DNA of 64,000 nucleotides from the NCBI GenBank assembly GCA_964035545.1, contig OZ037772.1:2852001-2916000 (forward strand). Reading direction: 5' to 3'. The translations under genes were made by a program, and so were the position numbers. Source of the DNA: Bugula neritina. Its lineage: Eukaryota; Animalia; Bryozoa. Below, one piece after another: positions 1 to 64,000 of the stretch. The notes under the pieces were generated by a model. The model had not been told where the DNA came from. It worked only from the letters and a program-made list of their open reading frames with translations, and made no database searches. Within the stretch, counting starts at the first letter, position 1, and each line of letters starts with the position of its first letter.

Positions 1-1005
1 GAAGGTAAATACTCTGTTTTTTTATAGTAAGTTTAGTTATTTTATATATAATTATGTTGTAGTAAATAATGTATTTTAATAATTGACAGTAAACAACTTC
101 CACTCATAAGATATATTATGATATTGTTAGTATTTATCAAGTCACTGATGTTATTTTCAGCTAAAAGTCATGTAATAAAGAGTGTAACATGCTGATAGTA
201 GATGTTATATTCTTCATCACATGACTTGTAGCTAATAATAATATTAGTGAATAATACTGCCTCCCTGCAATAAGTTTATTTCCAGCTGCAGTAACATGCA
301 GGATGTAAGCACAGGTAAAAGTGTATATTATATTGTATAGGTTTAAGGTGTACTCTGTGTAGTGTGCAGTGAGCTCTTAGTAAACTCTCTATTCAGTCTT
401 CCTTTCCAAGAGTTCACCTGGTAGTGTAGAGGATAGGGACTCCACACTGCTAAGTGAGTTGGTGCTGCAAGGGGTTCAAACCCACCTATCAGCATGTCTA
501 GTTAGTATACTATGCAAGTGTTTTGCAGTAATTTTAGAGGTGCTCAGTCTAACAACTGTACAGACTGCCAGCTACGCATGAGTTATGAGTTGTAGTTTGA
601 CTTCAGTCTAGTGCTGCTATTGTTTTGGTCATCAGACAATTTAAATATAAATAATTTGATACTTTTTGACTGCCATTACTGAGACTATGTAATTTGATGA
701 TGGCTGGTAGAGAAGTGTTTGCTGGTGGGACTCAGGTGGCTGCGGTTGGTTCTTGTCAAGTATTTTATATGTGATAATGTTGGAGTAGCTGCAGTGGTAT
801 TAGAAGTAGACATGTGGGTGTGTTCTTGCTCAGAGCCACAGGCTAAGTTTGTTGGCCAAGGTCAATATTGTTGTATAATGAGACACTATTTTCTATTTGA
901 GTATTTACTTCATGCATGTAACCTGCTTAGTTCCATCTTTAAAGGCAGTCTGTCTGTTTCTCTCAATACACACCAACTGATACAATATAATGCTAATATT
1001 TACAG

Positions 1006-1139
1006 GTCAACTGGTGCTTACTGTTCCCAGAGAAAATCTTGGTGCAAGTGGCTGGGTGGTAGACATTGCTGTGTATAACAGAGACACAGTGTTTCTAGCA
1101 TGTGAAGATGGACTGAGGAGATACACAATAAAATACTAA
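1006..1139 (+). CDS. Probable terminal exon of a beta-propeller (NHL-like) protein gene or gene fragment
   Basis: TACAG acceptor, then an open frame GQLVLTVPRENLGASGWVVDIAVYNRDTVFLACEDGLRRYTIKY-stop. The DIAV...VFLA blade-like pattern suggests NHL, but the family call is tentative. The frame is also open in the inverted copy. Confidence 0.4.
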
Positions 1140-2718
1140 ATTTATCAGCTACAGTTTACTAATAATCAGCTCAGTGAGGTCCTGAGAGATGAATTGGATA
1201 ATATTTGTCATCAACATAATTATTTCATCACAATTCATCAATACACACACTCTGTAATTATAGTTAGATATGAGATGTTTTACTGTATCAAATATGTGTT
1301 GCTATTTTACCATCTAATAAAGTTTATTTGTTAGTGAAAACATAGTCTGTTTTCATGCCTCATTAGCTTTAGTTCAAGTTGAGTTCGGTTAGTAACAATA
1401 ATCTTTACTGGAGCAGTAACTGTAAATGACTTGTTAGTGAGAGAATTTATACACTGAATTGACATGCAGGTGCAAGTAACTCCAACATGACTAAGTAAAT
1501 TTATTCCAACCACACATGATACCTAATATGCATTCCACTGCTGTGTATACAACAGTATTGAGTAGCCAATCAAATTGTTTCTTGTCATGCTATCAGGGAT
1601 CTGATAAATAATATATAAGGCAATCAACTAGATATAAACACTGTTTTACTCTACACATGAGCTGTCTGTGATGCAGCTGCTTTGTGAAATGTGTGTAATT
1701 TGATGAGTTTAGTTCAGTCGGTTGCAGTTTAATTATGACATATTCCCCATTCACCTGGGAGAAATCCCATGAGGTATAATAGAGGACAACTCCTAAGCAT
1801 GTCTGAAGGCATCCTTTTAGTGAACAATATATTGCAATGCTACCATCTGATTGGACAATTATGTCCTCATAAAACATAAGCTTAGAGCTCTTGAGTAAAT
1901 TGCAACTAGTTGCCAAATGGTGATGGTAACATTTACATGTAAACTCAACTCTTTCAGGTATAGGTATTATAGTAGGGAGTTTTACTGATGGGTTTGTATT
2001 ACTTTTACCTGCAGGGCTGACTACATTATAAATTGGTTAATTCAACTCATCTTGGATTCAACTACTACAACTTATATATATAGTATTCGGAATAACTCCA
2101 AAGTAGCATATTTCTGTTAAAATAACATTAATATTAAACAGATAAATTATATATTTACTGATTCAATCACTATTTGAGTTTTCAAATTAAAATTCAATAA
2201 GAGACATGAGCAAGTAATAATCATATGTTATGTAATAATACATGCAACAAAAAGGCATCATTATAAAATTTAACAAAATGTATTAGCAGTTATCTATACT
2301 GAGATTATAATGTAATAATAATGTTGTATAAAGTATTAAACTATCAACCCCCCTCTCATATTATTATTTAACCTTTGACCTACAAACAATGATTAAATCA
2401 TTTTCTTGTTGCTATACTGTCTTTTTTTAGTTGGCTCACAGAAACAGTTTCAATCTAACAATGTAGTGTTGATACAAATCAGGGTATATAAGCTCAACAA
2501 TAAAACATAAGAAATAAATATCCTCAATACCCTAAGGAATATTCCAGAGAACACTGCAGGCTAAGCTAAGATATTTTACAACTACATGCAGTTGACATAT
2601 CTTCATGAATTGTGGACCATTTTGGTGCTTCTGTGTGCACAGACAAGTTGTAATGACTCTAACAGAAACTTTCTCAGTAGGTTTCAGTTCATCTTGAATA
2701 TAGTACAGCTTGTTGTCA

Positions 2719-2938
2719 TTTGGCCTCAATAGTATTGATGATACACTACCTAGTTTGGCCTCAATAGTGTTGATGGTACACTACCTTGTTTGGCCTCAAT
2801 ATTATTGATGGTACACTACCTAGTTTGGCCTCAATAGTATTGATGGTACACTACCTTGTTTGGCCTCAATATTATTGATGGTACACTACCTAGTTTGGCC
2901 TCAACAGCATTAATGCTACACTACCTTGTTTGGCCTCA
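2719..2938. repeat. 35-bp tandem repeat, about 6 copies
   Basis: Unit TTTGGCCTCAATAGTATTGATGGTACACTACCTAG. Confidence 0.9.
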
Positions 2939-3815
2939 TTAGTCTCGCTAATATAAAATTAACAGCACAACTTGCAAGATTTAACTAATTTAACTTTTGG
3001 TTCATATTATGATGTTAATATGCTGACATTTATAACCTCTGATATATTTCTATGTTTATAACCTATCAATATGCTCTGATCTACAGTCTTGATTGCCATT
3101 CAAGGTGTTGCTCACTGCTGGTCAACCCCATTAACCCCCAACTTACTGTCTACATAGAAAACTGTCTACTCTCCCTCCATGGCACATAGCTCATACAATG
3201 TGTATAATTATTTGCTTTTGCACATTCATTACATAAAATACCAGCCATTGTGCTAAAAGTAGAGTTTTGTTGTAGTCTCACATATTGGAACATGGCCTTA
3301 AGATTTGTAGTTTCTGAGGCTTTTATTAAGCTAATGCAGGAGAAAATTGCTAAGAATTTACTGCAGTGAATCTTTTTATACACATTACTTATGAAATGCA
3401 TATGTGTGGAATACTTGATCTACTTTGTATCATGTAAACTAACTTACACACAAGTTATATACAGCTACTACTTGATAAGGAAGTAATAGACTTACACTAA
3501 CAGAGTTATTGACATGAAAAAGTAAATACTATTTAAATTGTGATGACTAAGTAAGTGGATGAGTCATAAACCAGTCAAAAAATAATTTCTACAAACAAAC
3601 TTTATTGAGTAAATGTGACTACAGAGTCTTGACAACATAGCAGAGTAAATATGTTACATAATCATTACTAATCAACATCAAATACTGCATATAAGCAGTG
3701 CAAGTCCTGTGGAATATATAATATTATACTGTGAGTAGAACACAATATATTATATTTGACATGTACTACTGATGACCTCACTGAGCTGATTATTAGTAAA
3801 CTGTAGCTGATAAGT

Positions 3816-3949
3816 TTAGTATTTTATTGTGTATCTCCTCAGACCACCTTCACATGCTAGAAACACTGTGTCTCTGTTATACACAGCAATGTCCCACACC
3901 AAGTCACTAACACCAAGACTTTCTCTGGGAACAGTAAGCACCAGTTCAC
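3816..3949 (-). CDS. Inverted paralogous copy of the same terminal exon
   Basis: AG acceptor, then GELVLTVPRESLGVSDLVWDIAVYNRDTVFLACEGGLRRYTIKY-stop; clearly homologous to 1006-1139. Confidence 0.4.
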
Positions 3950-4574
3950 CTTTAAAAAATGTAATGTCAGATTGAATCAGTTTGAGACAAACAGACAGAC
4001 TACAGTGACATCACAACAGCTGACACCACTACAAGCAAGTTTCTACTTTCTAGTATAATATAGTAACTGAAATATATTCGATAATAATACAATACATTTC
4101 AAATATATTTCTCACTCAGAAAGAATTCCTTTAAAGATGCAACTAAGCAGATTATGTTGAAGATAATAAAGTTCTACCAGTAAGTATTGAATAATTCACT
4201 GAGCTACTCTACTGTTTACTTCACAATAAATGACAACATGGAGAGACTCAACATAGAAATTTAACCCCTCAGCAAATATGATTATACAGGAGAGAAGATA
4301 TATAATATAAGTATTACATACATGAAGTAAATATGCTAAGGGAAAATAGTGTCTCATTATACAACTGTATTGACCTTGACCCACAAACTTAGCCTGTGGC
4401 TCTTATATAGAACACACCCACATGTCTACTTTAAATAATACTGCTACTGCAGCTACTCCAACATTATCACATATTAAATACTTGACAAGAACCAACCCCA
4501 GCCACCTGAGTTCAACCAGCAAACACTGCTCTACCAGCCACCATCAAATTACACTAGTCTCAGCAATAATTACA

Positions 4575-5320
4575 TAACATAAGATATATCACACAATATA
4601 AGATATATTACATGATATAGGATATATTACATAATATAAGATATATTACATAATATAAGATATATTACATGATATAAGATATATCACATAATATAAGATA
4701 TATTACACAATATAAGATATATTACATAATATAAGATATATTACATAATATAAGATATATTACATTATATAAGATATATCACATGATATAAGATATATTA
4801 CATAATATAAGATATATTACATGATATAAGATATATTACATAATATAAGATATATTACATGATATAAGATATATTACATGATATAATATATATTACATAA
4901 TATAATATATATTACATAATATAAGATATATTACATAATAAAAGATATATTACATAATATAAGATATATTACATAATATAAGATATATTACATAATATAA
5001 GATATATTACATGATATAAGATATATCACATGATATAAGATATATTACATGATATAAGATATATTACATAATATAATATATATTACATAATATAAGATAT
5101 ATTACATAATATAAGATATATTACATAATATAAGATATATTACATAATATAAGATATATTACATAATATAAGATATATTACATAATATAAGATATATTAC
5201 ATGATATAAGATATATTACATGATGTAAGATATATTACATAATATAAGATATATTACATGATGTAAGATATATTACATAATATAAGATATATTACATGAT
5301 ATAAGATATATTACATAATA
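4575..5320. repeat. 19-bp AT-rich minisatellite
   Basis: Unit ACATAATATAAGATATATT repeated over about 750 bp. Confidence 0.95.
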
Positions 5321-6049
5321 TTTATATACTCTTTCTATAATGTATAATCTTGCATACACATACAGCCATTCAAACCTCTTGCCATTTAGTTTAAGTTTAT
5401 CAATTTAGACACAAAATGCATTTGATCTTCAGTCCCATGACTGTCAAAACAACACATTTCACATTCATTGGTTATACAAGAGATTGTTTCCCCAATAATA
5501 GCAGCGTTACTCTGAATTGAAAAAAAACTATGAAGTTATCAGCTAATTAAACAGAGTCATCTAAAGGGTATAGATATAGAATAAGTATATTGAATAGAAT
5601 CATCTAAAGGGTATAGATATAGAATAAGTATATTGAATAGAGTCATCTAAAGGGTATAGATATAGAATGGTAACCACAGACATCAGAAGAAGCAGAAGAC
5701 ACTTTCTACCACCCGACGTACCTCTTTGAAGGGAAGCTCCCCGAGTAGGAATTGTCCCATCATGACCATGCGGGCCACCCAGAAGAAGAGGATATCCAGT
5801 CCAGTCTCTAGCAGAGTACCCGGGTAGTAGGCTTGCAGGTCGGGGGTGTTATCTGGCCACCCCATAGTTGAGAAAGGAAATATTTCGGAACTAAACCAAG
5901 TGTCCAGCACATCCTCATCTGTATAACAGGCAGGAAATGGAACAATGTTCAGAGTTGTCTTCTCTGACAAATTAAAGTTATCAATAAGTAGTTAGAGAAA
6001 TGTAGCACATTGCTTTACTATAAAGGAGAAGAGAGAGTTGGAGGTGTTT

Positions 6050-6260
6050 ACATACTCAATACATACTCAATACATACTCAATATATACTCAATACATACT
6101 CAATACATACTCAATACATACTCAATACATACTCAATACATACTCAATATATACTCAATACATACCCAATACATACTCAATACATACTCAATACATACTC
6201 AATAGTCAATACATACTCAACATATACTCAATATATACTCAATACATACTCAACATATAC
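6050..6260. repeat. 11-bp intronic tandem repeat
   Basis: Unit ATACATACTCA. Confidence 0.9.
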
Positions 6261-6433
6261 TTGAGCTGTCAGATGAAAGAGACTTACCCTGGCTAAGACT
6301 GATGACATCTGGATGTACGTTAAACTTTATTGCTGCCTTTGACAGCGCTTCTTGATAGGATCTGCCAGTCACCCAGTAGTTGTTGTCATTAAACTATGTC
6401 AAATATATAGAGGTCAAGAGGTCACTAGACAAT

Positions 6434-7198
6434 CACGGGCTTTCCATGTACCGATCTCAGATCGATCTCGCTGAGATCGATCTGAGATATGTGCTTAGAT
6501 CGATCGTTTTTCCATGAGAGTGGCAGATCGATCTCGAGAAGTTGCCTCCTCTTAAGTGAAGGATACTTTAAAAGTATATTTTGTTTACCTATTTGAGTGA
6601 TTAAAGCTACTACCGTTGAAAACAAGGTGGTCTTAGTCTAAAATTTAATCCCAGCTATAAACTATACGCAGCAAAGCTTTCAGTGTATGGTAATTTGGCC
6701 AATTTAAAATAATCAATTTTAATTTTTTAGCTAGACAGCTTATATAAAATTAATGGCTGTCTTGCAGATTATTAATAAACTTACAGGAATTTTAGGCTTA
6801 AAATTACAAAGAAAATAGCTAATGAAACAAAGTTTTAATAGTCATTTAAATTCAATTTAAATTCTCCCATTTTTTTACCTTCTACTGCATATAATTGAGT
6901 TTTCTTAATCATTGTACTGAAAGTCAAAGTTTTGGCATCTGAAAAGGTGGCTATCATAATTATTTAATACTTTGCTTATTAATTATCAACAAGTTATCAT
7001 TTTTATTAGCAGACAACATTGTAGCGAGCAGTCTTTTTCTACTTCTCAGATCGATCTTTCGTCTTTCCATGGATCGATCTCAGTGAGATCGATCTGAGTT
7101 CGAGCTCCACAGACCGACCAGCTCAGAACGACTGAGATCGATCTTTGACATCTTTCCATGGATCGATCTCGCTGAGATCGTTACATGGAAAGCCGGTG
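6434..7198. mobile_element. Non-autonomous TIR element (MITE) in a ValRS intron
   Basis: Terminal inverted repeats CACGGGCTTTCCATGTACCGATCTCAG / CTGAGATCGTTACATGGAAAGCCGGTG and subterminal GATCGATCT repeats. A related internal fragment occurs at about 54535-54725. TSD and superfamily are unclear. Confidence 0.75.
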
Positions 7199-7388
7199 TA
7201 TGTATAATAATTAGAGGTTAGGAGGTTACAGGAGAAATACAACTTTAATGATAATAAAATGTTAAAAACTTGAATGATAACCCATAAATGCTGGAAAAAT
7301 TTCAAGTTGAATTTCGTGAAAAGAATGTGCATCAAGTTTTGGGAATTCAATCTGAAAAACATTCACGTTTACAGGGCAGTTATTCTGC

Positions 7389-7714
7389 AAAGGGCCACAC
7401 CCACTCCAGAAAGGGCCACACCCTTTCCAGAAAGCACCACACCCACTCCAGAAAGGGCCACACCCACTCCGGAAAGGGCCACAACCACTCCAGAAAGGGC
7501 CACACCCACTCCAGAAAGGGCCACACCCTTTCCAGAAAGGACCACACCCACTCTAGAAAGGGCCACACTCACACTGGAAAGGGCCACAACCACTCCGGAA
7601 AGGGCCACACAATACTCCAGAAAGGGCCACACCCACTCCAGAAAGAGCCACACCCACTCCAGAAAGGGCCACACTTACTCCAGAAAGGGCCACAGCCACT
7701 CCAGAAATGGCCAC
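7389..7714. repeat. 21-bp GC-rich minisatellite, about 15 copies
   Basis: Unit GAAAGGGCCACACCCACTCCA. Confidence 0.95.
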
Positions 7715-8491
7715 ATTAGAAGGAATTCATAGCCTATCAACATAAACATAGTGTGTGGTAAATATTAGGTCTGTGCTAAACCCGCTTGCTTTCTGTAAAT
7801 AATACAAGACAGGATAGAGAATGAGTCATACCTCAGCCTTAGGTTGCCCCTGGATCTGCACAAAGTAGGCTGGTATTCTGTGCCCCCACCATAGCTGTCT
7901 GGAGATACACCAGTCCCTGGAGTTCCTCAGCCATTTGTACCAAGTGACTGTATGATAGTCTGGTATGATCTTTAGCTTGCCTGATTCTACTACCTGCATT
8001 ATACATTCTATACTATAGATATACTATGCTATAGATATACTATGCTATAGATATACAGTACTATAGATATACTATGCTATAGATATACTATGCTATAGAT
8101 ATACTATGCTATAGATATACTATGCTATAGATATACTATGCTATAGACATACTATACAGTACTAATATATATACTACACAGTACTAATATATATACTATA
8201 CAGTACTAATATATTATATACTATACATAATATATAATACAAGTACCTCTACAGCCTTGGCTGCCATATCGTCACATGCCACATATCACTGTGGTTTGGG
8301 TATCGGCTCAATGATATCTTTAGATCGACTATAACACAAGAGAACACAGTGTAGAGGTCATTGTTAACAGACAGACTCACATAGTAACAGTTCAACTCAA
8401 CAGCATTGTAAAATATAATGGATATGTTAATGGAGCTATTCTTTAGGAGAACAAGAGAGGACAACTTCTATTACATTGAGATCTGCAGCTA

Positions 8492-8673
8492 TGAGTCATT
8501 TTACTTAACTTAATACACAAAGCTATATACCTTTAGCTTTTAGCTATTGTTCACAGTTGAGCTGCTAATTCAACATTTTAATGTAAGAAACTATACACAT
8601 TAGCAGCTAAACTGTGAAAAATAGCTAAGAACCAGAGATATATGGTGTGTACTAAACTAAGTAAAATGACTCA
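8492..8673. mobile_element. Small foldback element or MITE
   Basis: Inverted ends TGAGTCATTTTACTTA / TAAGTAAAATGACTCA, with further internal complementarity (AGCTGCTAAT / ATTAGCAGCT). Confidence 0.55.
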
Positions 8674-11600
8674 CAAGTAAACATGACCAGGAAAAGTTCA
8701 GGATCTAACTGGACGTGTATGAAGAAAATGTAGAAATCTAATAAGTTGGGATAAAATTGTAGAGAGAAGACGACTCACCTACATACAGGAACTGCCATAG
8801 GGTTGTCTTCCTTTCCTTTGTATAGCCTCAAGTCTTCCAACCTTTTCTGAACGCTTTTCGGACCGTTATGAAAAAACCGTAACGGTCCGCACATATAGAA
8901 TATTAAGTGCATATGACATTGACCTGTGCTTTAATGTTGGGGAATCCCCTCCCAGCCTTTTCTGTTATGCGTATAGTTAAAACCAGCACATAAAAATACC
9001 ATGTATAGTACATTTCAATTGATTTTGAGCAAACTTTAATGTTAGGTCATAAGTTGCTGGTGTGTACTAAATGAAGTAAACTGACTCAATAGACTCACAC
9101 CTGTCACCTGCTCACACCTGTCACCTGTACACAAATGGTATTAAACCACTAAAACCTATGTAGATCAATATTTTCTTGCTATTAAAGGCCGTAAGCATCC
9201 AGGTTATTTATTACATTTGAGCAAAATTTTGCGTGCTTTTCAACTGTTTTATCAGCATTTTATCCAATTTCTTATACGAAAACACTACAAAAATGCAAGT
9301 AAAAGTGGTCATATTAGGTGTCTTAAACTTGCCCAGACTTGCCCGCGAGCTTGCCCTCCGTGTCCTATTCTGACGTGGGGATGGCAAAATAGCCCTATTG
9401 TAGCGTGAGTTTATATCGCGTAAAGTTATTAAGAAGCGGGTTTGTCACAGATTCTCGTTATTCGTAGCTCAAATCACATGAATGTTACTCTTCGGGCGGC
9501 TACTAATAACTAACGTTAGCTACGCAACATCAAGAAAGGTAACTAATTTGACTGTTTTCAAATGGACTATTCCATTTCGCTAGTTTGTAACTTGCTGTAA
9601 ATCACAAAATAATTATTTTTCCTATTTTAATTTCAATTATCATGTCGACCACACTACCAGAAAATTACTCTTAAATATGCAGTAAATGATGATTTTCAAC
9701 CGTTTTGTGGTGAACTATAGGTTAGTAGTTGTCTACGTAAAACCAAGTTTTAAAATTTGTAATTGAATCAGTGAATCACAGTATCACTATCATAGTGATA
9801 CTCATACTGTGATTCACTGATTCAATTACAAATTTTAAAACTTAAAACTGACTATGACTATCAGTATGAGTATCACTAGTCTATGTCTATGACTCTCACT
9901 CTAAGTCTATGACTATCGCCTATTAGTATTGGTGAACTATTATTAATAATATTCAATGGTTATATTTATTAATACCATTATTAGTCATAATGATAATCAT
10001 ATGACAGTATCAGTATGTTAATGTTACGGAGCAGGATCAGTTTTGAAACTAATACAGAAATACTAATAGTAATACTTGTAATATTAGTTATAACTATAAG
10101 TATAAGTTATACCGATAGCTATATTAACATAAATATTTATATTCATAGTAATACTAATACTTAATAGCAAATCTAATATTATTATGTTAATAGTTATACT
10201 TGTAAGTTATAATATAAAGCAAACGACACAAGTATTAATTTGAACTGTTGGTCTTAAAATAAAAAGTAAAGTAAATATAAATAATAAAATATAAATTATA
10301 ATAATTTAATTATACTAATACTAATAGCAATACTAATACAGTAATATAATTATAATAAATTTATAAAACTTAAACAACTTTAGATTTAAGGAACAACTTT
10401 AAATACAAACATAAAGATAATATTAAATATTTATAATCATAATGATCATAACAATAAAGTAAGTGACTACAATTATTAGTATCAATGTTGTGTTAGAGTA
10501 CTATACCCATTGGAATTTTGATATATCCATTATATTTACAACTCTGCCTGTTACAGCTATAAATAAATTGAACCAAAATACCAACAGTGCCTAATCATCG
10601 CCTTATTTATAAAATAATCACAATCATAATGCTCAAGTTAATAGATTGGAAATTATTGAAAATTATGTTGATGCCAATAAAAATATGACATTGTATGCAT
10701 CCAAGTAGTGATGTTGTAATATATCTTGGAAGATAATTACATTTTAATAAGAGTTAAATTCCTCTAAGTAACTTTTTTTGCAATTATTCCTTAGAATAAC
10801 TATAACTTATACTCATAACATTAGTTTTAGATTGAGCTACTAATTGTATTTATTGCATGTGAAGGTTAGTTATTCTCCATCAGCTGCATGAATGCGACTG
10901 GTAAATTTTGTAACCTTTGGCAGTAATAACTTTGTAGCATAAATTAGACACATTTTATAAAAATACATAATTTTAATGCTATAGCTGCTAGTAACTCTAA
11001 TGGGTGTAATAATATTACTTTCACCAGCATTAATTTTTACTTTGTTCATGCTTCATAAAGCATTTTCTAAATTCTTTTTTGAATAAATTTCTACAATACA
11101 TATAATGTGCTGAATAGATTACATATGTTGGGGTTCTTCCTATACTGCAGCTCAGCCCACACTCCCCGCCACAAATGTCCCTAAACTACTAGCTTCATCG
11201 GGATACAGATTGATGGAGCTGTATTGATAAAAACTTCTCTTTTTAGCAGTAGAGGCATCATGAAAAAAAAGGTAAGTATTTTACTCAATAAGAATGCGGT
11301 TTTTTACTTCTACAAATTTGATAGCCTACACTATTCTATTTAAATGGAGACTGGTCTGACATAATGTGTCTGCCATTTATTAGTTATAATATAGTAAATA
11401 CTATGCGGGCCTATAGATCAAATGGGTCAAAAAAAATTAAATAAAACATTACACAACGCTGTATTTATTAGCAATGTGATACTTAGCAACTAATTTCACA
11501 TTATTATTGTTTGCAAAGTTTTATATATCTACATATGTTTGTTCAATTCAGTGTTCTGAAGTAGAAGGTTCCAACAGCAGGGAAAAGCCTTGAACAAGAT

Positions 11601-11849
11601 ATTATGTTCTACATCTCCAACTCATTTTAACTTTGCTGGTTAGTTCATTGTGTATCTGGAGCATAGTTTTGTATTTTCAAGTAGTCCATCAGATACCTTT
11701 GTAGGTAGTAAAGATTAAAATGTTTGTGCAATGATGTCCGTAATGTTGAACTGATTTATTGAAACTAAAACTGTTCTTAATTATAACAAAACTTGACAAT
11801 CTTTACATAAAGAATAATGTCATATAATCTATCTTCATTGTAAACAAAA

Positions 11850-12450
11850 TTAGAAAGTTCCACATCAGCAAATTGTTTATCATCATCTGTAGGTGGAAGA
11901 AGCTTGCACTCAGTTATAAAGGCAAGCTGACGGTGGTTTTCTTTGCCTTCTATGAAGATTTGGAAAGAGCCAGAAAATTAATACTCTATAACTGCAAAAC
12001 CATGTTGTAGTGTCTTGTGTTATTGATTGAATCATCTAAAAGAAAAATTGTTGTATCATTGTAATTTTACTGTAAATGAATTAGCAAATTATCTACTTAT
12101 CTTGGTAAATATATTCAAGAACAAATACTATAGTGTAACTCAGTTTTGGTTATGTGTATGCTCCTTAAGCGAATTTACAGCAGATATCAAACTATATATT
12201 AGAGACTGATAAAGGAATTAAATTTAAGCTAACCATGATGATGTAAATAGCTGTTGAATGTGACTTCGAGAACTCTGCTGGCCATATCAGTTCAAATACA
12301 CCAGGGTGATCTGTTACGAATGTCATGTCATTATTGAAATTCAGATTTTTTAAGTGCCTCTTCACAACTCTGGCAGCATTCTGACTGCTCCTTAGCTTTC
12401 TGCGCCTGAAATTTCTTCTACTTGCACCATTCTTCTATTGGTGGAATGTT
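11850..12450 (-). pseudogene. KolX (P2X7 C-terminal-domain-like) accessory gene of Kolobok, disrupted
   Basis: Minus-strand fragments EEWCK*KK..EQSECCQSC, VTDHPG..RVLEVTFNSY and FCSYRVLIFWLFPNLHRRQRKPPSACLYN match the WCxCxxC..E..CC / ITxHxGF / AYR..W...R..LPSC pattern of P2X7-C/KolX. Stops and frameshifts are present. Confidence 0.65.
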
Positions 12451-13571
12451 AGCCTATAACAAACAGGTGTACCACAGCTAAAAAATATCTAATTCACTGC
12501 ACTAGGATATTATTCAACTCATTTAAATTTAATATATAGCAGTAAAACAATCACATACTTGTATTTATTTTATCAGCTTTACTTTACAAAGCTGAACCAT
12601 ATGAGTTAGTAACTTGTCACCATAATAAACATTGTACAACATACAAATTGAAAACCTGATGTGATTGCTTTTTTAATAGAATATACATTACAAACATGTT
12701 ACTTTGATAAGCGTGTTCATAATAAAAGTATTAAACCAGTTTGAAAAAAATTATTTTGTTATGTAATGGATCACAAAACTACATAATTTTAGACCTGTAG
12801 CTCGATGTTCTTCAAGCAACGGGCTGCTATGACTAATTAATTTTCTATCATTGCATTTGATTGTTCTACTCATAGTGTATTAGCGAGTTGAAATTATTGG
12901 TAATTTAATGTATATTTTAGCTACCTCTGTACAATCAATGTTATAGTAATATCAATTAGGTTTTAAATTTCACTGAGTTTATAGTAAATTATTGCAACTG
13001 TTACATAACATTTGGCTAGTTCTCTAGTTCATTAAATAACCATACGAACTTAAATTTACAACATGACAAAACACACAAAGCAAAATTAAAATAAGCATAT
13101 TATGAACCAATGTAATTGATAAGTGATAATGCTGTTGTAAAACATAAATTATCAAATTTAAATAGTTATTATTACTATTAGTATCACTATCATTATAACA
13201 ACTATAATCATTATTACTATTACTATTAGTATTAGCATTAGTAGTAAAAAATGAGTAGAGTTCAACATATACAATCTAGCGTACTATAAAAGTAGAAGTA
13301 GAACTTCTAAAATTATCATCTGCATCATTAACAGAACTATGAGTAATACTAGTAGTTGTACTAATAGTAATACCAATTATTAATACTAATAAACAATAGT
13401 AATAGTATCGCTATGAGTATGAGACTTGGGCTGGCAGTGATTATCACTATCAGCATCGTCATAGTCAAAAGTTACAAGAATTAGAAGCCATATTCATATT
13501 GATATTCTCATTGAGTTATGCATAGTCATATTCACAGTATTAGTCAATCACTGATTGAGTTAATGTCATAG

Positions 13572-13923
13572 TGTAGTAATTTGTGCAATTACTGAGCGTG
13601 AGTTATTTACTTGCGTATAGTTAGCTGGTTATTCTGTTATCAATTACTAAGGTAGCTGTCGAGTAATTATATTTATTATCCACAATAAAGCATCAACCAA
13701 ACATCACATCAAATTATCCTATACAAGAGTCAACTACTAACACATGTTACTACTACAAGCCTCCGCTTACAACAACGTGATATAATGTTAATAACCCGGG
13801 AAGTGTCACGTGACTCGGAAGCATATCTTCCGGAGCTGCTAATTGGTTGCTACATAAGAGTCTAAGTATTCCAAGAGTAGGGAGAGGGCGATTCCTGTAT
13901 TTGTACTTGCACTACTCACTACA
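13572..13923 (-). repeat. 3' LTR of family A copy 1
   Basis: Direct repeat of 18484-18835; preceded on the minus strand by a polypurine tract. Confidence 0.95.
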
Positions 13924-14214
13924 CCGTCCCCCCCAGCAGAAAGCCCTACTTTCTGATAACACAAAAAAAAAACATAATGAAAAACCATACAATAATCCAA
14001 AAAGGAAAACATATATAAGTAAACCCACAAAGAGTAAGAAAAGAAATAGTTAAACACGACAACGTTTACATTAGAAGACAACAGGGTGATCGATCACACA
14101 CATCTAGTCAGCTATTAAGAGAGAGGGTGCTTACCAGCACGCGGGCCAATGTCGGAGCGCTCGTCACATTCCAAACGAGCTATAGCTCAACGAAGGTGCC
14201 TACCCCAGGCATTC

Positions 14215-15267
14215 TCATTGGTTGGACTCTGCTTCTTGTAGCGACCGTGCTCTGTGTCGAGCCTGTCGGGCACGTAGCCGCCTCTTCAGTCGCCCTACTG
14301 AGTCCTTCAACTGGTATAGACCTGTCGTCGTATCCAGCAAGTCAGGGGCAAGTTGTGTGAACTCGGCTTGCAGTCTTAGAAGCCGCTCTTCTACGTTAGC
14401 CAGCTGGCTAGGCCTTGGTGGGGTTGTAGGGGTCTCCGTTAGACGGGATATGGTTGTTTCTTCTAATTCTGGGGTGTTGCTAGGGTTGACGGGGGTAGGA
14501 GGTGGGCCCTGAACCATAGGGGACTTATGGCGGGCGGATAGTAGCAGTACGTGAAACCCTGACGTTAGTGCGGCCAGGGTGATAGCCTTCCTGATGACTG
14601 GCTTGATGGCATCCAGGTATAGGGGGAAACTGTCTTCATCAACAGTGTGGTTCTCTTCGGCGAAGCAGCTTATCTTATGTACTGTCACGGGATACGGGTA
14701 GACGTCGTGGAACCCGCAGGGACAGAAGTGGAGTAGGAAATGGGCGTCTACATGTAAACGCAGGGAGCGGTGCGACGGGCACTCCTCAAAGCAGACCTGG
14801 CAGGTTCGGTGTGGTCCACTGGGTCCCCAGGCTTCTTCAATTCTCCTCTCTGTCGTGGGTGACACCCAACGGTGTCGTCGGCGGAGTACTACTGGTATGC
14901 CATTCTCCATTACAGGCTCTTCTTCCATAGACAGAGAGGTTGGCTGGTCCCGTGACCGGGAGGTGGTCACTCGAGTGTGATCTGAAAGAGTAGCAGTGTT
15001 AAAGATTATACACTGAGACACCGTCGGCTTGTACAGCCTGACCGGTACTCTGTTCAGTTACACTCGTGAGATTCAGGCTAATGAATAGTTGATGGAGAAC
15101 ACACTCGCTATGACAGATTATTTAAAATCAAAGTCGACGTGTATTCCCACCACTGTTTATCATTATCGAATCTCCAGCTAGCTAGTGTAGCTAAGCTGAC
15201 TGATGCAGTCTAGTTATCGTACCAAAAACATAATTAACTCACCCTTCGATCCAGAATAGTAAGACAT
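14215..15267 (-). CDS. Spliced ORF3: C2H2-type zinc-finger plus coiled-coil protein (263 aa; exons 15267-15243 and 14981-14215)
   Basis: CAAAATG start gives MSYYSGSK, followed by donor AGG/GTGAGT, a 261-bp intron and acceptor TCTTTCAG; the phase-1 join is in frame. The protein has CQVC-x12-H-x3-H, then CPCG...H...C, and a C-terminal heptad-rich segment with a basic tail. Confidence 0.75.
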
Positions 15268-15290
15268 TTTGGAATGAGAGTGGTAAATGA

Positions 15291-17651
15291 TTACTGTTTA
15301 CTGGCACGTCTACTCTCGACTGCATCAACATAGGAAAAGACCGGACAGCGTGGTTGTGAAACATGGCTAGGGCTTTTCACTTCCAGCGGATGAATCTCGT
15401 GTGAGATTCCGCCGAGGCAAAAGTTGAGATTCTCGTGGTGATCACAACTCCCACGGCTCTTTGCCTGTTTTCCCATGCGAGGCTTCTCTAGACTTTTGTT
15501 ACTGCCGCTTATACCGCGGTCACGTACACAGTCTCTGAGACACGCTGGAAGTTGCCTAGTGTGTGGTCCTGGTCCTATGTTGGTATCTCCTTGCGGAGCC
15601 CCTCCCACGGGGGGTTTTTGCACTTCCGGACCTGTTTCTGGTTCCGGAAGTGGTGATGGTGGCAGGCTTGACGTTGGGGGCGGTGAGCGCACTTTCAAGG
15701 ACGGAAGTGGCCTTTCTCGCCTCGCCAAGTCTTCCTGACGTGTCATGGAGGTGTTTCCGGCCAGGTTGACAGTCTCCGCCTGCCGAGACCTTCTTGCACA
15801 ATGCGTCTGCCGCCCCACTTCACCAGGGAGACGGCTATGCTTGTTGGTCTGGCAGACTTTGCACCGTCTCACTCTGCGTCGGATATCCCGTTCCATGTTA
15901 GGCCAGTACCACCGGAGTTGTAGCTTGGTGACCACCCCTTGGACTCCTCCGTGAGTCTCCTCATGGGTGTCTTGTATCAACTTCCGGCGGATGGCAACTG
16001 GGCAGACAACCCTCTTCCTGGCTGGCTGTCTGCTGTTGGCGGCCAAGGTCATGGTTAGCAGACCATCTGGCCTGACCCGCAGAGAGCTCCAACGTTGACA
16101 GTACAGCCGTAACTCGGCGCATCCCTGTCGCCGTTGTGTACTACTGGGTCGTCGCCCCTCCTGTTTCGCTCGGTACACGTCGGCTACCACCCCAGGAAGG
16201 CATTCCTGGAGCTTCGGCAGCTCCCTAACGTTACCAGCCCATACAGGTTTGGCGCGGAGGCTCTGGGCAGCCTCCGGGGGCGTGTCAGCCCTCTGTTGGA
16301 GTGGCTGAGCAGGGGCGGTCTTCGCCGCCCGTGGTACCTCACGGCAGCCTGCTCTATTTAGGCGGGCTCCGTGGTCTGTGTGGCTGAACGCCTCACTGTA
16401 CCCATGTGGCAACCTAGCCATAGCCTGGCGCTTCCCGTTGCCTGTGCAGCCACGCGTCCCTGGAGGAGGGGAGGCGTGGGTTGGGACGGTCCTCCGCCCT
16501 CGAGACGGGCTCTGCTGAGGACCTTCCGTCGTAGCTCCCGACGACGGCCCAATGGCTTCCTCCTGGACAGGATGGAAGCGACCCAGCATGGATCTGGGTG
16601 GTAGGTCTACTGTCTCTGAGAAGGGGTTGACACACTGCACTGAGATCTCTCCTTGCCTCGTGAGCCGGCTAAAACTACGGGCAAGTTGGACTCTCGAGTG
16701 CGTACTTTCGACAACTCCCAACTTAGAGGTTTGGCCACCGTCTACCTTGCAGCGGACGGTAGCCCGGGAGTGGCCTGGTATAGTACAGCTCCGTACTACC
16801 TGCACTGCTCCCGCTAGAGGACGACCAAACTTATCGACACAAGCGAGCTCCTTGTCGCCCATGATTATCGCAGATTTACTGAAATCGATGCGACAACCGT
16901 GTCGTTGTAAGAATGGCATCCCGAGGATAGCATCCTCGTTGAGCTGCCCGACGATAAACGTCTCTTGGATGGCCTGGTTACGGACGTAACCAGTTAGCTC
17001 AATAATGCCGTAGAAGGGAATGCATGACCCGTCTGCCAGGGTGCCATGATCCCCCTCATACGGTGCCAACCCGTCCTTGACCTTAGCGCTGAGGGTGTCA
17101 AAGAACTGACGGCTAAGGAGGTTGGTGGTGCAGCCGGAGTCCAGGAGGAAGTTGGCAGGCTTGCCGGCTAACTTCCCTGGTAGGAAGTAGCTACTTCCGT
17201 GCGGCTGCAATTGAGTGTGCCGTGGTTGCACCTCCCTCGCTGTGGGTCGAGGGGTCCACGGTTGGCGGCGACTATTGACCAGCTGCCGAGGTTGGGGCGG
17301 TACGCCTTGCGGCGCTTGTACCGTTTCCCTCGCAGGCTCTGTGGTCAACCGTCTGCCGGCTCCGTGTTGGTGCCGGAGTGGCGTAGAGGACCCAGGCGGC
17401 GAGTGGCTTGAGCCTACTTGCCGCGGGGGTCGCCACTTCACAGCATCTCCTCGCGGCGCCCAGCGGGGCGACAGACGCGCGGGCCTTCCTGGGTGATTCA
17501 CAGACGGCCCGCAGGAGGTGGGAACATCTGCGGGCCGGGGTAGTTTAACCCTGGTGGGAGCTGAGGGCAGTTTCTCTGGAAATGTCCTGGCCTTCCGCAT
17601 TCCCAGCAGAAGTGGTGCCCCATGCCTGGTGATTGTACCTGCGGCCCGCAA
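15291..17651 (-). CDS. pol: Deleted pol: aspartic protease + spacer + integrase HHCC zinc-binding domain + IN tail
   Basis: FLLDSGCTTNLL (DSG at 17133-17141), AILGMPFL, and HEETHGG...WYWPNM...CKVC. No YxDD, RNase H or DDE motifs. Overlaps the end of gag in the -1 frame, with a candidate slip site G TTA AAC near 17545. Confidence 0.85.
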   Translation of the reverse strand: MRAAGTITRHGAPLLLGMRKARTFPEKLPSAPTRVKLPRPADVPTSCGPSVNHPGRPARLSPRWAPRGDAVKWRPPRQVGSSHSPPGSSTPLRHQHGAGRRLTTEPARETVQAPQGVPPQPRQLVNSRRQPWTPRPTAREVQPRHTQLQPHGSSYFLPGKLAGKPANFLLDSGCTTNLLSRQFFDTLSAKVKDGLAPYEGDHGTLADGSCIPFYGIIELTGYVRNQAIQETFIVGQLNEDAILGMPFLQRHGCRIDFSKSAIIMGDKELACVDKFGRPLAGAVQVVRSCTIPGHSRATVRCKVDGGQTSKLGVVESTHSRVQLARSFSRLTRQGEISVQCVNPFSETVDLPPRSMLGRFHPVQEEAIGPSSGATTEGPQQSPSRGRRTVPTHASPPPGTRGCTGNGKRQAMARLPHGYSEAFSHTDHGARLNRAGCREVPRAAKTAPAQPLQQRADTPPEAAQSLRAKPVWAGNVRELPKLQECLPGVVADVYRAKQEGRRPSSTQRRQGCAELRLYCQRWSSLRVRPDGLLTMTLAANSRQPARKRVVCPVAIRRKLIQDTHEETHGGVQGVVTKLQLRWYWPNMERDIRRRVRRCKVCQTNKHSRLPGEVGRQTHCARRSRQAETVNLAGNTSMTRQEDLARRERPLPSLKVRSPPPTSSLPPSPLPEPETGPEVQKPPVGGAPQGDTNIGPGPHTRQLPACLRDCVRDRGISGSNKSLEKPRMGKQAKSRGSCDHHENLNFCLGGISHEIHPLEVKSPSHVSQPRCPVFSYVDAVESRRASKQ

Positions 17652-18448
17652 GGCTCACGGGCAGTATCTACCTGGCTTGGGGAGGCTAATGTGGTGACCA
17701 GTTTATCTAGCATGTCAGTCATCTGTGAGATTTTTGACGCTAGTGACATCTGGTTCACATTAGCCACCGCGGAGGGTTCCGCATTTAATTCGGTGTGAGC
17801 AGTAGAGTGCTCCGTGGTCACCTGGCGGGAGGCCACGCGGTTGCGGTGCATATGAGTCGCCAAGAGGTAGGCTTCTCCCACCGCAAGTGCATCTTCGACT
17901 GTGGTGACTCTCCTCGCTTGGAGTTGATGGTGGAGCCCCAAGTCGTTGATGGACTGCACGAAGGCATCATAGGTATACCTCTCACGGTGTACCGGAGGCA
18001 GATCGCGGAATGCGATCTGCGCTAATGGGTACACCGTGGCAGCGTGCTCTTCTAGTGACGTGTGAGGATCACGCCGCATCCTCTGTAGACGGGCCCGCGC
18101 ATCTATGGGAGAGATGCCAAAACGGGCCCGCAGGGAAGCAAAGATTCCGTCTATGTCAGGTCCAGCTCCGTACGGCTTAGCTTTGCCCGTCAGCGCCATC
18201 CTGAGCTTTAGCAACGCCACCCTTGGCGGCCATTCTGCAATCTCCATCACATCCTGGAATTCTTGGATGAACTGCTCCACTGCTTCTTCGCCGGTGAAGT
18301 TGGGCGCCTTCAGCCGGTATCTATCTTCACCATGCTCTCTAAGAATTCTCACTTCTTCATCTAACACCACTGGTTCCACAGGTATATCAACATTATCTCT
18401 CTCACCTTCATTCAGTGGAATGGGTAGCTCCGTGCCGTCTTCTGCCAT
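17498..18448 (-). CDS. gag: Gag (capsid plus CCHC nucleocapsid)
   Basis: ATG at 18448; capsid-like APNFTGEEAVEQFIQEF...W...LRMALTGKA; zinc knuckle CWECGRPGHFQRNC. Confidence 0.9.
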   Translation of the reverse strand: MAEDGTELPIPLNEGERDNVDIPVEPVVLDEEVRILREHGEDRYRLKAPNFTGEEAVEQFIQEFQDVMEIAEWPPRVALLKLRMALTGKAKPYGAGPDIDGIFASLRARFGISPIDARARLQRMRRDPHTSLEEHAATVYPLAQIAFRDLPPVHRERYTYDAFVQSINDLGLHHQLQARRVTTVEDALAVGEAYLLATHMHRNRVASRQVTTEHSTAHTELNAEPSAVANVNQMSLASKISQMTDMLDKLVTTLASPSQVDTAREPCGPQVQSPGMGHHFCWECGRPGHFQRNCPQLPPGLNYPGPQMFPPPAGRL

Positions 18449-18464
18449 GACTGCTATACGCAAG

Positions 18465-18482
18465 ATCCCACCGCTGCCACCA
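18465..18482 (-). promoter_or_regulatory. Primer-binding site, tRNA-Leu
   Basis: TGGTGGCAGCGGTGGGAT lies 1 nt after the 5' LTR and is complementary to the metazoan tRNA-Leu(AAG/TAG) 3' end AUCCCACCGCUGCCA-CCA. Confidence 0.85.
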
Positions 18483-18483
18483 C

Positions 18484-18835
18484 TGTAGTAATTTGTGCAA
18501 TTACTGAGCGTGAGTTATTTACTTGCGTATAGTTAGCTGGTTATTCTGTTATCAATTACTAAGGTAGCTGTCGAGTAATTATATTTATTATCCACAATAA
18601 AGCATAAACCAAACATCACATCAAATTATCCTATACAAGAGTCAACTACTAACACATGTTACTACTACAAGCCTCCGCTTACAAGAACGTGATATAATGT
18701 TAATAACCCGGGAAGTGTCACGTGACTCGGAAGCATATCTTCCGGAGCTGCTAATTGGTTGCTACATAAGAGTCTAAGTATTCCAAGAGTAGGGAGAGGG
18801 CGATTCCTGTATTTGTACTTGCACTACTCACTACA
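18484..18835 (-). repeat. 5' LTR of family A copy 1
   Basis: Followed by the PBS and gag; flanked by TSD ATAG. Confidence 0.95.
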
Positions 18836-20817
18836 ATAGTGATACTCATACTCATAATTAATTTATACGATTACGACACTCATAGTGATAGTCATAGTCA
18901 TACTGATACTCATAGTGATACTTCTTCGTGAATTTAATAATAATTTAATATTATTATCATTGTTGCTAATATTATGTCTCACTCTTAGTCTAACAGCAGC
19001 TCTATGAAGAAGTTAAAGATAACTGATAAAACAAATTTAAAAAATAATACTGCAACAATCAATATAATGTATATCAATATGCTAGCAACCTAATTTTCAG
19101 CTCACTTCATTAACTTTCCGTGCAGTATTGTGATAAAATAAATTTATTAATGGTGACCTTGACATCTTCGTCTGAATGCCTTTCACATCAAGCCCCGAAC
19201 CAATTTGTAAAAATTTTGGATTTTTTACTTTTAAATATTTTTTACGAAAAGAGCTTCAAAATAAATTTAAAAAAAAGTGAGCTGTTGTCCACATGAAAGG
19301 AAATATATGAGCCAATTTTCTAAATTCTGGAAGTTACCAGAGGGTCACAATATTTTTTTTTAAAATCTTTATTTTCACGACAAGCTCTATATATAATAAT
19401 ATAGAAAAAAAGAAGACAACTCTTCTTTAAGATTTTTCATTTGCCACGGTCACGTCAATATCAGTGCTATTAACACATATATTTTAATTCATTTTTTCTG
19501 GTATATTGAGTTGAGATTTTTTTTATATATTTTGTGAATGTAACTAAAAAAGTATGATCTTTCAATTAACAGTAATTGATTTTATCAAAATAACCTGGAT
19601 GCCTACGATGTTTAACTTCTCTCTTTGTTTGTGATTGCATCAATCTGTGTACAAAACGTAATCAATTCTAGTATCTCAATTGTTCGTAGAAAGTAAGTCG
19701 TATATTTGTCTCAAAGTTATTAAAAAGTAATTCCTGTGTTGATACCCATCTGATCTTAAAATAGTAATAGTTTTAGATAACATAAAAATCTGACATTTAC
19801 ATTCGCATAACCACAGCTGAGCAGTAGTAGACCATAATATTTTTAGTCTCACTGAACACGTTCCTTTATCATACTCCGACATAATAGTTATAGTAGATAT
19901 TAATATAGAGATTTGAACTATACTACTCAGTTCTACTACCCGATCCAACACCGCGGCTACAAACAAACATCTTAACCTTGGCTTTGCTTTGCGCTACTCC
20001 ACATCAGCACGTCATACATTACATCTAAACAAACATTAAAATAATTGAGTGGGCCTAAGTGACAACTATAACAAAAATTGACTCTTCAATTCTAATGAAA
20101 AATCACGAAATTTTCAGACAAACTATACTGCATTTCAACTTTGTGACTATCACATAATAATAATCATTGTCATTTGAAAGATTCTGCTAAAATCGAAATG
20201 CCAATGTTAATCACAAGGTCAACCATAAATGACTCAGTCTGATGACAATTATGCTTAATGATTAATTAGTAATATGAATAGATTGCAAGTGATCAGCATG
20301 ATGATGGTGATGATTGCTTTTCACCATCAAAGGTCAAACTTTGTAATTGCAGCTTGAAATGTAATATTAAATAATATTACTTTTATTTAATTATACAAGT
20401 ATAACTTACCATCATAACAACATTCAACTTTATGTAGTCATTATGAACATGATAACGGTTTACCTTTTACTTTAGGTGATAATTATACTATTCACGATTA
20501 TCATTATGTCTACCATTATGATTATCTCAACTTTAACTTATCAATTACGATAATTAACCATATGTTTTCAATGATAAAAACTTAAATCATTGAATGAACA
20601 TTAAAAATGATTTAATTTCACACTTTTATTATCATAACTATGAAATTAATATTAATAGGCATATTTGATTTTTAGATTACAATAATAATTATCAAATCAT
20701 GGTATAAAATTAAATATTATAGTTAAAATTACAAATATAATTAATATAATTGTATATATTGAAAGTAAAATAGTAAGGTAAACTAAATGAATTATCGACA
20801 TGAGTATGAGTATGAGT

Positions 20818-21212
20818 AGGCCACAACTAGAAGGTGCAGCAGCAATTTGAGATCCCCGTTTGCAATACCTCATCAGAGATATAGAACAGGTGCAAAATAA
20901 TGCAATCAGATTCATTGCTAAATTGAAAGGCAGAGACAGTATCACTGTGGCACGTGACAAACTAAACCTAGAATCTCTCCCCGACAGACGCTTCAAGCTG
21001 AGGCACAAGTTACTGTTGCGACTTCTATCTAATGAGGGAAATCAGGCATCTCTAACCAACTCCTATGAACTGATGAACAGTAAAACCTAAAATACTAGGT
21101 TTACTAAGGCATCAAGCAGGGACGATCCCCCAACCATTTTTGTAAAATCAGCAGCCTACTACAGCAGCTTCTTTCCAAAAACGGCCCGGGAGCTTAAGTC
21201 TATGCTAAATAA
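20818..21212 (+). mobile_element. 3' fragment of a non-LTR retrotransposon (CR1/L2-group ORF2 C-terminus)
   Basis: RPQLEGAAAI*DP...IEQVQNNAIRFI...SITVARDKLNLESLPDRR and YYSSFFPKTARE match the LINE post-RT thumb motifs RPxLEYAxxVWDP..LExVQRRAAR and SFFPRT. Internal stops are present. Confidence 0.8.
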
Positions 21213-22301
21213 TTAGTCAATACACCAGAGTTGTATATGTGCAACATACTGAAAATACTTGCTAGCCTGTAATCGGCAACTGTAGAGGTGTGCCTCTTGC
21301 TACATGCTCTAATGCGTGTAAGAGGTAAGAGGACTATCAATATTAGTAGGAGTACCCAAGTACCAGTAGACATAGTAGCTGTAGAAAGTCTATCCCAATC
21401 AGTAACTGTAAGCCGTAAGGGCTAAGACTATCACTAGGAATATAAAAAACTATAACTTGAGTATAACTAATTGAAGGTGAGTTAACATAAATTAAAAAAT
21501 AATAAATATAGTTACTACAAAATCAAAATGAAATATGCATTATAAATATTTATATTTTTATTTTATAATAATTTTTAAATTTATTTATATAATTTTATTT
21601 AGGTTCATCACCTTTCATTATGATTAATGAAAGTCATAAATCATATTCATAACGATAATGATAATCACTTAAAAAAATGAAAAGTGATAAACCCATAATC
21701 ATAATGATTATTATTATCATTTATCGCTTATCAGTGATACTCATAATCATAATGATAATCTTGATCATAATCAATATGAATATCAATATAATGTTATACT
21801 TATTCAATAATTATAATTGATCGATTCTTATTCATATTAAATATTAATAATGAATAAAAAATTATATTAACAGTAACACGACAACTTACTTAATTAGAGT
21901 ATTAGTATTAGTATTGTAGTGAGTAGTGCAAAGTACAAATACGGGAATCGCCCCTTCCCTACTCTTGGAATACTTAGCCCTTATGTAGCAACCAATTAGC
22001 AGCTCCGGAAGACATGCTTCCGATTCACGTGACACTTCCCGGGCTATTAACATTATATCACGTTGTTGTAAGCGGAGGCTTGAACTAGTAACATGTGTCA
22101 GTAGTTGACTCTTGTATAGGATAATTTGATGTGATGTTTGTTTTATGCTTTATTGTGGATAATAAATATAATTACTGGACAGCTACCCTAGTAATTACTA
22201 GCAGAATAACCAGCTAACTATACGCAAGTAAATAACTCACGCTCAGTAATTGCACAAATTACTACAGTGGTGGCAGCGGTGGGATCTTGCGTATAGCAGT
22301 C

Positions 22302-23438
22302 ATGGCAGAAGACGGCACGGAGCTACCCATTCCACTGAATGAAGGTGAGAGAGATAACATTGCTATACCTATAGAACCAGAAGTGGCACAGGACCCCCAC
22401 GCCGAACCTGTCTCAACCGATGGCGTCAAGGAGCTAGGACACCTTCAGGAAATTATTCCAGGGGTGGTAGCCGACGTCTATCGAATGAAACGGGAAGGGA
22501 GACGACCCAGTGACAGACAGTGGAAGCTGGGCTGCCCTGAGTGGCAGCTGTACTGCCGAAGTTGGAACGCACTGCAGATCGGGCCGGATGGTCTACTGTC
22601 CATATCCTTGGCCGATAACCACCACCAGCTAGACCAGGAGAGGACCCTCTGTTCTGCCGCCATCCGCCAAGAGTTGATAGAAGAGGTACACCAACAGGCT
22701 CATGGGGGAGCCCAACAGGTGTTCACCGAACTACAACTCTGGTGGTATTGGCCTCACATGGAGCGTGATGTACGACACAGCGTTGGGCAGTGCGGAGTCT
22801 GCCGGGTCAGTAAGCACGGCCCCCCTACTGAGGAGGTAGGGCGGCGAAGGCAAAGTGCAGAAAGACCCGGGCAGACGGAGACTGCTAACCTGGTCGACAA
22901 ACCGCCTAGTATGCAACCCAAAGCAGTGGCGAGGCAGGAAAAGCCACACCCGTTCAGGGAAGTGCGCTCACCGTCGTTAGCGTGCAAGCTGCCACCGCCA
23001 CTCCCTAGGTCAGGAACCGACCTGGAAGTGCAAAAACCCCCCAAGGGAGGGGCTCCGTGCGGAGGTACTGGGAAAGCTCCATTTGTCACAAACTGGCTGA
23101 AGGCACCACCCAAGCGACGTGACCGTCCACGGGTGCGTAAACCGCCTTGGTTAGTGACGACACCTGGGAAACGGTGTTCTAAGCCAGGCCCCGCGTATCG
23201 CAAGGACTTACCACGTTCCGTTAAGGGCGCGGTCAAACGTCCTACGAGACGCCGTGAGGGGAAGGGAGCAGAGCGTGGGAGTTGTGAGCACCACGACAAT
23301 ATTGACTTTTGCCTCGGCGGAATCTCACACGAGATTCGTCCGCTGGAAGTGAAAAGCCCTAGTCACGTTTCACAACCACGCTGTCCGGTCTTTTCCTATG
23401 TTGATGCAGTCGAGAGTAGACGTGCCAGTAAACAGTAA
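22302..23438 (+). CDS. In-frame fusion of the Gag N-terminus (about 28 codons) to the integrase HHCC domain and IN tail
   Basis: Starts MAEDGTELPIPLNEGERDN as in copy-1 gag, then HQQAHGG...WYWPHM...CGVC, and ends PVFSYVDAVESRRASKQ as in copy-1 pol. Confidence 0.75.
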   Translation: MAEDGTELPIPLNEGERDNIAIPIEPEVAQDPHAEPVSTDGVKELGHLQEIIPGVVADVYRMKREGRRPSDRQWKLGCPEWQLYCRSWNALQIGPDGLLSISLADNHHQLDQERTLCSAAIRQELIEEVHQQAHGGAQQVFTELQLWWYWPHMERDVRHSVGQCGVCRVSKHGPPTEEVGRRRQSAERPGQTETANLVDKPPSMQPKAVARQEKPHPFREVRSPSLACKLPPPLPRSGTDLEVQKPPKGGAPCGGTGKAPFVTNWLKAPPKRRDRPRVRKPPWLVTTPGKRCSKPGPAYRKDLPRSVKGAVKRPTRRREGKGAERGSCEHHDNIDFCLGGISHEIRPLEVKSPSHVSQPRCPVFSYVDAVESRRASKQ

Positions 23439-23461
23439 TCATTTACCACTCTCATTCCAAA

Positions 23462-24519
23462 ATGTCTTACTATTCTGGATCGAAGGGTGAGTTAATTATG
23501 TTTTTGGTACGATAACTAGACTGCATCAGTCAGCTTTAGCTACACTAGCTAGCGAGCTGGAGATTCGATAATGATGAACAGTGGTGGGGATACACGTCGA
23601 CTTTGATTTTAAATAATCTGTCATAGCAAGTGTGTTCTCCATCAACTATTCATTAGCCTGAATCTCACGAGTGTAACTGAACAGAGTACCGGTCAGGCTG
23701 TACACGCCGACGGTGCCTCAGTGTATAATCTTTAACACTGCTACTCTTTCAGATCACACTCGAGTGACCACCTCCCGGTCACAGGACCAGCCAACCTCTC
23801 TACCTATGGAAGAAGAGCCTGTAATGGAGAATGGCATACCCGTGGTGCTCCGCCGACGACACCGTTGGGTGTCACCCACGACAGAGAGGAGAATTGAAGA
23901 AGCCTGGGGACCCAGTGGACCACACCGAACCTGCCAGGTCTGCTTTGAAGAGTGCCCGTCACACCGCTCCCTGCGTTTACATGTAGACGCCCATTTCCTG
24001 CTCCACTTCTGTCCCTGCGGGTTCCACGACGTCTACCCGTATCCCGTGACAGTACATAAGCTAAGCTGCTTCGCCGGAGAGAACCACACTGTTGATGAAG
24101 ACAGTTTCCCCCTATACCTGGATGCCATCAAACCAGTCATCAGGAAGGCTATCACCCTGGCCGCGCTAGCGTCAGGGTTTCACGTACTGCTACTATCCGC
24201 CCGCCATAAGTCTCCTATGGTTCAGGGCCCACCTCCTACCCCCGTCAACCCTAGCAACACCCCAGAAGTAGAAGAAACAACAATATCCCCTCTATCGGAG
24301 ACCACTACAACCCCACCAAGGCCTAGCCAGCTGGCTAACGTAGAAGAGTGGCTTGTAAGACTACAAGCCGAGTTCACACAACTTGCCCCTGACCTGCTGG
24401 ATACGACGACAGGTCTATACCAGTTGAAGGACTCAGTAGGGCGACTGAAGAGGCGGCTACGTGCCCGACAGGCTCGACACAGAGCACGGTCGCTACAAGA
24501 ATCAGAATCCAACCAATGA
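23462..24519 (+). CDS. Spliced ORF3: C2H2 zinc-finger plus coiled-coil protein (263 aa; exons 23462-23486 and 23753-24519)
   Basis: ATG at 23462, donor AGG/GTGAGT at 23487, branch-like CTTTAAC, and acceptor CTCTTTCAG ending at 23752. The join is in frame and the structure matches copy 1. Confidence 0.75.
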
Positions 24520-26531
24520 GAATGCCTGGGGTAGGCACCTTCGTTGAGCTATAACTCGTTTGGAATGTGACGAGCGCTCCGACATTGGCCCGCGTGCTGG
24601 TAAGCACCCTCTCTCTTAATAGCTGACTAGATGTGTGTGATCGATCACCCTGTTGTCTTCTATTGTAAATGTTGTCGTGCTCAACTATTTCTTTTCTTAC
24701 TCTTTGTGGGTTTACTTATGTATGTTTTTCTTTTTGGATTATTGTATAGTTTTTCATTATGTGTTTTTTTTATTGTGTTATCAGAAAGTAGGGCTTTCTG
24801 CTGGGGGGGGGGGTCGGTGTAGTGAGTAGTGCAAAGTACAAATACGGGAATCGCCCTCTCCCTACTCTTGGAATACTTAGCCCTTATGTAGCAACCAATT
24901 AGCAGCTCCGGAATATATGCTTCCGATTCACGTGACACTTCCCGGGCTATTAACATTATATCACGTTGTTGTAAGCGGAGGCTTGAAGTAGTAACATGTG
25001 TTAGTAGTTGACTCTTGTATAGGATAATTTGATGTGATGTTTGTTTTATGCTTTATTGTGGATAATAAATATAATTACTGGACAGCTACCCTAGTAATTA
25101 CTGGCAGAATAACCAGCTAACTATACGCAAGTAAATAACTCACGCTCAGTAATTGCACAAATTACTACAGTATTACTAATACTATTAGTATTACTTACAA
25201 CTGTCTTATGCAAGAGAATTAAATCTTTAAAGCGTAGCATCCTTTTCAAGCAAAATAAGGATAATAAGTTTCGTCAAATTGAGTTAAAAACTACAACTTA
25301 TAAGTCACAAGTATAAAGCAACTTATGCTCAGTCATCACTAATCCTAGTGGGTACGGCAAGCATATAGCATAATTTATTTCACAATGCGACAAGATTATC
25401 TAGACGGTGCGATTACGCCTCTCATTGTACTTAAGCAATATCCAATTGTACGGTTCTCATGACTTTAAAATCCGTTTTTGAGAAGCAAGGCTAGATAGAA
25501 GTTAATGATCAATATTGACTCGCTAAGAGTACTCATGTAAACCCGCAAACTACAACTTTTAACTTGACCGCAAAGCTGGAAGTACGATAAGCGTCGCCGT
25601 ATTGATTTCAGGCGAATTTTAGTTGATTTCTTTCAAACTGCTGAGAAGTAATATTTGCTTCCATTTTATGTCTGTATCAGCCATCAGGGCTATCGCGATA
25701 CACTTATAAATGTTCTTAATTCAATCAATATTATGAAATAATTAATGTAGGAAATTCAATTTTGACTATATAGAATAATCTCAATATGAATAAGTATTTT
25801 TTATTTATTGTAACACTTGCACTTCGTCTTACTCTTACTCTTAGTCAGATAACATAGTACATACTCATACTGATAGTTGAAGACCATGCGTTAAAATTAA
25901 CTGTTTCTCTCTTTTCTAAGTTACATTTCAAGTTGCACACTAATAGACACATATGCTTTCAATTTTTTTGATCTATCTTCAAGTTGTGAAACTTGACCAG
26001 TATGACTACGACTAACTGTAACTAGAATAAAATATTGGATGATAGAGAAGTTCCATACCGTTACACCTCCGTTGACTTGTGCTACCGTCGGTAAAACTAA
26101 AAGAGTGGAGCCAAAGAAAAGCATAATCACAGAATTCACAACTTGCTGGTTTGAGATTTTTGTGGTCTAGAGATTGTACTGGGTTACAGGGATCTTTTTC
26201 CCCGTCTGTGAATTTTTGATCCCTGCGGTTGTTTCTGACTGTGGGTAGTTGGAGGTGTTGAGGGAGTGGGCTCACTGGGTAGGCTATATTATTGTAATCA
26301 TATTAACCAATTTGACAGTTTACTAATTCATTGTCTAACTCTGTCTGTCTTAGTCTAGTAACACTATTTATTTATTTATTTACTTATTAATTTAATTAAA
26401 TTACTAGTTTATATTACCAAGTTATATTACTAGTTTATATTACCAAGTTATACTACCAGTTTATATTACCAAGTTATATTACTAGTTTATATTACCAAGT
26501 TATATTACTAGTTTATGTTACCAAGTTATAT

Positions 26532-26861
26532 TGTAGTGAGTAGTGCAAAGTACAAATACGGGAATCGCCCTCTCTCTACTCTTGGAATACTTAGACCCTT
26601 ATGTAGCAACCAATTAGCAGCTCCGGAAGATATGCTTCCGATTCACGTGACACTTCCCGGGTTATTAACAATTTATCACGTTGTTGTAAGCGGAGGCTTG
26701 AAGGAGAAACATGTATTAGTAGTTGACTGATGTATAGGATAATTTGATGTGATGTTTGTTTTATGCTTTATTGTGGATAATAATTATAATTACTAGCAGA
26801 ATAACCAACTAACTATACGCAAGTAGATAACTCACGCACAGTAATCGCACGAATTACTACA
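26532..26861 (+). mobile_element. Solo LTR, family A
   Basis: TGTAGT...ACTACA with TSD ATAT. It is 330 bp long, with a 22-bp deletion between short AATTACT direct repeats relative to the 352-bp LTR. Confidence 0.95.
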
Positions 26862-26998
26862 ATATTACTAGTTTATATTACCAAGTTATACTACCAAGTT
26901 ATATTACTAGTTTATATTACCAAGTTATATTACTAGTTTATATTACCAAGTTATATTACTAATTTATGTTACCAAGTTATATTACTAGTTTATGTTAC

Positions 26999-28409
26999 TG
27001 AAGTAAATTTGTGTCTGACACCAGGTGTCACTATTGACGGTAAGTAATCTCACTTAACAATGAGGGTCGGAATAGAATTCCCTTGTGCGGAAAACTAATT
27101 AAACTATCTAATACTGTTTGTTGCCAAATTATTTGCTAATGTGATTTTAATATTTTCCAGTGACTATTGATTTCTGGTGTTTGGTAACAGTGCTGAAGTG
27201 TGATAGGGACACGGCTATGGTTCGCCGATTTATATCACAGCAACTGTAGTCAGAGACAGTGACAGAAAATCTGATTCCTGATGTTCGAATCGCAGAGACT
27301 CGACAGGAATTCCGCAACGCAAGAGAGTCACTACAGTGGAAAAATGATTTCTGGTGTTCGGTAACAGTGCTGGAGCGTGACAGGGACACGGCTATGGTTC
27401 GCCGATTTATATCACAGCAGCTGTAGTCAGAGACAGTGACAGAAATCAGATTCCTGGGATTTGAATCACCGAGATTCAACAGGAATTGCAGCGCAAGTAA
27501 TCACCATTGACAAACCTATAGAAACTAACTACCACTGTTGCCAACTCAATAGCAACCTAATCAAAGAGCAGAGTATTTCGCAAAGAATAAAATTTATTAT
27601 ATTTATAAGAGTCAATTATAAACATTACAACAGGCAACAGTCGACTGACTGCTACTAAAAATTACAACTCTATTTATATCCATATTACGGACGTCTTGGA
27701 GCACAAAACGGACGTCTTGGGGTACAACCAATTATTTACATACAAAAATTTTATAAAACTCAACAAATTTAATATAAAATTAGCATTACAACTTGTATCA
27801 ACCAATCACAATATATTGTTGTAGATTCGCACAAATATACCATGTCCTTGTTTTATTTTAGAGTTATATTCCCTCGCGCACGTTTCTTTTTTTTGTTATT
27901 ATTATTATATGTAAGCCGAGACTCGTGCGAAGTCGGAGCCCGAAGACGCGATATCGGAGGGGCCTGCCCGAGATCGGGCAGGTCTTCCTCCGATGTCGGT
28001 CGGCGGAACTCCGACGTTCGCACGAGTTTCGGTCCCTCATTAAGTGGCGGGAATTTCCCCCTATATAAGTACGAAGTTTTTCCAAAGCAATTCATTCTTA
28101 TACTGGAGCTCGGAACAGTCAGAAGAAATAAATACTCATATATTCATTTGAATCAAGACTCTTTATTTCTATAACAACAACTGGCATGCAGACTACTAGT
28201 CTATTCTGATAATCCACAAAATCACAACAATATCAAAATTAGTTGACCTAGCTTTGAGTTAGTTAAATTATATTGCCAGAATGATTTAACTTGCAAGTCC
28301 GATAAAAATCACCTTGACCTAGTCTCTATATTCACAATATTGTTATTCAGGGCCGTCAACTTGACGCAACGTGTACTGCTCGATGGCTCTAGTAATATGT
28401 TTTACTACA
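26999..28409 (+). mobile_element. Probable 1411-bp solo LTR of a second family (B)
   Basis: Ends TGAAGTAAA...TTTACTACA (imperfect inverted TG..CA) with 4-bp TSD TTAC interrupting the satellite. Contains TATA (28062-28069), Inr-like TCATTC (28092-28097), AATAAA (28127-28132) and a 177-bp tandem duplication in the putative U3. Confidence 0.7.
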
Positions 28410-28683
28410 TTACCAAATCAAATTACTAGTTTATATTACCAAGTTATATTACTAGTTTATGTTACCAAGTTATATTACTAGTTTATATTACCAAGTTATA
28501 TTACTAGTTTATGTTACCAAGTTATATTACCAGTTTATATCACCAAGCTATATTACTAGTTTATATTACCGTGTTATATTACTAGTTTATATTACCAAGT
28601 TATATTACTAGTTCATGTTACCAAGTTAAATTACTAGTTTATATTACCAAGTTATATTACCAGTTTATATTACCAAGTTATAT

Positions 28684-29370
28684 TGCTATAGATGTATTCA
28701 AGTATTATTTCATACTTGACATTTTGTATGCTATACCACTACAATATAATATACTACAGATATAGCATCCTGCTTCCCTGCAACCTTAGTTAGGGCTTAA
28801 TATTGTTTTGTATTGAATACTTCCATGTATTCTATCTTTTCCCCATTTATAATATCTCTTTTCTTCCATACATAGTGTATGCCTAATATATAGAATAACA
28901 GTAACATTAAATAGACACACACTTACAAGGTTATACACCATGATACAGGACATACAACTAGTTATTGGAGATGGTACAACATTAGCCCTAAAATTATACT
29001 TCCACATATATGATGTTTCGCAACAGGACTTCTAGCCTAAGGATTATAGCACTTCGCTCTTTAGCTATAAGGTACTTATCACTTTCGTACCCTTACCTTT
29101 TATGTTGAGTGACGGAGCTCTGGCTACAAGAAGTAAGCAATGAGAGAACCTTCTGTCTAAACGTGGCAGCTTTGGTACAGGATTCCAGATCTCTTGTACA
29201 CTAGAGTCCGTCGTAAGCAGATGTGACTGAAGAGAAGAATAATACCGGTAAGTGTGATACCAACTATCAACGCGTTATAGTTATACACATGTAGAATATT
29301 CTAATTGTATGCATACCCTGTGTTATATTAGGTACTTAGTAGTTGAAAACCCCCAGTACTCAATATAACA
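28684..29370 (+). repeat. 5' LTR of family C
   Basis: TGCTATA...TATAACA, a direct repeat of 35717-36403. Confidence 0.95.
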
Positions 29371-29373
29371 TTT

Positions 29374-29388
29374 TGGAGGAGGCACTGG
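29374..29388 (+). promoter_or_regulatory. Primer-binding site, possibly tRNA-Cys
   Basis: TGGAGGAGGCACTGG lies 3 nt after the LTR and resembles the complement of the tRNA-Cys 3' end (TGGAGGGGGCAC...) with mismatches. Confidence 0.55.
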
Positions 29389-30489
29389 CTTTTGCCCAAG
29401 GTTGCCCTTGTTAAATATTGTGTCCAGCTTTGAATTAATAGCTCTTGACACTTGGTTAACCACCCCGTGCGCCAGGGGATAAAATTATATTAATACTTTA
29501 GATAGTGTTGATCAGGCCTCATTTGGCTGTTCACTAATATTTTCCTGTAGGTTTTCTATTCGCTGAGCTTATATTTTGCTCGTGGGTAGACCGTAGAAGT
29601 GCTAGGCCGCACTGAGAAAATATTAATTGAAGCCAAAAAGGATCAACTTTTACATATTACCCCAAAACAATATACATCCATAGACTAATAGTAATAGAGC
29701 GAGAATTCCTATATGTTTAATTTTTCTCTGCTGCTTAAAAGGTGAAAACAAGCCAGTTTTAATTTTTTTAGCCTAGAGATAATTAATTGTAGAAGTGAAT
29801 TACCTCCCTTTGCTAATAGGCTAATTTAGTTGTATAATTGGGTGAGCTGCAGATAAGGTTAACACGCTCCTTATTTAGCAGTTAATAAATTCCAAACAGA
29901 TTCAGTCTACGACTGTCTGTTGAGGTATAGGCGCTGACAAGTACTATAATTAATAGTCTTGTCCTAAACATAATTTCTTATAATTATCTACAATTTACTT
30001 TGCAGTGCATTGCCAATCAGAGCATCACTGAATTGTATATTATATATTTACACAGTATATGAATATTACATTGCAGTACTAAGTATTGCAACACCTGCAG
30101 TGCAGTCAGAGTATTATAGTACAAAGCATTGTCCTATTACGTATTATAGTACCTAAGTACAACAACCGCCTTACTACATAGTACGAATATCAAACTAATT
30201 AATTACTGTGGTTGACTAAATTTAGAGTTTAGACTAGGCTTGAATAGCAGAAATAACTGAATAATTTGTAGTGTACAGAGGTCATAATAAAAGACTTCCA
30301 CTAACTTAAAGTATTTAACTGCAAGCCACACCTTGTCATATATACAGGATAGTACATGCACACATATCGTTGAGTAAGAAATAGACACATAATTGTACAT
30401 TAGCACAAAGTATAAACATTAATAACATTGCAAACAAGTACTGCTGAACTCACTTATTAATTGAGAATTATAAGTCACGCACCAACAAT

Positions 30490-33400
30490 ATGAGTACCGG
30501 AATCGTGACCACCGCCACAACTACAGTCACCACTAGTGTTAGTACTATTGCGACACCAGGTAGTGCCACAAATGTAGCCACGGGCTTAGACACTCCTACT
30601 CTCTCACAAGACTCGACAAGAGAAGGAGCTCACGCATTGGTTGAGTTGTCCGCAAGACGACTCCCAATGAACCCGCATGAAATTGCAAGGTTCTACGAGT
30701 TAGAATACAAGAAACTTGTAGAGGAGCAGGAAAAGCAAAAGGATGTATGGAGATATGAGCAAGAACAATGGCGACAGTATCAACAAACGAAAGAGCATGA
30801 ACTGGCGGAACAGTTTCAGCGCCTCGAGGTAGAAAGACAAGAGCAAGCAAGAAGACGGTACGAGATGGAGGAACGTTTTGAAATCCAACGGAGAAAGTTC
30901 TATGAGGAACAGAGCGCTGTTCAAGAACAACAGCAAAATGAGTTCCTGGAAAAAGAGCATCGGCTCACAATCCAGCAACAAAAGTTACAACAACAACTTG
31001 AAGATTTTCGGAATTTCACCTTGGGTCAAAGATCTACCAATGATGCAAATGTCATGCCGGAACCAACTCCGCCACCTCGAACTCGCCTACCTCCACCAGT
31101 TACGCCACGAAAAACAAGTAGAAGACAACTTCATGAACAACCAGCACCTACAAATACTACCTTGGAATTCACATCAAGTTATCCCCACATTGCTAATCAA
31201 CGATCACCAAAACCTCATAACTCACCAATTCAAAGCTTAGCTGAAACACCATCTGAACCCAGCATTGGAGTAGCTGATGCGGGAAAATTTCACAACTCAC
31301 CTATTATTCTGAGAGAGCCTCCACAGAACATCAAATTTAAAGGAACTCCTGGTTCCAGCTGGGAGTTATTTCTTGAAAAATGGGAAAAGAACATAAAAAA
31401 ACTGCAGCTTAGTGATTATCAGATGGCACAAAACCTTCCATATGCCCTGGAAGGTGGTGCCTATCAGGTTTTCAAGGCAGTAGTTGCAAAGGAGCCCACG
31501 CTAGCGATTAGTTACAAAAGTCTTCGAGAGAGGTTATGCAAAGAGTTTGTCGACTCAAGCAAATTAGTGTGGAACATAAAGATGAGGAAGAAAAGCGTAT
31601 TAGAATATTATGGCGAATTTATGGAAGCTGCCAACACCCAATGGCCTGACCTCTCCCTTGAACATAAAGATAGCGAACTAGTATCTGCTTTTATTACTGG
31701 TCTACGACCAGGATTGAAGAGGCACATCCTCTCTAAAAACCCCACAACTGTAGAAAGTGCTAGGAAACTTGCACTTAAGCAAGAAAATGTAGAACATCAG
31801 ATGGGAGATGACACCCAGAGAATAGTGGCAACGGTAAACTCATCGGACTCAGTTCAAAAGCTAGAAAAAGAGGTAGAATGGTTGAAAACTTTAGTGCACA
31901 ACCAAGCTAAAGAGCAACGGCAGCCCCAATACCAACAGCACCAACAACAGAGTCAAGGGTTTGGAATGAGAAATGACAGAGGTAGAGGTGGTGGATGGAG
32001 AGGAACAACAAACCGAGGAAGAGGACGAGGTAGATACTTCAACCAGGGGAAGCCTCAACCCTACTACCAATCTTCTCCCCGGTACCCTCATCCACCAGCA
32101 CAACTTCCTTCCTGCCCACCTCAACCACCCTCTCACCAGCAACCACAACGTAATCAGTGCTCTGGTCAACAGAGAAAAACCAAAGATTACAGTGGGACGC
32201 GACACATCAATGCTATTGAGAGCCTGGAAGGTGATGAATTTGCCGAGGCCCTTCTGACTCAGCCTCCTCAAGATGAGATAGCTGAGGAATCAGTGAATTC
32301 AATTCAAACCTCCCCAAATGAATTCATCTCTGACAGAAAACCCAAAAGAAAAAGAAGCAGAGGACGGGGGACTGGTTTGTCAACAATGCAAACCTACATG
32401 TTGGCACTAGTGGCAATGTGTATGCTAATCAGTGTAGCCGCAGCCACTGCACCAGTAAAAGGCACAGCTCTCCTGGGGCCAGCTTTGGCCAGTCAGACTC
32501 TCACCAGCATACTATCTGTGTTAGTGTTGACAGCAGTAGTGAATGCATTGTCTAACACGACTGTTTTTAACACTACACAGAAGGCACAGCCGCAGTATGC
32601 CAGGTATCCTTTGGTGTGTAGTTCCAGTGAAGTGAGGCGACCATCTATTCATCAATTGAATCATGACTTCCAATGTGATCCGACTCCAAGACCCAATAGT
32701 ACTCATGCGCCAACCCCTGTGAAGGCTACGGTTTACAGAAAAAATGTAGTGGAATGGCGTACAGCAGCCTATCAATGCACTAAAATGCTGTACACCATCT
32801 CCACACAGATATCACTTTTTACGGACGTGAAAACTAAGAAGGAATCTCACCGGTCACTGCCAGTTAGCCGCAGCGAATGCGAAAATATGGTACTAGAGAA
32901 GAGATGCAATGAAGGTGCCCTATCTGGAAGTGATGGTGCATACACTACAAAAAACAAAGCTGTAGGATTAGCTTATGTTTGGTGCTGCAAGTGGCATCAC
33001 TTTGAAGTGAAACAATGCAGTTATATTTCAGCTTCGGTATACAAGACATTTGGGAAAAGTTCTTTTGAAAGCACCGCAGGTGACGTTTCCCATTGCAACT
33101 CATACTCTGATGGCTACTGCAAACTCAGAGATCAATCTATGCTAATATGGGAAACAGAACGAGAAGCTAATTGTCCATACGAGGAGTGGTATGAAGTTGA
33201 AGGAAGTTTCCTTGATGGCTATTTTGTTAGTGATCAAGGAGACTTGGCTTTAACTTTCCGCAAGAACCCCTTTGAGAATATTACCACTTGTGACGGCAAG
33301 TCAGGCACAATGTCGGACCAAGGTTTGCTTGTTGTTTTTAATACTTCAGACCTGTTCAACACCACTCTAACGCAACACGTTGAAAAAGCTCCTGGACTAG

Positions 33401-34497
33401 AATGGGACCGCAGGAGTCGTTTGAGTCCAGCATATGCTGTCATGGACGCTATAGCTCAGTCCCTAGAAGTACAGATCCTCGGAATCGAATCAAAACTGTA
33501 TTGGACATCTTATCAATATACCTGTAAAAACATAGTTCAAGTCCTCAAAACCGTAGCTCTCCTCGCAGAGCAACATGCGACGAGTACAGCCAGATACTTA
33601 CTAGGGGTAAGCAATATCCGAGCTGAGTCTGGTCCTGGTTTTCTAAAGATTTACCCATGTACGGAAATAAAAAGCTACAAAATGCTCCCTATGCCAGAGA
33701 ATAATTGCACCATGTTTATTCCAGTGGAATTGGAACTCAGTGGGGAAACGCACACTGGTTTCATGGATCCAATGGATAACATTATTCACACACAAAGTGC
33801 ACAAGCACCGTGCACATCCAAATCAGCAATTGCATTCCGGATGAACGATGAATTGTTTTGGTATAACCAAGATGGTACCGTAGAAAAGGTTAATCTTGGA
33901 GAAGAGCTGAGTTTACCTGGAATTTCTCTAGGTGCACACCCTCTTAAAATCCATGAAACAATCTACAGCCGTGCCCATCACTTAAGTTGGCCTGACCTGT
34001 CAGCACACTCTGACTTGAATGAATTGCTAGCTACTTTGTCAAGACAGAAACAAGTTTTAGAAGCAATGGGAATTCAATCCAACAGACATGTTTCCTTTAA
34101 AAACAATGTCATTGAGTCGAAAGAAAACTTGATAGGGAACTCTTGGTTTGCTTTCCTGTTTGGAGGGCATGTGGCGAGTGCATTCGAATTGTGGACTTTG
34201 ATATCCAACTGTTTAGTCACCATATTGTCAATTGCATTGCTAGGTATTTTCCTATATAATCGTTGTTGCCAGCGAAGGAGAAATATTGTAGCAGCTATCG
34301 ACATTGAGGACACAGAGAACACATCTGACAATGATGTTGAGGCAGGAGAACAGGATGGGTTCCTGGACGCTTCCGATCAGACTAGCTTCACAGAATTCGT
34401 AGATATGGTAGAGGTGGACACTAGACCAACCCCTAGTGCTCCTTCGCCTGCATCCTCAATTCAGCAATATCGCCCCCTCTATCCGAAACTGCAATGA
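30490..34497 (+). CDS. Gag-Env polyprotein: coiled coil + retrotransposon capsid + RGG-rich region, fused to a class III viral fusion glycoprotein
   Basis: Capsid motifs KFKGTPGSSWELFLEKWE...ALEGGA and SVLEYYGEF...FITGLRPGLK. RGG boxes are present and there is no CCHC knuckle. An internal hydrophobic signal starts at Met633 (32386), followed by a Cys-rich ectodomain with NxS/T sites and an RRSR site. A TM helix lies at about 34183-34257, followed by NRCCQRRR and an acidic tail. Confidence 0.9.
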   Translation: MSTGIVTTATTTVTTSVSTIATPGSATNVATGLDTPTLSQDSTREGAHALVELSARRLPMNPHEIARFYELEYKKLVEEQEKQKDVWRYEQEQWRQYQQTKEHELAEQFQRLEVERQEQARRRYEMEERFEIQRRKFYEEQSAVQEQQQNEFLEKEHRLTIQQQKLQQQLEDFRNFTLGQRSTNDANVMPEPTPPPRTRLPPPVTPRKTSRRQLHEQPAPTNTTLEFTSSYPHIANQRSPKPHNSPIQSLAETPSEPSIGVADAGKFHNSPIILREPPQNIKFKGTPGSSWELFLEKWEKNIKKLQLSDYQMAQNLPYALEGGAYQVFKAVVAKEPTLAISYKSLRERLCKEFVDSSKLVWNIKMRKKSVLEYYGEFMEAANTQWPDLSLEHKDSELVSAFITGLRPGLKRHILSKNPTTVESARKLALKQENVEHQMGDDTQRIVATVNSSDSVQKLEKEVEWLKTLVHNQAKEQRQPQYQQHQQQSQGFGMRNDRGRGGGWRGTTNRGRGRGRYFNQGKPQPYYQSSPRYPHPPAQLPSCPPQPPSHQQPQRNQCSGQQRKTKDYSGTRHINAIESLEGDEFAEALLTQPPQDEIAEESVNSIQTSPNEFISDRKPKRKRSRGRGTGLSTMQTYMLALVAMCMLISVAAATAPVKGTALLGPALASQTLTSILSVLVLTAVVNALSNTTVFNTTQKAQPQYARYPLVCSSSEVRRPSIHQLNHDFQCDPTPRPNSTHAPTPVKATVYRKNVVEWRTAAYQCTKMLYTISTQISLFTDVKTKKESHRSLPVSRSECENMVLEKRCNEGALSGSDGAYTTKNKAVGLAYVWCCKWHHFEVKQCSYISASVYKTFGKSSFESTAGDVSHCNSYSDGYCKLRDQSMLIWETEREANCPYEEWYEVEGSFLDGYFVSDQGDLALTFRKNPFENITTCDGKSGTMSDQGLLVVFNTSDLFNTTLTQHVEKAPGLEWDRRSRLSPAYAVMDAIAQSLEVQILGIESKLYWTSYQYTCKNIVQVLKTVALLAEQHATSTARYLLGVSNIRAESGPGFLKIYPCTEIKSYKMLPMPENNCTMFIPVELELSGETHTGFMDPMDNIIHTQSAQAPCTSKSAIAFRMNDELFWYNQDGTVEKVNLGEELSLPGISLGAHPLKIHETIYSRAHHLSWPDLSAHSDLNELLATLSRQKQVLEAMGIQSNRHVSFKNNVIESKENLIGNSWFAFLFGGHVASAFELWTLISNCLVTILSIALLGIFLYNRCCQRRRNIVAAIDIEDTENTSDNDVEAGEQDGFLDASDQTSFTEFVDMVEVDTRPTPSAPSPASSIQQYRPLYPKLQ

Positions 34498-35007
34498 CTA
34501 GAAGCCGACACACCCAGTACTAGTAGCCGCATTGAAATAGTAGCAGGAATAAATGGTAGTCAATGTAGGAGTGCGTTAATTGATGTCAAAATAGCAGGAA
34601 AACCGTATCAAGCATTAGCTGATGCCGGGGCTACGGTGACATTGATGCGCTCTGACATTGCTAAAAGATTGAGTCTACCATTATATTCAGGTACCTTGAC
34701 TGCAAAAGGGGTTAACAGCTCTAAACTTCATATAATAGGACGCACGGCCGCTGAGATTACAATTGGATCGAAAGTGTTTAAGCAGTGTTTTCATGTAGCT
34801 GATGATATTGGCCATGAGGTACTGCTTGGAACTGATTTTCTTAGCAAACTGGGTGATGTCACCTACAATTTTGCAAAAGGAGAGTTTCGTTTCTCTGGCG
34901 AAACTTTACCCATGGGAGAAACCAACGCACTAACTACTTTTAAAATAAGAACTGTGAATGCAGTACACATACCACCATATTCTCACCCGATTCATTACTC
35001 TACATAA
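34498..35007 (+). CDS. pro: Retropepsin-like aspartic protease, in frame behind the gag-env TGA (predicted readthrough extension); pol truncated after it
   Basis: 169 sense codons in the same frame, with VKIAGKPYQALADAGATVTLM and VLLGTDFL. The catalytic triad reads DAG instead of D(T/S)G. There is no ATG before the active site. Confidence 0.85.
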   Translation, partial: LEADTPSTSSRIEIVAGINGSQCRSALIDVKIAGKPYQALADAGATVTLMRSDIAKRLSLPLYSGTLTAKGVNSSKLHIIGRTAAEITIGSKVFKQCFHVADDIGHEVLLGTDFLSKLGDVTYNFAKGEFRFSGETLPMGETNALTTFKIRTVNAVHIPPYSHPIHYST

Positions 35008-35716
35008 CCATGCAGATATACCAGATATACTAATATTTACTACCATATTAATAATCAAGTTTTTCAACGGAACACAGGAGTTTTCCTGTTGTTCACAGGG
35101 GGAGTACTTTAACATTTTTTTCAGCATTACAGGTTAACATCTCCTACAGTTTTGGCTTCTTATAAAACAAACTTACTAAAAATTGCAGAAATCAAATTGA
35201 CTTTTGATTAAAATAAAATTAAGTAAGCTCTGTATTGGGAAAATTGAATCAAATCAAGCGGAATTTTTAAATATTCAAAGTTGGATAAAATGCGGAGTCG
35301 ATTGTTATCACCACCTCCTGTGACTTATGTTTATAATATTCATAATTAGTGTATTTTTAGTAAATGTTTACTTATGGCTAAAGTCTTGTTTTTTTATTTT
35401 ATCAACAGATATAGTTCATCAAAAAAAAAATAATAATGAAAATATGGTTACAAAAAAAAAGGAACAATGTAAGAAATGAGTGAAAAAAAAATATGTGACC
35501 AGAACAAAAAAAAATACTCACTCTAATCGATGAACTCACTAGTACTAATAGAATACATATATACAACAGCTAGTATACATAATTTTCAAATTTTACTCAT
35601 TCTATTGTGAAAGGTTTTTCTTCCTTTTTTTTTTATTTCAGAGTAGTAATGCTTAATTGTTTATGCTTTCAACAAGCATAAGCCACCGGAGGTGTCTTTC
35701 TCTAAATTGGGGAGGA

Positions 35717-36403
35717 TGCTATAGATGTATTCAAGTATTATTTCATACTTGACATTTTGTATGCTATACCACTACAATATAATATACTACAGATATAGCA
35801 TCCTGCTTCCCTGCAACCTTAGTTAGGGCTTAATATTGTTTTGTATTGAATACTTCCATGTATTCTATCTTTTCCCCATTTATAATATCTCTTTTCTTCC
35901 ATACATAGTGTATGCCTACTATATAGAATAGCAGTAACATTAAATAGACACACACTTACAAGGTTATACACCATGATACAGGACATACAACTAATTATTG
36001 GAGATGGTACAACATTAGCCCTAAAAGTATACTTCCACATATATGATGTTTCGCAACAGGACTTCTAGCCTAAGGATTATAGCACTTCGCTCTTTAGCTA
36101 TAAGATACTTATCACTTTCGTACCCTTACCTTTTATGTTGAGTGACGGAGCTCTGGCTACAAGAAGTAAGCAATGAGAGAACCTTCTGTCTAAACGTGGC
36201 AGCTTTGGTACAGGATTCCAGATCTCTTGTACATTAGAGTCCGTCGTAAGCAGATGTGACTGAAGAGAAGAATAATACCGGTAAGTGTGATACCAACTAT
36301 CAACGCGTTATAGTTATACACATGTAGAATATTCTAATTGTATGCATACCCTGTGTTATATTAGGTGCTTAGTAGTTGAAAACCCCCAGTACTCAATATA
36401 ACA
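35717..36403 (+). repeat. 3' LTR of family C
   Basis: Preceded by the PPT and followed by TSD ATAT. Confidence 0.95.
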
Positions 36404-36675
36404 ATATTACCAGTTTATGTTACCAAGTTATCTGACTAGTTTATATTACCAAGTTATATTGTCAGTTTATATTACCAAGTTATCTTACTAGTTTATATTA
36501 CCAAGTTATATTACTAGTTTATGCTACCAAGTTATATTACTAGTTTATATCACCAAGTTATCTTACTAGTTTATACTGCTAGTATTCAACAACTATTCTC
36601 CATCACATCTCAACTCTGACGCAACTACACTGACTAATCATCCGTATAGTTTATAGTTTATGTTGAACTCTTCAG

Positions 36676-38467
36676 ACCCTGAGAACTGTGCGTGTGGCTT
36701 CACCTGCGAGTGTGGTGCCTGTGTTGGGGTATGTGACCTTGACAGAGACTGTGGGAAGCTGCAGATCTGTTTGGAGAAAAGATGTTATCAGCAGGCCTCA
36801 CCAGATGACAGAACAGTTGTCTGGGATCTTTATCACTCTGAACTAGTAGAATGTTCTTCAGGTATGACCTTTGCTCCATTGGAGTTTAAAAGTGTTGCTT
36901 TCTGTTGTACTTATATCTGTGCTGGCCAGGATTTTTGAATGATTTTTGTAATGTATTTACGTAACAGAGTGTAAAATTAAAGCTGAATTTGCTTTATTTT
37001 CTATATATTTTGTTTGTGATTATCAGCATTTTTATTTGTAGAGATAAAATTTATCAAAAGAGTTTCATACACTTGTATTTACTTAGACTCGGACTGTGTT
37101 GGTGTGTGTGTGGGGGGACTTTGCTCAGACACCTGCAAGTACGAGCTGTCATGCACACTTGGCAGGACGTGTCAAGGTGGCAAGTGCTTCTATCCGTGTA
37201 CTGACAACACAGCCTGTCCTAGTGATGGACAGATCTGTCACCATGGTGACTGTAAAGAGGGCTGTCAGGTGAGTAGTCACTATGACTTATACTGCGAGTA
37301 TCGATGATTTTCATACTATGAGTTATGACTACCTACTATAATTTATACTGTGAGACCAAGTAGCTGCTGTAACTTATGCTGTAAATCATGACTAACTAAT
37401 ATCACTACTACTGTGAGTCATGACTAACTAATATCACTAATACTGTGAGTCATGACTAACTGATATCACTTATACTGTGAGACCAAGTAGCTGCTGTAAC
37501 TTATACTGTGAGTCAATTATCAAAAATAGCAAAGAAGTAGAGATATACTGTGTATTAAATTTAGTAAAGTTACCTAATTATGACTGGATGCTCTTCCTTG
37601 CATCACCAAAGGTTTTTACTGGGGCTTAAACCCATTACTTTAAGTTTACTAAGCAAACACTCTAACCCCTAGATCACTGCTGCACTTGCTAATGATCACA
37701 CTTTATGTATGATTGGTACCCAAATAGGACAGAGCAAAGATAACTAAAGCGAAGATAGAATATATTTTGACACTGCTGAAAAGAATTAAGCATAGAGCGT
37801 GTTATCTCATAAAGCCTTAATATAATTAAGTATAGTTACTCTGTTAGTATAGTTACTCTGCTAGTATAGTTACTCTGTTAGTATAGTTACTCTGTTAGTA
37901 TAGTTACTCTGTTAGTATAGTTACTCTGTTAGTACAGTTACTCTGTTAGTACAGTTACTCTGTTAGTATAGTTACTCTGTTAGTATAGTTACTCTGTTAG
38001 TATAGTTACTCTGTTAGTATAGTTACTCTGTTAGTATAGTTACTCTGTTAGTATAGTTACTCTGTTAGTATAGTTACTCTGTTAGTATAGTTGCTCTGTT
38101 AGTATAGTTGCTCTGTTAGTATAGTTACAGTAACAGTTTGCTAGTCATAATAACTTGCACTGTTAGTTGCTTAACAAGTTATTCTACATCTCTTGTAGCC
38201 ACAACCAAAGTGGTGTCTATATATCCTGCTAGTGACTTGAGTAATGACTCATATGTCTCCTACAGTACGAGTGGTCAGCTTGCGGCAGTGTTGGAAGAGA
38301 GTGGAGACAACTTGGATCAGAGGTATAGGTATTGCTTAGTATAAGTTATACCATTACCATATATTAGCAGAATGACAGATGAACTGACTGACAGACTGAC
38401 TGATTGACTGACAAACTGACTGACTGACTGACAAACTGACTGACTGACTGACTGACTGACTGACTGA

Positions 38468-38500
<33 letters not shown>

Positions 38501-38826
38501 TTGCTGACTGACTGACTGACTGACTGACTGACTGACTGACTGACTGACTGACTGACTGGACAGACAGACAGACAGATAAACAGGTAGGTAAATATCGATC
38601 AGATATATAGTGAAGCTACCAACTGAGACCCAGACTGTGTTTTGATACTGGTATATGATATCTTTCTACAATGTGTTTACAGTTCACTCTACAAAGTATA
38701 GTTTCATCAGATGGACTCACTCTACTCATGTGTAAGACTCATCAAGAATGTCTACCCAATCTGATCTGTGTTAGCGAGGTGTGCACACTGACGTGTAAAA
38801 GTGACTCCGAGTGTGCATCTAACCAG
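36676..38826 (+). pseudogene. Exons of a cysteine-rich repeat (C-x5-C-x4/5-C-x4-C) extracellular protein, probably degenerate
   Basis: Exon-like blocks at about 36676-36861 (CDLDRDCGKLQICLEKRC), 37088-37268 (CTDNTACPSDGQICHHGDC) and 38712-38826 (CKTHQECLPNLICVSEVC), with AG/GT borders and an apparent frameshift in the second. Confidence 0.55.
37830..38130. repeat. 17-bp tandem repeat
   Basis: Unit GTTAGTATAGTTACTCT. Confidence 0.9.
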
Positions 38827-40370
38827 GTTAGATACTGCATACATGTCTCTATCCTAGCAGGTATTTCACAAACTATTCTGAAACCCATACTTTTATTGTT
38901 CATTGTCTATGTATTCTCCACCATATTTTTACTAGAAGTAAACTTTATTTCAGTAATGAGTTTAAAATAAATTATTGTTTCGCATTGTACAGTTTATTAT
39001 TGCCTGAATCTTGTAATAAGAATATTGACAATATTAGAGCAGCAATGTGATTGGCTTAACAATACCAGAGCAGGGATTTGATTGGCTTAACAATATCAGT
39101 GCAGCGATGTGATTAGCCTAACAATATCAGTGCAGCGATGTGATTAGCTTTACAATATCAGCGCAGCGATGTGATTAGCTTTACAATATCAGTGCAGCGA
39201 TGTGATTAGTTTTAGAATATCAGAGTAGGGATGTTATTAGCTTTACAATATCAGAGCAGGGATGTTATTGGTTACTCTGTTCTGTTCTGCAGGGCTTCAG
39301 AGGAAATTGAGGGGAAATGGGATTGCCCTGTGCTGTAGGGGATTGCCCTGGAAAACCCATACATCAATGTCCAATGGGAGAGAGCCGGTCGACTGGGCTC
39401 AAGAGATTCCTCGGACCAGTCGGTGCTCCTGGTTATCCTGACCTGCAAGAACCGAGGTTGGTGAATAGTATCTTTGTGGGGCTCACTGCTTGTGTGGAAG
39501 TTGTCTCCTCTGAAATATTTGGAAGTATAGCTTGAGTTCCTTGCCCTGTATTCTCAGTTAGCCACACCTAGGTGTTTCACAGTTTATTACAGGGTTGGGG
39601 TAATTGTAATTTGTAATTGTAATTAGTTGTATTTAATTACATTTTTTCAAGTAATTGAATGTAATTTGTAATTGATGTATAGACATGTAATTGTAATTGT
39701 AATTAATTACATATCTAATGTAATTGATTTTTACAATTACATCTCAATTACTTCAAACTTTTAAATCTTAAAAAATTCATTCTTTTTTAACATGCCTACT
39801 GTTAAATAACAAGTTCAGGTTAAGTCAATGTAGTATAGTATCAGTGTTGAGAACAAAGGAGGTTCACCACTGTCAAAATTGCCCCTGCTAGTTGGATCCT
39901 AGAAAGGAAATTGTATAACTTCTATTTGTCCTTTGTGAGAACAAAAGTAATTGTAATTGTACTTAATTGCTTTACAATGTAATTTTGTAATGTAATTAAT
40001 TACATTTATTTCAACTGTAATTATAATACAATACAATACAATACAATACCACTGCAGCGATGTGATTGGTTTGACAATATCAATGCAGTGATGTGATTGG
40101 CTTGACAGTATCAGAGTAGTGATGTGATTGGCTACTCTGTTCTGTTCTGCAGGGCAATGCCTACTTGTATTACGTGTTAATCTTGTTTTGCAGTGAACAG
40201 AAAGGGAGAATGGGTTATAAAAGACACCCAGGATTTTACAGAACTGATGGAGAGGGAGGGTTCACCCGATGTTGATGGCCTGCCTGGTATATCCGGCAAT
40301 CCTGGGATGCAGGAGAAAGGAGACCACCTTGTTTCCCAGGAGATACCGAACTTTTTGGAGAACCAGGTAA
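38366..40370 (+). repeat. Segmental duplication copy A (direct repeat of about 51928-53973)
   Basis: Collinear ACTG microsatellite, Cys-rich exon, 30-bp repeats, collagen exons and hAT MITE. Copy A lacks about 230 bp, including the right end of the MITE. Confidence 0.92.
39293..40366 (+). pseudogene. Collagen Gly-X-Y exons, degenerate (copy A)
   Basis: GFRGN*GEMGLP...GPVGAPGYP and GSPDVDGLPGISGNPG, with a stop at 39308-39310 and many Gly substitutions. Confidence 0.8.
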
Positions 40371-43300
40371 TGTGCAGAACCTAAAGCACTTTTTTAGTCG
40401 TTTATGCAAAATTGTTCTTTCAGTCCAATATATGAAAGTTATAAAACACGCACTAACTGAAAGCCAATTTTTTTTCAATAAAGTATATCATAGACCTGCA
40501 TACTTTGTTCAGGAAAGAAGAGAGAGCCACGCCTACCATGTGTCCAATGAAAACAGATCTGTCATACTAAGTAGCTACAGACCTGCTATACCAGATAAAA
40601 ACAAACCTGCCATATTGCACAAAACTGAACCTGCAGTACTGAGCAAAGAGCAACCAATCAAATATTCCAAGCAAAGAGAAAACAATTCAGCATGCTTACC
40701 TTGTTCTGGTAACCACTACACAACTGTGAAGAGAAAGGGCTGGAAAGCTACACAACTTTGAGAGATTTCTCATACAGACAGCTGTTCTATAGGAAGTGTT
40801 ACATAAGAGTTGTGACTATTGACTATTATATACAGGGTTGTAAGAATGTGGACACAGTTTTAGGATTTATTATTTTAGGAATCCAATACGTTAGTTATGT
40901 TATGATAGCATTAACTTAGCAGAAGCTTTGGTGGAATTTGATATAATGCTTGATTACTACTCAAAGCAGGAAAGTTCAGTATTTTTTTAAAAAGATTATA
41001 ATATTATATTTGTATTTTCGTATAAATATATGTTCATTATACACGCCGGTCATAAAAGTCAATTCATTATATGGTATACAAAATTACATCTGCAAATAAA
41101 CATGTGCATGCTGCAGCTGAAGAATTACAAATAAAATGAAAAGGAAACAAAACATATTCAACTGGATGAGTCATCAAATGACATTGCTGTATAAAATGAC
41201 GAATTAGGAAAGAGAAAGCCTGTGGAAACAAAGCAACACTGAACTACAATGTGGCTAACAAATACCAGGTCAACAGAAATAATATCAAAACTAATGAATA
41301 AAATACCAAGAGGTGTAAAATGTCAATATAAGTACACATAGAAAAAATATGTGATATACAGAATAAAAAGTAACAGTTTAATATTGATAAAGCTTTTCAT
41401 TTTCACACAAACATAACATCTTTACAAGGCATTATTGTATATATATATATTGATGCACCGCCTTGTCTGTGTTTCTCAGCAGTGCCTGCAAACAAATATG
41501 GAGATATTACTCAGGAAATGAGCAGAATTCTTTTTATTTTAGATATTTTACATATTCTTACATTAACAAAGGCATAAACTTTAAACATCTACATAAAATA
41601 TTGGAGATATTTTAACTTTTTCTGCAACATCTGTAAGTTAAACAGTAAAAAACAAGTTTCTACCCAACATAAAATGTCAACCATAGGACAATCACCTGCA
41701 TGAATTGAATGATGAGCCTGGATATCTTATTGCTGAGCTGTGACATCCTCTGCACAGTGTCTGCCAGGTGCTCTGAGTCAATATCATCACACACACTAGA
41801 GCACAGCTGGCACTGTTCCAACAACACCTCCGATGAGGTCACCAGTTGCAGACAACACGCCCCTGTAGCTTCTTGACACTGGGAATCTTCTGGCTCTATA
41901 AGTTTGTATCATGAGGATATATTTAATACGATGTTACGTGATTATATGGAGTTGTCATCACAATACAAAATAGTGATAGTTTTGAGCAACAAATCTTATA
42001 TTATTATATGAACTTATTGAGAAATAGCATCTTGGGAACATAGGCTTTACATTACAACATTACCATACATACACATGTATAACAGAAGTTGAACAAAATA
42101 TTTTTATATTCCTATCCTAAAAATTTCAATATTTTTCAAGTCAGTTGGTTCTACACTGTTCAGTGGAATGCTTTTTTTTAAACAAAGAAAGTGTTATTTA
42201 CATTCATTAATTTTAGTTGCTAAGAGAGATAAAGTTGCAGATAGTTCTTTTCCTTTCAGATAAAACGTGTTACATATGCATATGAATATGTTCAACTGAT
42301 GATATCAATTAAAATACAAATACCTTGCAACATAAAATAAAACAACACCTGCAAAATACTGCTTACAATCGAATTTGCAGCTCAAACTGTAATGCTGAGT
42401 TCACCCTGTGGCCCCTGTAGTGTAATGGTAGCACGCTAGCGGGTGGAAAAGTTTTTAATTAAGTTCTGGGTTTGCAATGCAATTAGGACTCACCTGCTGA
42501 CGCTGCCTTGTAGCTCTCCAGAATGCTGCCAGCAGAGATTCTACACAACTCACACTGCCGCAGTATGCAGTCAAACACCTTCCTGCTCCCTGCATTGGTT
42601 GCTATAAACAGTACAGAGCTACACGTATGAGATAAGAGTGGACTAACAGAGTAGTCTCTGAGAATATATACGAGGTATATGATCAGAGAGGAGATTATTC
42701 CAAAACAGCCGAAACTAGGTTGGTGTGAAAATAATCCGACTTAATTAATGACTTTAGTAGTAAAACTACTGCTACTGTTGCAGGCACACTCAGCTCTCAT
42801 GTGCCTCACAGACGTCTCAAACATAAGGTAGTAAACTGCTTTATTAATTGAATTTTTTGTAAAAAGGGTGACAAACAATTGAGTGAAGACAAAAAAACAG
42901 AAACATAACCAGTACCTTTATTTTTTTGTAAACTGTAGGAGATGAAATCTTTGCACATGGAGAACATGGTACTGGAAGACATGAGCTTTGACCTTGACCT
43001 GCCTCTGACCTTCATAGATGGAGACTGCTGATTGGCTGAAGCAGAGGTAAAGACTAACTCCATAGAAGTGAGTTTATTCTCAGAGCTAAGGCTCTCGCTC
43101 AGACTGTCAATAGAGAAACACAGAGATAGAGCTGCTCTACTCATACGTGGTGGAAGTTGATAAATGTCAAATTAATACCAAAATATTACACTCATTTGTA
43201 CTGGAAATCGAATGAAATCATTAGAAAGTAAATGAGATATTTGAATTATCAAATAGCAAGGAGGTTATGTTGTTGGCAATTTAATTAACTATTTTCTCAA

Positions 43301-46211
43301 ATCAATATTATAAAGTATAAAACATAGTCTTAGAAAAACTCCACTGACAAAAATTGAACTTAAATTGGTGATCGAGCCAGCCCTAACATGTAAACACTAA
43401 ATTTATCCCAGTGATTAGGCCAACAGAACTAAACTATAAGATTCTTAGGCAGATGCGAGGAGTAGTTAGTGGAACTGTTATAGTGCAGACCATACTTAGC
43501 CTTAGTAGCTAGATTACCTGGTAACCTGCTGATTGAGGAGGTCAAGGAACTCTTCCAGCTGTCACCTGGGTTGGAGAAAACAGCCAGACACTCCTCATGA
43601 GGTGAGTTTCTGTGAAGTAACTCTCGCATGTCTGCTAGTCTCTCCTCAAACTTGGACACAGTGAAGTGTGTGTATCTATTGAGTTGTTTATCCGTTACCT
43701 TTACAACCATAACATTGTCCACTTCTTCCTGTTCAAATATCTAGAACAGACAGACGCATGGTGTAACATATTTACACGAATATTTATAAATGTATATATA
43801 TAAATAAACAAGTGTATGTGAGTGTATGTGTGTGTGTGGTGCGTGTGTGGTCTGTGTGTGCGTGCATGTATCTGTGTGTATTATTGACACAATCAAAGGC
43901 AAAATTCAACCTAAACAATTTTATCAATAGCTGGGTAGAAAGTACGGATCACATAATTTTTGTGAAAAAAAAACTTTTACACATGATAATTGAAAAACTA
44001 AAATAAAAATGCATATTTTTAATATCATCTGGTACATGCTTTAATTATGGCAGACACAAGGCATGCACAGAGAAAGATAATTTCTTTAGTACATACTGTG
44101 GGTAATGCTGATGTGGACACTATGAACAATGCAAGTATTATACAGGAGTTGTCTACTCTTTGAAAACAGATAACTTGCTGTAGGCATTGACTTTAATTGA
44201 ATCAGTTTATTGCCTTCCCTTATAAGAAGAGCGACCTTATAAAGGTCAGTTTTACCCGACTCTACAATAAATAGGAGTAACTCAGACTAACATTATAGGC
44301 CCTCCTGGGTTATTTTATCATGTAGTTTTCTCATCATACGTTACAACTCATTAGGATCTGGTAGTAGGAAAATATAAAAAAGATATTTTAATTTAGGAGG
44401 AAAAACTGAAAAGTTACCAAAATCGAAGATGAGGTCTAGCGGAATATTAAGAAACTTCTCACAACAAAGTAATTAGCAATGAAGGGTCAGAGGTCAAGCA
44501 TACACCAAATCTAGCAAATTTATTATCTTTAACAGCCTCTCAATGAAACCATGCCATGCCTAGTTCATGTCATAGCAACATACAACTGAGGGGGTGGGGG
44601 GGAGCATGACTAGGTTAGGAGAACATAACTCTGAAAAGAAAACAATGAGCTGTGTAATTATGTATGTTGATTTTCCAGGTACAGCAGGTGTAGAGCTCAA
44701 AGGATTACCAAATTTTAATATTGATATAGAATGCAATATTGAGTTTTAAAGGCAGTCATAAAAATGAAAAAGAAATAAAAGTAATGGCGCTGTGATGAAT
44801 ACAGATAATTAAAGCTGAAACTTCTGAACTTTCTAAAACCACACTATGAGAGACTACGCCGCCGTTGCAATCAACAATTGCAAATAAATGTTGTAAAAAC
44901 TCATATTTCTTTTTTATTTGCTTCCACAACAATGCTGAAGGAGATGAAGACTATGAGTGAAAACAACACAACCCTTTCTCTCTTACAGATCTAGATTGAG
45001 TATAGATTCACCATAATCCATTAGAGGGTATCGAGACACCAAATTACCGACCCCTACTAACTGAAGCTCACCACTAGGAACTGAAGCTAGGCTCTTCACA
45101 GCCACTTCCTCTTTGCCTCCTTTTAGGTGTTTGAGTCCCGCAGACTGGAGAGGAAGCGCTGGGCCGAGGAGATGGTAGGTAAAGAGTCCGTCAGCACGGC
45201 AGTGTGTGTGCGCTGCTTTACCTGCAACGGAGTATTTAGAAATATTCTCAGCAAAAACATTTCAATCACTGACTGTGTAGTTACAGTGAAAGTATAATAA
45301 TACCATAATATATAAGTCATCATAACATTGAAGTATACAATGATAACTAAACATATATGCCGAGTGATGACCAATGTGCGTGGGAACATTAATATATACA
45401 CATCAAACGACCAATATGCTTGGGGAATACTAATGAAGACATGACTGTACACAATAAACAGGCTTACTGATCATTCTTCGCTTCCTCAATCTTAGTCTTG
45501 GCAAACAGGAAGTCCTTAGGAATGCTGGAGGACGTGCGTTTAGATGGGTCAACGCCGGCGAGGTGATTAAAGTGGAAATAGAGATCACCACCGATAATAA
45601 CTCGGTCTACCTACAGACATGATAACAGGAAATGATTCAAGATTGAAAATATTACACTAAACTAGCATAGTAAATAAACTACAAACACTAATCTATCAGT
45701 TTCATAAGCAATTTCATCACCCATATAATTGGATAGAATCAAGTAGAGTTTGTCACCTAATACACTTCACAATTGCTATAAAATCGAAAATGTAACGCTG
45801 TAGAAATTTTGTAAGCAAATTAGAAATGTTAATTGACGAGTTTTATACACAATTGCATCACACATGTAACTAAAAAGAATTTAGCATGAGCAAGTGCATT
45901 CCATAATTTCTTACAGGTTATTCTAATACTTAAACACCACAAGGTTCATATATACAGTATAAGTAATGCAGTCATACAGTGTCATTAGATGCACATAGCT
46001 AGCAGAATCTGGCCACACAGTAAGCTGGCAGGTCCACAGTCAGTGAGGTTACAGTTCACACGTCTTACGTGGTTCAGTGTCATTGAGTCCACAATCTGCT
46101 CTCCATTCACAAAAGTGGGAGCTTCCTTATCAATAGGAGTTATCACCACCTGGTTATCTTTATGCACCAACAGACTGTAACAAGGACACTACATCTGAAC
46201 AGATTGACTTT

Positions 46212-46759
46212 TGACTTTTTTTCTTTAATATTTGTTCATGCCTACTTATATTATAGCCAGTATTTACACTGAATTTCACAACGTGTTGTCATGTCTGTGA
46301 TATGCAATCAATCAATCAATCGAATCACCAATCAACTAAAACTGCGTCTTCTTTCGAGATGTGACTTAAATTTAACACTTTACTCTACACCACCACGTTC
46401 TCTATGACATAGTATTCTATTTGAAAATTAAGAAATGCTTGCTTTTTAAGTACCACATGTATACTTGGACCAAATGTAACTGTAAGAATACCGTAGATAG
46501 TAAAACAATTTGTGTCGAAAGTACAAACACGAAGAATAATACCACCAAGATCAAAAGATTTGGCAGCAAATTATACTTCATTACAATTACAAACTAATGC
46601 ATAGTTACACTGATTGAAATTGAGTTATACTTCACTTTACTAATATATTGATGGATTGGTTTATTACATATCACAGACATGAAAACATGTTGTGAAAGTC
46701 AGTGTAAATACTGGCCATAAAAAGTAGGCATGAATAAAATTGAAAAAAGAAAAAAGTCA
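46212..46759. mobile_element. MITE with about 90-bp imperfect terminal inverted repeats
   Basis: TTCATGCCTACT..GCCAGTATTTACACTGA..TTCACAAC..CATGTCTGTGATATG and its reverse complement at about 46667-46759. Confidence 0.7.
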
Positions 46760-46974
46760 GAACTCTGTTGGATTATTTAAAATAAAAGATCATTTAAAGC
46801 ATTAACAAGGTATCTCTGCCCCATGCTTCTCTATATTTAATGGTTTGATATCCTGGTATTGGCAGTAAGTCATATTTCACTATACTAATAAGCTGAATAA
46901 ATGACAAATTTTATTAGAATTAATTAACTTTAACCAGAAATGCTATTTCACTTTCTATAGAAAAGTTACTGTTT

Positions 46975-47225
46975 AAGGGCAGACAATCACTAATACTCAC
47001 CAGTATGTACGAGGGTAGACAATTACTAGTACTCACTCTCAAGGGCAGATAATTACTAGTACTTATGAATATGATCAAGGGCAGACAATTACTAATACTC
47101 ATCAGCATGTTCAAGGGTAAACAATTACTAATATTTATCAATGTGATCAAGGGCAGACAATTACTAATACTCATCAGCATATTCAAGGGCAGACAACTAC
47201 TAATATTCACCAGTATGTTCGAGGG
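46975..47225. repeat. About 36-bp intronic tandem repeat
   Basis: Unit CAAGGGCAGACAATTACTAATACTCATCAGCATGTT. Confidence 0.85.
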
Positions 47226-49769
47226 CGGATGCCTCTTCTCTCACATTTTCCTCAACCAGTTTCTGTTTCAACTGCCAATCTCTCTGCTGATTTTCCAAGT
47301 TCAACTCTTTCTCCTAAACACAAGCATGACTTGATATATATAACTGTCCTACAGTAACAGCAGTAGTCACATGTATTGAGATACAAAAGAGGTATTATAA
47401 GTATAGACAACAACTTGGCAGTCAAACAGATCTGAAATTTATAGTCTTTGTCTGGTTTGTAGTCTAACATCAGCTCTAAATTAAATTAAAAAGAATGCAT
47501 TACGAAATGCAATACATAGTAACCGCCTATGATTTATTTAGAATAGACTACATTATATATATTATTGTATACATTATATAATATCATATAACATGGCAAA
47601 TATCACATAATACTGTATAAATTATACAGTATTATATAGTATATAATATTACCCCGCCACACGCGCAGGACCACGGCGGTGAAAGGTGACCAAAGATGAT
47701 CATAGTAAATAATATTACATATAATTATATTTTATAAAATTATTTTATAAAACTACTATAATGTTTACGTAACGTCATAAAACAACCGACTACAGACACG
47801 AGAGGAAGTTGTATCACCTTCAGAGCTTTGCGAAGATCCACAATCCCCTGCATGGTGGAGAGACTGTCCCGCCCTAACCTGATTGCTTGGCCCTCAGTCT
47901 ACCTTTCTCAGCCCACAGCTCTCTGATCAACTTGACAATGAGATTTTTATTTACTCTAGCGAGGTTGACTATAGAACGGGCTGTAGATGTGAAGAAAACA
48001 TGCTACCCAACACCAAGATTCATACCCTCAATTATAACTTTTCAAAAGAAAAATAAAAATTGTAGAAACTTTGGAAGTTAGATGTGTTTTCAAAATGTGA
48101 AGTAAAAAACACAATCCAAAAAGAATATAACCAATCACATGACTTGTTACATATTTAGACGCTGAACACTTTTTAAATGAAGCAGATAATCATAAGTGGG
48201 CTGAAAAGCATATTACAGTAGCTAGTTAAAAACACACATACTCCCACTTTTCTCATAAACTGTAAATACGCCCACACTCACATTGGTACCTGAACTCATA
48301 CTGAAAGCGTTGCTCATAGCTGGTTCATATTGATACTGATATCATGAAGTTAATAATGATATTCATCCTCAATAGTAAAGTTAGTAAATGGTATTGATTC
48401 ACCCACAATGACAATTACTTGCAAAAGTTATATATTATTTATTTATTGACTTGGTGAGTTATTTAATTTTATCAGTTATAATGTGTATCATTCAAATGCG
48501 AATGTTGAAAATGATCTAGTCAATTTGATTACCTCATACTAATTTCGATTCATCACAATTGTCGCAATAATTTTGCCAATAATTCAGTTTCACGATGCTC
48601 ATTCAGTGATTGACAGCTAGTCTTACATTGACCTTCAAGCCTAAAGCAACAGAATCTAACAGTAAGTGTAACTATAAGATTAAGTATATTTAGTTTACTA
48701 TCAAGTATTAACATTACCACGTAAAATTAAAATCTGTCAGTGTCTATAAAATTAAATTCTATAAAGCAAAATTACAAACCATTTTTATTCATGCTCTAAC
48801 TTTGAAACCAGTGATACAAAAATAGTGTCATATCACTATTTGATATTCATGATGATATTGTTCTTGTAATTGATGTTCACATTCTGTTAATGTTATTCGT
48901 ATTGATATTATTATTGGTATTGTGATACTGATCGTCATTCTGATTTAGTGAATTTCACTATGATTGTGGTTGCCCCTGGCCTGGCAACTGGCTCTTCTCA
49001 TTGCCACACTCAGTCAGTCACTCGTACTGAGAGTGAGTACGCCGTACGGTATTCACACTCACAGTGATTGTCGTTGGGATTGTCAATATTGTCATACTGA
49101 TACTCATAGTCATTCAACCATACTCATTGTGATTCACAGCGAATGCTTGAGTGAATTGATACTGATAGCACATTGAGCTTGACATTAGGCATTAATTGAT
49201 TAATTTCAAGTGATTATCTTTTACTTCGAGTTTTACCTCGTAGTCGTTGGGTTCAGCTTCAACTTGGTGTTGGTTTCAAAGTTGAAGCATCAGGATATTG
49301 TGAATATGAAGAGAAGATGAAGCAGCTGTTTGGGGTGTAAACAAACCTAAATAGTACGCAAAAATTATAAATACTAAACGAAGAAATCAGCGGCGATGAA
49401 AAGCACCGCTTGTTACAGGGTTTCTAAATTTATATTGCTATAGTGATGAGAAATCGCTTGAAGCAGCATTGAATAGGTAGTCACCGAGTGTATTGACTTA
49501 AGAGCATCAAGTTTAAAATGCAAACAAATTCTTACACAAACTTTGCACGTGGTCACTACTCATTCGGTGCTGCTTCTAGTGATCTTCAGAACAACAATAA
49601 TGGTGACAGACAGTGAGCGTAACGCATGATAGTTTGAAAAATCTGTAAGTTTATAAATTTATATTGCAGTTGCTTGTAGATAGTGCTAGTATATTAATAG
49701 TGATAAATTGATTTATAATTATGTTTTATTGTTATACTATTGTACTTGTAGCCTATATATATATATATA

Positions 49770-50230
49770 TATACTGTGAGTTATTATATTATATACTGTG
49801 AGTTATTATATTATATACTATGAGGCATTATACTATATACTATGAGTTATTATATCATATACTGTGAGTTATTATATTATATACTGTGAGTTATTATATT
49901 ATATACTATGAGTTATTATACTATATACTATGAGTTATTATATTATATACTATGAGTTATTATATTATATACTGTGAGTTATTATATTATATACTGTGAG
50001 TTATTATATTATATACTGTGAGTTATTATATTATATACTATGAGTTATTATATTATATACTTTGAGTTATTATATTATATACTATGAGTTATTATATTAT
50101 ATACTATGAGTTATTATATTATATACTGTGAGTTATTATATTATTTACTATGAGTTATTATATTATTTACTATGAGTTATTATATTATATACTATGAGTT
50201 ATTATATTATATACTATGAGGCATTATAAT
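49770..50230. repeat. 22-bp minisatellite
   Basis: Unit TACTATGAGTTATTATATTATA. Confidence 0.9.
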
Positions 50231-51927
50231 ATTATAAACTGTTTCCCCAACAATGAGTGGAGACACAACTCCAACAAATGGCCAGTTGATGCTCCAATGA
50301 CCACGGCTCTCTTCACAGAAGGTGTGACAACTCTACAGGGGGACTATGTCCAAGGGTTGGGCTACTACGAGTACGTCCCGCAATACTTCAGATGTTCTGC
50401 TTTTTTCTTTAAACCCTTTATACTATACTAAAATTTATGTTAGATTTCTAGTTAAGCTTCCAGGCTACGTTACATCCAGAGCCTTTGCAGACACGCTGCC
50501 TGCAGCTCAGACACATGCAGACACTTGGCAATAGCTGCCAGTGAACTGATTCACTAGTGAAATAATATTGATAGTGTCATCCATGTGTCATGTTAGATTA
50601 TTGGTATAATGAGGTTACATCAGTGATGATTAAAATTACTTGTCAGTCTAGTTCACAATAATGCCTTTGCTGTCTATTTCTCTACATTCTTTACATTCCA
50701 CAACATTGCTTGGCTATTTCTTTAAACCTCTACATTATAGCCTACGGCATTCATAGTCTGTTGCATTAGATATGAAGTCATGGAATATAGAAGAACCACG
50801 TTTATGTGAATCTCACACAAGTTCTGATTGGTTCTTGTGAATCTCACACAAGCTCTGATTGGTCTCATTACCTGTCTAATTACAAATATTGACAGAAGAA
50901 GACTTTAACTAACTGAAACTCTATCTCTATATTGATAATCTGCTTTAGTAAAAAGTGAGTACCTGGGGTGGAGAGAGCCAGTTCTCAGGAAGCTGATTAT
51001 AGAGAGGGCTGAAGGAGCTGATTTTGTGCCAGTCTTGGAGACAGAGCAGGTTTTGGCCGGGACGGCTTTGAGAGTAACGATTAATGTGACAGCGGAGTTT
51101 GAAAGTCATCAACTTGAAGTGAGTGTGGATGCTTACCCACGTCTGCTGATTATAAACGAGTGTAGAGTTTTATTTACTGGGAAGCGGTTTGTTTTACCCC
51201 CTCATAAGTGCAGAGAGGTAAATTTTCAGTTTCGTGGAACAGTTGATTTAGTTTATACAAAACACTCTCAATGCACTCTTCTAGAATACAAAGTTACAAG
51301 CTACAGGCTACAAAGTTATATAAGACATGCGTTATTGGAGGTGAAAAAGGTTTTGTTTTCTCTTTTTATTTTTCTTTATTTACTGATTATAGATATTTAT
51401 TTTGAAAAGTTTTTGTCAACCACTGAGAGTTCCAAACACAGATGCGGGCGGTGACTTTAAGCAGTGTTACAAGTTCTGTACCTTTGAGGCTCAATGTCAA
51501 GGGATTCCAGGGTCCACCTGCCACCTTAGTGAGTTGTCTTCTCACAGCATACAGTTTGAAGTATGCTTATCAACTACCTAGTATGCTGAAACAAATGTGG
51601 GTTTTTAGTGTATAAGTGCTTTCTGACTCTCTTCAGTTTGTATAATACAAGAACCCAGTAGAATCACTGAATTGGTATAACATAGATATATATTCATCAG
51701 AAATGTACATGATGTAGCAGTGCAGCCCAATGAAGTCATTCGGAAAGTTAAATGATGTTCTTTTAGACATTGCTCTGTAGAACTCAGACTGAGCATGTGA
51801 CATCCAGGTTCCGAGTGTATTACCATCAGTGGTGGAGACGAAGGAGGTTGTTGGTGTACAGGGGGTACTCACTACTACAACCGAGCTTGTGTACCTGGCA
51901 TTACTAGTAAGTGTGTATCTAAAGACA

Positions 51928-53973
51928 AGCAGAGTGACAGATGAACTGACAAACTGACTGGCTAACTGGCTGGCTGACTGACTGACTGACTGACTGACTG
52001 ACTGACTGACTGACTGACTGACTGACTGACTGACTGGCTTACTGGCTGGCTGACTCACTGACTGACTGACTGACAGGTAAACAGATAGGTAAATATTGAT
52101 CACATATATAGTGAAGCTACCAACTGAGACCCAGACTGTGTTTTGATTTAGCATATACTGGTATATGATATCTTTCTACAATGTGTTTACAGTTTACTCT
52201 ACAAAGTATAGTTCCATCAGATGGACTCACTCTACTCACGTGTAAGACTCATCAAGAATGTCTACCCAATCAGATCTGTGTTAACGAGGTGTGCACACTG
52301 ACGTGTGAAAGTGACTCTGAGTGTACATTCAACCAGGTTAGATACTGCATACATGTCTCTATCATAGCAGGTATTTCACAAACTATTCTGAAACCCATAC
52401 TTTTATTGTTCATTGTCTACGTATTCTCCACCATATTTTTACTAGAAGTAAACTTTATTTCAGTAATGAGTTTAAAATAAATTATTGTTTCGCATTGTAC
52501 AGTTTATTATTGCCTGAATCTTGTAATAAGAATATTGACAATATTAGAGCAGCTATGTGATTGGCTTAACAATACCAGAGCAGGGATTTGATTGGCTTAG
52601 CAATATCAGTGCAGCGATGTGATTAGTTTTACAATATCAAAGCAGGGATGTGATTGGCTACTCTGTTCTGTTCTGCAGGGCTTCAGAGGAGACGAGGGGA
52701 AACGGGATTGCCCTGTGCTGTAGGAGATGCTGGAAAACCCGGACCTCAATGTCCAATGGGAGAGAGCCGGTCGACTGGGCTCAAGAGATTCCTCGGACCA
52801 GTCGGTGCTCCTGGTTATCCTGACCTGCAAGAACCGAGGTTGGTGAATAGTATCTTTGTGGGGCTCACTGCTTGTGTGGGAGTTGTTTCCTCTGAAATAT
52901 TTGGAGGTGTAGCTTGAGTTCCTTGCCTTGTGTTATCAGTTAGCCCCGCCTAGGTGTTTCACAGGTTATTACAGGGTTGGGGTAATTGTAATTTGTAATT
53001 GTAATTTGTTGTATTTAATTACATTTTTTCAAGTAATTGAATGTAATTTGTGATTGATGTATAAAAATGTAATTGTAATTGTAATTAATTACATATCTAA
53101 TGTAATTGATTTTTACAATTACATCTCAATTACTTCAAACTTTTAAATCTTAAGAAATTCATTCTTTTTTAACATGCCTACTGTTAAATAACAAGTTCAG
53201 GTTAAGTCAATGTAGTATAGTATCAGTGTTGAGAACAAAGGAGGTTCACCACTGTCAAAATTGCCCCTGCTAGTTGGACCCTAGAAGTGAAATTGCATAA
53301 CTTCCATTTGTCCTTTGTGAGAACAAAAGTAATTGTAATTGTAATTAATTGCTCTACAATGTAATTTTGTAATGTAATTAATTACATTTATTTCAACTGT
53401 AATTATAATTGTAATTGACAAATTCTCATGTAACTGTAATTAATTACATTCACATGTAATTGACCCCAACAACCCTGGTTTATTATGGAGCTCATACTTT
53501 TATTGTTCAAGGTCTAGATGTATTCTCGTCCACCATGTTTTTACTAGAAGTAAACTTTAATTCGGTAATAAGTTTAAAATAAATTGATTTTTCCTATTTT
53601 GCTGTTTATTGTTGCCTGAGTATTGTAATGAGAATATTAGCTTCACAATACCAGTGCAGCGATGTGATTGGTTTGACAATATCAATGCAGCGATGTGATT
53701 GGCTTGACAGTATCAGAGTAGTGATGTGATTGGCTACTCTGTTCTGTTCTGCAGGGCCATGCCTACTTGTATTATGTGTTAATCTTGTTTTGCAGTGAAC
53801 AGAAAGGGATAATGGGTCCTAAAAGACACCCAGGATCTTACAGAACTGATGGAGAGGAAGGGTTCACCCGATGTTGATGGCCTGCCTGCTATATCCGGCA
53901 ATCCTGGAGATGCAGGAGAAAGGAGACCACCTGGTTTCTCAGGAGATACCGGACTTTTTGGAGAACCAGGTGA
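51928..53973 (+). repeat. Segmental duplication copy B
   Basis: Direct homology to 38366-40370. Confidence 0.92.
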
Positions 53974-55593
53974 TGTTTATGCTCAATTGAGTTTAATCTG
54001 TCAAGTTATGTTGGGATCTTTTTCGTTTTCATTATTTTATGTTTGTTATGTGGAAAAGGGGAAAACTCTATCTCGAAGCATTTTTGTTTTTTCAGAGAGC
54101 TTTGGATTATTTGATTATGGTCTACACAGGGGTGTAGACAAACTAAACTAGACAGGGGTGTAGACAGACTAAACTTACTACGAACTTATAACTACCCTGC
54201 GTCATGCTGTCATGAGGTCTCTATTCTCTCCTATAATTTGACCTTTATTTAGCGAGCAGATTTCAAGTGGGCTATTCTATAGTGACCAGTCACACTGTTT
54301 ATTATAGCAACAGAGAAATCAAGTTGAAAACTAGTTGCACCTGTTGTGATGCTATCACTGGGTGCTTACCGGTAGAGACGGAGTACCTGGACCTGTTGAG
54401 ATAGGATATCAGGGTAAACAAGGAGATCAAGGTCCTGCAGCTAAGAATTCGGAGTTAATCACTATTGTTTGTGTATTTCTATTCTTTTTAGGTATTCTAT
54501 AATATGCTGGGGTTGTCAGATTGATCTAGTGGAGTTACCTCCTCTTAAGTGAAAGATACTTTAATATTATAATTTGCTCATCAATCTGACTGATTAAAGC
54601 TACTGCTGTCAAAAAACAAGATTGTTGCAGTCTAAAAATTAACGCCAGCTATAAACTATACGCAGCAAATCTTTTAGCTTGGAGTAAATTGACCAATCTT
54701 TGATAATCAATTTTAATTTTTTAGCTTTTATAGTATGGATGTTGATGAGTGTTGCTATAGTAACATGTTGGTTTCCTGTATGGATTGTAGTTTGAGTATC
54801 AGGCAAAGTTTTCCCGATTCAACTTCCTTCGAATTCACTCTGAGAGAGCAAAGCAAACCCTGACTCACAGGTAATAGTCACTGCTAGCAGCTTATCAAAT
54901 AGTCACTAGTTGCTAGTCACCAGATATTAGTCCTCTACTATGTTGCTAGTCACTTGATAATCTGAACAATCACTGGCTTCTTCTTAAGCTGAGTGAGTTG
55001 TTGGTATGACTGTTCCTTTTGCTGATTGTAGATGTATAAACTCAGTGGCAGTACAAGATGCATGCGAAAGGAAGAATAAGTCAGTCATTTTATATACAGC
55101 TGGTGATAAAGAATACACAGCGACAGATAGCAGGTCCCAATATTCCGTGCTGCAGGATTTTTACAAGGTATCTAAATCTGACCTATATACTGTAAATCTG
55201 ACCTATATAGTGTAAATCTGACCTATAAAGTGTAAATCTGACCTATATAGTGTAAACCTGACCTATATAGCATAAATTCGACCTGCACTTGAACATGATT
55301 GCGATAGTTGCATTTTTTTTATATTGATATACAATATAGCTTGCCTTTGAGGCTTTTTAACAACTACTCATGAGTTCAACCCAAAAGCCACTTTGATTTC
55401 TGTGCAAGTTTAGAGTTTTGAGTTTGCCGTCTGCCATTTTGTAGTATTCCAAATACCATCAGAAGCTCTGACAGTGATTGAGATTGACACCAAGACCCCC
55501 ACCCACTTGCATATTAATGACATTGCTCCTGGTGACATCAGGACCACCCACAAAGAGTTTGGGGTTCAGCTTGGAGAAGTCTGCTTTTCATAG
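52679..55593 (+). pseudogene. Fibrillar collagen pseudogene fragment: three Gly-X-Y exons plus the last three exons of the C-propeptide (COLFI)
   Basis: Gly-X-Y blocks at about 52679-52838, 53796-53969 and 54370-54440. COLFI exons are 54791-54870 (FEY..FNFLRIHSERAKQTLTHR), 55032-55167 (CINSVAV..KSVILY..YSVLQD) and 55445-55593 (TVIEIDTK..INDIAPGDI..EFGVQLGEVCFS*). Frameshifts and loss of conserved Gly/Cys are evident. Confidence 0.85.
52972..53477. mobile_element. hAT-type MITE (truncated copy at 39590 to about 40027)
   Basis: CAGGGTTGGGG...CCCCAACAACCCTG termini, 8-bp TSD G(G/T)TTATTA and GTAATT-rich subterminal repeats. Confidence 0.8.
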
Positions 55594-56304
55594 ACTCATA
55601 TCTAACAACAGTTTTATTTGTCTGATTTGTAAGACTGTTCCTGATTAGATAATTAGTGGCCAATCAGAGAATGCAATCAATGTTTGGTTGGCTGAGACCA
55701 GCAGTCTGATTTTTATATAACCTAATTTTAAATGAAAGATTTGATTACTCTAAATAAATTTATCTGAGACTTCCAAGGCAGTGATGGTGATTTTTGTACA
55801 TATAAATTTGAAGGAGTTTAGCTATAGAGTTTATGCTGTTTTTTTAATTATTCCACCATAACCTGAGATTGTGAGTAGTAATTCTAGAATGAGATAGGGA
55901 GGGTGTTATGCCCCTCCCTGTGATTTTATATATTTAGAAATTGTTGTTGATTTAGTAATTCTGTTGGTGCTACATTTTTGAATTAATTTAATCCAATCAT
56001 TTCTTTAATATTGCAAAATATATTTTACCATACAGCACTACACAATTTATTTCTCAGCTTGTAAATTTCACCATCAAAATTATTATAGTACTAAAGTTGG
56101 TCACAGATTTCTGATAAGCTGCAGTTTTCAGATCTGATTATTTATCCTATTCATCCTGAAATGAGACATTGTTAGTTTAAAATGGAATTTTACATATATT
56201 TTAGTTACTTAGTTCCAACTGTGTTGACCATATGAACATTTTAAATTTTACTTTGGCTGCTATGAAGTATATAAGCAAATGGCATTAAGTTATTAATATA
56301 TAAT

Positions 56305-56640
56305 AAGGTTTGCAAAGACTTAATATACCAAGCAACTGTGACAAGACATGCCAATAACTCCAGCCAATCATACATAGGACTTTGTTCAACTACCTTCAAA
56401 GCCAGACTCAGCAACCATAAAGCCTCTTTCCTACATGCAGATAAAGCCAACAACACACAACTCAGCAGACACATCCGGGATTTAGAACAAAAACAACACG
56501 AAATTCAGCCTAAAATGGATCATTTTAAAAATTTGTAAATCATACTCAAAACCTAATCAACAGATGTAACTTATGTAGCTATGACAAATATGTAATTTTG
56601 AAACAACCGGAGTTATCCACTCTCAACAAACGCAACGAGC
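56305..56640 (+). mobile_element. Penelope-like retroelement GIY-YIG endonuclease fragment
   Basis: LIYQATV...SYIGLCSTTFKARLSNHKASF...NTQLSRHI, then after a frameshift RCNLCSYDKYVIL...LNKRNE. Confidence 0.85.
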
Positions 56641-56844
56641 GAAGTGTGAGAATTCCATGCTAGTGACCTGCCACACACAGTGCGTGTGTTGCGAGTGCAA
56701 AATATTATTAGCAAATGATGTTAGCGTTAAACTTTACTGCTCGCCTACAGACGTTTGTTTTTAAACAGCGTCACCGGGCAAAGTAATTTGGATATTATAA
56801 AAGCGGAAATGTAAAATATATAAAACTGTTTTAATTCAGCTCAG

Positions 56845-57325
56845 TATATTATGTCATACAGCATATTATGTTATACAGTATATTATGTTATACAGTATAT
56901 TATGTTATAGAGTATATACTATGTTATACAGTATACTCTGTTATACAGCATATTATGTTATACAGTATATTATGTTATACAGTATATTATGTTATACAAT
57001 ATATTGTGTTATAATACAGTGTATAATGTTATACAGTATATTACGCTATACAGCATATTATGTTATACAGTATACTATGTTATACAGTATATTATGTTAT
57101 ACAGTATATACTATGTTATACAGTATACTCTGTTATACAGTATAATTATTATGTTATACAGTATACTCTGTTATACAGTATACTATGTTATACAGTATAT
57201 ACTATGTTATACAGTATACTATGTTATACAGTATATTATGCTATACAGTATACTATGTTATACAGTATACTATGTTATACAGTATATTATGTTATACAGT
57301 ATATTATGTTATACAGTATACTGTA
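56845..57325. repeat. About 17-bp minisatellite
   Basis: Unit TATGTTATACAGTATAT. Confidence 0.9.
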
Positions 57326-60300
57326 TACTGTCATTGAGCTGGTTTACAGTGAAGGATGATTTGCTAAATTTTGTGTTTTTATATAAGATAGGATTCCTTC
57401 AATTAATATGCTAATGGTTAGGAATCAGCAAATAAACTGCCTTGACCTGCAAAGTGACCTACAATGTGCAGCTTGTCAAAACCCAAGTCAAACTTAAGCA
57501 AGCTGCAGCACAAATTCACCAGCTTCAGCCATAATATTAATAATTGAACTGCTTTGTGCTTTTTACATGCATAATATAATAATCATAATCTTATTATTAT
57601 AATCAAATATACTAGAACAAATATAGACTTCTATTGTATATTATGCCTATCATTCATAAATTGCACTTTTAGAAAAAGGGGAACTTAATAGTAAACAGTT
57701 ATGGAAGGGGAGATGATATGGCATGAAAAAGGTTTGGAACCACTGAGCTAAACGAACCACCATACCTCTACCATAGCATCACATCCCTCTGCCATCTTGA
57801 TTGCAGCCTGCCAATTAAGAAAATTCAGGATTAACCAGAGATTCAGTGATGTCGCTGAATATGCTAGTACTAAACAGCTCAACTTAAACAAAATAAATAT
57901 ATTTTACATAATGAAAGTACAAACAAAAAGATGCAAGTGCTAGCTGACACTCAAGACTACTGATAAGAGACAAATTTCTTGTAGATATTTTGCTACTATA
58001 GAGGACATTGACGTTATCGGTATATTTGTAATTTGAAAATATACATTCTAAATTAGCTCAATTGAAAAATATGTACACTTCCTGCCCTGGATAATTTTTT
58101 AGATTTCAACCTAAGAGTTGTCTATCTTCGACACAATATAGCGATCGGCTCACTGAATGCAACATTTCTTTCACGTGATTATTATAGAGCTTTGTATCGA
58201 CCTTTGTAGTCGAGTGACGTGTAATAATCCTTCTGCGCGCAGAACTTCCTCGTTATTTTGGTTTTATTGTGCCTCATCTAAGTTACTACTTACTAGTAAT
58301 AAATACTAGTTACCAAGTTTCTTACCAGTTTACAGACTGACACTATTGACTCTCGTGAGGTGAGAACAGTTTGAGTTATCTCATCATTTCTCAAATTAAT
58401 CAGGTACCCGTACTTTAATACTTGCAGTTAGATTTACTATTTTACTTTTAGTTTTAGTATTTACTATTTAAGTATTTTAGTATTTAGTATTTTACTATTT
58501 TAATTCTAGATTTACTTTTACTTTTAGTTTTAGTTTTACTTTTAGCCTTTAGGCTTTAGGTTTAAGTCTAGGCTTATAACTTATATAATATCAATATAGG
58601 ATTAAGCTTAAGACTACGTTATATTTAAATTATAAGTTATATAAATTAAAATTCTTACAGTTAATGTTATAATGTTAATTAAATATAATTGTTTCTCTTT
58701 CAGTCTTTGATTTGAAATTTACAATAGACATAGTAATACCATAGCTCATAGGCATATGATCTATAATTAATTAATTATAATGATTTATCGAGTAATATAA
58801 ATATGAATATCGTATTAATAATACTAAATTTATTATTATTATAAAAAATTTAATCGACTTCAAGTTTAGGTTCAAGTTTTAATACTAAAAAAATTGATCT
58901 ACTAGTAGTAGTACTAGTACTACTACTACTACTATTCATATTGTGCCTCATCTCAGTTACTAGTTACCAAGTGTCCGACCAGTTTACTGACTAACACTAT
59001 TGACTCTCGTGAGGTGAGAGCATTTTGAGTCATCTCATCATTTCTCAAATTAATCAGGTACTTTACTACTTACAGTTTCCGTTAGATTTACTAATTACTT
59101 TGTCTTTTAGACTAAGAGTACTACAATATGACTATGAGTATGACTATGAGTATAGACTATAGTGTATACTATTACTATTAGTATTAGTATTAGTATTAGT
59201 ATTACTATTATAATTTGTATTGTTGTATGAGTAATTAGTATTATCTTCTTTCACTCATTGCACTACATTTACTATAAGTATAAGTATAATTATAACTATA
59301 AACTTAAAGTGTAAGTTACTATATTAATATTACTGCACTACTATAACTGTCAGTATTACTTTTAGCGTTACAGTTGGTCTTACTGCCAGTGCCAGGTCTG
59401 CTACCAACATCATTAAATTTATTTATAATGATAATATTGCCATTGGTGATTATCACACAATATTATTGATTATCGACATAGCTCGACTTTGTTAAGTCAA
59501 TATTTAACAAGTTGGTTTTATAATACTAATACCAATAGGTTTATTATAACCAGTGAGTCGCTTATTTTTACTTTGTGAATTTATGATTGTAGCATTTTCA
59601 TACTTATAATATTTATTGCAAATTTTTGAATTAATGTTACACTTACTCAATTTGAATATCAGAATATCTTACCACTGGCACTAGTCAGTTATTAATTAAT
59701 GACAGTGCATAGTGATCACTGCATGTGAGACATTGTCATACCCTGCACATCCCAATGCACTGCCCTTCTGGATTCATTGTGAATAGCGTATTCGGTTGGC
59801 TTATATTATTTTACTCAGCTTTGATTATACAACTAACACGTACTGCACTGCTCTAATTTATGTAACAATGCTTGCTAGTTGCTGCTATCTTTACCTCTAT
59901 ATTTCTGTCATTCAAAAACTAACATAATTACATAATAGGTACATAATTGGAATTTGACTATTCTATAAATTACTGAGAATATATGGTTAGCCACATTTAT
60001 ATGATGTACTCTTGTTGTAGACATAAAATATGAGGTTAGTGTTAATAAATCATTTGCTAGGTAAGAGTGTAGAATAAATAATTGACTAGAGATGAGTGTA
60101 GAAGCTGCCAACTCATGAAACAACTACACCTGATCTAACAGAAGCACAAACATGTTAAATTAGTTTGTTTCACACCACCATAGTTTCTATTAGATGATTA
60201 GAATAGCAAACTAGCCGTTGATGGCATGTTTCCTGGCTGGTCGAAGGATTAGCCAATGCATCACCAATATTCCAGAGATGTTAAAATAAGTTTTTTAATT

Positions 60301-60787
60301 TAGATTATTAAGATAACAAATAATTTTTAACACCCAGCACAAAATATTTTATGAGACTATGTTTTCTCCCACTGCTATGTTTCCCCCTGTTTTGTGTCTT
60401 AGCGTGAGCCCACTCTACATATTAGAAACACTTGATTAGTGATGTTCAATAGAAGTAGAATAATAGTGTTCACTGAAGCACACAACATTGCTTCATATTT
60501 ACTGTATGTGGAGTTTGAGTCACCAGCAAAAACCTATTCAGTGATTACAATGGAAACAATACAGCCTTTGTTAGAGAGTTAAAGCTGTGAGCTCAGCATG
60601 TTGTAGCTGGCTATCATGTATACCAGTGTTATTAACTGCCTTTGTTTAACATTATTTTTCACTTTATTTTGTATGGTTTGTTGTTAATGGTTAAGTCTTT
60701 GATTTGGAAACCTTCACAGATGTGGTGTGAAATATTATGCTAAGAGTATGTGCATCTTTTACAGGATTTCCTTATTATATAACCAAG

Positions 60788-63773
60788 ATGGCAGAATCCA
60801 GAGTCGTGAAAAAGAGACTCAACAATTCGTATCGCTGTGGGTACTGCTCGCAGTACTTCAACAAACTTGAAGATCCCAGAACTCTGCCCTGTCTGCATGT
60901 GTACTGCATGAGATGTTTGAAGACTGACATAGGTGGTAGGAAGGATCATATTAGATGTGCTTATTGTAGGTGAGTTACAGTACATAACACAATATATCAT
61001 GTCATAGGCTTGCGTATGATTTTCTCACTATCATCTAGGAGTTGTCTGATCTGTGTCTATGAAAAGCAAACAATACTGTATATTCTATGTGAACTCTGGT
61101 TACTAACTTGTGGAGTGTGTGGATATCTTTTCATCAGGTAGAGAAAGTAACTGTTATGTAGATTGCACCATCAGCTGTCCTCTCTTGTTGATTTGTGGTG
61201 CCGTTGGATGTCATGGGAGTCAGGTTGTCTCCCCATTATATTATTTTGTTCTCGTACAGTACAATACTTGTTAGAGCAGTGGTTCCCAACCTTGTTCATA
61301 CCATTCCCACTTTTATACATGTTTACTATTAAGTCCCCTCCATTTCGTCAATCGGAAATTTTTATGACTGTCATAATGATAATATAGATTACTATGCAAT
61401 ATTTTTCCTATTACATTTGAATATAATATAATTATTTCTGATAATTATATTATGCATGTGTAAAACACAGAGCAGTTCAATTATTAATATTATGGCTGCA
61501 GCTGATGATATTGTACCAGCTTGCTTTCAAACCTTCCACCCCAACCCCTAAACCCCAACCCCAATATTGTAATTAAAAACACATTCATGTAGAAGTAGAC
61601 TGAGATGGCAGAACTGGTTAAATAGATAAGCTAAGATGAATGCTTATAGATATACATGTACATGTAACTTGCAAGAGCTCAAAAGTCTTCAACAAACTGC
61701 TTGAAATTTTCAAAATCGAAATCCAGGCTCCCCCTAAAATGCCCAAATTCCCTCTTATAGGGGGATTCTCCCAGGTTGGGAACCACTGTGTTGAATTGAC
61801 TTGTGTTTACTATCTTCTTTCCTGTGATTAGAAACATGTATGATGTTGTCATGACAACAGAGTTGCTGTGGCACAAAGTACAGTTTACTAGTATGTAGTG
61901 ATTGTGTAGTGAGAGTGGAGTGTCTGGTTATTGTCCCTGGTTATGTGTGATCTGTAAGGAGTAGAATTATATTATTTTAATATAATGTTGAGAGAGGTAC
62001 TTTTATAATGGCAGTTTGCTCAATAGCTTTAGTTCTTATGCGATAGACTCATAGCTCTGGAGTCTAGCAGCTGTTACTATTACCACTAGCTGTTCAAAAT
62101 TCTGCCAACATCCGGGCTGCCAAAGCATAATAGCCATTGACAAGGCCAAGCAGTCACTAGGAAATTATTTGACTAAAGAGCAGGTCTTATGACAATTAGT
62201 AGTCAGTCCCTTAGACAGGAATCAGTGATTCTGTGACCTATTTAGTTAAATCCAATGCTGACCTTTTGATTGATTATTAGATAGCCATCACAATTTTATT
62301 TGGTACAATATAATATTATGGGGTGTCAATCAGTGTCTAATATAGTCTGTGAATTGAGTGTCTCCTTTAGCTTTGATGAGTTGATTACTTCTTCTACCAT
62401 CAGTCAGTTGTATTGAGTGTTACTTTGTATTGAGTCATGAATAGTGTTGAAGATTTGGGCCTATATTATGCCAACCCCCCCCCTCTGACTTAGACTGAGA
62501 CCCAACCTGCTGCACATACATAGTAGTACTACACTGAAGATAGTTAACATGTGTATATATCATATACATATATATATATATATAACATAATTATATATAT
62601 ACATGCATATATCATCCTACTAGTAATGGATTACTAAGTACAAGTTATCCTATGACTCACTCTTCTTATGCTAGCTGCACGAGATAGACAACACTCACAC
62701 GTGACACGAACTCACAGTGCACTAGCTCTTGACACATTGCCAAGGATGATGAAATGACAGTTTCGCGCCACTCCTAGCAGTTAGAGTGGCAGGGAATAGT
62801 TGTAGTATGTTGTAGTATTGGATCCTCAGAATTCACTCCTCAGTAATTAGTTGCATTGCACAAACTTGCAACAATAGTGAATAATTATTGACAATATGGC
62901 CTCCACTTAGTAGTAAACTAGTAATTTATCTATCATTTTACAATACAAGTTACAGTTGAGTCTATTTGTTGAGTAGCAGTTCTTTGTCATGAGTGACTAT
63001 TTTCCAGCATATTAGTACATAATATAGTCAAGTGTGTTTTTGTGATAGCCTGTGGTCTATATAATGAATGTGTGTTGATGAGTGATGAGTATTTATTTGA
63101 GTATTTGTCAAGGACACAGCTGTGTGTGTGGATGGAGTATTTCATTACTTGAGATATACTAAACACAGCTAACACAGATAACATACTGATTGCTATATAT
63201 TGTAGGAAAGATCACTATGACATCACAGATCCCACAACACTACCAGTAGCTCAGCATGGAGACCCCTTAGAATACAAGTCTCCACCCAAACCTGCACCCA
63301 TTCCCTGCGATGTGTGTAAAGGTGGAACACAAGCTGCTGTGTTTTGTCTTGAGAGTCAAAAAAAGTTGTGTCAGCAGCATCAAGAAGTGAGTCTTTCTTA
63401 TATAATTTCTCAAGATTAGTTACTAAACCAGTTCTGGTTTGTATGTAGAATATTATTGAAAAGAAATGTTGAGTCTGTGTGACTTTTTATACTAAACACA
63501 CAGTTTCACAGTGCAGTGAGTCAACTATGACAGACTTGTTGGTGAAAATACAACCAACTAAACTGTTGACCTTTATTATACAGAATCACAGGGAGCTGAT
63601 GGGAGATAGACATCAGTTTATTGACATTGAGGTCTACAGAGCTTCTCCCCAAAGATATACTATCACTGAATGTGAACATCATAAAGAGGAACAGCTGACA
63701 GAAGTGTGTTCCAAGTGTCACCAGATATTCTGTATGAGATGTGATATGAGGACTGGCTGTAAGGATAAGACAG
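60788..63773 (+). CDS. TRIM-family E3 ligase, 5' coding exons (RING, B-box 1, B-box 2); continues beyond the window
   Basis: Exon 60788-60969 encodes a C3HC4 RING (CGYC..PRTLPCLHVYCMRC..CAYC). Exon 63206-63386 reads CDVC..AAVFCLES..LCQQH and exon 63584-63773 reads CEHHKEEQL..VCSKCHQIFCMRC. Canonical splice sites join the exons in phase with no stops. Confidence 0.85.
61277..61788. mobile_element. hAT (Charlie-like) MITE in the TRIM intron
   Basis: Perfect 16-bp TIR CAGTGGTTCCCAACCT / AGGTTGGGAACCACTG. The flanking 8-mers TGTTAGAG / TGTTGAAT match only partly. Confidence 0.75.
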
Positions 63774-64000
63774 GTATTTACTTGCTGTTTCTATTTCTGT
63801 AGAAAGAAACTGGGAAATATTACAAGAACCTGTTTATTATTTTATTATTAAAGTGAGTTATGCAACAGTAAAAGAGGAAGTCAGTTTGTCAGCATTAGGG
63901 TTTGTGTGAGACAGAAGTGGATAGTGCAGGAGTTGATATTCTCACTGTTATGTTGAATATTTAGTATATTTCATCCTTCAAGTGTCTGTTTCCTTGATAA

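Follow-up and report, generated by a model that had tools for sequence, protein, structure and literature searches.

Non-envelope third open reading frames (ORFs) located after pol are already known from LTR retrotransposons of rotifers, plants, insects and an ostracod. HIV Tat and foamy-virus Tas are small regulators made from spliced messages, with Tas being the model for a promoter transactivator, and the env of errantiviruses is made by a subgenomic splice from the 5′ end. In the portions of the cited papers on which we draw, expression of the bdelloid rotifer ORF3s typically proceeds through spliced messages, one non-autonomous family retains its ORF3, and the products are fusion, transmembrane or coiled-coil proteins, GDSL esterases or DEDDy nucleases; the term 'zinc finger' does not occur in the main text of that paper (PMC5408684). 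Additional ORFs of plant elements (e.g. Grande gene23) have been proposed to play a nuclear regulatory role by analogy with Tat and Rev, the nuclear ones being antisense with a promoter of their own and the sense ones having transmembrane segments (PMC7264820). Insect LTR elements have been described with membrane fusogens and a short upstream ORF (PMC11952523), and an ostracod element with a coiled-coil extension of pol (PMC7998251).

How unspliced RNA is exported from LTR elements with strong splice sites is understood for few animal elements, and CERV of the Caenorhabditis elegans element Cer1 is the one characterized retrotransposon-encoded export factor found in our literature search. According to the available sections of its description, CERV is required for genomic-RNA export; it is a product other than env, translated from spliced RNA of an animal Ty3/gypsy element, combines a Gag-shared N-terminus with a Cys-rich finger, a leucine zipper and a candidate nuclear signal, and has homologues that are reported absent outside nematodes (PMC10309623).

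Here, we analyzed a 64,000-nt stretch of DNA from the bryozoan Bugula neritina (referred to as the window), in which two LTR elements carry a small spliced accessory gene (Table 1). Its product resembles CERV in these structural respects, possibly including the Gag-shared N-terminus, which one relative (P0012) suggests. In contrast, CERV measures 517 residues, is encoded by five exons in the gag region and bears a C4-type loop and a G-protein-like domain (PMC10309623), whereas the accessory protein has 263 residues, follows pol and contains a C2H2 and a C2HC finger, which sets the two apart by description. With HIV Rev it shares small size, a spliced message, an Arg-rich segment and likely multimerization (as far as covered in PMC10309623 and PMC7264820); Rev, Tat and Tas belong to another element class, and the likeness proposed here concerns function rather than sequence or fold. 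Its location matches that of the rotifer ORF3s, which lie after pol in invertebrate LTR elements (PMC5408684), of the plant ORFs between pol and the 3′ LTR (PMC7264820), and of errantiviral env after pol (PMC13524379), from which it differs in being far shorter, lacking a signal peptide or anchor and being no fusogen. The consulted part of a paper on env-bearing elements mentions neither 'zinc finger' nor 'C2H2' (PMC13524379). Being sense to gag-pol, the gene falls outside the antisense-ORF class (Grande, Boty type), and it likewise corresponds to no env, sORF2, CERV layout or classical tandem C2H2 protein. Our literature search, which covered main texts and had most subscription papers and Repbase outside its scope, found no account of this family. 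Tentatively, we favor a role of the protein in RNA export akin to that of HIV Rev or nematode CERV, and rank this ahead of an LTR transactivator, which is a serious if somewhat less probable candidate.

Gene layout and carrier elements

The layout proposed in a first-pass annotation holds in the sequence: 23 nt past the upstream stop (23436–23438), a mini-exon beginning with its ATG at 23462 leads, via a phase-1 donor (GT 23487) and an AG at 23751–23752, across a canonical intron, and joining the 25-nt exon to the main exon leaves 263 codons open. Copy 1 has the matching structure with a 261-nt intron, and in both copies the gene is on the sense strand and encodes 263 amino acids. Exon 2 additionally contains in-frame ATGs of its own at codons 27 and 33. 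As annotated, the product has no signal peptide or membrane anchor and is therefore not an env; sORF2/FAST and other fusogens were rejected for the same reason. The highest 19-residue hydropathy (1.56) occurs at residues 140–158, which are modeled as two short helices within the soluble domain and are not hydrophobic in distant relatives. The accessory gene is almost certainly real and functional, and the data support it as a spliced, element-encoded, non-env gene under purifying selection.

Table 1. Features of the two carrier elements and a related solo LTR, in positions of the window.
Feature	Position	Strand	Remarks
Copy 2, Ty3/gypsy LTR element	21915..25169	+	Non-autonomous; LTRs 98% identical; 4-bp target duplication GTAT
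Copy 2 5′ LTR	21915..22266	+	352 bp; followed by primer-binding site
Copy 2 Gag leader	22302..22344	+	14 codons + 1 nt; ends at consensus phase-1 donor (GT 22345)
Copy 2 single open frame	22302..23438	+	Gag N-terminus fused to RNase H–integrase connection, integrase HHCC finger and tail; without protease, RT, RNase H and integrase core
Conserved pol tail and 23-nt spacer	23270..23461	+	Common to both element types
Mini-exon	23462..23486	+	Own ATG; 8 codons + 1 nt; phase-1 donor
Intron	23487..23752	+	GT..AG, 266 nt; conserved, predicted structured; 3′ end with pyrimidine tract and AG
Main exon (exon 2)	23753..24519	+	Acidic N-terminal stretch, two-finger domain, Pro/Thr linker, heptad helix, Arg-rich tail
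Copy 2 3′ LTR	24818..25169	+	352 bp; preceded by G-rich polypurine tract
Copy 1, LTR element	13572..18835	-	Non-autonomous; LTRs 99.4% identical; target duplication CTAT
Copy 1 Gag leader	starts 18448	-	Same features as in copy 2
Copy 1 gag	18448-17498	-	
Copy 1 open pol frame	17654-15291	-	Protease, connection, HHCC finger; without RT, RNase H and integrase core
Copy 1 accessory gene	14215..15267	-	Exon 15267-15243, intron 15242-14982, exon 14981-14215
Solo LTR	26532..26861	+	Same family, 87% identical; target duplication ATAT

Both carriers are young and non-autonomous and bear the hallmarks of Ty3/gypsy elements, i.e. LTRs with TG..CA ends, a primer-binding site (in copy 2 presumably for tRNA-Leu), a polypurine tract and a short target duplication; the annotated LTR size of 352 bp is correct. 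The gene had been described as kept even when gag and pol are lost, which holds for RT, RNase H and the integrase core, but not for gag, which is intact in copy 1. The complete protease–RT–RNase H–integrase order is found in relatives P0142 and P0163 (62–63% identity) and P0162 (33–35%). From 23270 to the end, the two copies are 96% alike, compared to ~70% over the shared upstream pol, a split suggesting that the 3′ cassette was exchanged between element types. Cis-required sequences in the swapped segment may partly explain why the gene is retained without gag or pol.

The RT-less and RNase-H-less pol frame of copy 1 is open over 460–790 codons in P0131, P0133, P0135 and P0141; as these are only 52–59% identical, the non-autonomous protease–HHCC layout looks old and maintained. 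In copy 2, a perfect 11-nt inverted repeat pairs the 5′ LTR end (22218–22228) with leader sequence immediately beyond the primer site (22286–22296) and possibly forms a U5–leader stem.

The insertions at 13572, 21915 and 26532 all show N-TAT duplications in AT-rich repeats, and the flanks listed for run X1 (see below) are AT-rich too, likely reflecting a target preference. The accessory protein could in principle be a particle or integration factor that, for example, tethers integration to AT-rich sites, as three of three insertions in the window are of this kind and finger 1 is similar to fingers of SALL proteins, which recognize AT-rich DNA. We deem this very unlikely, as integrase normally sets target choice, a protein made from its own spliced message would have to enter the particle, and three sites are few.

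Selection and the protein family

The first-pass count by eye of 14 synonymous and 12 non-synonymous differences between the two copies proved exact, and none of the Cys and His residues of the product differ. Set against 206.5 synonymous and 582.5 non-synonymous sites, the counts yield a pN/pS of 0.30 (Fisher p = 0.002), or of 0.35–0.41 at a transition bias of 2–6 (p = 0.006–0.02). Non-coding divergence amounted to 1.9% in the intron, 3.4% in the 3′ UTR and 4.0–4.8% in the LTRs. While synonymous sites diverged more than the pooled non-coding sites (p = 0.024), non-synonymous divergence (2.1%) was not significantly below the latter (29/926; p = 0.26), leaving the two-copy data ambiguous when taken alone.

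Run X1, which is possibly the window's own source, contributed 36 single-base variants (well-supported ones only, each read singly against the window codon). Thirty-five of them fall in exon 2 and 15 coincide with copy-1 differences. The 20 further variants comprise 15 synonymous and five non-synonymous changes (p = 8e-6 to 1e-4), and the 46 distinct variants pooled comprise 29 and 17, respectively (p = 2e-7 to 2e-5). With these additions, the purifying selection claimed from first inspection is settled. The synonymous to non-synonymous ratio was 12:3 in the finger domain and 3:6 in the linker. Conservation due to another reading frame was rejected, given the synonymous excess in this frame and third-position location of 20 of the 35 X1 variants.

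A neutral cargo or captured host gene, hitch-hiking on cis-required sequences, would fit the lack of a significant non-synonymous deficit relative to non-coding sequence between the copies, the exchange of 3′ halves between element types, and the annotation of the only named relatives as bryozoan genes. It is largely refuted, and in our view highly improbable, in light of the 29:17 ratio over all variants, the disparity between domain and linker, and the retention of the zinc ligands across the family.

The first-pass annotation had recognized a C2H2-like finger and a second Cys/His cluster. The former meets the spacing C-x2-C-x12-H-x3-H (C69, C72, H85 and H89 in spliced numbering); the latter is actually a full finger, C-x-C-x12-H-x3-C (C95, C97, H110 and C114), which ends in Cys and is reached without a classical linker. 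All eight ligands are kept at 91–100% across 55–57 relatives, in a set of 57 chosen for domain cover (17 close, 40 distant). Structure prediction returned a 136-residue two-finger domain at pLDDT 94 and pTM 0.87, with both fingers packed into one globular unit; an earlier model built from close relatives alone was poor (pLDDT 57).

Relatives numbered 128 of 1,687 candidates, the 120 listed spanning 50–96% identity, and a full scan gave 88 representatives with identities down to 25–36%. In 39 near-full-length close relatives chosen from those 120, conservation (as major-state frequency) was highest in the Arg-rich tail (0.91) and the heptad helix (0.88), followed by the fingers (0.80–0.83) and the linker (0.51). 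A C-terminal coiled coil was scored in 14 of 20 long distant relatives, which were picked by eye and assessed with a home-made heptad score. Judged from these comparisons, the accessory protein founds a wider family defined by eight zinc ligands, the modeled domain and, usually, a C-terminal coiled coil. Among 30 proteins looked up, the only named relatives were XP_067940964.1 and XP_067944745.1 of the bryozoan Watersipora subatra, which possess the same two-finger domain at 31–33% identity but are longer than the accessory protein; the former carries two domain copies plus a C-terminal heptad segment. Cluster look-ups returned unnamed clusters and generic C2H2 clusters. A family listed as uncharacterized in genome annotations gains a description here.

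Pfam assigned no family to the window protein at E-values up to 1, and its zf-C2H2 models weakly matched single distant members. None of 151 pattern matches in metagenome contigs and none of 37 in viral contigs were confirmed as relatives of the locus, a degenerate pattern had no metagenome matches, and a weak search among 4,434 candidates revealed no longer fused forms of the protein.

A profile search against solved structures ranked the C2H2 transcription factors HIC2 (E = 8e-7) and SALL3 (E = 3e-6) highest, and model residues 37–88 overlay the tandem fingers of SALL4, Kaiso and CTCF over 51–59 residues at an rmsd of 3.0–3.6 Å, with Z-scores (3.2–3.8) in the range of common arrangements. 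A fold search with the domain model gave nothing at E ≤0.001 in PDB and viral libraries (best: Kaiso, E = 0.53), and a fold comparison over 48,161 chains nothing at Z ≥5, which is no proof of a new fold. In finger 2, the helix positions that we take to be +1, +2 and +6 are occupied by Arg, Asp and Arg/Lys in 30, 30 and 28 of the 40 distant relatives, respectively. The 17 close relatives, which group together on a well-supported branch, all have Pro-Tyr-Pro in place of Arg-Asp, so that this subfamily has lost the usual base-reading surface of finger 2.

These features bear on two alternatives. A DNA-binding dimeric transactivator of the element promoter, be it in the LTR or internal to the conserved 190 nt before the mini-exon, is a possibility that we take seriously: finger 1 has canonical spacing, profile and overlays point to tandem-finger transcription factors, distant relatives keep the base-reading residues of finger 2, activation could come from the acidic stretch at the N-terminus and from the Pro/Thr linker, and a mini-exon with an ATG of its own would suit an internal promoter. 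It is weakened by the loss of those residues in all close relatives, the packing of both fingers into one domain without a classical linker, overlay scores typical of common arrangements, LTR repeats that are merely two-copy and 8–12 nt long, and the failure to find a TATA-like motif when one was looked for in the element. Alternatively, the protein might antagonize host silencing (piRNA, chromatin or nonsense-mediated decay factors) through its finger 2 surface and coiled coil. In this subfamily, finger 2 bears a hydrophobic Tyr/Pro patch that is invariant and resembles a protein-contact surface, and the shift from the distant finger 2 form might signify retargeting; nevertheless, the domain is under strong purifying rather than diversifying selection (12 synonymous vs. 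three non-synonymous variants) and harbors no enzyme or known silencing-factor motif among those found, making this alternative unlikely.

Splicing, RNA structure and a candidate export function

The junction 23486–23753, suggested at the outset as a transcript signature, does occur: one X1 contig omits exactly the 266 nt of the intron with GT..AG ends (one of 15 joints; one of six in a second listing). This contig is 117 nt long, matched the window at 85–90% likeness and has 28 nt on its short side, placing it in the less safe class of joints below 30 nt. A chance deletion was ruled out by the exact GT..AG ends, with 1 nt of microhomology. X1 would appear to be DNA, given its LTR-flank joints, intron cover and longest contig of 59 kb. 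If so, the contig represents intron-less copies reverse-transcribed from spliced RNA; if X1 is RNA, it represents spliced transcripts. Whichever applies, the predicted mini-exon splice sites are in use, and intron-less element copies probably exist. The intron-less form, whose common occurrence had been named as speaking against the gene, is thus present, but in the minority: depth was 843 for the skipping contig, 8,600–16,800 in well-covered intron bins and 50–145 at flank joints, values that are not equivalent to copy number. X1 also has a cover gap at ~23673–23789 that may stem from filtering. The earlier argument that survival of the intron implies regulated splicing is overstated, since incomplete splicing suffices, as in spliced-env elements.

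A second message likely joins the Gag leader to the exon-2 acceptor, similar to the subgenomic RNA of env. Relative P0012 starts with 14 residues matching the Gag start of the window at 12 positions and then continues straight into exon 2, and both copies have a consensus phase-1 donor 43 nt after the gag ATG, one of only three consensus donors of that type in the 3,255-nt element; together, join and donor suggest that the gene is also made from subgenomic RNA. The join was seen in this one of 256 proteins, read as protein alone, and is absent from the joints listed for X1. Scanning the 256 stored proteins for the exon start, we found Ser or Leu to precede it in 34 of 36 pattern matches (many of them kin, the 35th being P0012 and the 36th spurious), as expected from a pyrimidine-AG acceptor, which requires such codons; the exon-2 acceptor is thus old. 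Intron and mini-exon DNA are also conserved in diverged elements, as intron-derived pseudo-protein in the read-through products P0002 and P0007 is 46–64% identical, with frame shifts, and P0131, with a pol of 59% identity, still ends in the mini-exon region.

Further candidate splice sites were noticed along the element. The third consensus donor is located in the 3′ UTR; downstream of it, a very T-rich stretch runs up to a CAG just ahead of the polypurine tract, making 24599–24785 (+) a possible 3′ UTR intron; none of the joints listed for X1 correspond to it. Within 23394–23438 (+), an acceptor-like AG (23409–23410) was spotted by eye, below the pyrimidine cut-off used for acceptors. A splice from the Gag leader to this site would keep the frame through the nine final pol-tail codons and give a short upstream ORF; with its stop 23 nt ahead of the ATG of the mini-exon, such an arrangement could permit re-initiation. 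In P0093, pol-tail sequence continues in the same frame into the accessory protein, beginning at finger 2; a deletion probably gave rise to this form.

A 371-nt segment spanning the end of pol, the mini-exon and the intron, with limits picked after viewing a scan, is predicted to fold with z = −7.2 on the sense strand, −4.9 on the other strand and −8.6 in copy 1, with 0 of 100 shuffles as good. In this prediction, the mini-exon donor pairs with the 23-nt spacer that precedes the ATG, and the acceptor bases are likewise paired. Tiling copy 1 with 371-nt segments from 18280 down to 14950 gave z-values of −2.1 to −8.8 for 17 of 18 segments (including 14765–15135, which overlaps exon 2). The lowest value lies over the mini-exon and intron, but is not unique as gag-pol segments reach −7.2. 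Six segments further 3′ had z-values of −0.9 to +1.6. Exon 2, the 3′ UTR and the LTRs lack predicted structure, and in copy 1 such structure is confined to the part that a splice from the Gag leader would take out. For copy 2, z is near zero in most gag-pol segments. Out of eight variants at predicted paired bases, five keep the pair, three break it and none are doubly compensatory; Rfam detected no family within 13500–27000.

We infer that the protein is nuclear, oligomeric and binds element nucleic acid. Under the Rev- or CERV-like reading, the regulator would be translated first, from spliced element RNA, with two messages (the mini-exon splice and the Gag-leader splice) feeding the exon-2 acceptor. 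The coiled coil is predicted to mediate oligomerization, and the Arg-rich tail to serve both nuclear entry and RNA contact. The protein would then bind unspliced element RNA in the nucleus, at a predicted structured target, and allow it to leave the nucleus without being spliced, to serve Gag-Pol synthesis and packaging. The predicted stem between the mini-exon donor and the upstream spacer would account for an intron kept in most genomic RNA.

Five observations led us to rank this role first: the strong splice sites in a genomic RNA that must leave unspliced; the precedent of CERV, a spliced product on which export depends and which combines a Gag-shared N-terminus with a Cys finger and a zipper; the Arg-rich helix as the most conserved part; the confinement of predicted structure to the unspliced part in copy 1; and a finger 2 without base-reading residues. 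Against it stand the resemblance of profile and modeled fold to DNA-binding tandem C2H2 fingers, the restriction of export-signal-like patterns to the folded domain with none in the tail, and a low folding energy that is not special to the intron and comes without compensatory variants. The accessory gene constitutes a second candidate export factor, distinct from CERV in layout, small and residing in young, intact copies. The confidently modeled domain and the two defined junctions make export and transactivation distinguishable by reporters. More speculatively, and in our estimation rather unlikely as a whole, the elements could represent a widespread, undescribed invertebrate lineage of 'complex' gypsy elements with a Rev-like switch of their own, comprising two spliced messages, a donor-hiding stem, export licensing, and a domain domesticated by bryozoan hosts as two-copy genes.

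A further LTR element with 687-bp LTRs (99% identical) and ATAT-type flanks occupies 28684–36403 (+), inserted in the minisatellite that also contains the solo LTR. Its single frame of 1,349 codons encodes a Gag domain and, after it, an envelope-like part; beyond the stop, a protease follows in frame, whereas RT was not seen in this element. By eye, the envelope-like part displays a hydrophobic leader, a Cys-rich ectodomain, a basic cleavage-like site and a C-terminal membrane segment, and it has no Pfam or PDB sequence match. This Gag-Env-Pol order has been reported for Bryozoa, Nematoda and Platyhelminthes in the part of the source drawn on here (PMC13524379).

Follow-up and report, generated by a model that had tools for sequence, protein, structure and literature searches.

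Several retroelements with env between gag and pol have been described. The planarian element Burro/GYPSM1, whose env sits between gag and pol in the same frame, was called the first case (Arkhipova and Yushenova 2019, PMC6431247). GAG-ENV-POL elements are described from Nematoda, Bryozoa and Platyhelminthes, with nematode NERVs cited as having Env ahead of Pol, and Env-mediated transmission of such elements is called still elusive outside Drosophila (Chary and Hayashi, eLife 2026, PMC13524379). Elements in which a single in-frame stop separates two products include MuLV (gag-UAG-pol), Tca2 (gag-UGA-pol) and SIRE1 (pol-stop-env) (PMC2194720).

We analysed an element in a 64,000-nucleotide stretch of Bugula neritina DNA (the window). 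An earlier note on this DNA had reported Gag and Env fused ahead of the protease and knew of no described family with this layout. The gag-env-pol layout itself cannot be counted as new, given the in-frame env of Burro (PMC6431247) and the GAG-ENV-POL elements already described (PMC13524379). The new part is a likely leaky stop found across the family, together with likely budding signals in the inner tail of Env, as judged from sequence. We found no published account of a conserved leaky-type stop after Env combined with late motifs in its tail, although the NERV paper of Sacco et al. 2022 (PMID 35550022) may mention readthrough in some members. The main text and preprint of PMC13524379 do not mention readthrough, polyprotein, in-frame, ESCRT or late domain; its figures may bear on this.

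The element has the marks of Ty3/gypsy (Metaviridae), namely TG...CA LTRs, a primer-binding site (PBS), a polypurine tract (PPT), a short target duplication, a Ty3-type capsid and a retropepsin. It also has those of the gB-type GAG-ENV-POL errantiviruses, a gB-like class III Env that lies between Gag and Pol. With the bryozoan errantiviruses carrying an HSV/gB-type Env (class C2b; PMC13524379) it shares a Ty3/gypsy Pol, the gB-type Env and the gag-env-pol order. The string AGDVSHC occurs twice in the Env table of PMC13524379, both times in the C2b bryozoan set (Cpal_errantivirus_4, _5 and _6 are closest), and Cpal_5 and the window Env have 11 identical residues in that region of the table. The window element and this bryozoan set probably belong to one clade, a placement judged by eye rather than by computed identity. 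PMC13524379 treats GAG, ENV and POL as three ORFs, whereas in the window family Gag and Env are one ORF.

Burro resembles the window element in its in-frame Env and mononegavirus-like glycoprotein. Unlike the compact window element, it has a single ORF of 4,900-5,100 aa with many extra domains, and no Env/Pol stop is described for it (PMC6431247). We rejected the Burro/GYPSM1 type because the window ORF is 1335 aa and has Gag and Env matches only. The NERVs of Sacco et al. 2022 are reportedly one continuous gag-env-pro-pol ORF, and we rejected this type because a stop lies ahead of the protease in all seven lineages that we compared. BEL/Pao was set aside because neither the window element nor its relatives' Pol had a DUF1759 or Peptidase_A17 Pfam match (E up to 1). 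Retroviridae and the Drosophila errantiviruses were set aside because env is 3' of pol there and Env precedes pol here.

Anatomy of the element

We found that the window copy is a young, internally deleted Ty3/gypsy retrotransposon (positions are those of the window; all oriented features are on the + strand). Its 5' LTR (28684..29370) and 3' LTR (35717..36403) are 687 bp each, run from TG to CA and differ at 7 of 687 positions (~99% identical), in agreement with the earlier description of them as near-identical. They are bordered by ATAT at 28680..28683, within a 13-bp satellite, and at 36404..36407, a target-site duplication that is weak on its own because the flanks are AT-rich repeat. A PBS-like sequence beginning with TGG lies 3 nt past the 5' LTR (29374..29388), a 1.1-kb leader with only three ATG triplets follows (29389..30489), and the PPT (35704..35716) abuts the 3' LTR. 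The Gag-Env ORF (30490..34497) runs for 1335 codons without an internal stop, as had been claimed, and ends in TGA. The aspartic protease, which is the start of pol, follows in the same frame (34498..34982; its first Met comes only after the catalytic Asp, whose codon is at 34621). The earlier note was right about the frame, but it was silent on the TGA at 34495-34497 that stands between, and on the missing RT, RNase H and integrase. Resemblance to the Pol of a relative stops at 34983, next to the internal deletion junction (34977..34982, 6-nt overlap), and the window element contains none of these three enzymes. Having retained LTRs, PBS, PPT, Gag-Env and protease, this copy would depend on complete ones for RT and integrase.

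The N-terminal half is Gag-like, as proposed. It contains a Ty3/gypsy-type capsid domain at residues ~275-440 (31312..31809; Pfam PF03732, with PF19259 weak). The Pfam Retrotrans_gag match covers residues 318-407 (E 2.8e-5; 5e-7 for the excised domain), and the Ty3_capsid match was under the cut-off. An RG-rich nucleocapsid-like stretch occupies residues 494-516 (31969..32037). The window copy's Gag has no CCHC knuckle; most relatives have one at the RG-rich position. Farther on, two V/I-N-A/S-V/I motifs flank an acidic helix (32206..32304) and may be viral-protease sites that free Gag from its anchor. This motif, defined after inspection of the data, occurs before the signal in 10 of 14 and after the transmembrane segment (TM) in 11 of 14, and coincides with a Pol domain border in some relatives only. 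Among 566 candidates for Env-less Gag relatives (<734 aa) there was one 113-aa fragment only. One idea is that env may have been inserted between the nucleocapsid and a p6-like tail.

The Env half begins with a basic patch and two hydrophobic segments (32332..32550), a putative internal signal/anchor, followed by the ectodomain (32551..34197) and a TM with a Cys-Cys pair after it (34198..34254). The hydrophobic segments (residues 638-656, 666-684 and 1237-1255), seven sequons (residues 689-1072) and 16 cysteines (residues 710-1108) agree with the membrane glycoprotein previously suggested. There are two hydrophobic segments ahead of the ectodomain in the window protein and in P0001, and one in most relatives; if both crossed the membrane, the topology would be inverted, which is a point against our model.

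Profile and Foldseek searches bore out a viral glycoprotein fold in this half. Pfam Monjiviricetes_fusion matched it with E 5e-7, and a profile search against EBV gB gave E 8e-16. Foldseek of the Env model (pLDDT 84.6 from a 62-sequence alignment; 35.7 with single-sequence folding) matched herpesvirus gB with E 1e-18 and, as the top viral fold match, nyamivirus G with E 3e-29. Global TM-scores against gB were low (0.29-0.51). By these matches, the C-terminal half is a gB-like viral class III fusogen. The NERV glycoprotein is reportedly Nyamiviridae-like, in line with this top viral fold match.

The stop codon and the cytosolic tail of Env

We examined 19 loci and 19 Env tails; the loci form six lineages which, with the window, make seven (Env-region identity 37-59% over the last 640 aa). 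The seven lineages and 19 tails share kinship, so the counts below are not independent events. In 7/7 lineages, a single in-frame stop closes Gag-Env before the protease. There was AA at -2/-1 in 7/7, C at +4 in 7/7 and A at +6 in 6/7, and most other columns were variable. Of 16 Gag-Env or Env proteins, 12 had Gln as the C-terminal residue, compared to a background of 5.8%. The window has CAA-TGA-CTAG (34492..34501), a readthrough-prone context: UGA-CUAG has been described as a readthrough motif, and two adenines 5' of a stop reportedly weaken termination (PMC9841425). L013 has UAG-CAA-CUA, which fits the CAR-YYA readthrough context (PMC2754532). In six of the seven lineages the first Met after the stop is beyond the catalytic Asp of the protease; in L009 a Met lies 6 residues ahead of it. 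As a point against readthrough, we found no shared RNA structure in the 100 nt 3' of the stop with a pseudoknot-free model (z-scores -2.7 to +2.3, below -2 in 2/7); that is, a MuLV-like structure is not conserved. Also against it, the local context of the in-frame UGA of Tca2 gave no readthrough in a yeast reporter (PMC2194720).

On balance, the conserved frame and stop context and the lack of an early Met in most lineages indicate that the stop is likely leaky and that Pol is likely a readthrough extension of the Env tail. As in MuLV, Tca2 and SIRE1, one stop would set the ratio of two products (PMC2194720), and this would explain how a gag-env-pol element makes an excess of structural proteins over enzymes. 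Unlike in those elements, the stop here follows a membrane protein's cytosolic tail, and Pol would thus be an extension of Env.

The predicted cytosolic tail of 80 aa (34255..34494) contains PSAP (34432-34443) and YPKL (34480-34491), both of late-domain type. Tails could be delimited for 19 proteins (P0010, which ends at the TM, was left out), and 18 of these had at least one PSAP/PPxY/YPxL-type motif, compared to a shuffled expectation of 1.26. PSAP/PTAP was found in 11, PPxY in 7 and YPxL in 14 (expected 0.26, 0.67 and 0.36); the tail of P0016 had none of the three types. Upstream of the tails, such motifs occurred seven times in 18,358 residues. Retroviral and filoviral late domains are of the same PT/SAP, PPxY and YPxL types, often combined, but normally reside in Gag or matrix proteins (PMC7995964), whereas here they close the structural ORF, on the Env side of its membrane anchor. 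The tail motifs are likely ESCRT-type budding signals, and their conservation is sequence evidence that a gypsy lineage outside the insects buds. The earlier observation of the element itself stands, but it overlooked both the conserved stop and these motifs.

This is an internally deleted Ty3/gypsy copy in which one frame encodes both Gag and a gB-like Env, and we think it probable that its family makes Pol by readthrough and buds by an ESCRT-type route. Translation of unspliced RNA would yield Gag-Env. Past the nucleocapsid, the basic patch and the hydrophobic segment would serve as an internal signal, so that Gag stays cytosolic and the ectodomain enters the ER lumen, and the C-terminal TM would return the chain to the cytosol, so that the PSAP/PPxY/YPxL tail would face TSG101, NEDD4-type ligases and ALIX. 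A minority of ribosomes would pass the stop and extend the tail by PR-RT-RH-IN, the readthrough rate setting the structural-to-enzyme ratio. Since signal peptidase would separate Gag and Env, it is the Env anchor that would carry Pol to the particle, and not a Gag-Pol fusion. The viral protease would then cut at V/I-x-x-V/I sites and so free the capsid, the tail peptide and the enzymes. It is reasonable to infer that Gag and Env would be made at about 1:1, with Gag tethered to the ER. This arrangement raises the question of how Pol enters the capsid when a membrane-spanning protein parts it from Gag.

More tentatively, it is possible that everything at the end of the retroviral Gag programme, late domains and Pol readthrough signal alike, has relocated to the cytosolic tail of the gB-like Env, which would package the enzymes and drive budding. 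The element would then be a gypsy virus that is obligately enveloped and has a structural polyprotein like that of alphaviruses, and its replication would be coupled to a membrane-budding step.

It is also conceivable, but unlikely, that readthrough occurs and the tail motifs merely sort Env to endosomes or lysosomes, with particles remaining intracellular and freed Pol joining them through RNA or Gag contacts. YxxL-type and PPxY motifs serve endocytic sorting too, and YPxL is also compatible with tyrosine-based sorting signals. Overlap between late motifs and endocytosis signals is documented (PMC7995964). In addition, among more distant proteins in which env and protease are continuous, only 6 of 21 linkers had such a motif (expectation 1.71; about five of these proteins had their TM miscalled). 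However, all three retroviral late-domain types are present, often together, as in Gag and matrix proteins, and PSAP/PTAP, found in 11/19 tails, is not a plain endocytic signal.

Env or Pol may come from a spliced message. In one version, which we consider quite improbable, translation truly ends at the stop and Pol comes, as it does in foamy viruses, from an RNA that is spliced or has its own promoter. Foamy viruses do express Pol from spliced RNA (PMC7828637), Tca2 has a minor promoter at the junction (PMC2194720), and donor-like GGTAAG is present at 29247 (in the LTR) and 29841. But six of seven lineages have no Met ahead of the catalytic Asp, and splicing would not need a conserved frame and stop context, yet both are conserved. 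A crude scan of 34260-34620 gave just one acceptor-like site, at 34464, which is upstream of the stop and so would not skip it. A contig from run X5, which is RNA only by our guess, covers 31219-34574 unspliced.

Gene order across the family

Gag and Env matches were within a single ORF at eight loci. At 13 of 14 loci that span the junction, an ORF ending in Env was followed by one stop and pol in the same frame. At the 14th (L005) the env frame breaks, and a TGA still precedes the pol ORF. The other five of the 19 loci were decayed or short of the junction. Pol was ordered PR-RT-RH-IN in 6/6 relatives' frames scanned. Thus, the order gag-env-stop-PR-RT-RH-IN is family-wide and ancestral.

It is very unlikely that the window copy is a host-domesticated Gag-Env gene. 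Its 4-kb frame is still open despite the loss of RT and integrase, but this is expected anyway in a young copy; moreover, the LTRs are 99% identical and flanked by a target duplication, and sequencing runs of the same organism contain many divergent and deleted copies. It is hardly credible that this copy alone, which did undergo one internal deletion, acquired the gag-env-pro order by rearrangement; the Gag-Env fusion and order at eight loci, with full Pol behind Env, and in published elements refute it.

Among viral contigs we found no relative (four pattern matches, none confirmed). None of 24 chosen close Pol matches had more than 34 residues ahead of the catalytic Asp, in a search limited to 710-2261 aa, where whole continuous forms could not show up. 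In an RT-RNase H tree of 64 of 129 sequences (every third background match, local supports from FastTree, rooted at the midpoint and with no named references), the stop-bearing lineages grouped together (0.97), and four continuous env-pol proteins stood apart from them (0.994). The continuous forms P0095 and P0104 lie outside the stop-bearing clade.

Gag-Env layout in the window element and its relatives

We found that the Gag-Env ORF in the window (30490-34497) is intact, with 1335 codons and no internal stops. It lies between 687-bp LTRs (28684-29370 and 35717-36403) that differ at only seven positions, in agreement with the earlier note. The LTRs have TG...CA ends with ATAT on either flank, and a PBS-like TGG run and a polypurine tract are present. 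Pfam places Retrotrans_gag at ORF residues 318-407 and matches the C-terminal half to a Monjiviricetes fusion glycoprotein; the stretch that follows matches an aspartic protease. The protease is in the same frame as the ORF, as had been claimed, but a TGA separates the two.

The glycoprotein fold proposed for the C-terminal half was recovered by structure and profile searches. A model built from an alignment of 62 sequences (mean pLDDT 84.6) matched herpesvirus gB (Foldseek E 1e-18; TM-score 0.29-0.31 for post-fusion forms and at most 0.51, for a pre-fusion form) and nyamivirus and related glycoproteins (E 3e-29). In a profile search of solved structures, 24 of 25 matches were gB (best E 8e-16). 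These matches identify the window Env as a class III fusogen.

The order gag-env then pol holds family-wide. Among 12 homologues (35-53% identity), nine long ones were scanned; eight had a Gag or zinc-knuckle match and none had a protease match. We also compared 19 relatives' loci from metagenome contigs, 14 of which span the env-pol junction. In 13 of these, an ORF ending in Env is followed by a single stop and then pol in-frame; in the other, L005, env has frame breaks. Gag and Env matches were within one ORF at eight loci. All six Pol frames scanned had the order PR-RT-RH-IN, indicating that the relatives are Ty3/gypsy elements. Another domain order is seen in two distant relatives, P0030 and P0032, where a protease match is also ahead of Env; P0032 has protease matches on either side. 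The same Env family occurs in proteins P0130, P0135, P0141 and P0155 with NADAR and poly(A)-polymerase-like domains; in P0135 it is inside a BEL/Pao polyprotein.

The stop codon after Env and the predicted cytosolic tail of Env

The junction loci represent six lineages, or seven with the window, that share 37-59% identity across the final 640 residues. The stop context is CAA-TGA-C in six lineages and GAA-TAG-CAA-CTA in the seventh (locus L013). All seven lineages retain AA just ahead of the stop and C just behind it, and six of the seven have A at +6, with most adjacent columns variable. The C-terminal residue is Gln in 12 of 16 proteins, compared to a background of 5.8%. UGA-CUAG, the sequence in the window, has been described as a readthrough motif, and adenines 5' of a stop reportedly weaken termination (PMC9841425); CAR-YYA is the tobacco mosaic virus readthrough signal (PMC2754532). 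In six of seven lineages no Met occurs between the stop and the protease catalytic Asp, so Pol cannot simply restart.

Two points count against readthrough: we found no RNA structure common to the seven lineages after the stop, and Tca2, a gag-UGA-pol element, shows that local context does not always lead to bypass of an in-frame stop. In an RT-RNase H tree (64 of 129 sequences), the stop-bearing lineages grouped together with a support of 0.97, and four continuous env-pol proteins fell outside this group; two of the four are complete Gag-Env-Pol chains (2627 and 2741 aa). In the related protein P0021 (Env identity 33%), a YPKL-bearing tail continues directly into protease without a stop. Thus, a relative encodes in one open frame the fusion that readthrough would produce.

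At least one late-domain-type motif was present in 18 of 19 tails (PSAP/PTAP in 11, PPxY in 7, YPxL in 14), compared to 1.26 tails with any of the three expected from shuffling; upstream of the tails there were seven occurrences in 18,358 residues. The three motifs correspond to the retroviral late-domain types, which usually lie in Gag or matrix (PMC7995964). Because the sequences are related, the counts point to conservation within a variable region and not to 18 separate events. The signal was weaker in distant continuous forms (6 of 21 versus 1.71 expected), for which several TM calls were wrong.

The most likely scheme is that full-length RNA would be translated to Gag-Env, with a basic patch and hydrophobic segment acting as an internal signal and the C-terminal anchor bringing the tail back to the cytosolic side. 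Occasional readthrough would append Pol, the tail would recruit ESCRT, and the viral protease would release the parts at V/I-x-x-V/I sites. This motif, chosen after the fact, was found ahead of the signal in 10/14 and after the anchor in 11/14. If signal peptidase separates Gag and Env, the Env anchor would be what delivers Pol. In P0003, the putative protease-site motif ahead of the signal occurs as approximately four tandem copies (residues ~600-670). The window element and P0001 have two hydrophobic segments ahead of the ectodomain, a loose end for the scheme; one contig of sequencing run X2 lacks 44 bases (window 32440-32485) between them.

Relation to published elements

The earlier note suggested that the layout might be novel, but it has already been published. 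Chary and Hayashi (PMC13524379, citing Sacco 2022) describe elements of gag-env-pol order whose Env is of the gB type, from Nematoda, Bryozoa and Platyhelminthes. In their Env table, AGDVSHC is in only two rows, both bryozoan, and Env of Cpal_errantivirus_4 to _6 resembles that of the window by eye. The window element probably belongs to the same clade. What appears to be new is the proposed readthrough after the Env tail and the late-domain motifs on that tail: neither turned up in the PMC13524379 main text, in its preprint or in the literature searched.

Deletions and other sequence in the window

The window element lacks RT, RNase H and integrase. Its similarity to the Pol of a relative ends at 34983, contigs of runs X1, X2 and X12 diverge from the window sequence past 34982, and contigs of runs X1, X2 and X5 join it at 34974-34977, coming from other sequence. 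These breakpoints near 34974-34982 fit a deletion at a short overlap. Runs X5 and X12 also gave loose-ended contigs at window 30513-31020, with frameshifting indels in the gag region at 30563, 30806 and 31056, suggesting that the family also includes smaller, deleted derivatives. The AT-rich 1.1-kb leader (29371-30489) has three ATG triplets versus ~20 by a rough composition-based hand estimate, suggesting that scanning to the ATG at 30490 is under selection. Donor-like GGTAAG is at 29247 (LTR) and 29841 (leader).

Two related, GC-rich gypsy-type LTR elements are in opposite orientation at 13572-18835 (- strand; LTRs ~352 bp, 99.4% alike) and 21915-25171 (+ strand; LTRs ~352 bp, 98.0% alike). 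In the 787-codon frame of the first, Pfam matched a zinc knuckle, a protease and an integrase zinc finger but no RT. Both contain a 280-codon frame (14218-15057 and 23677-24516) with no Pfam match. An additional LTR-like copy is at 26529-26870, a short Cys-rich exon-like host sequence is to the right of the Gag-Env element (36660-37270), and a ~2-kb block is duplicated (38430-40373 and 51924-53976; 91-95% identity).
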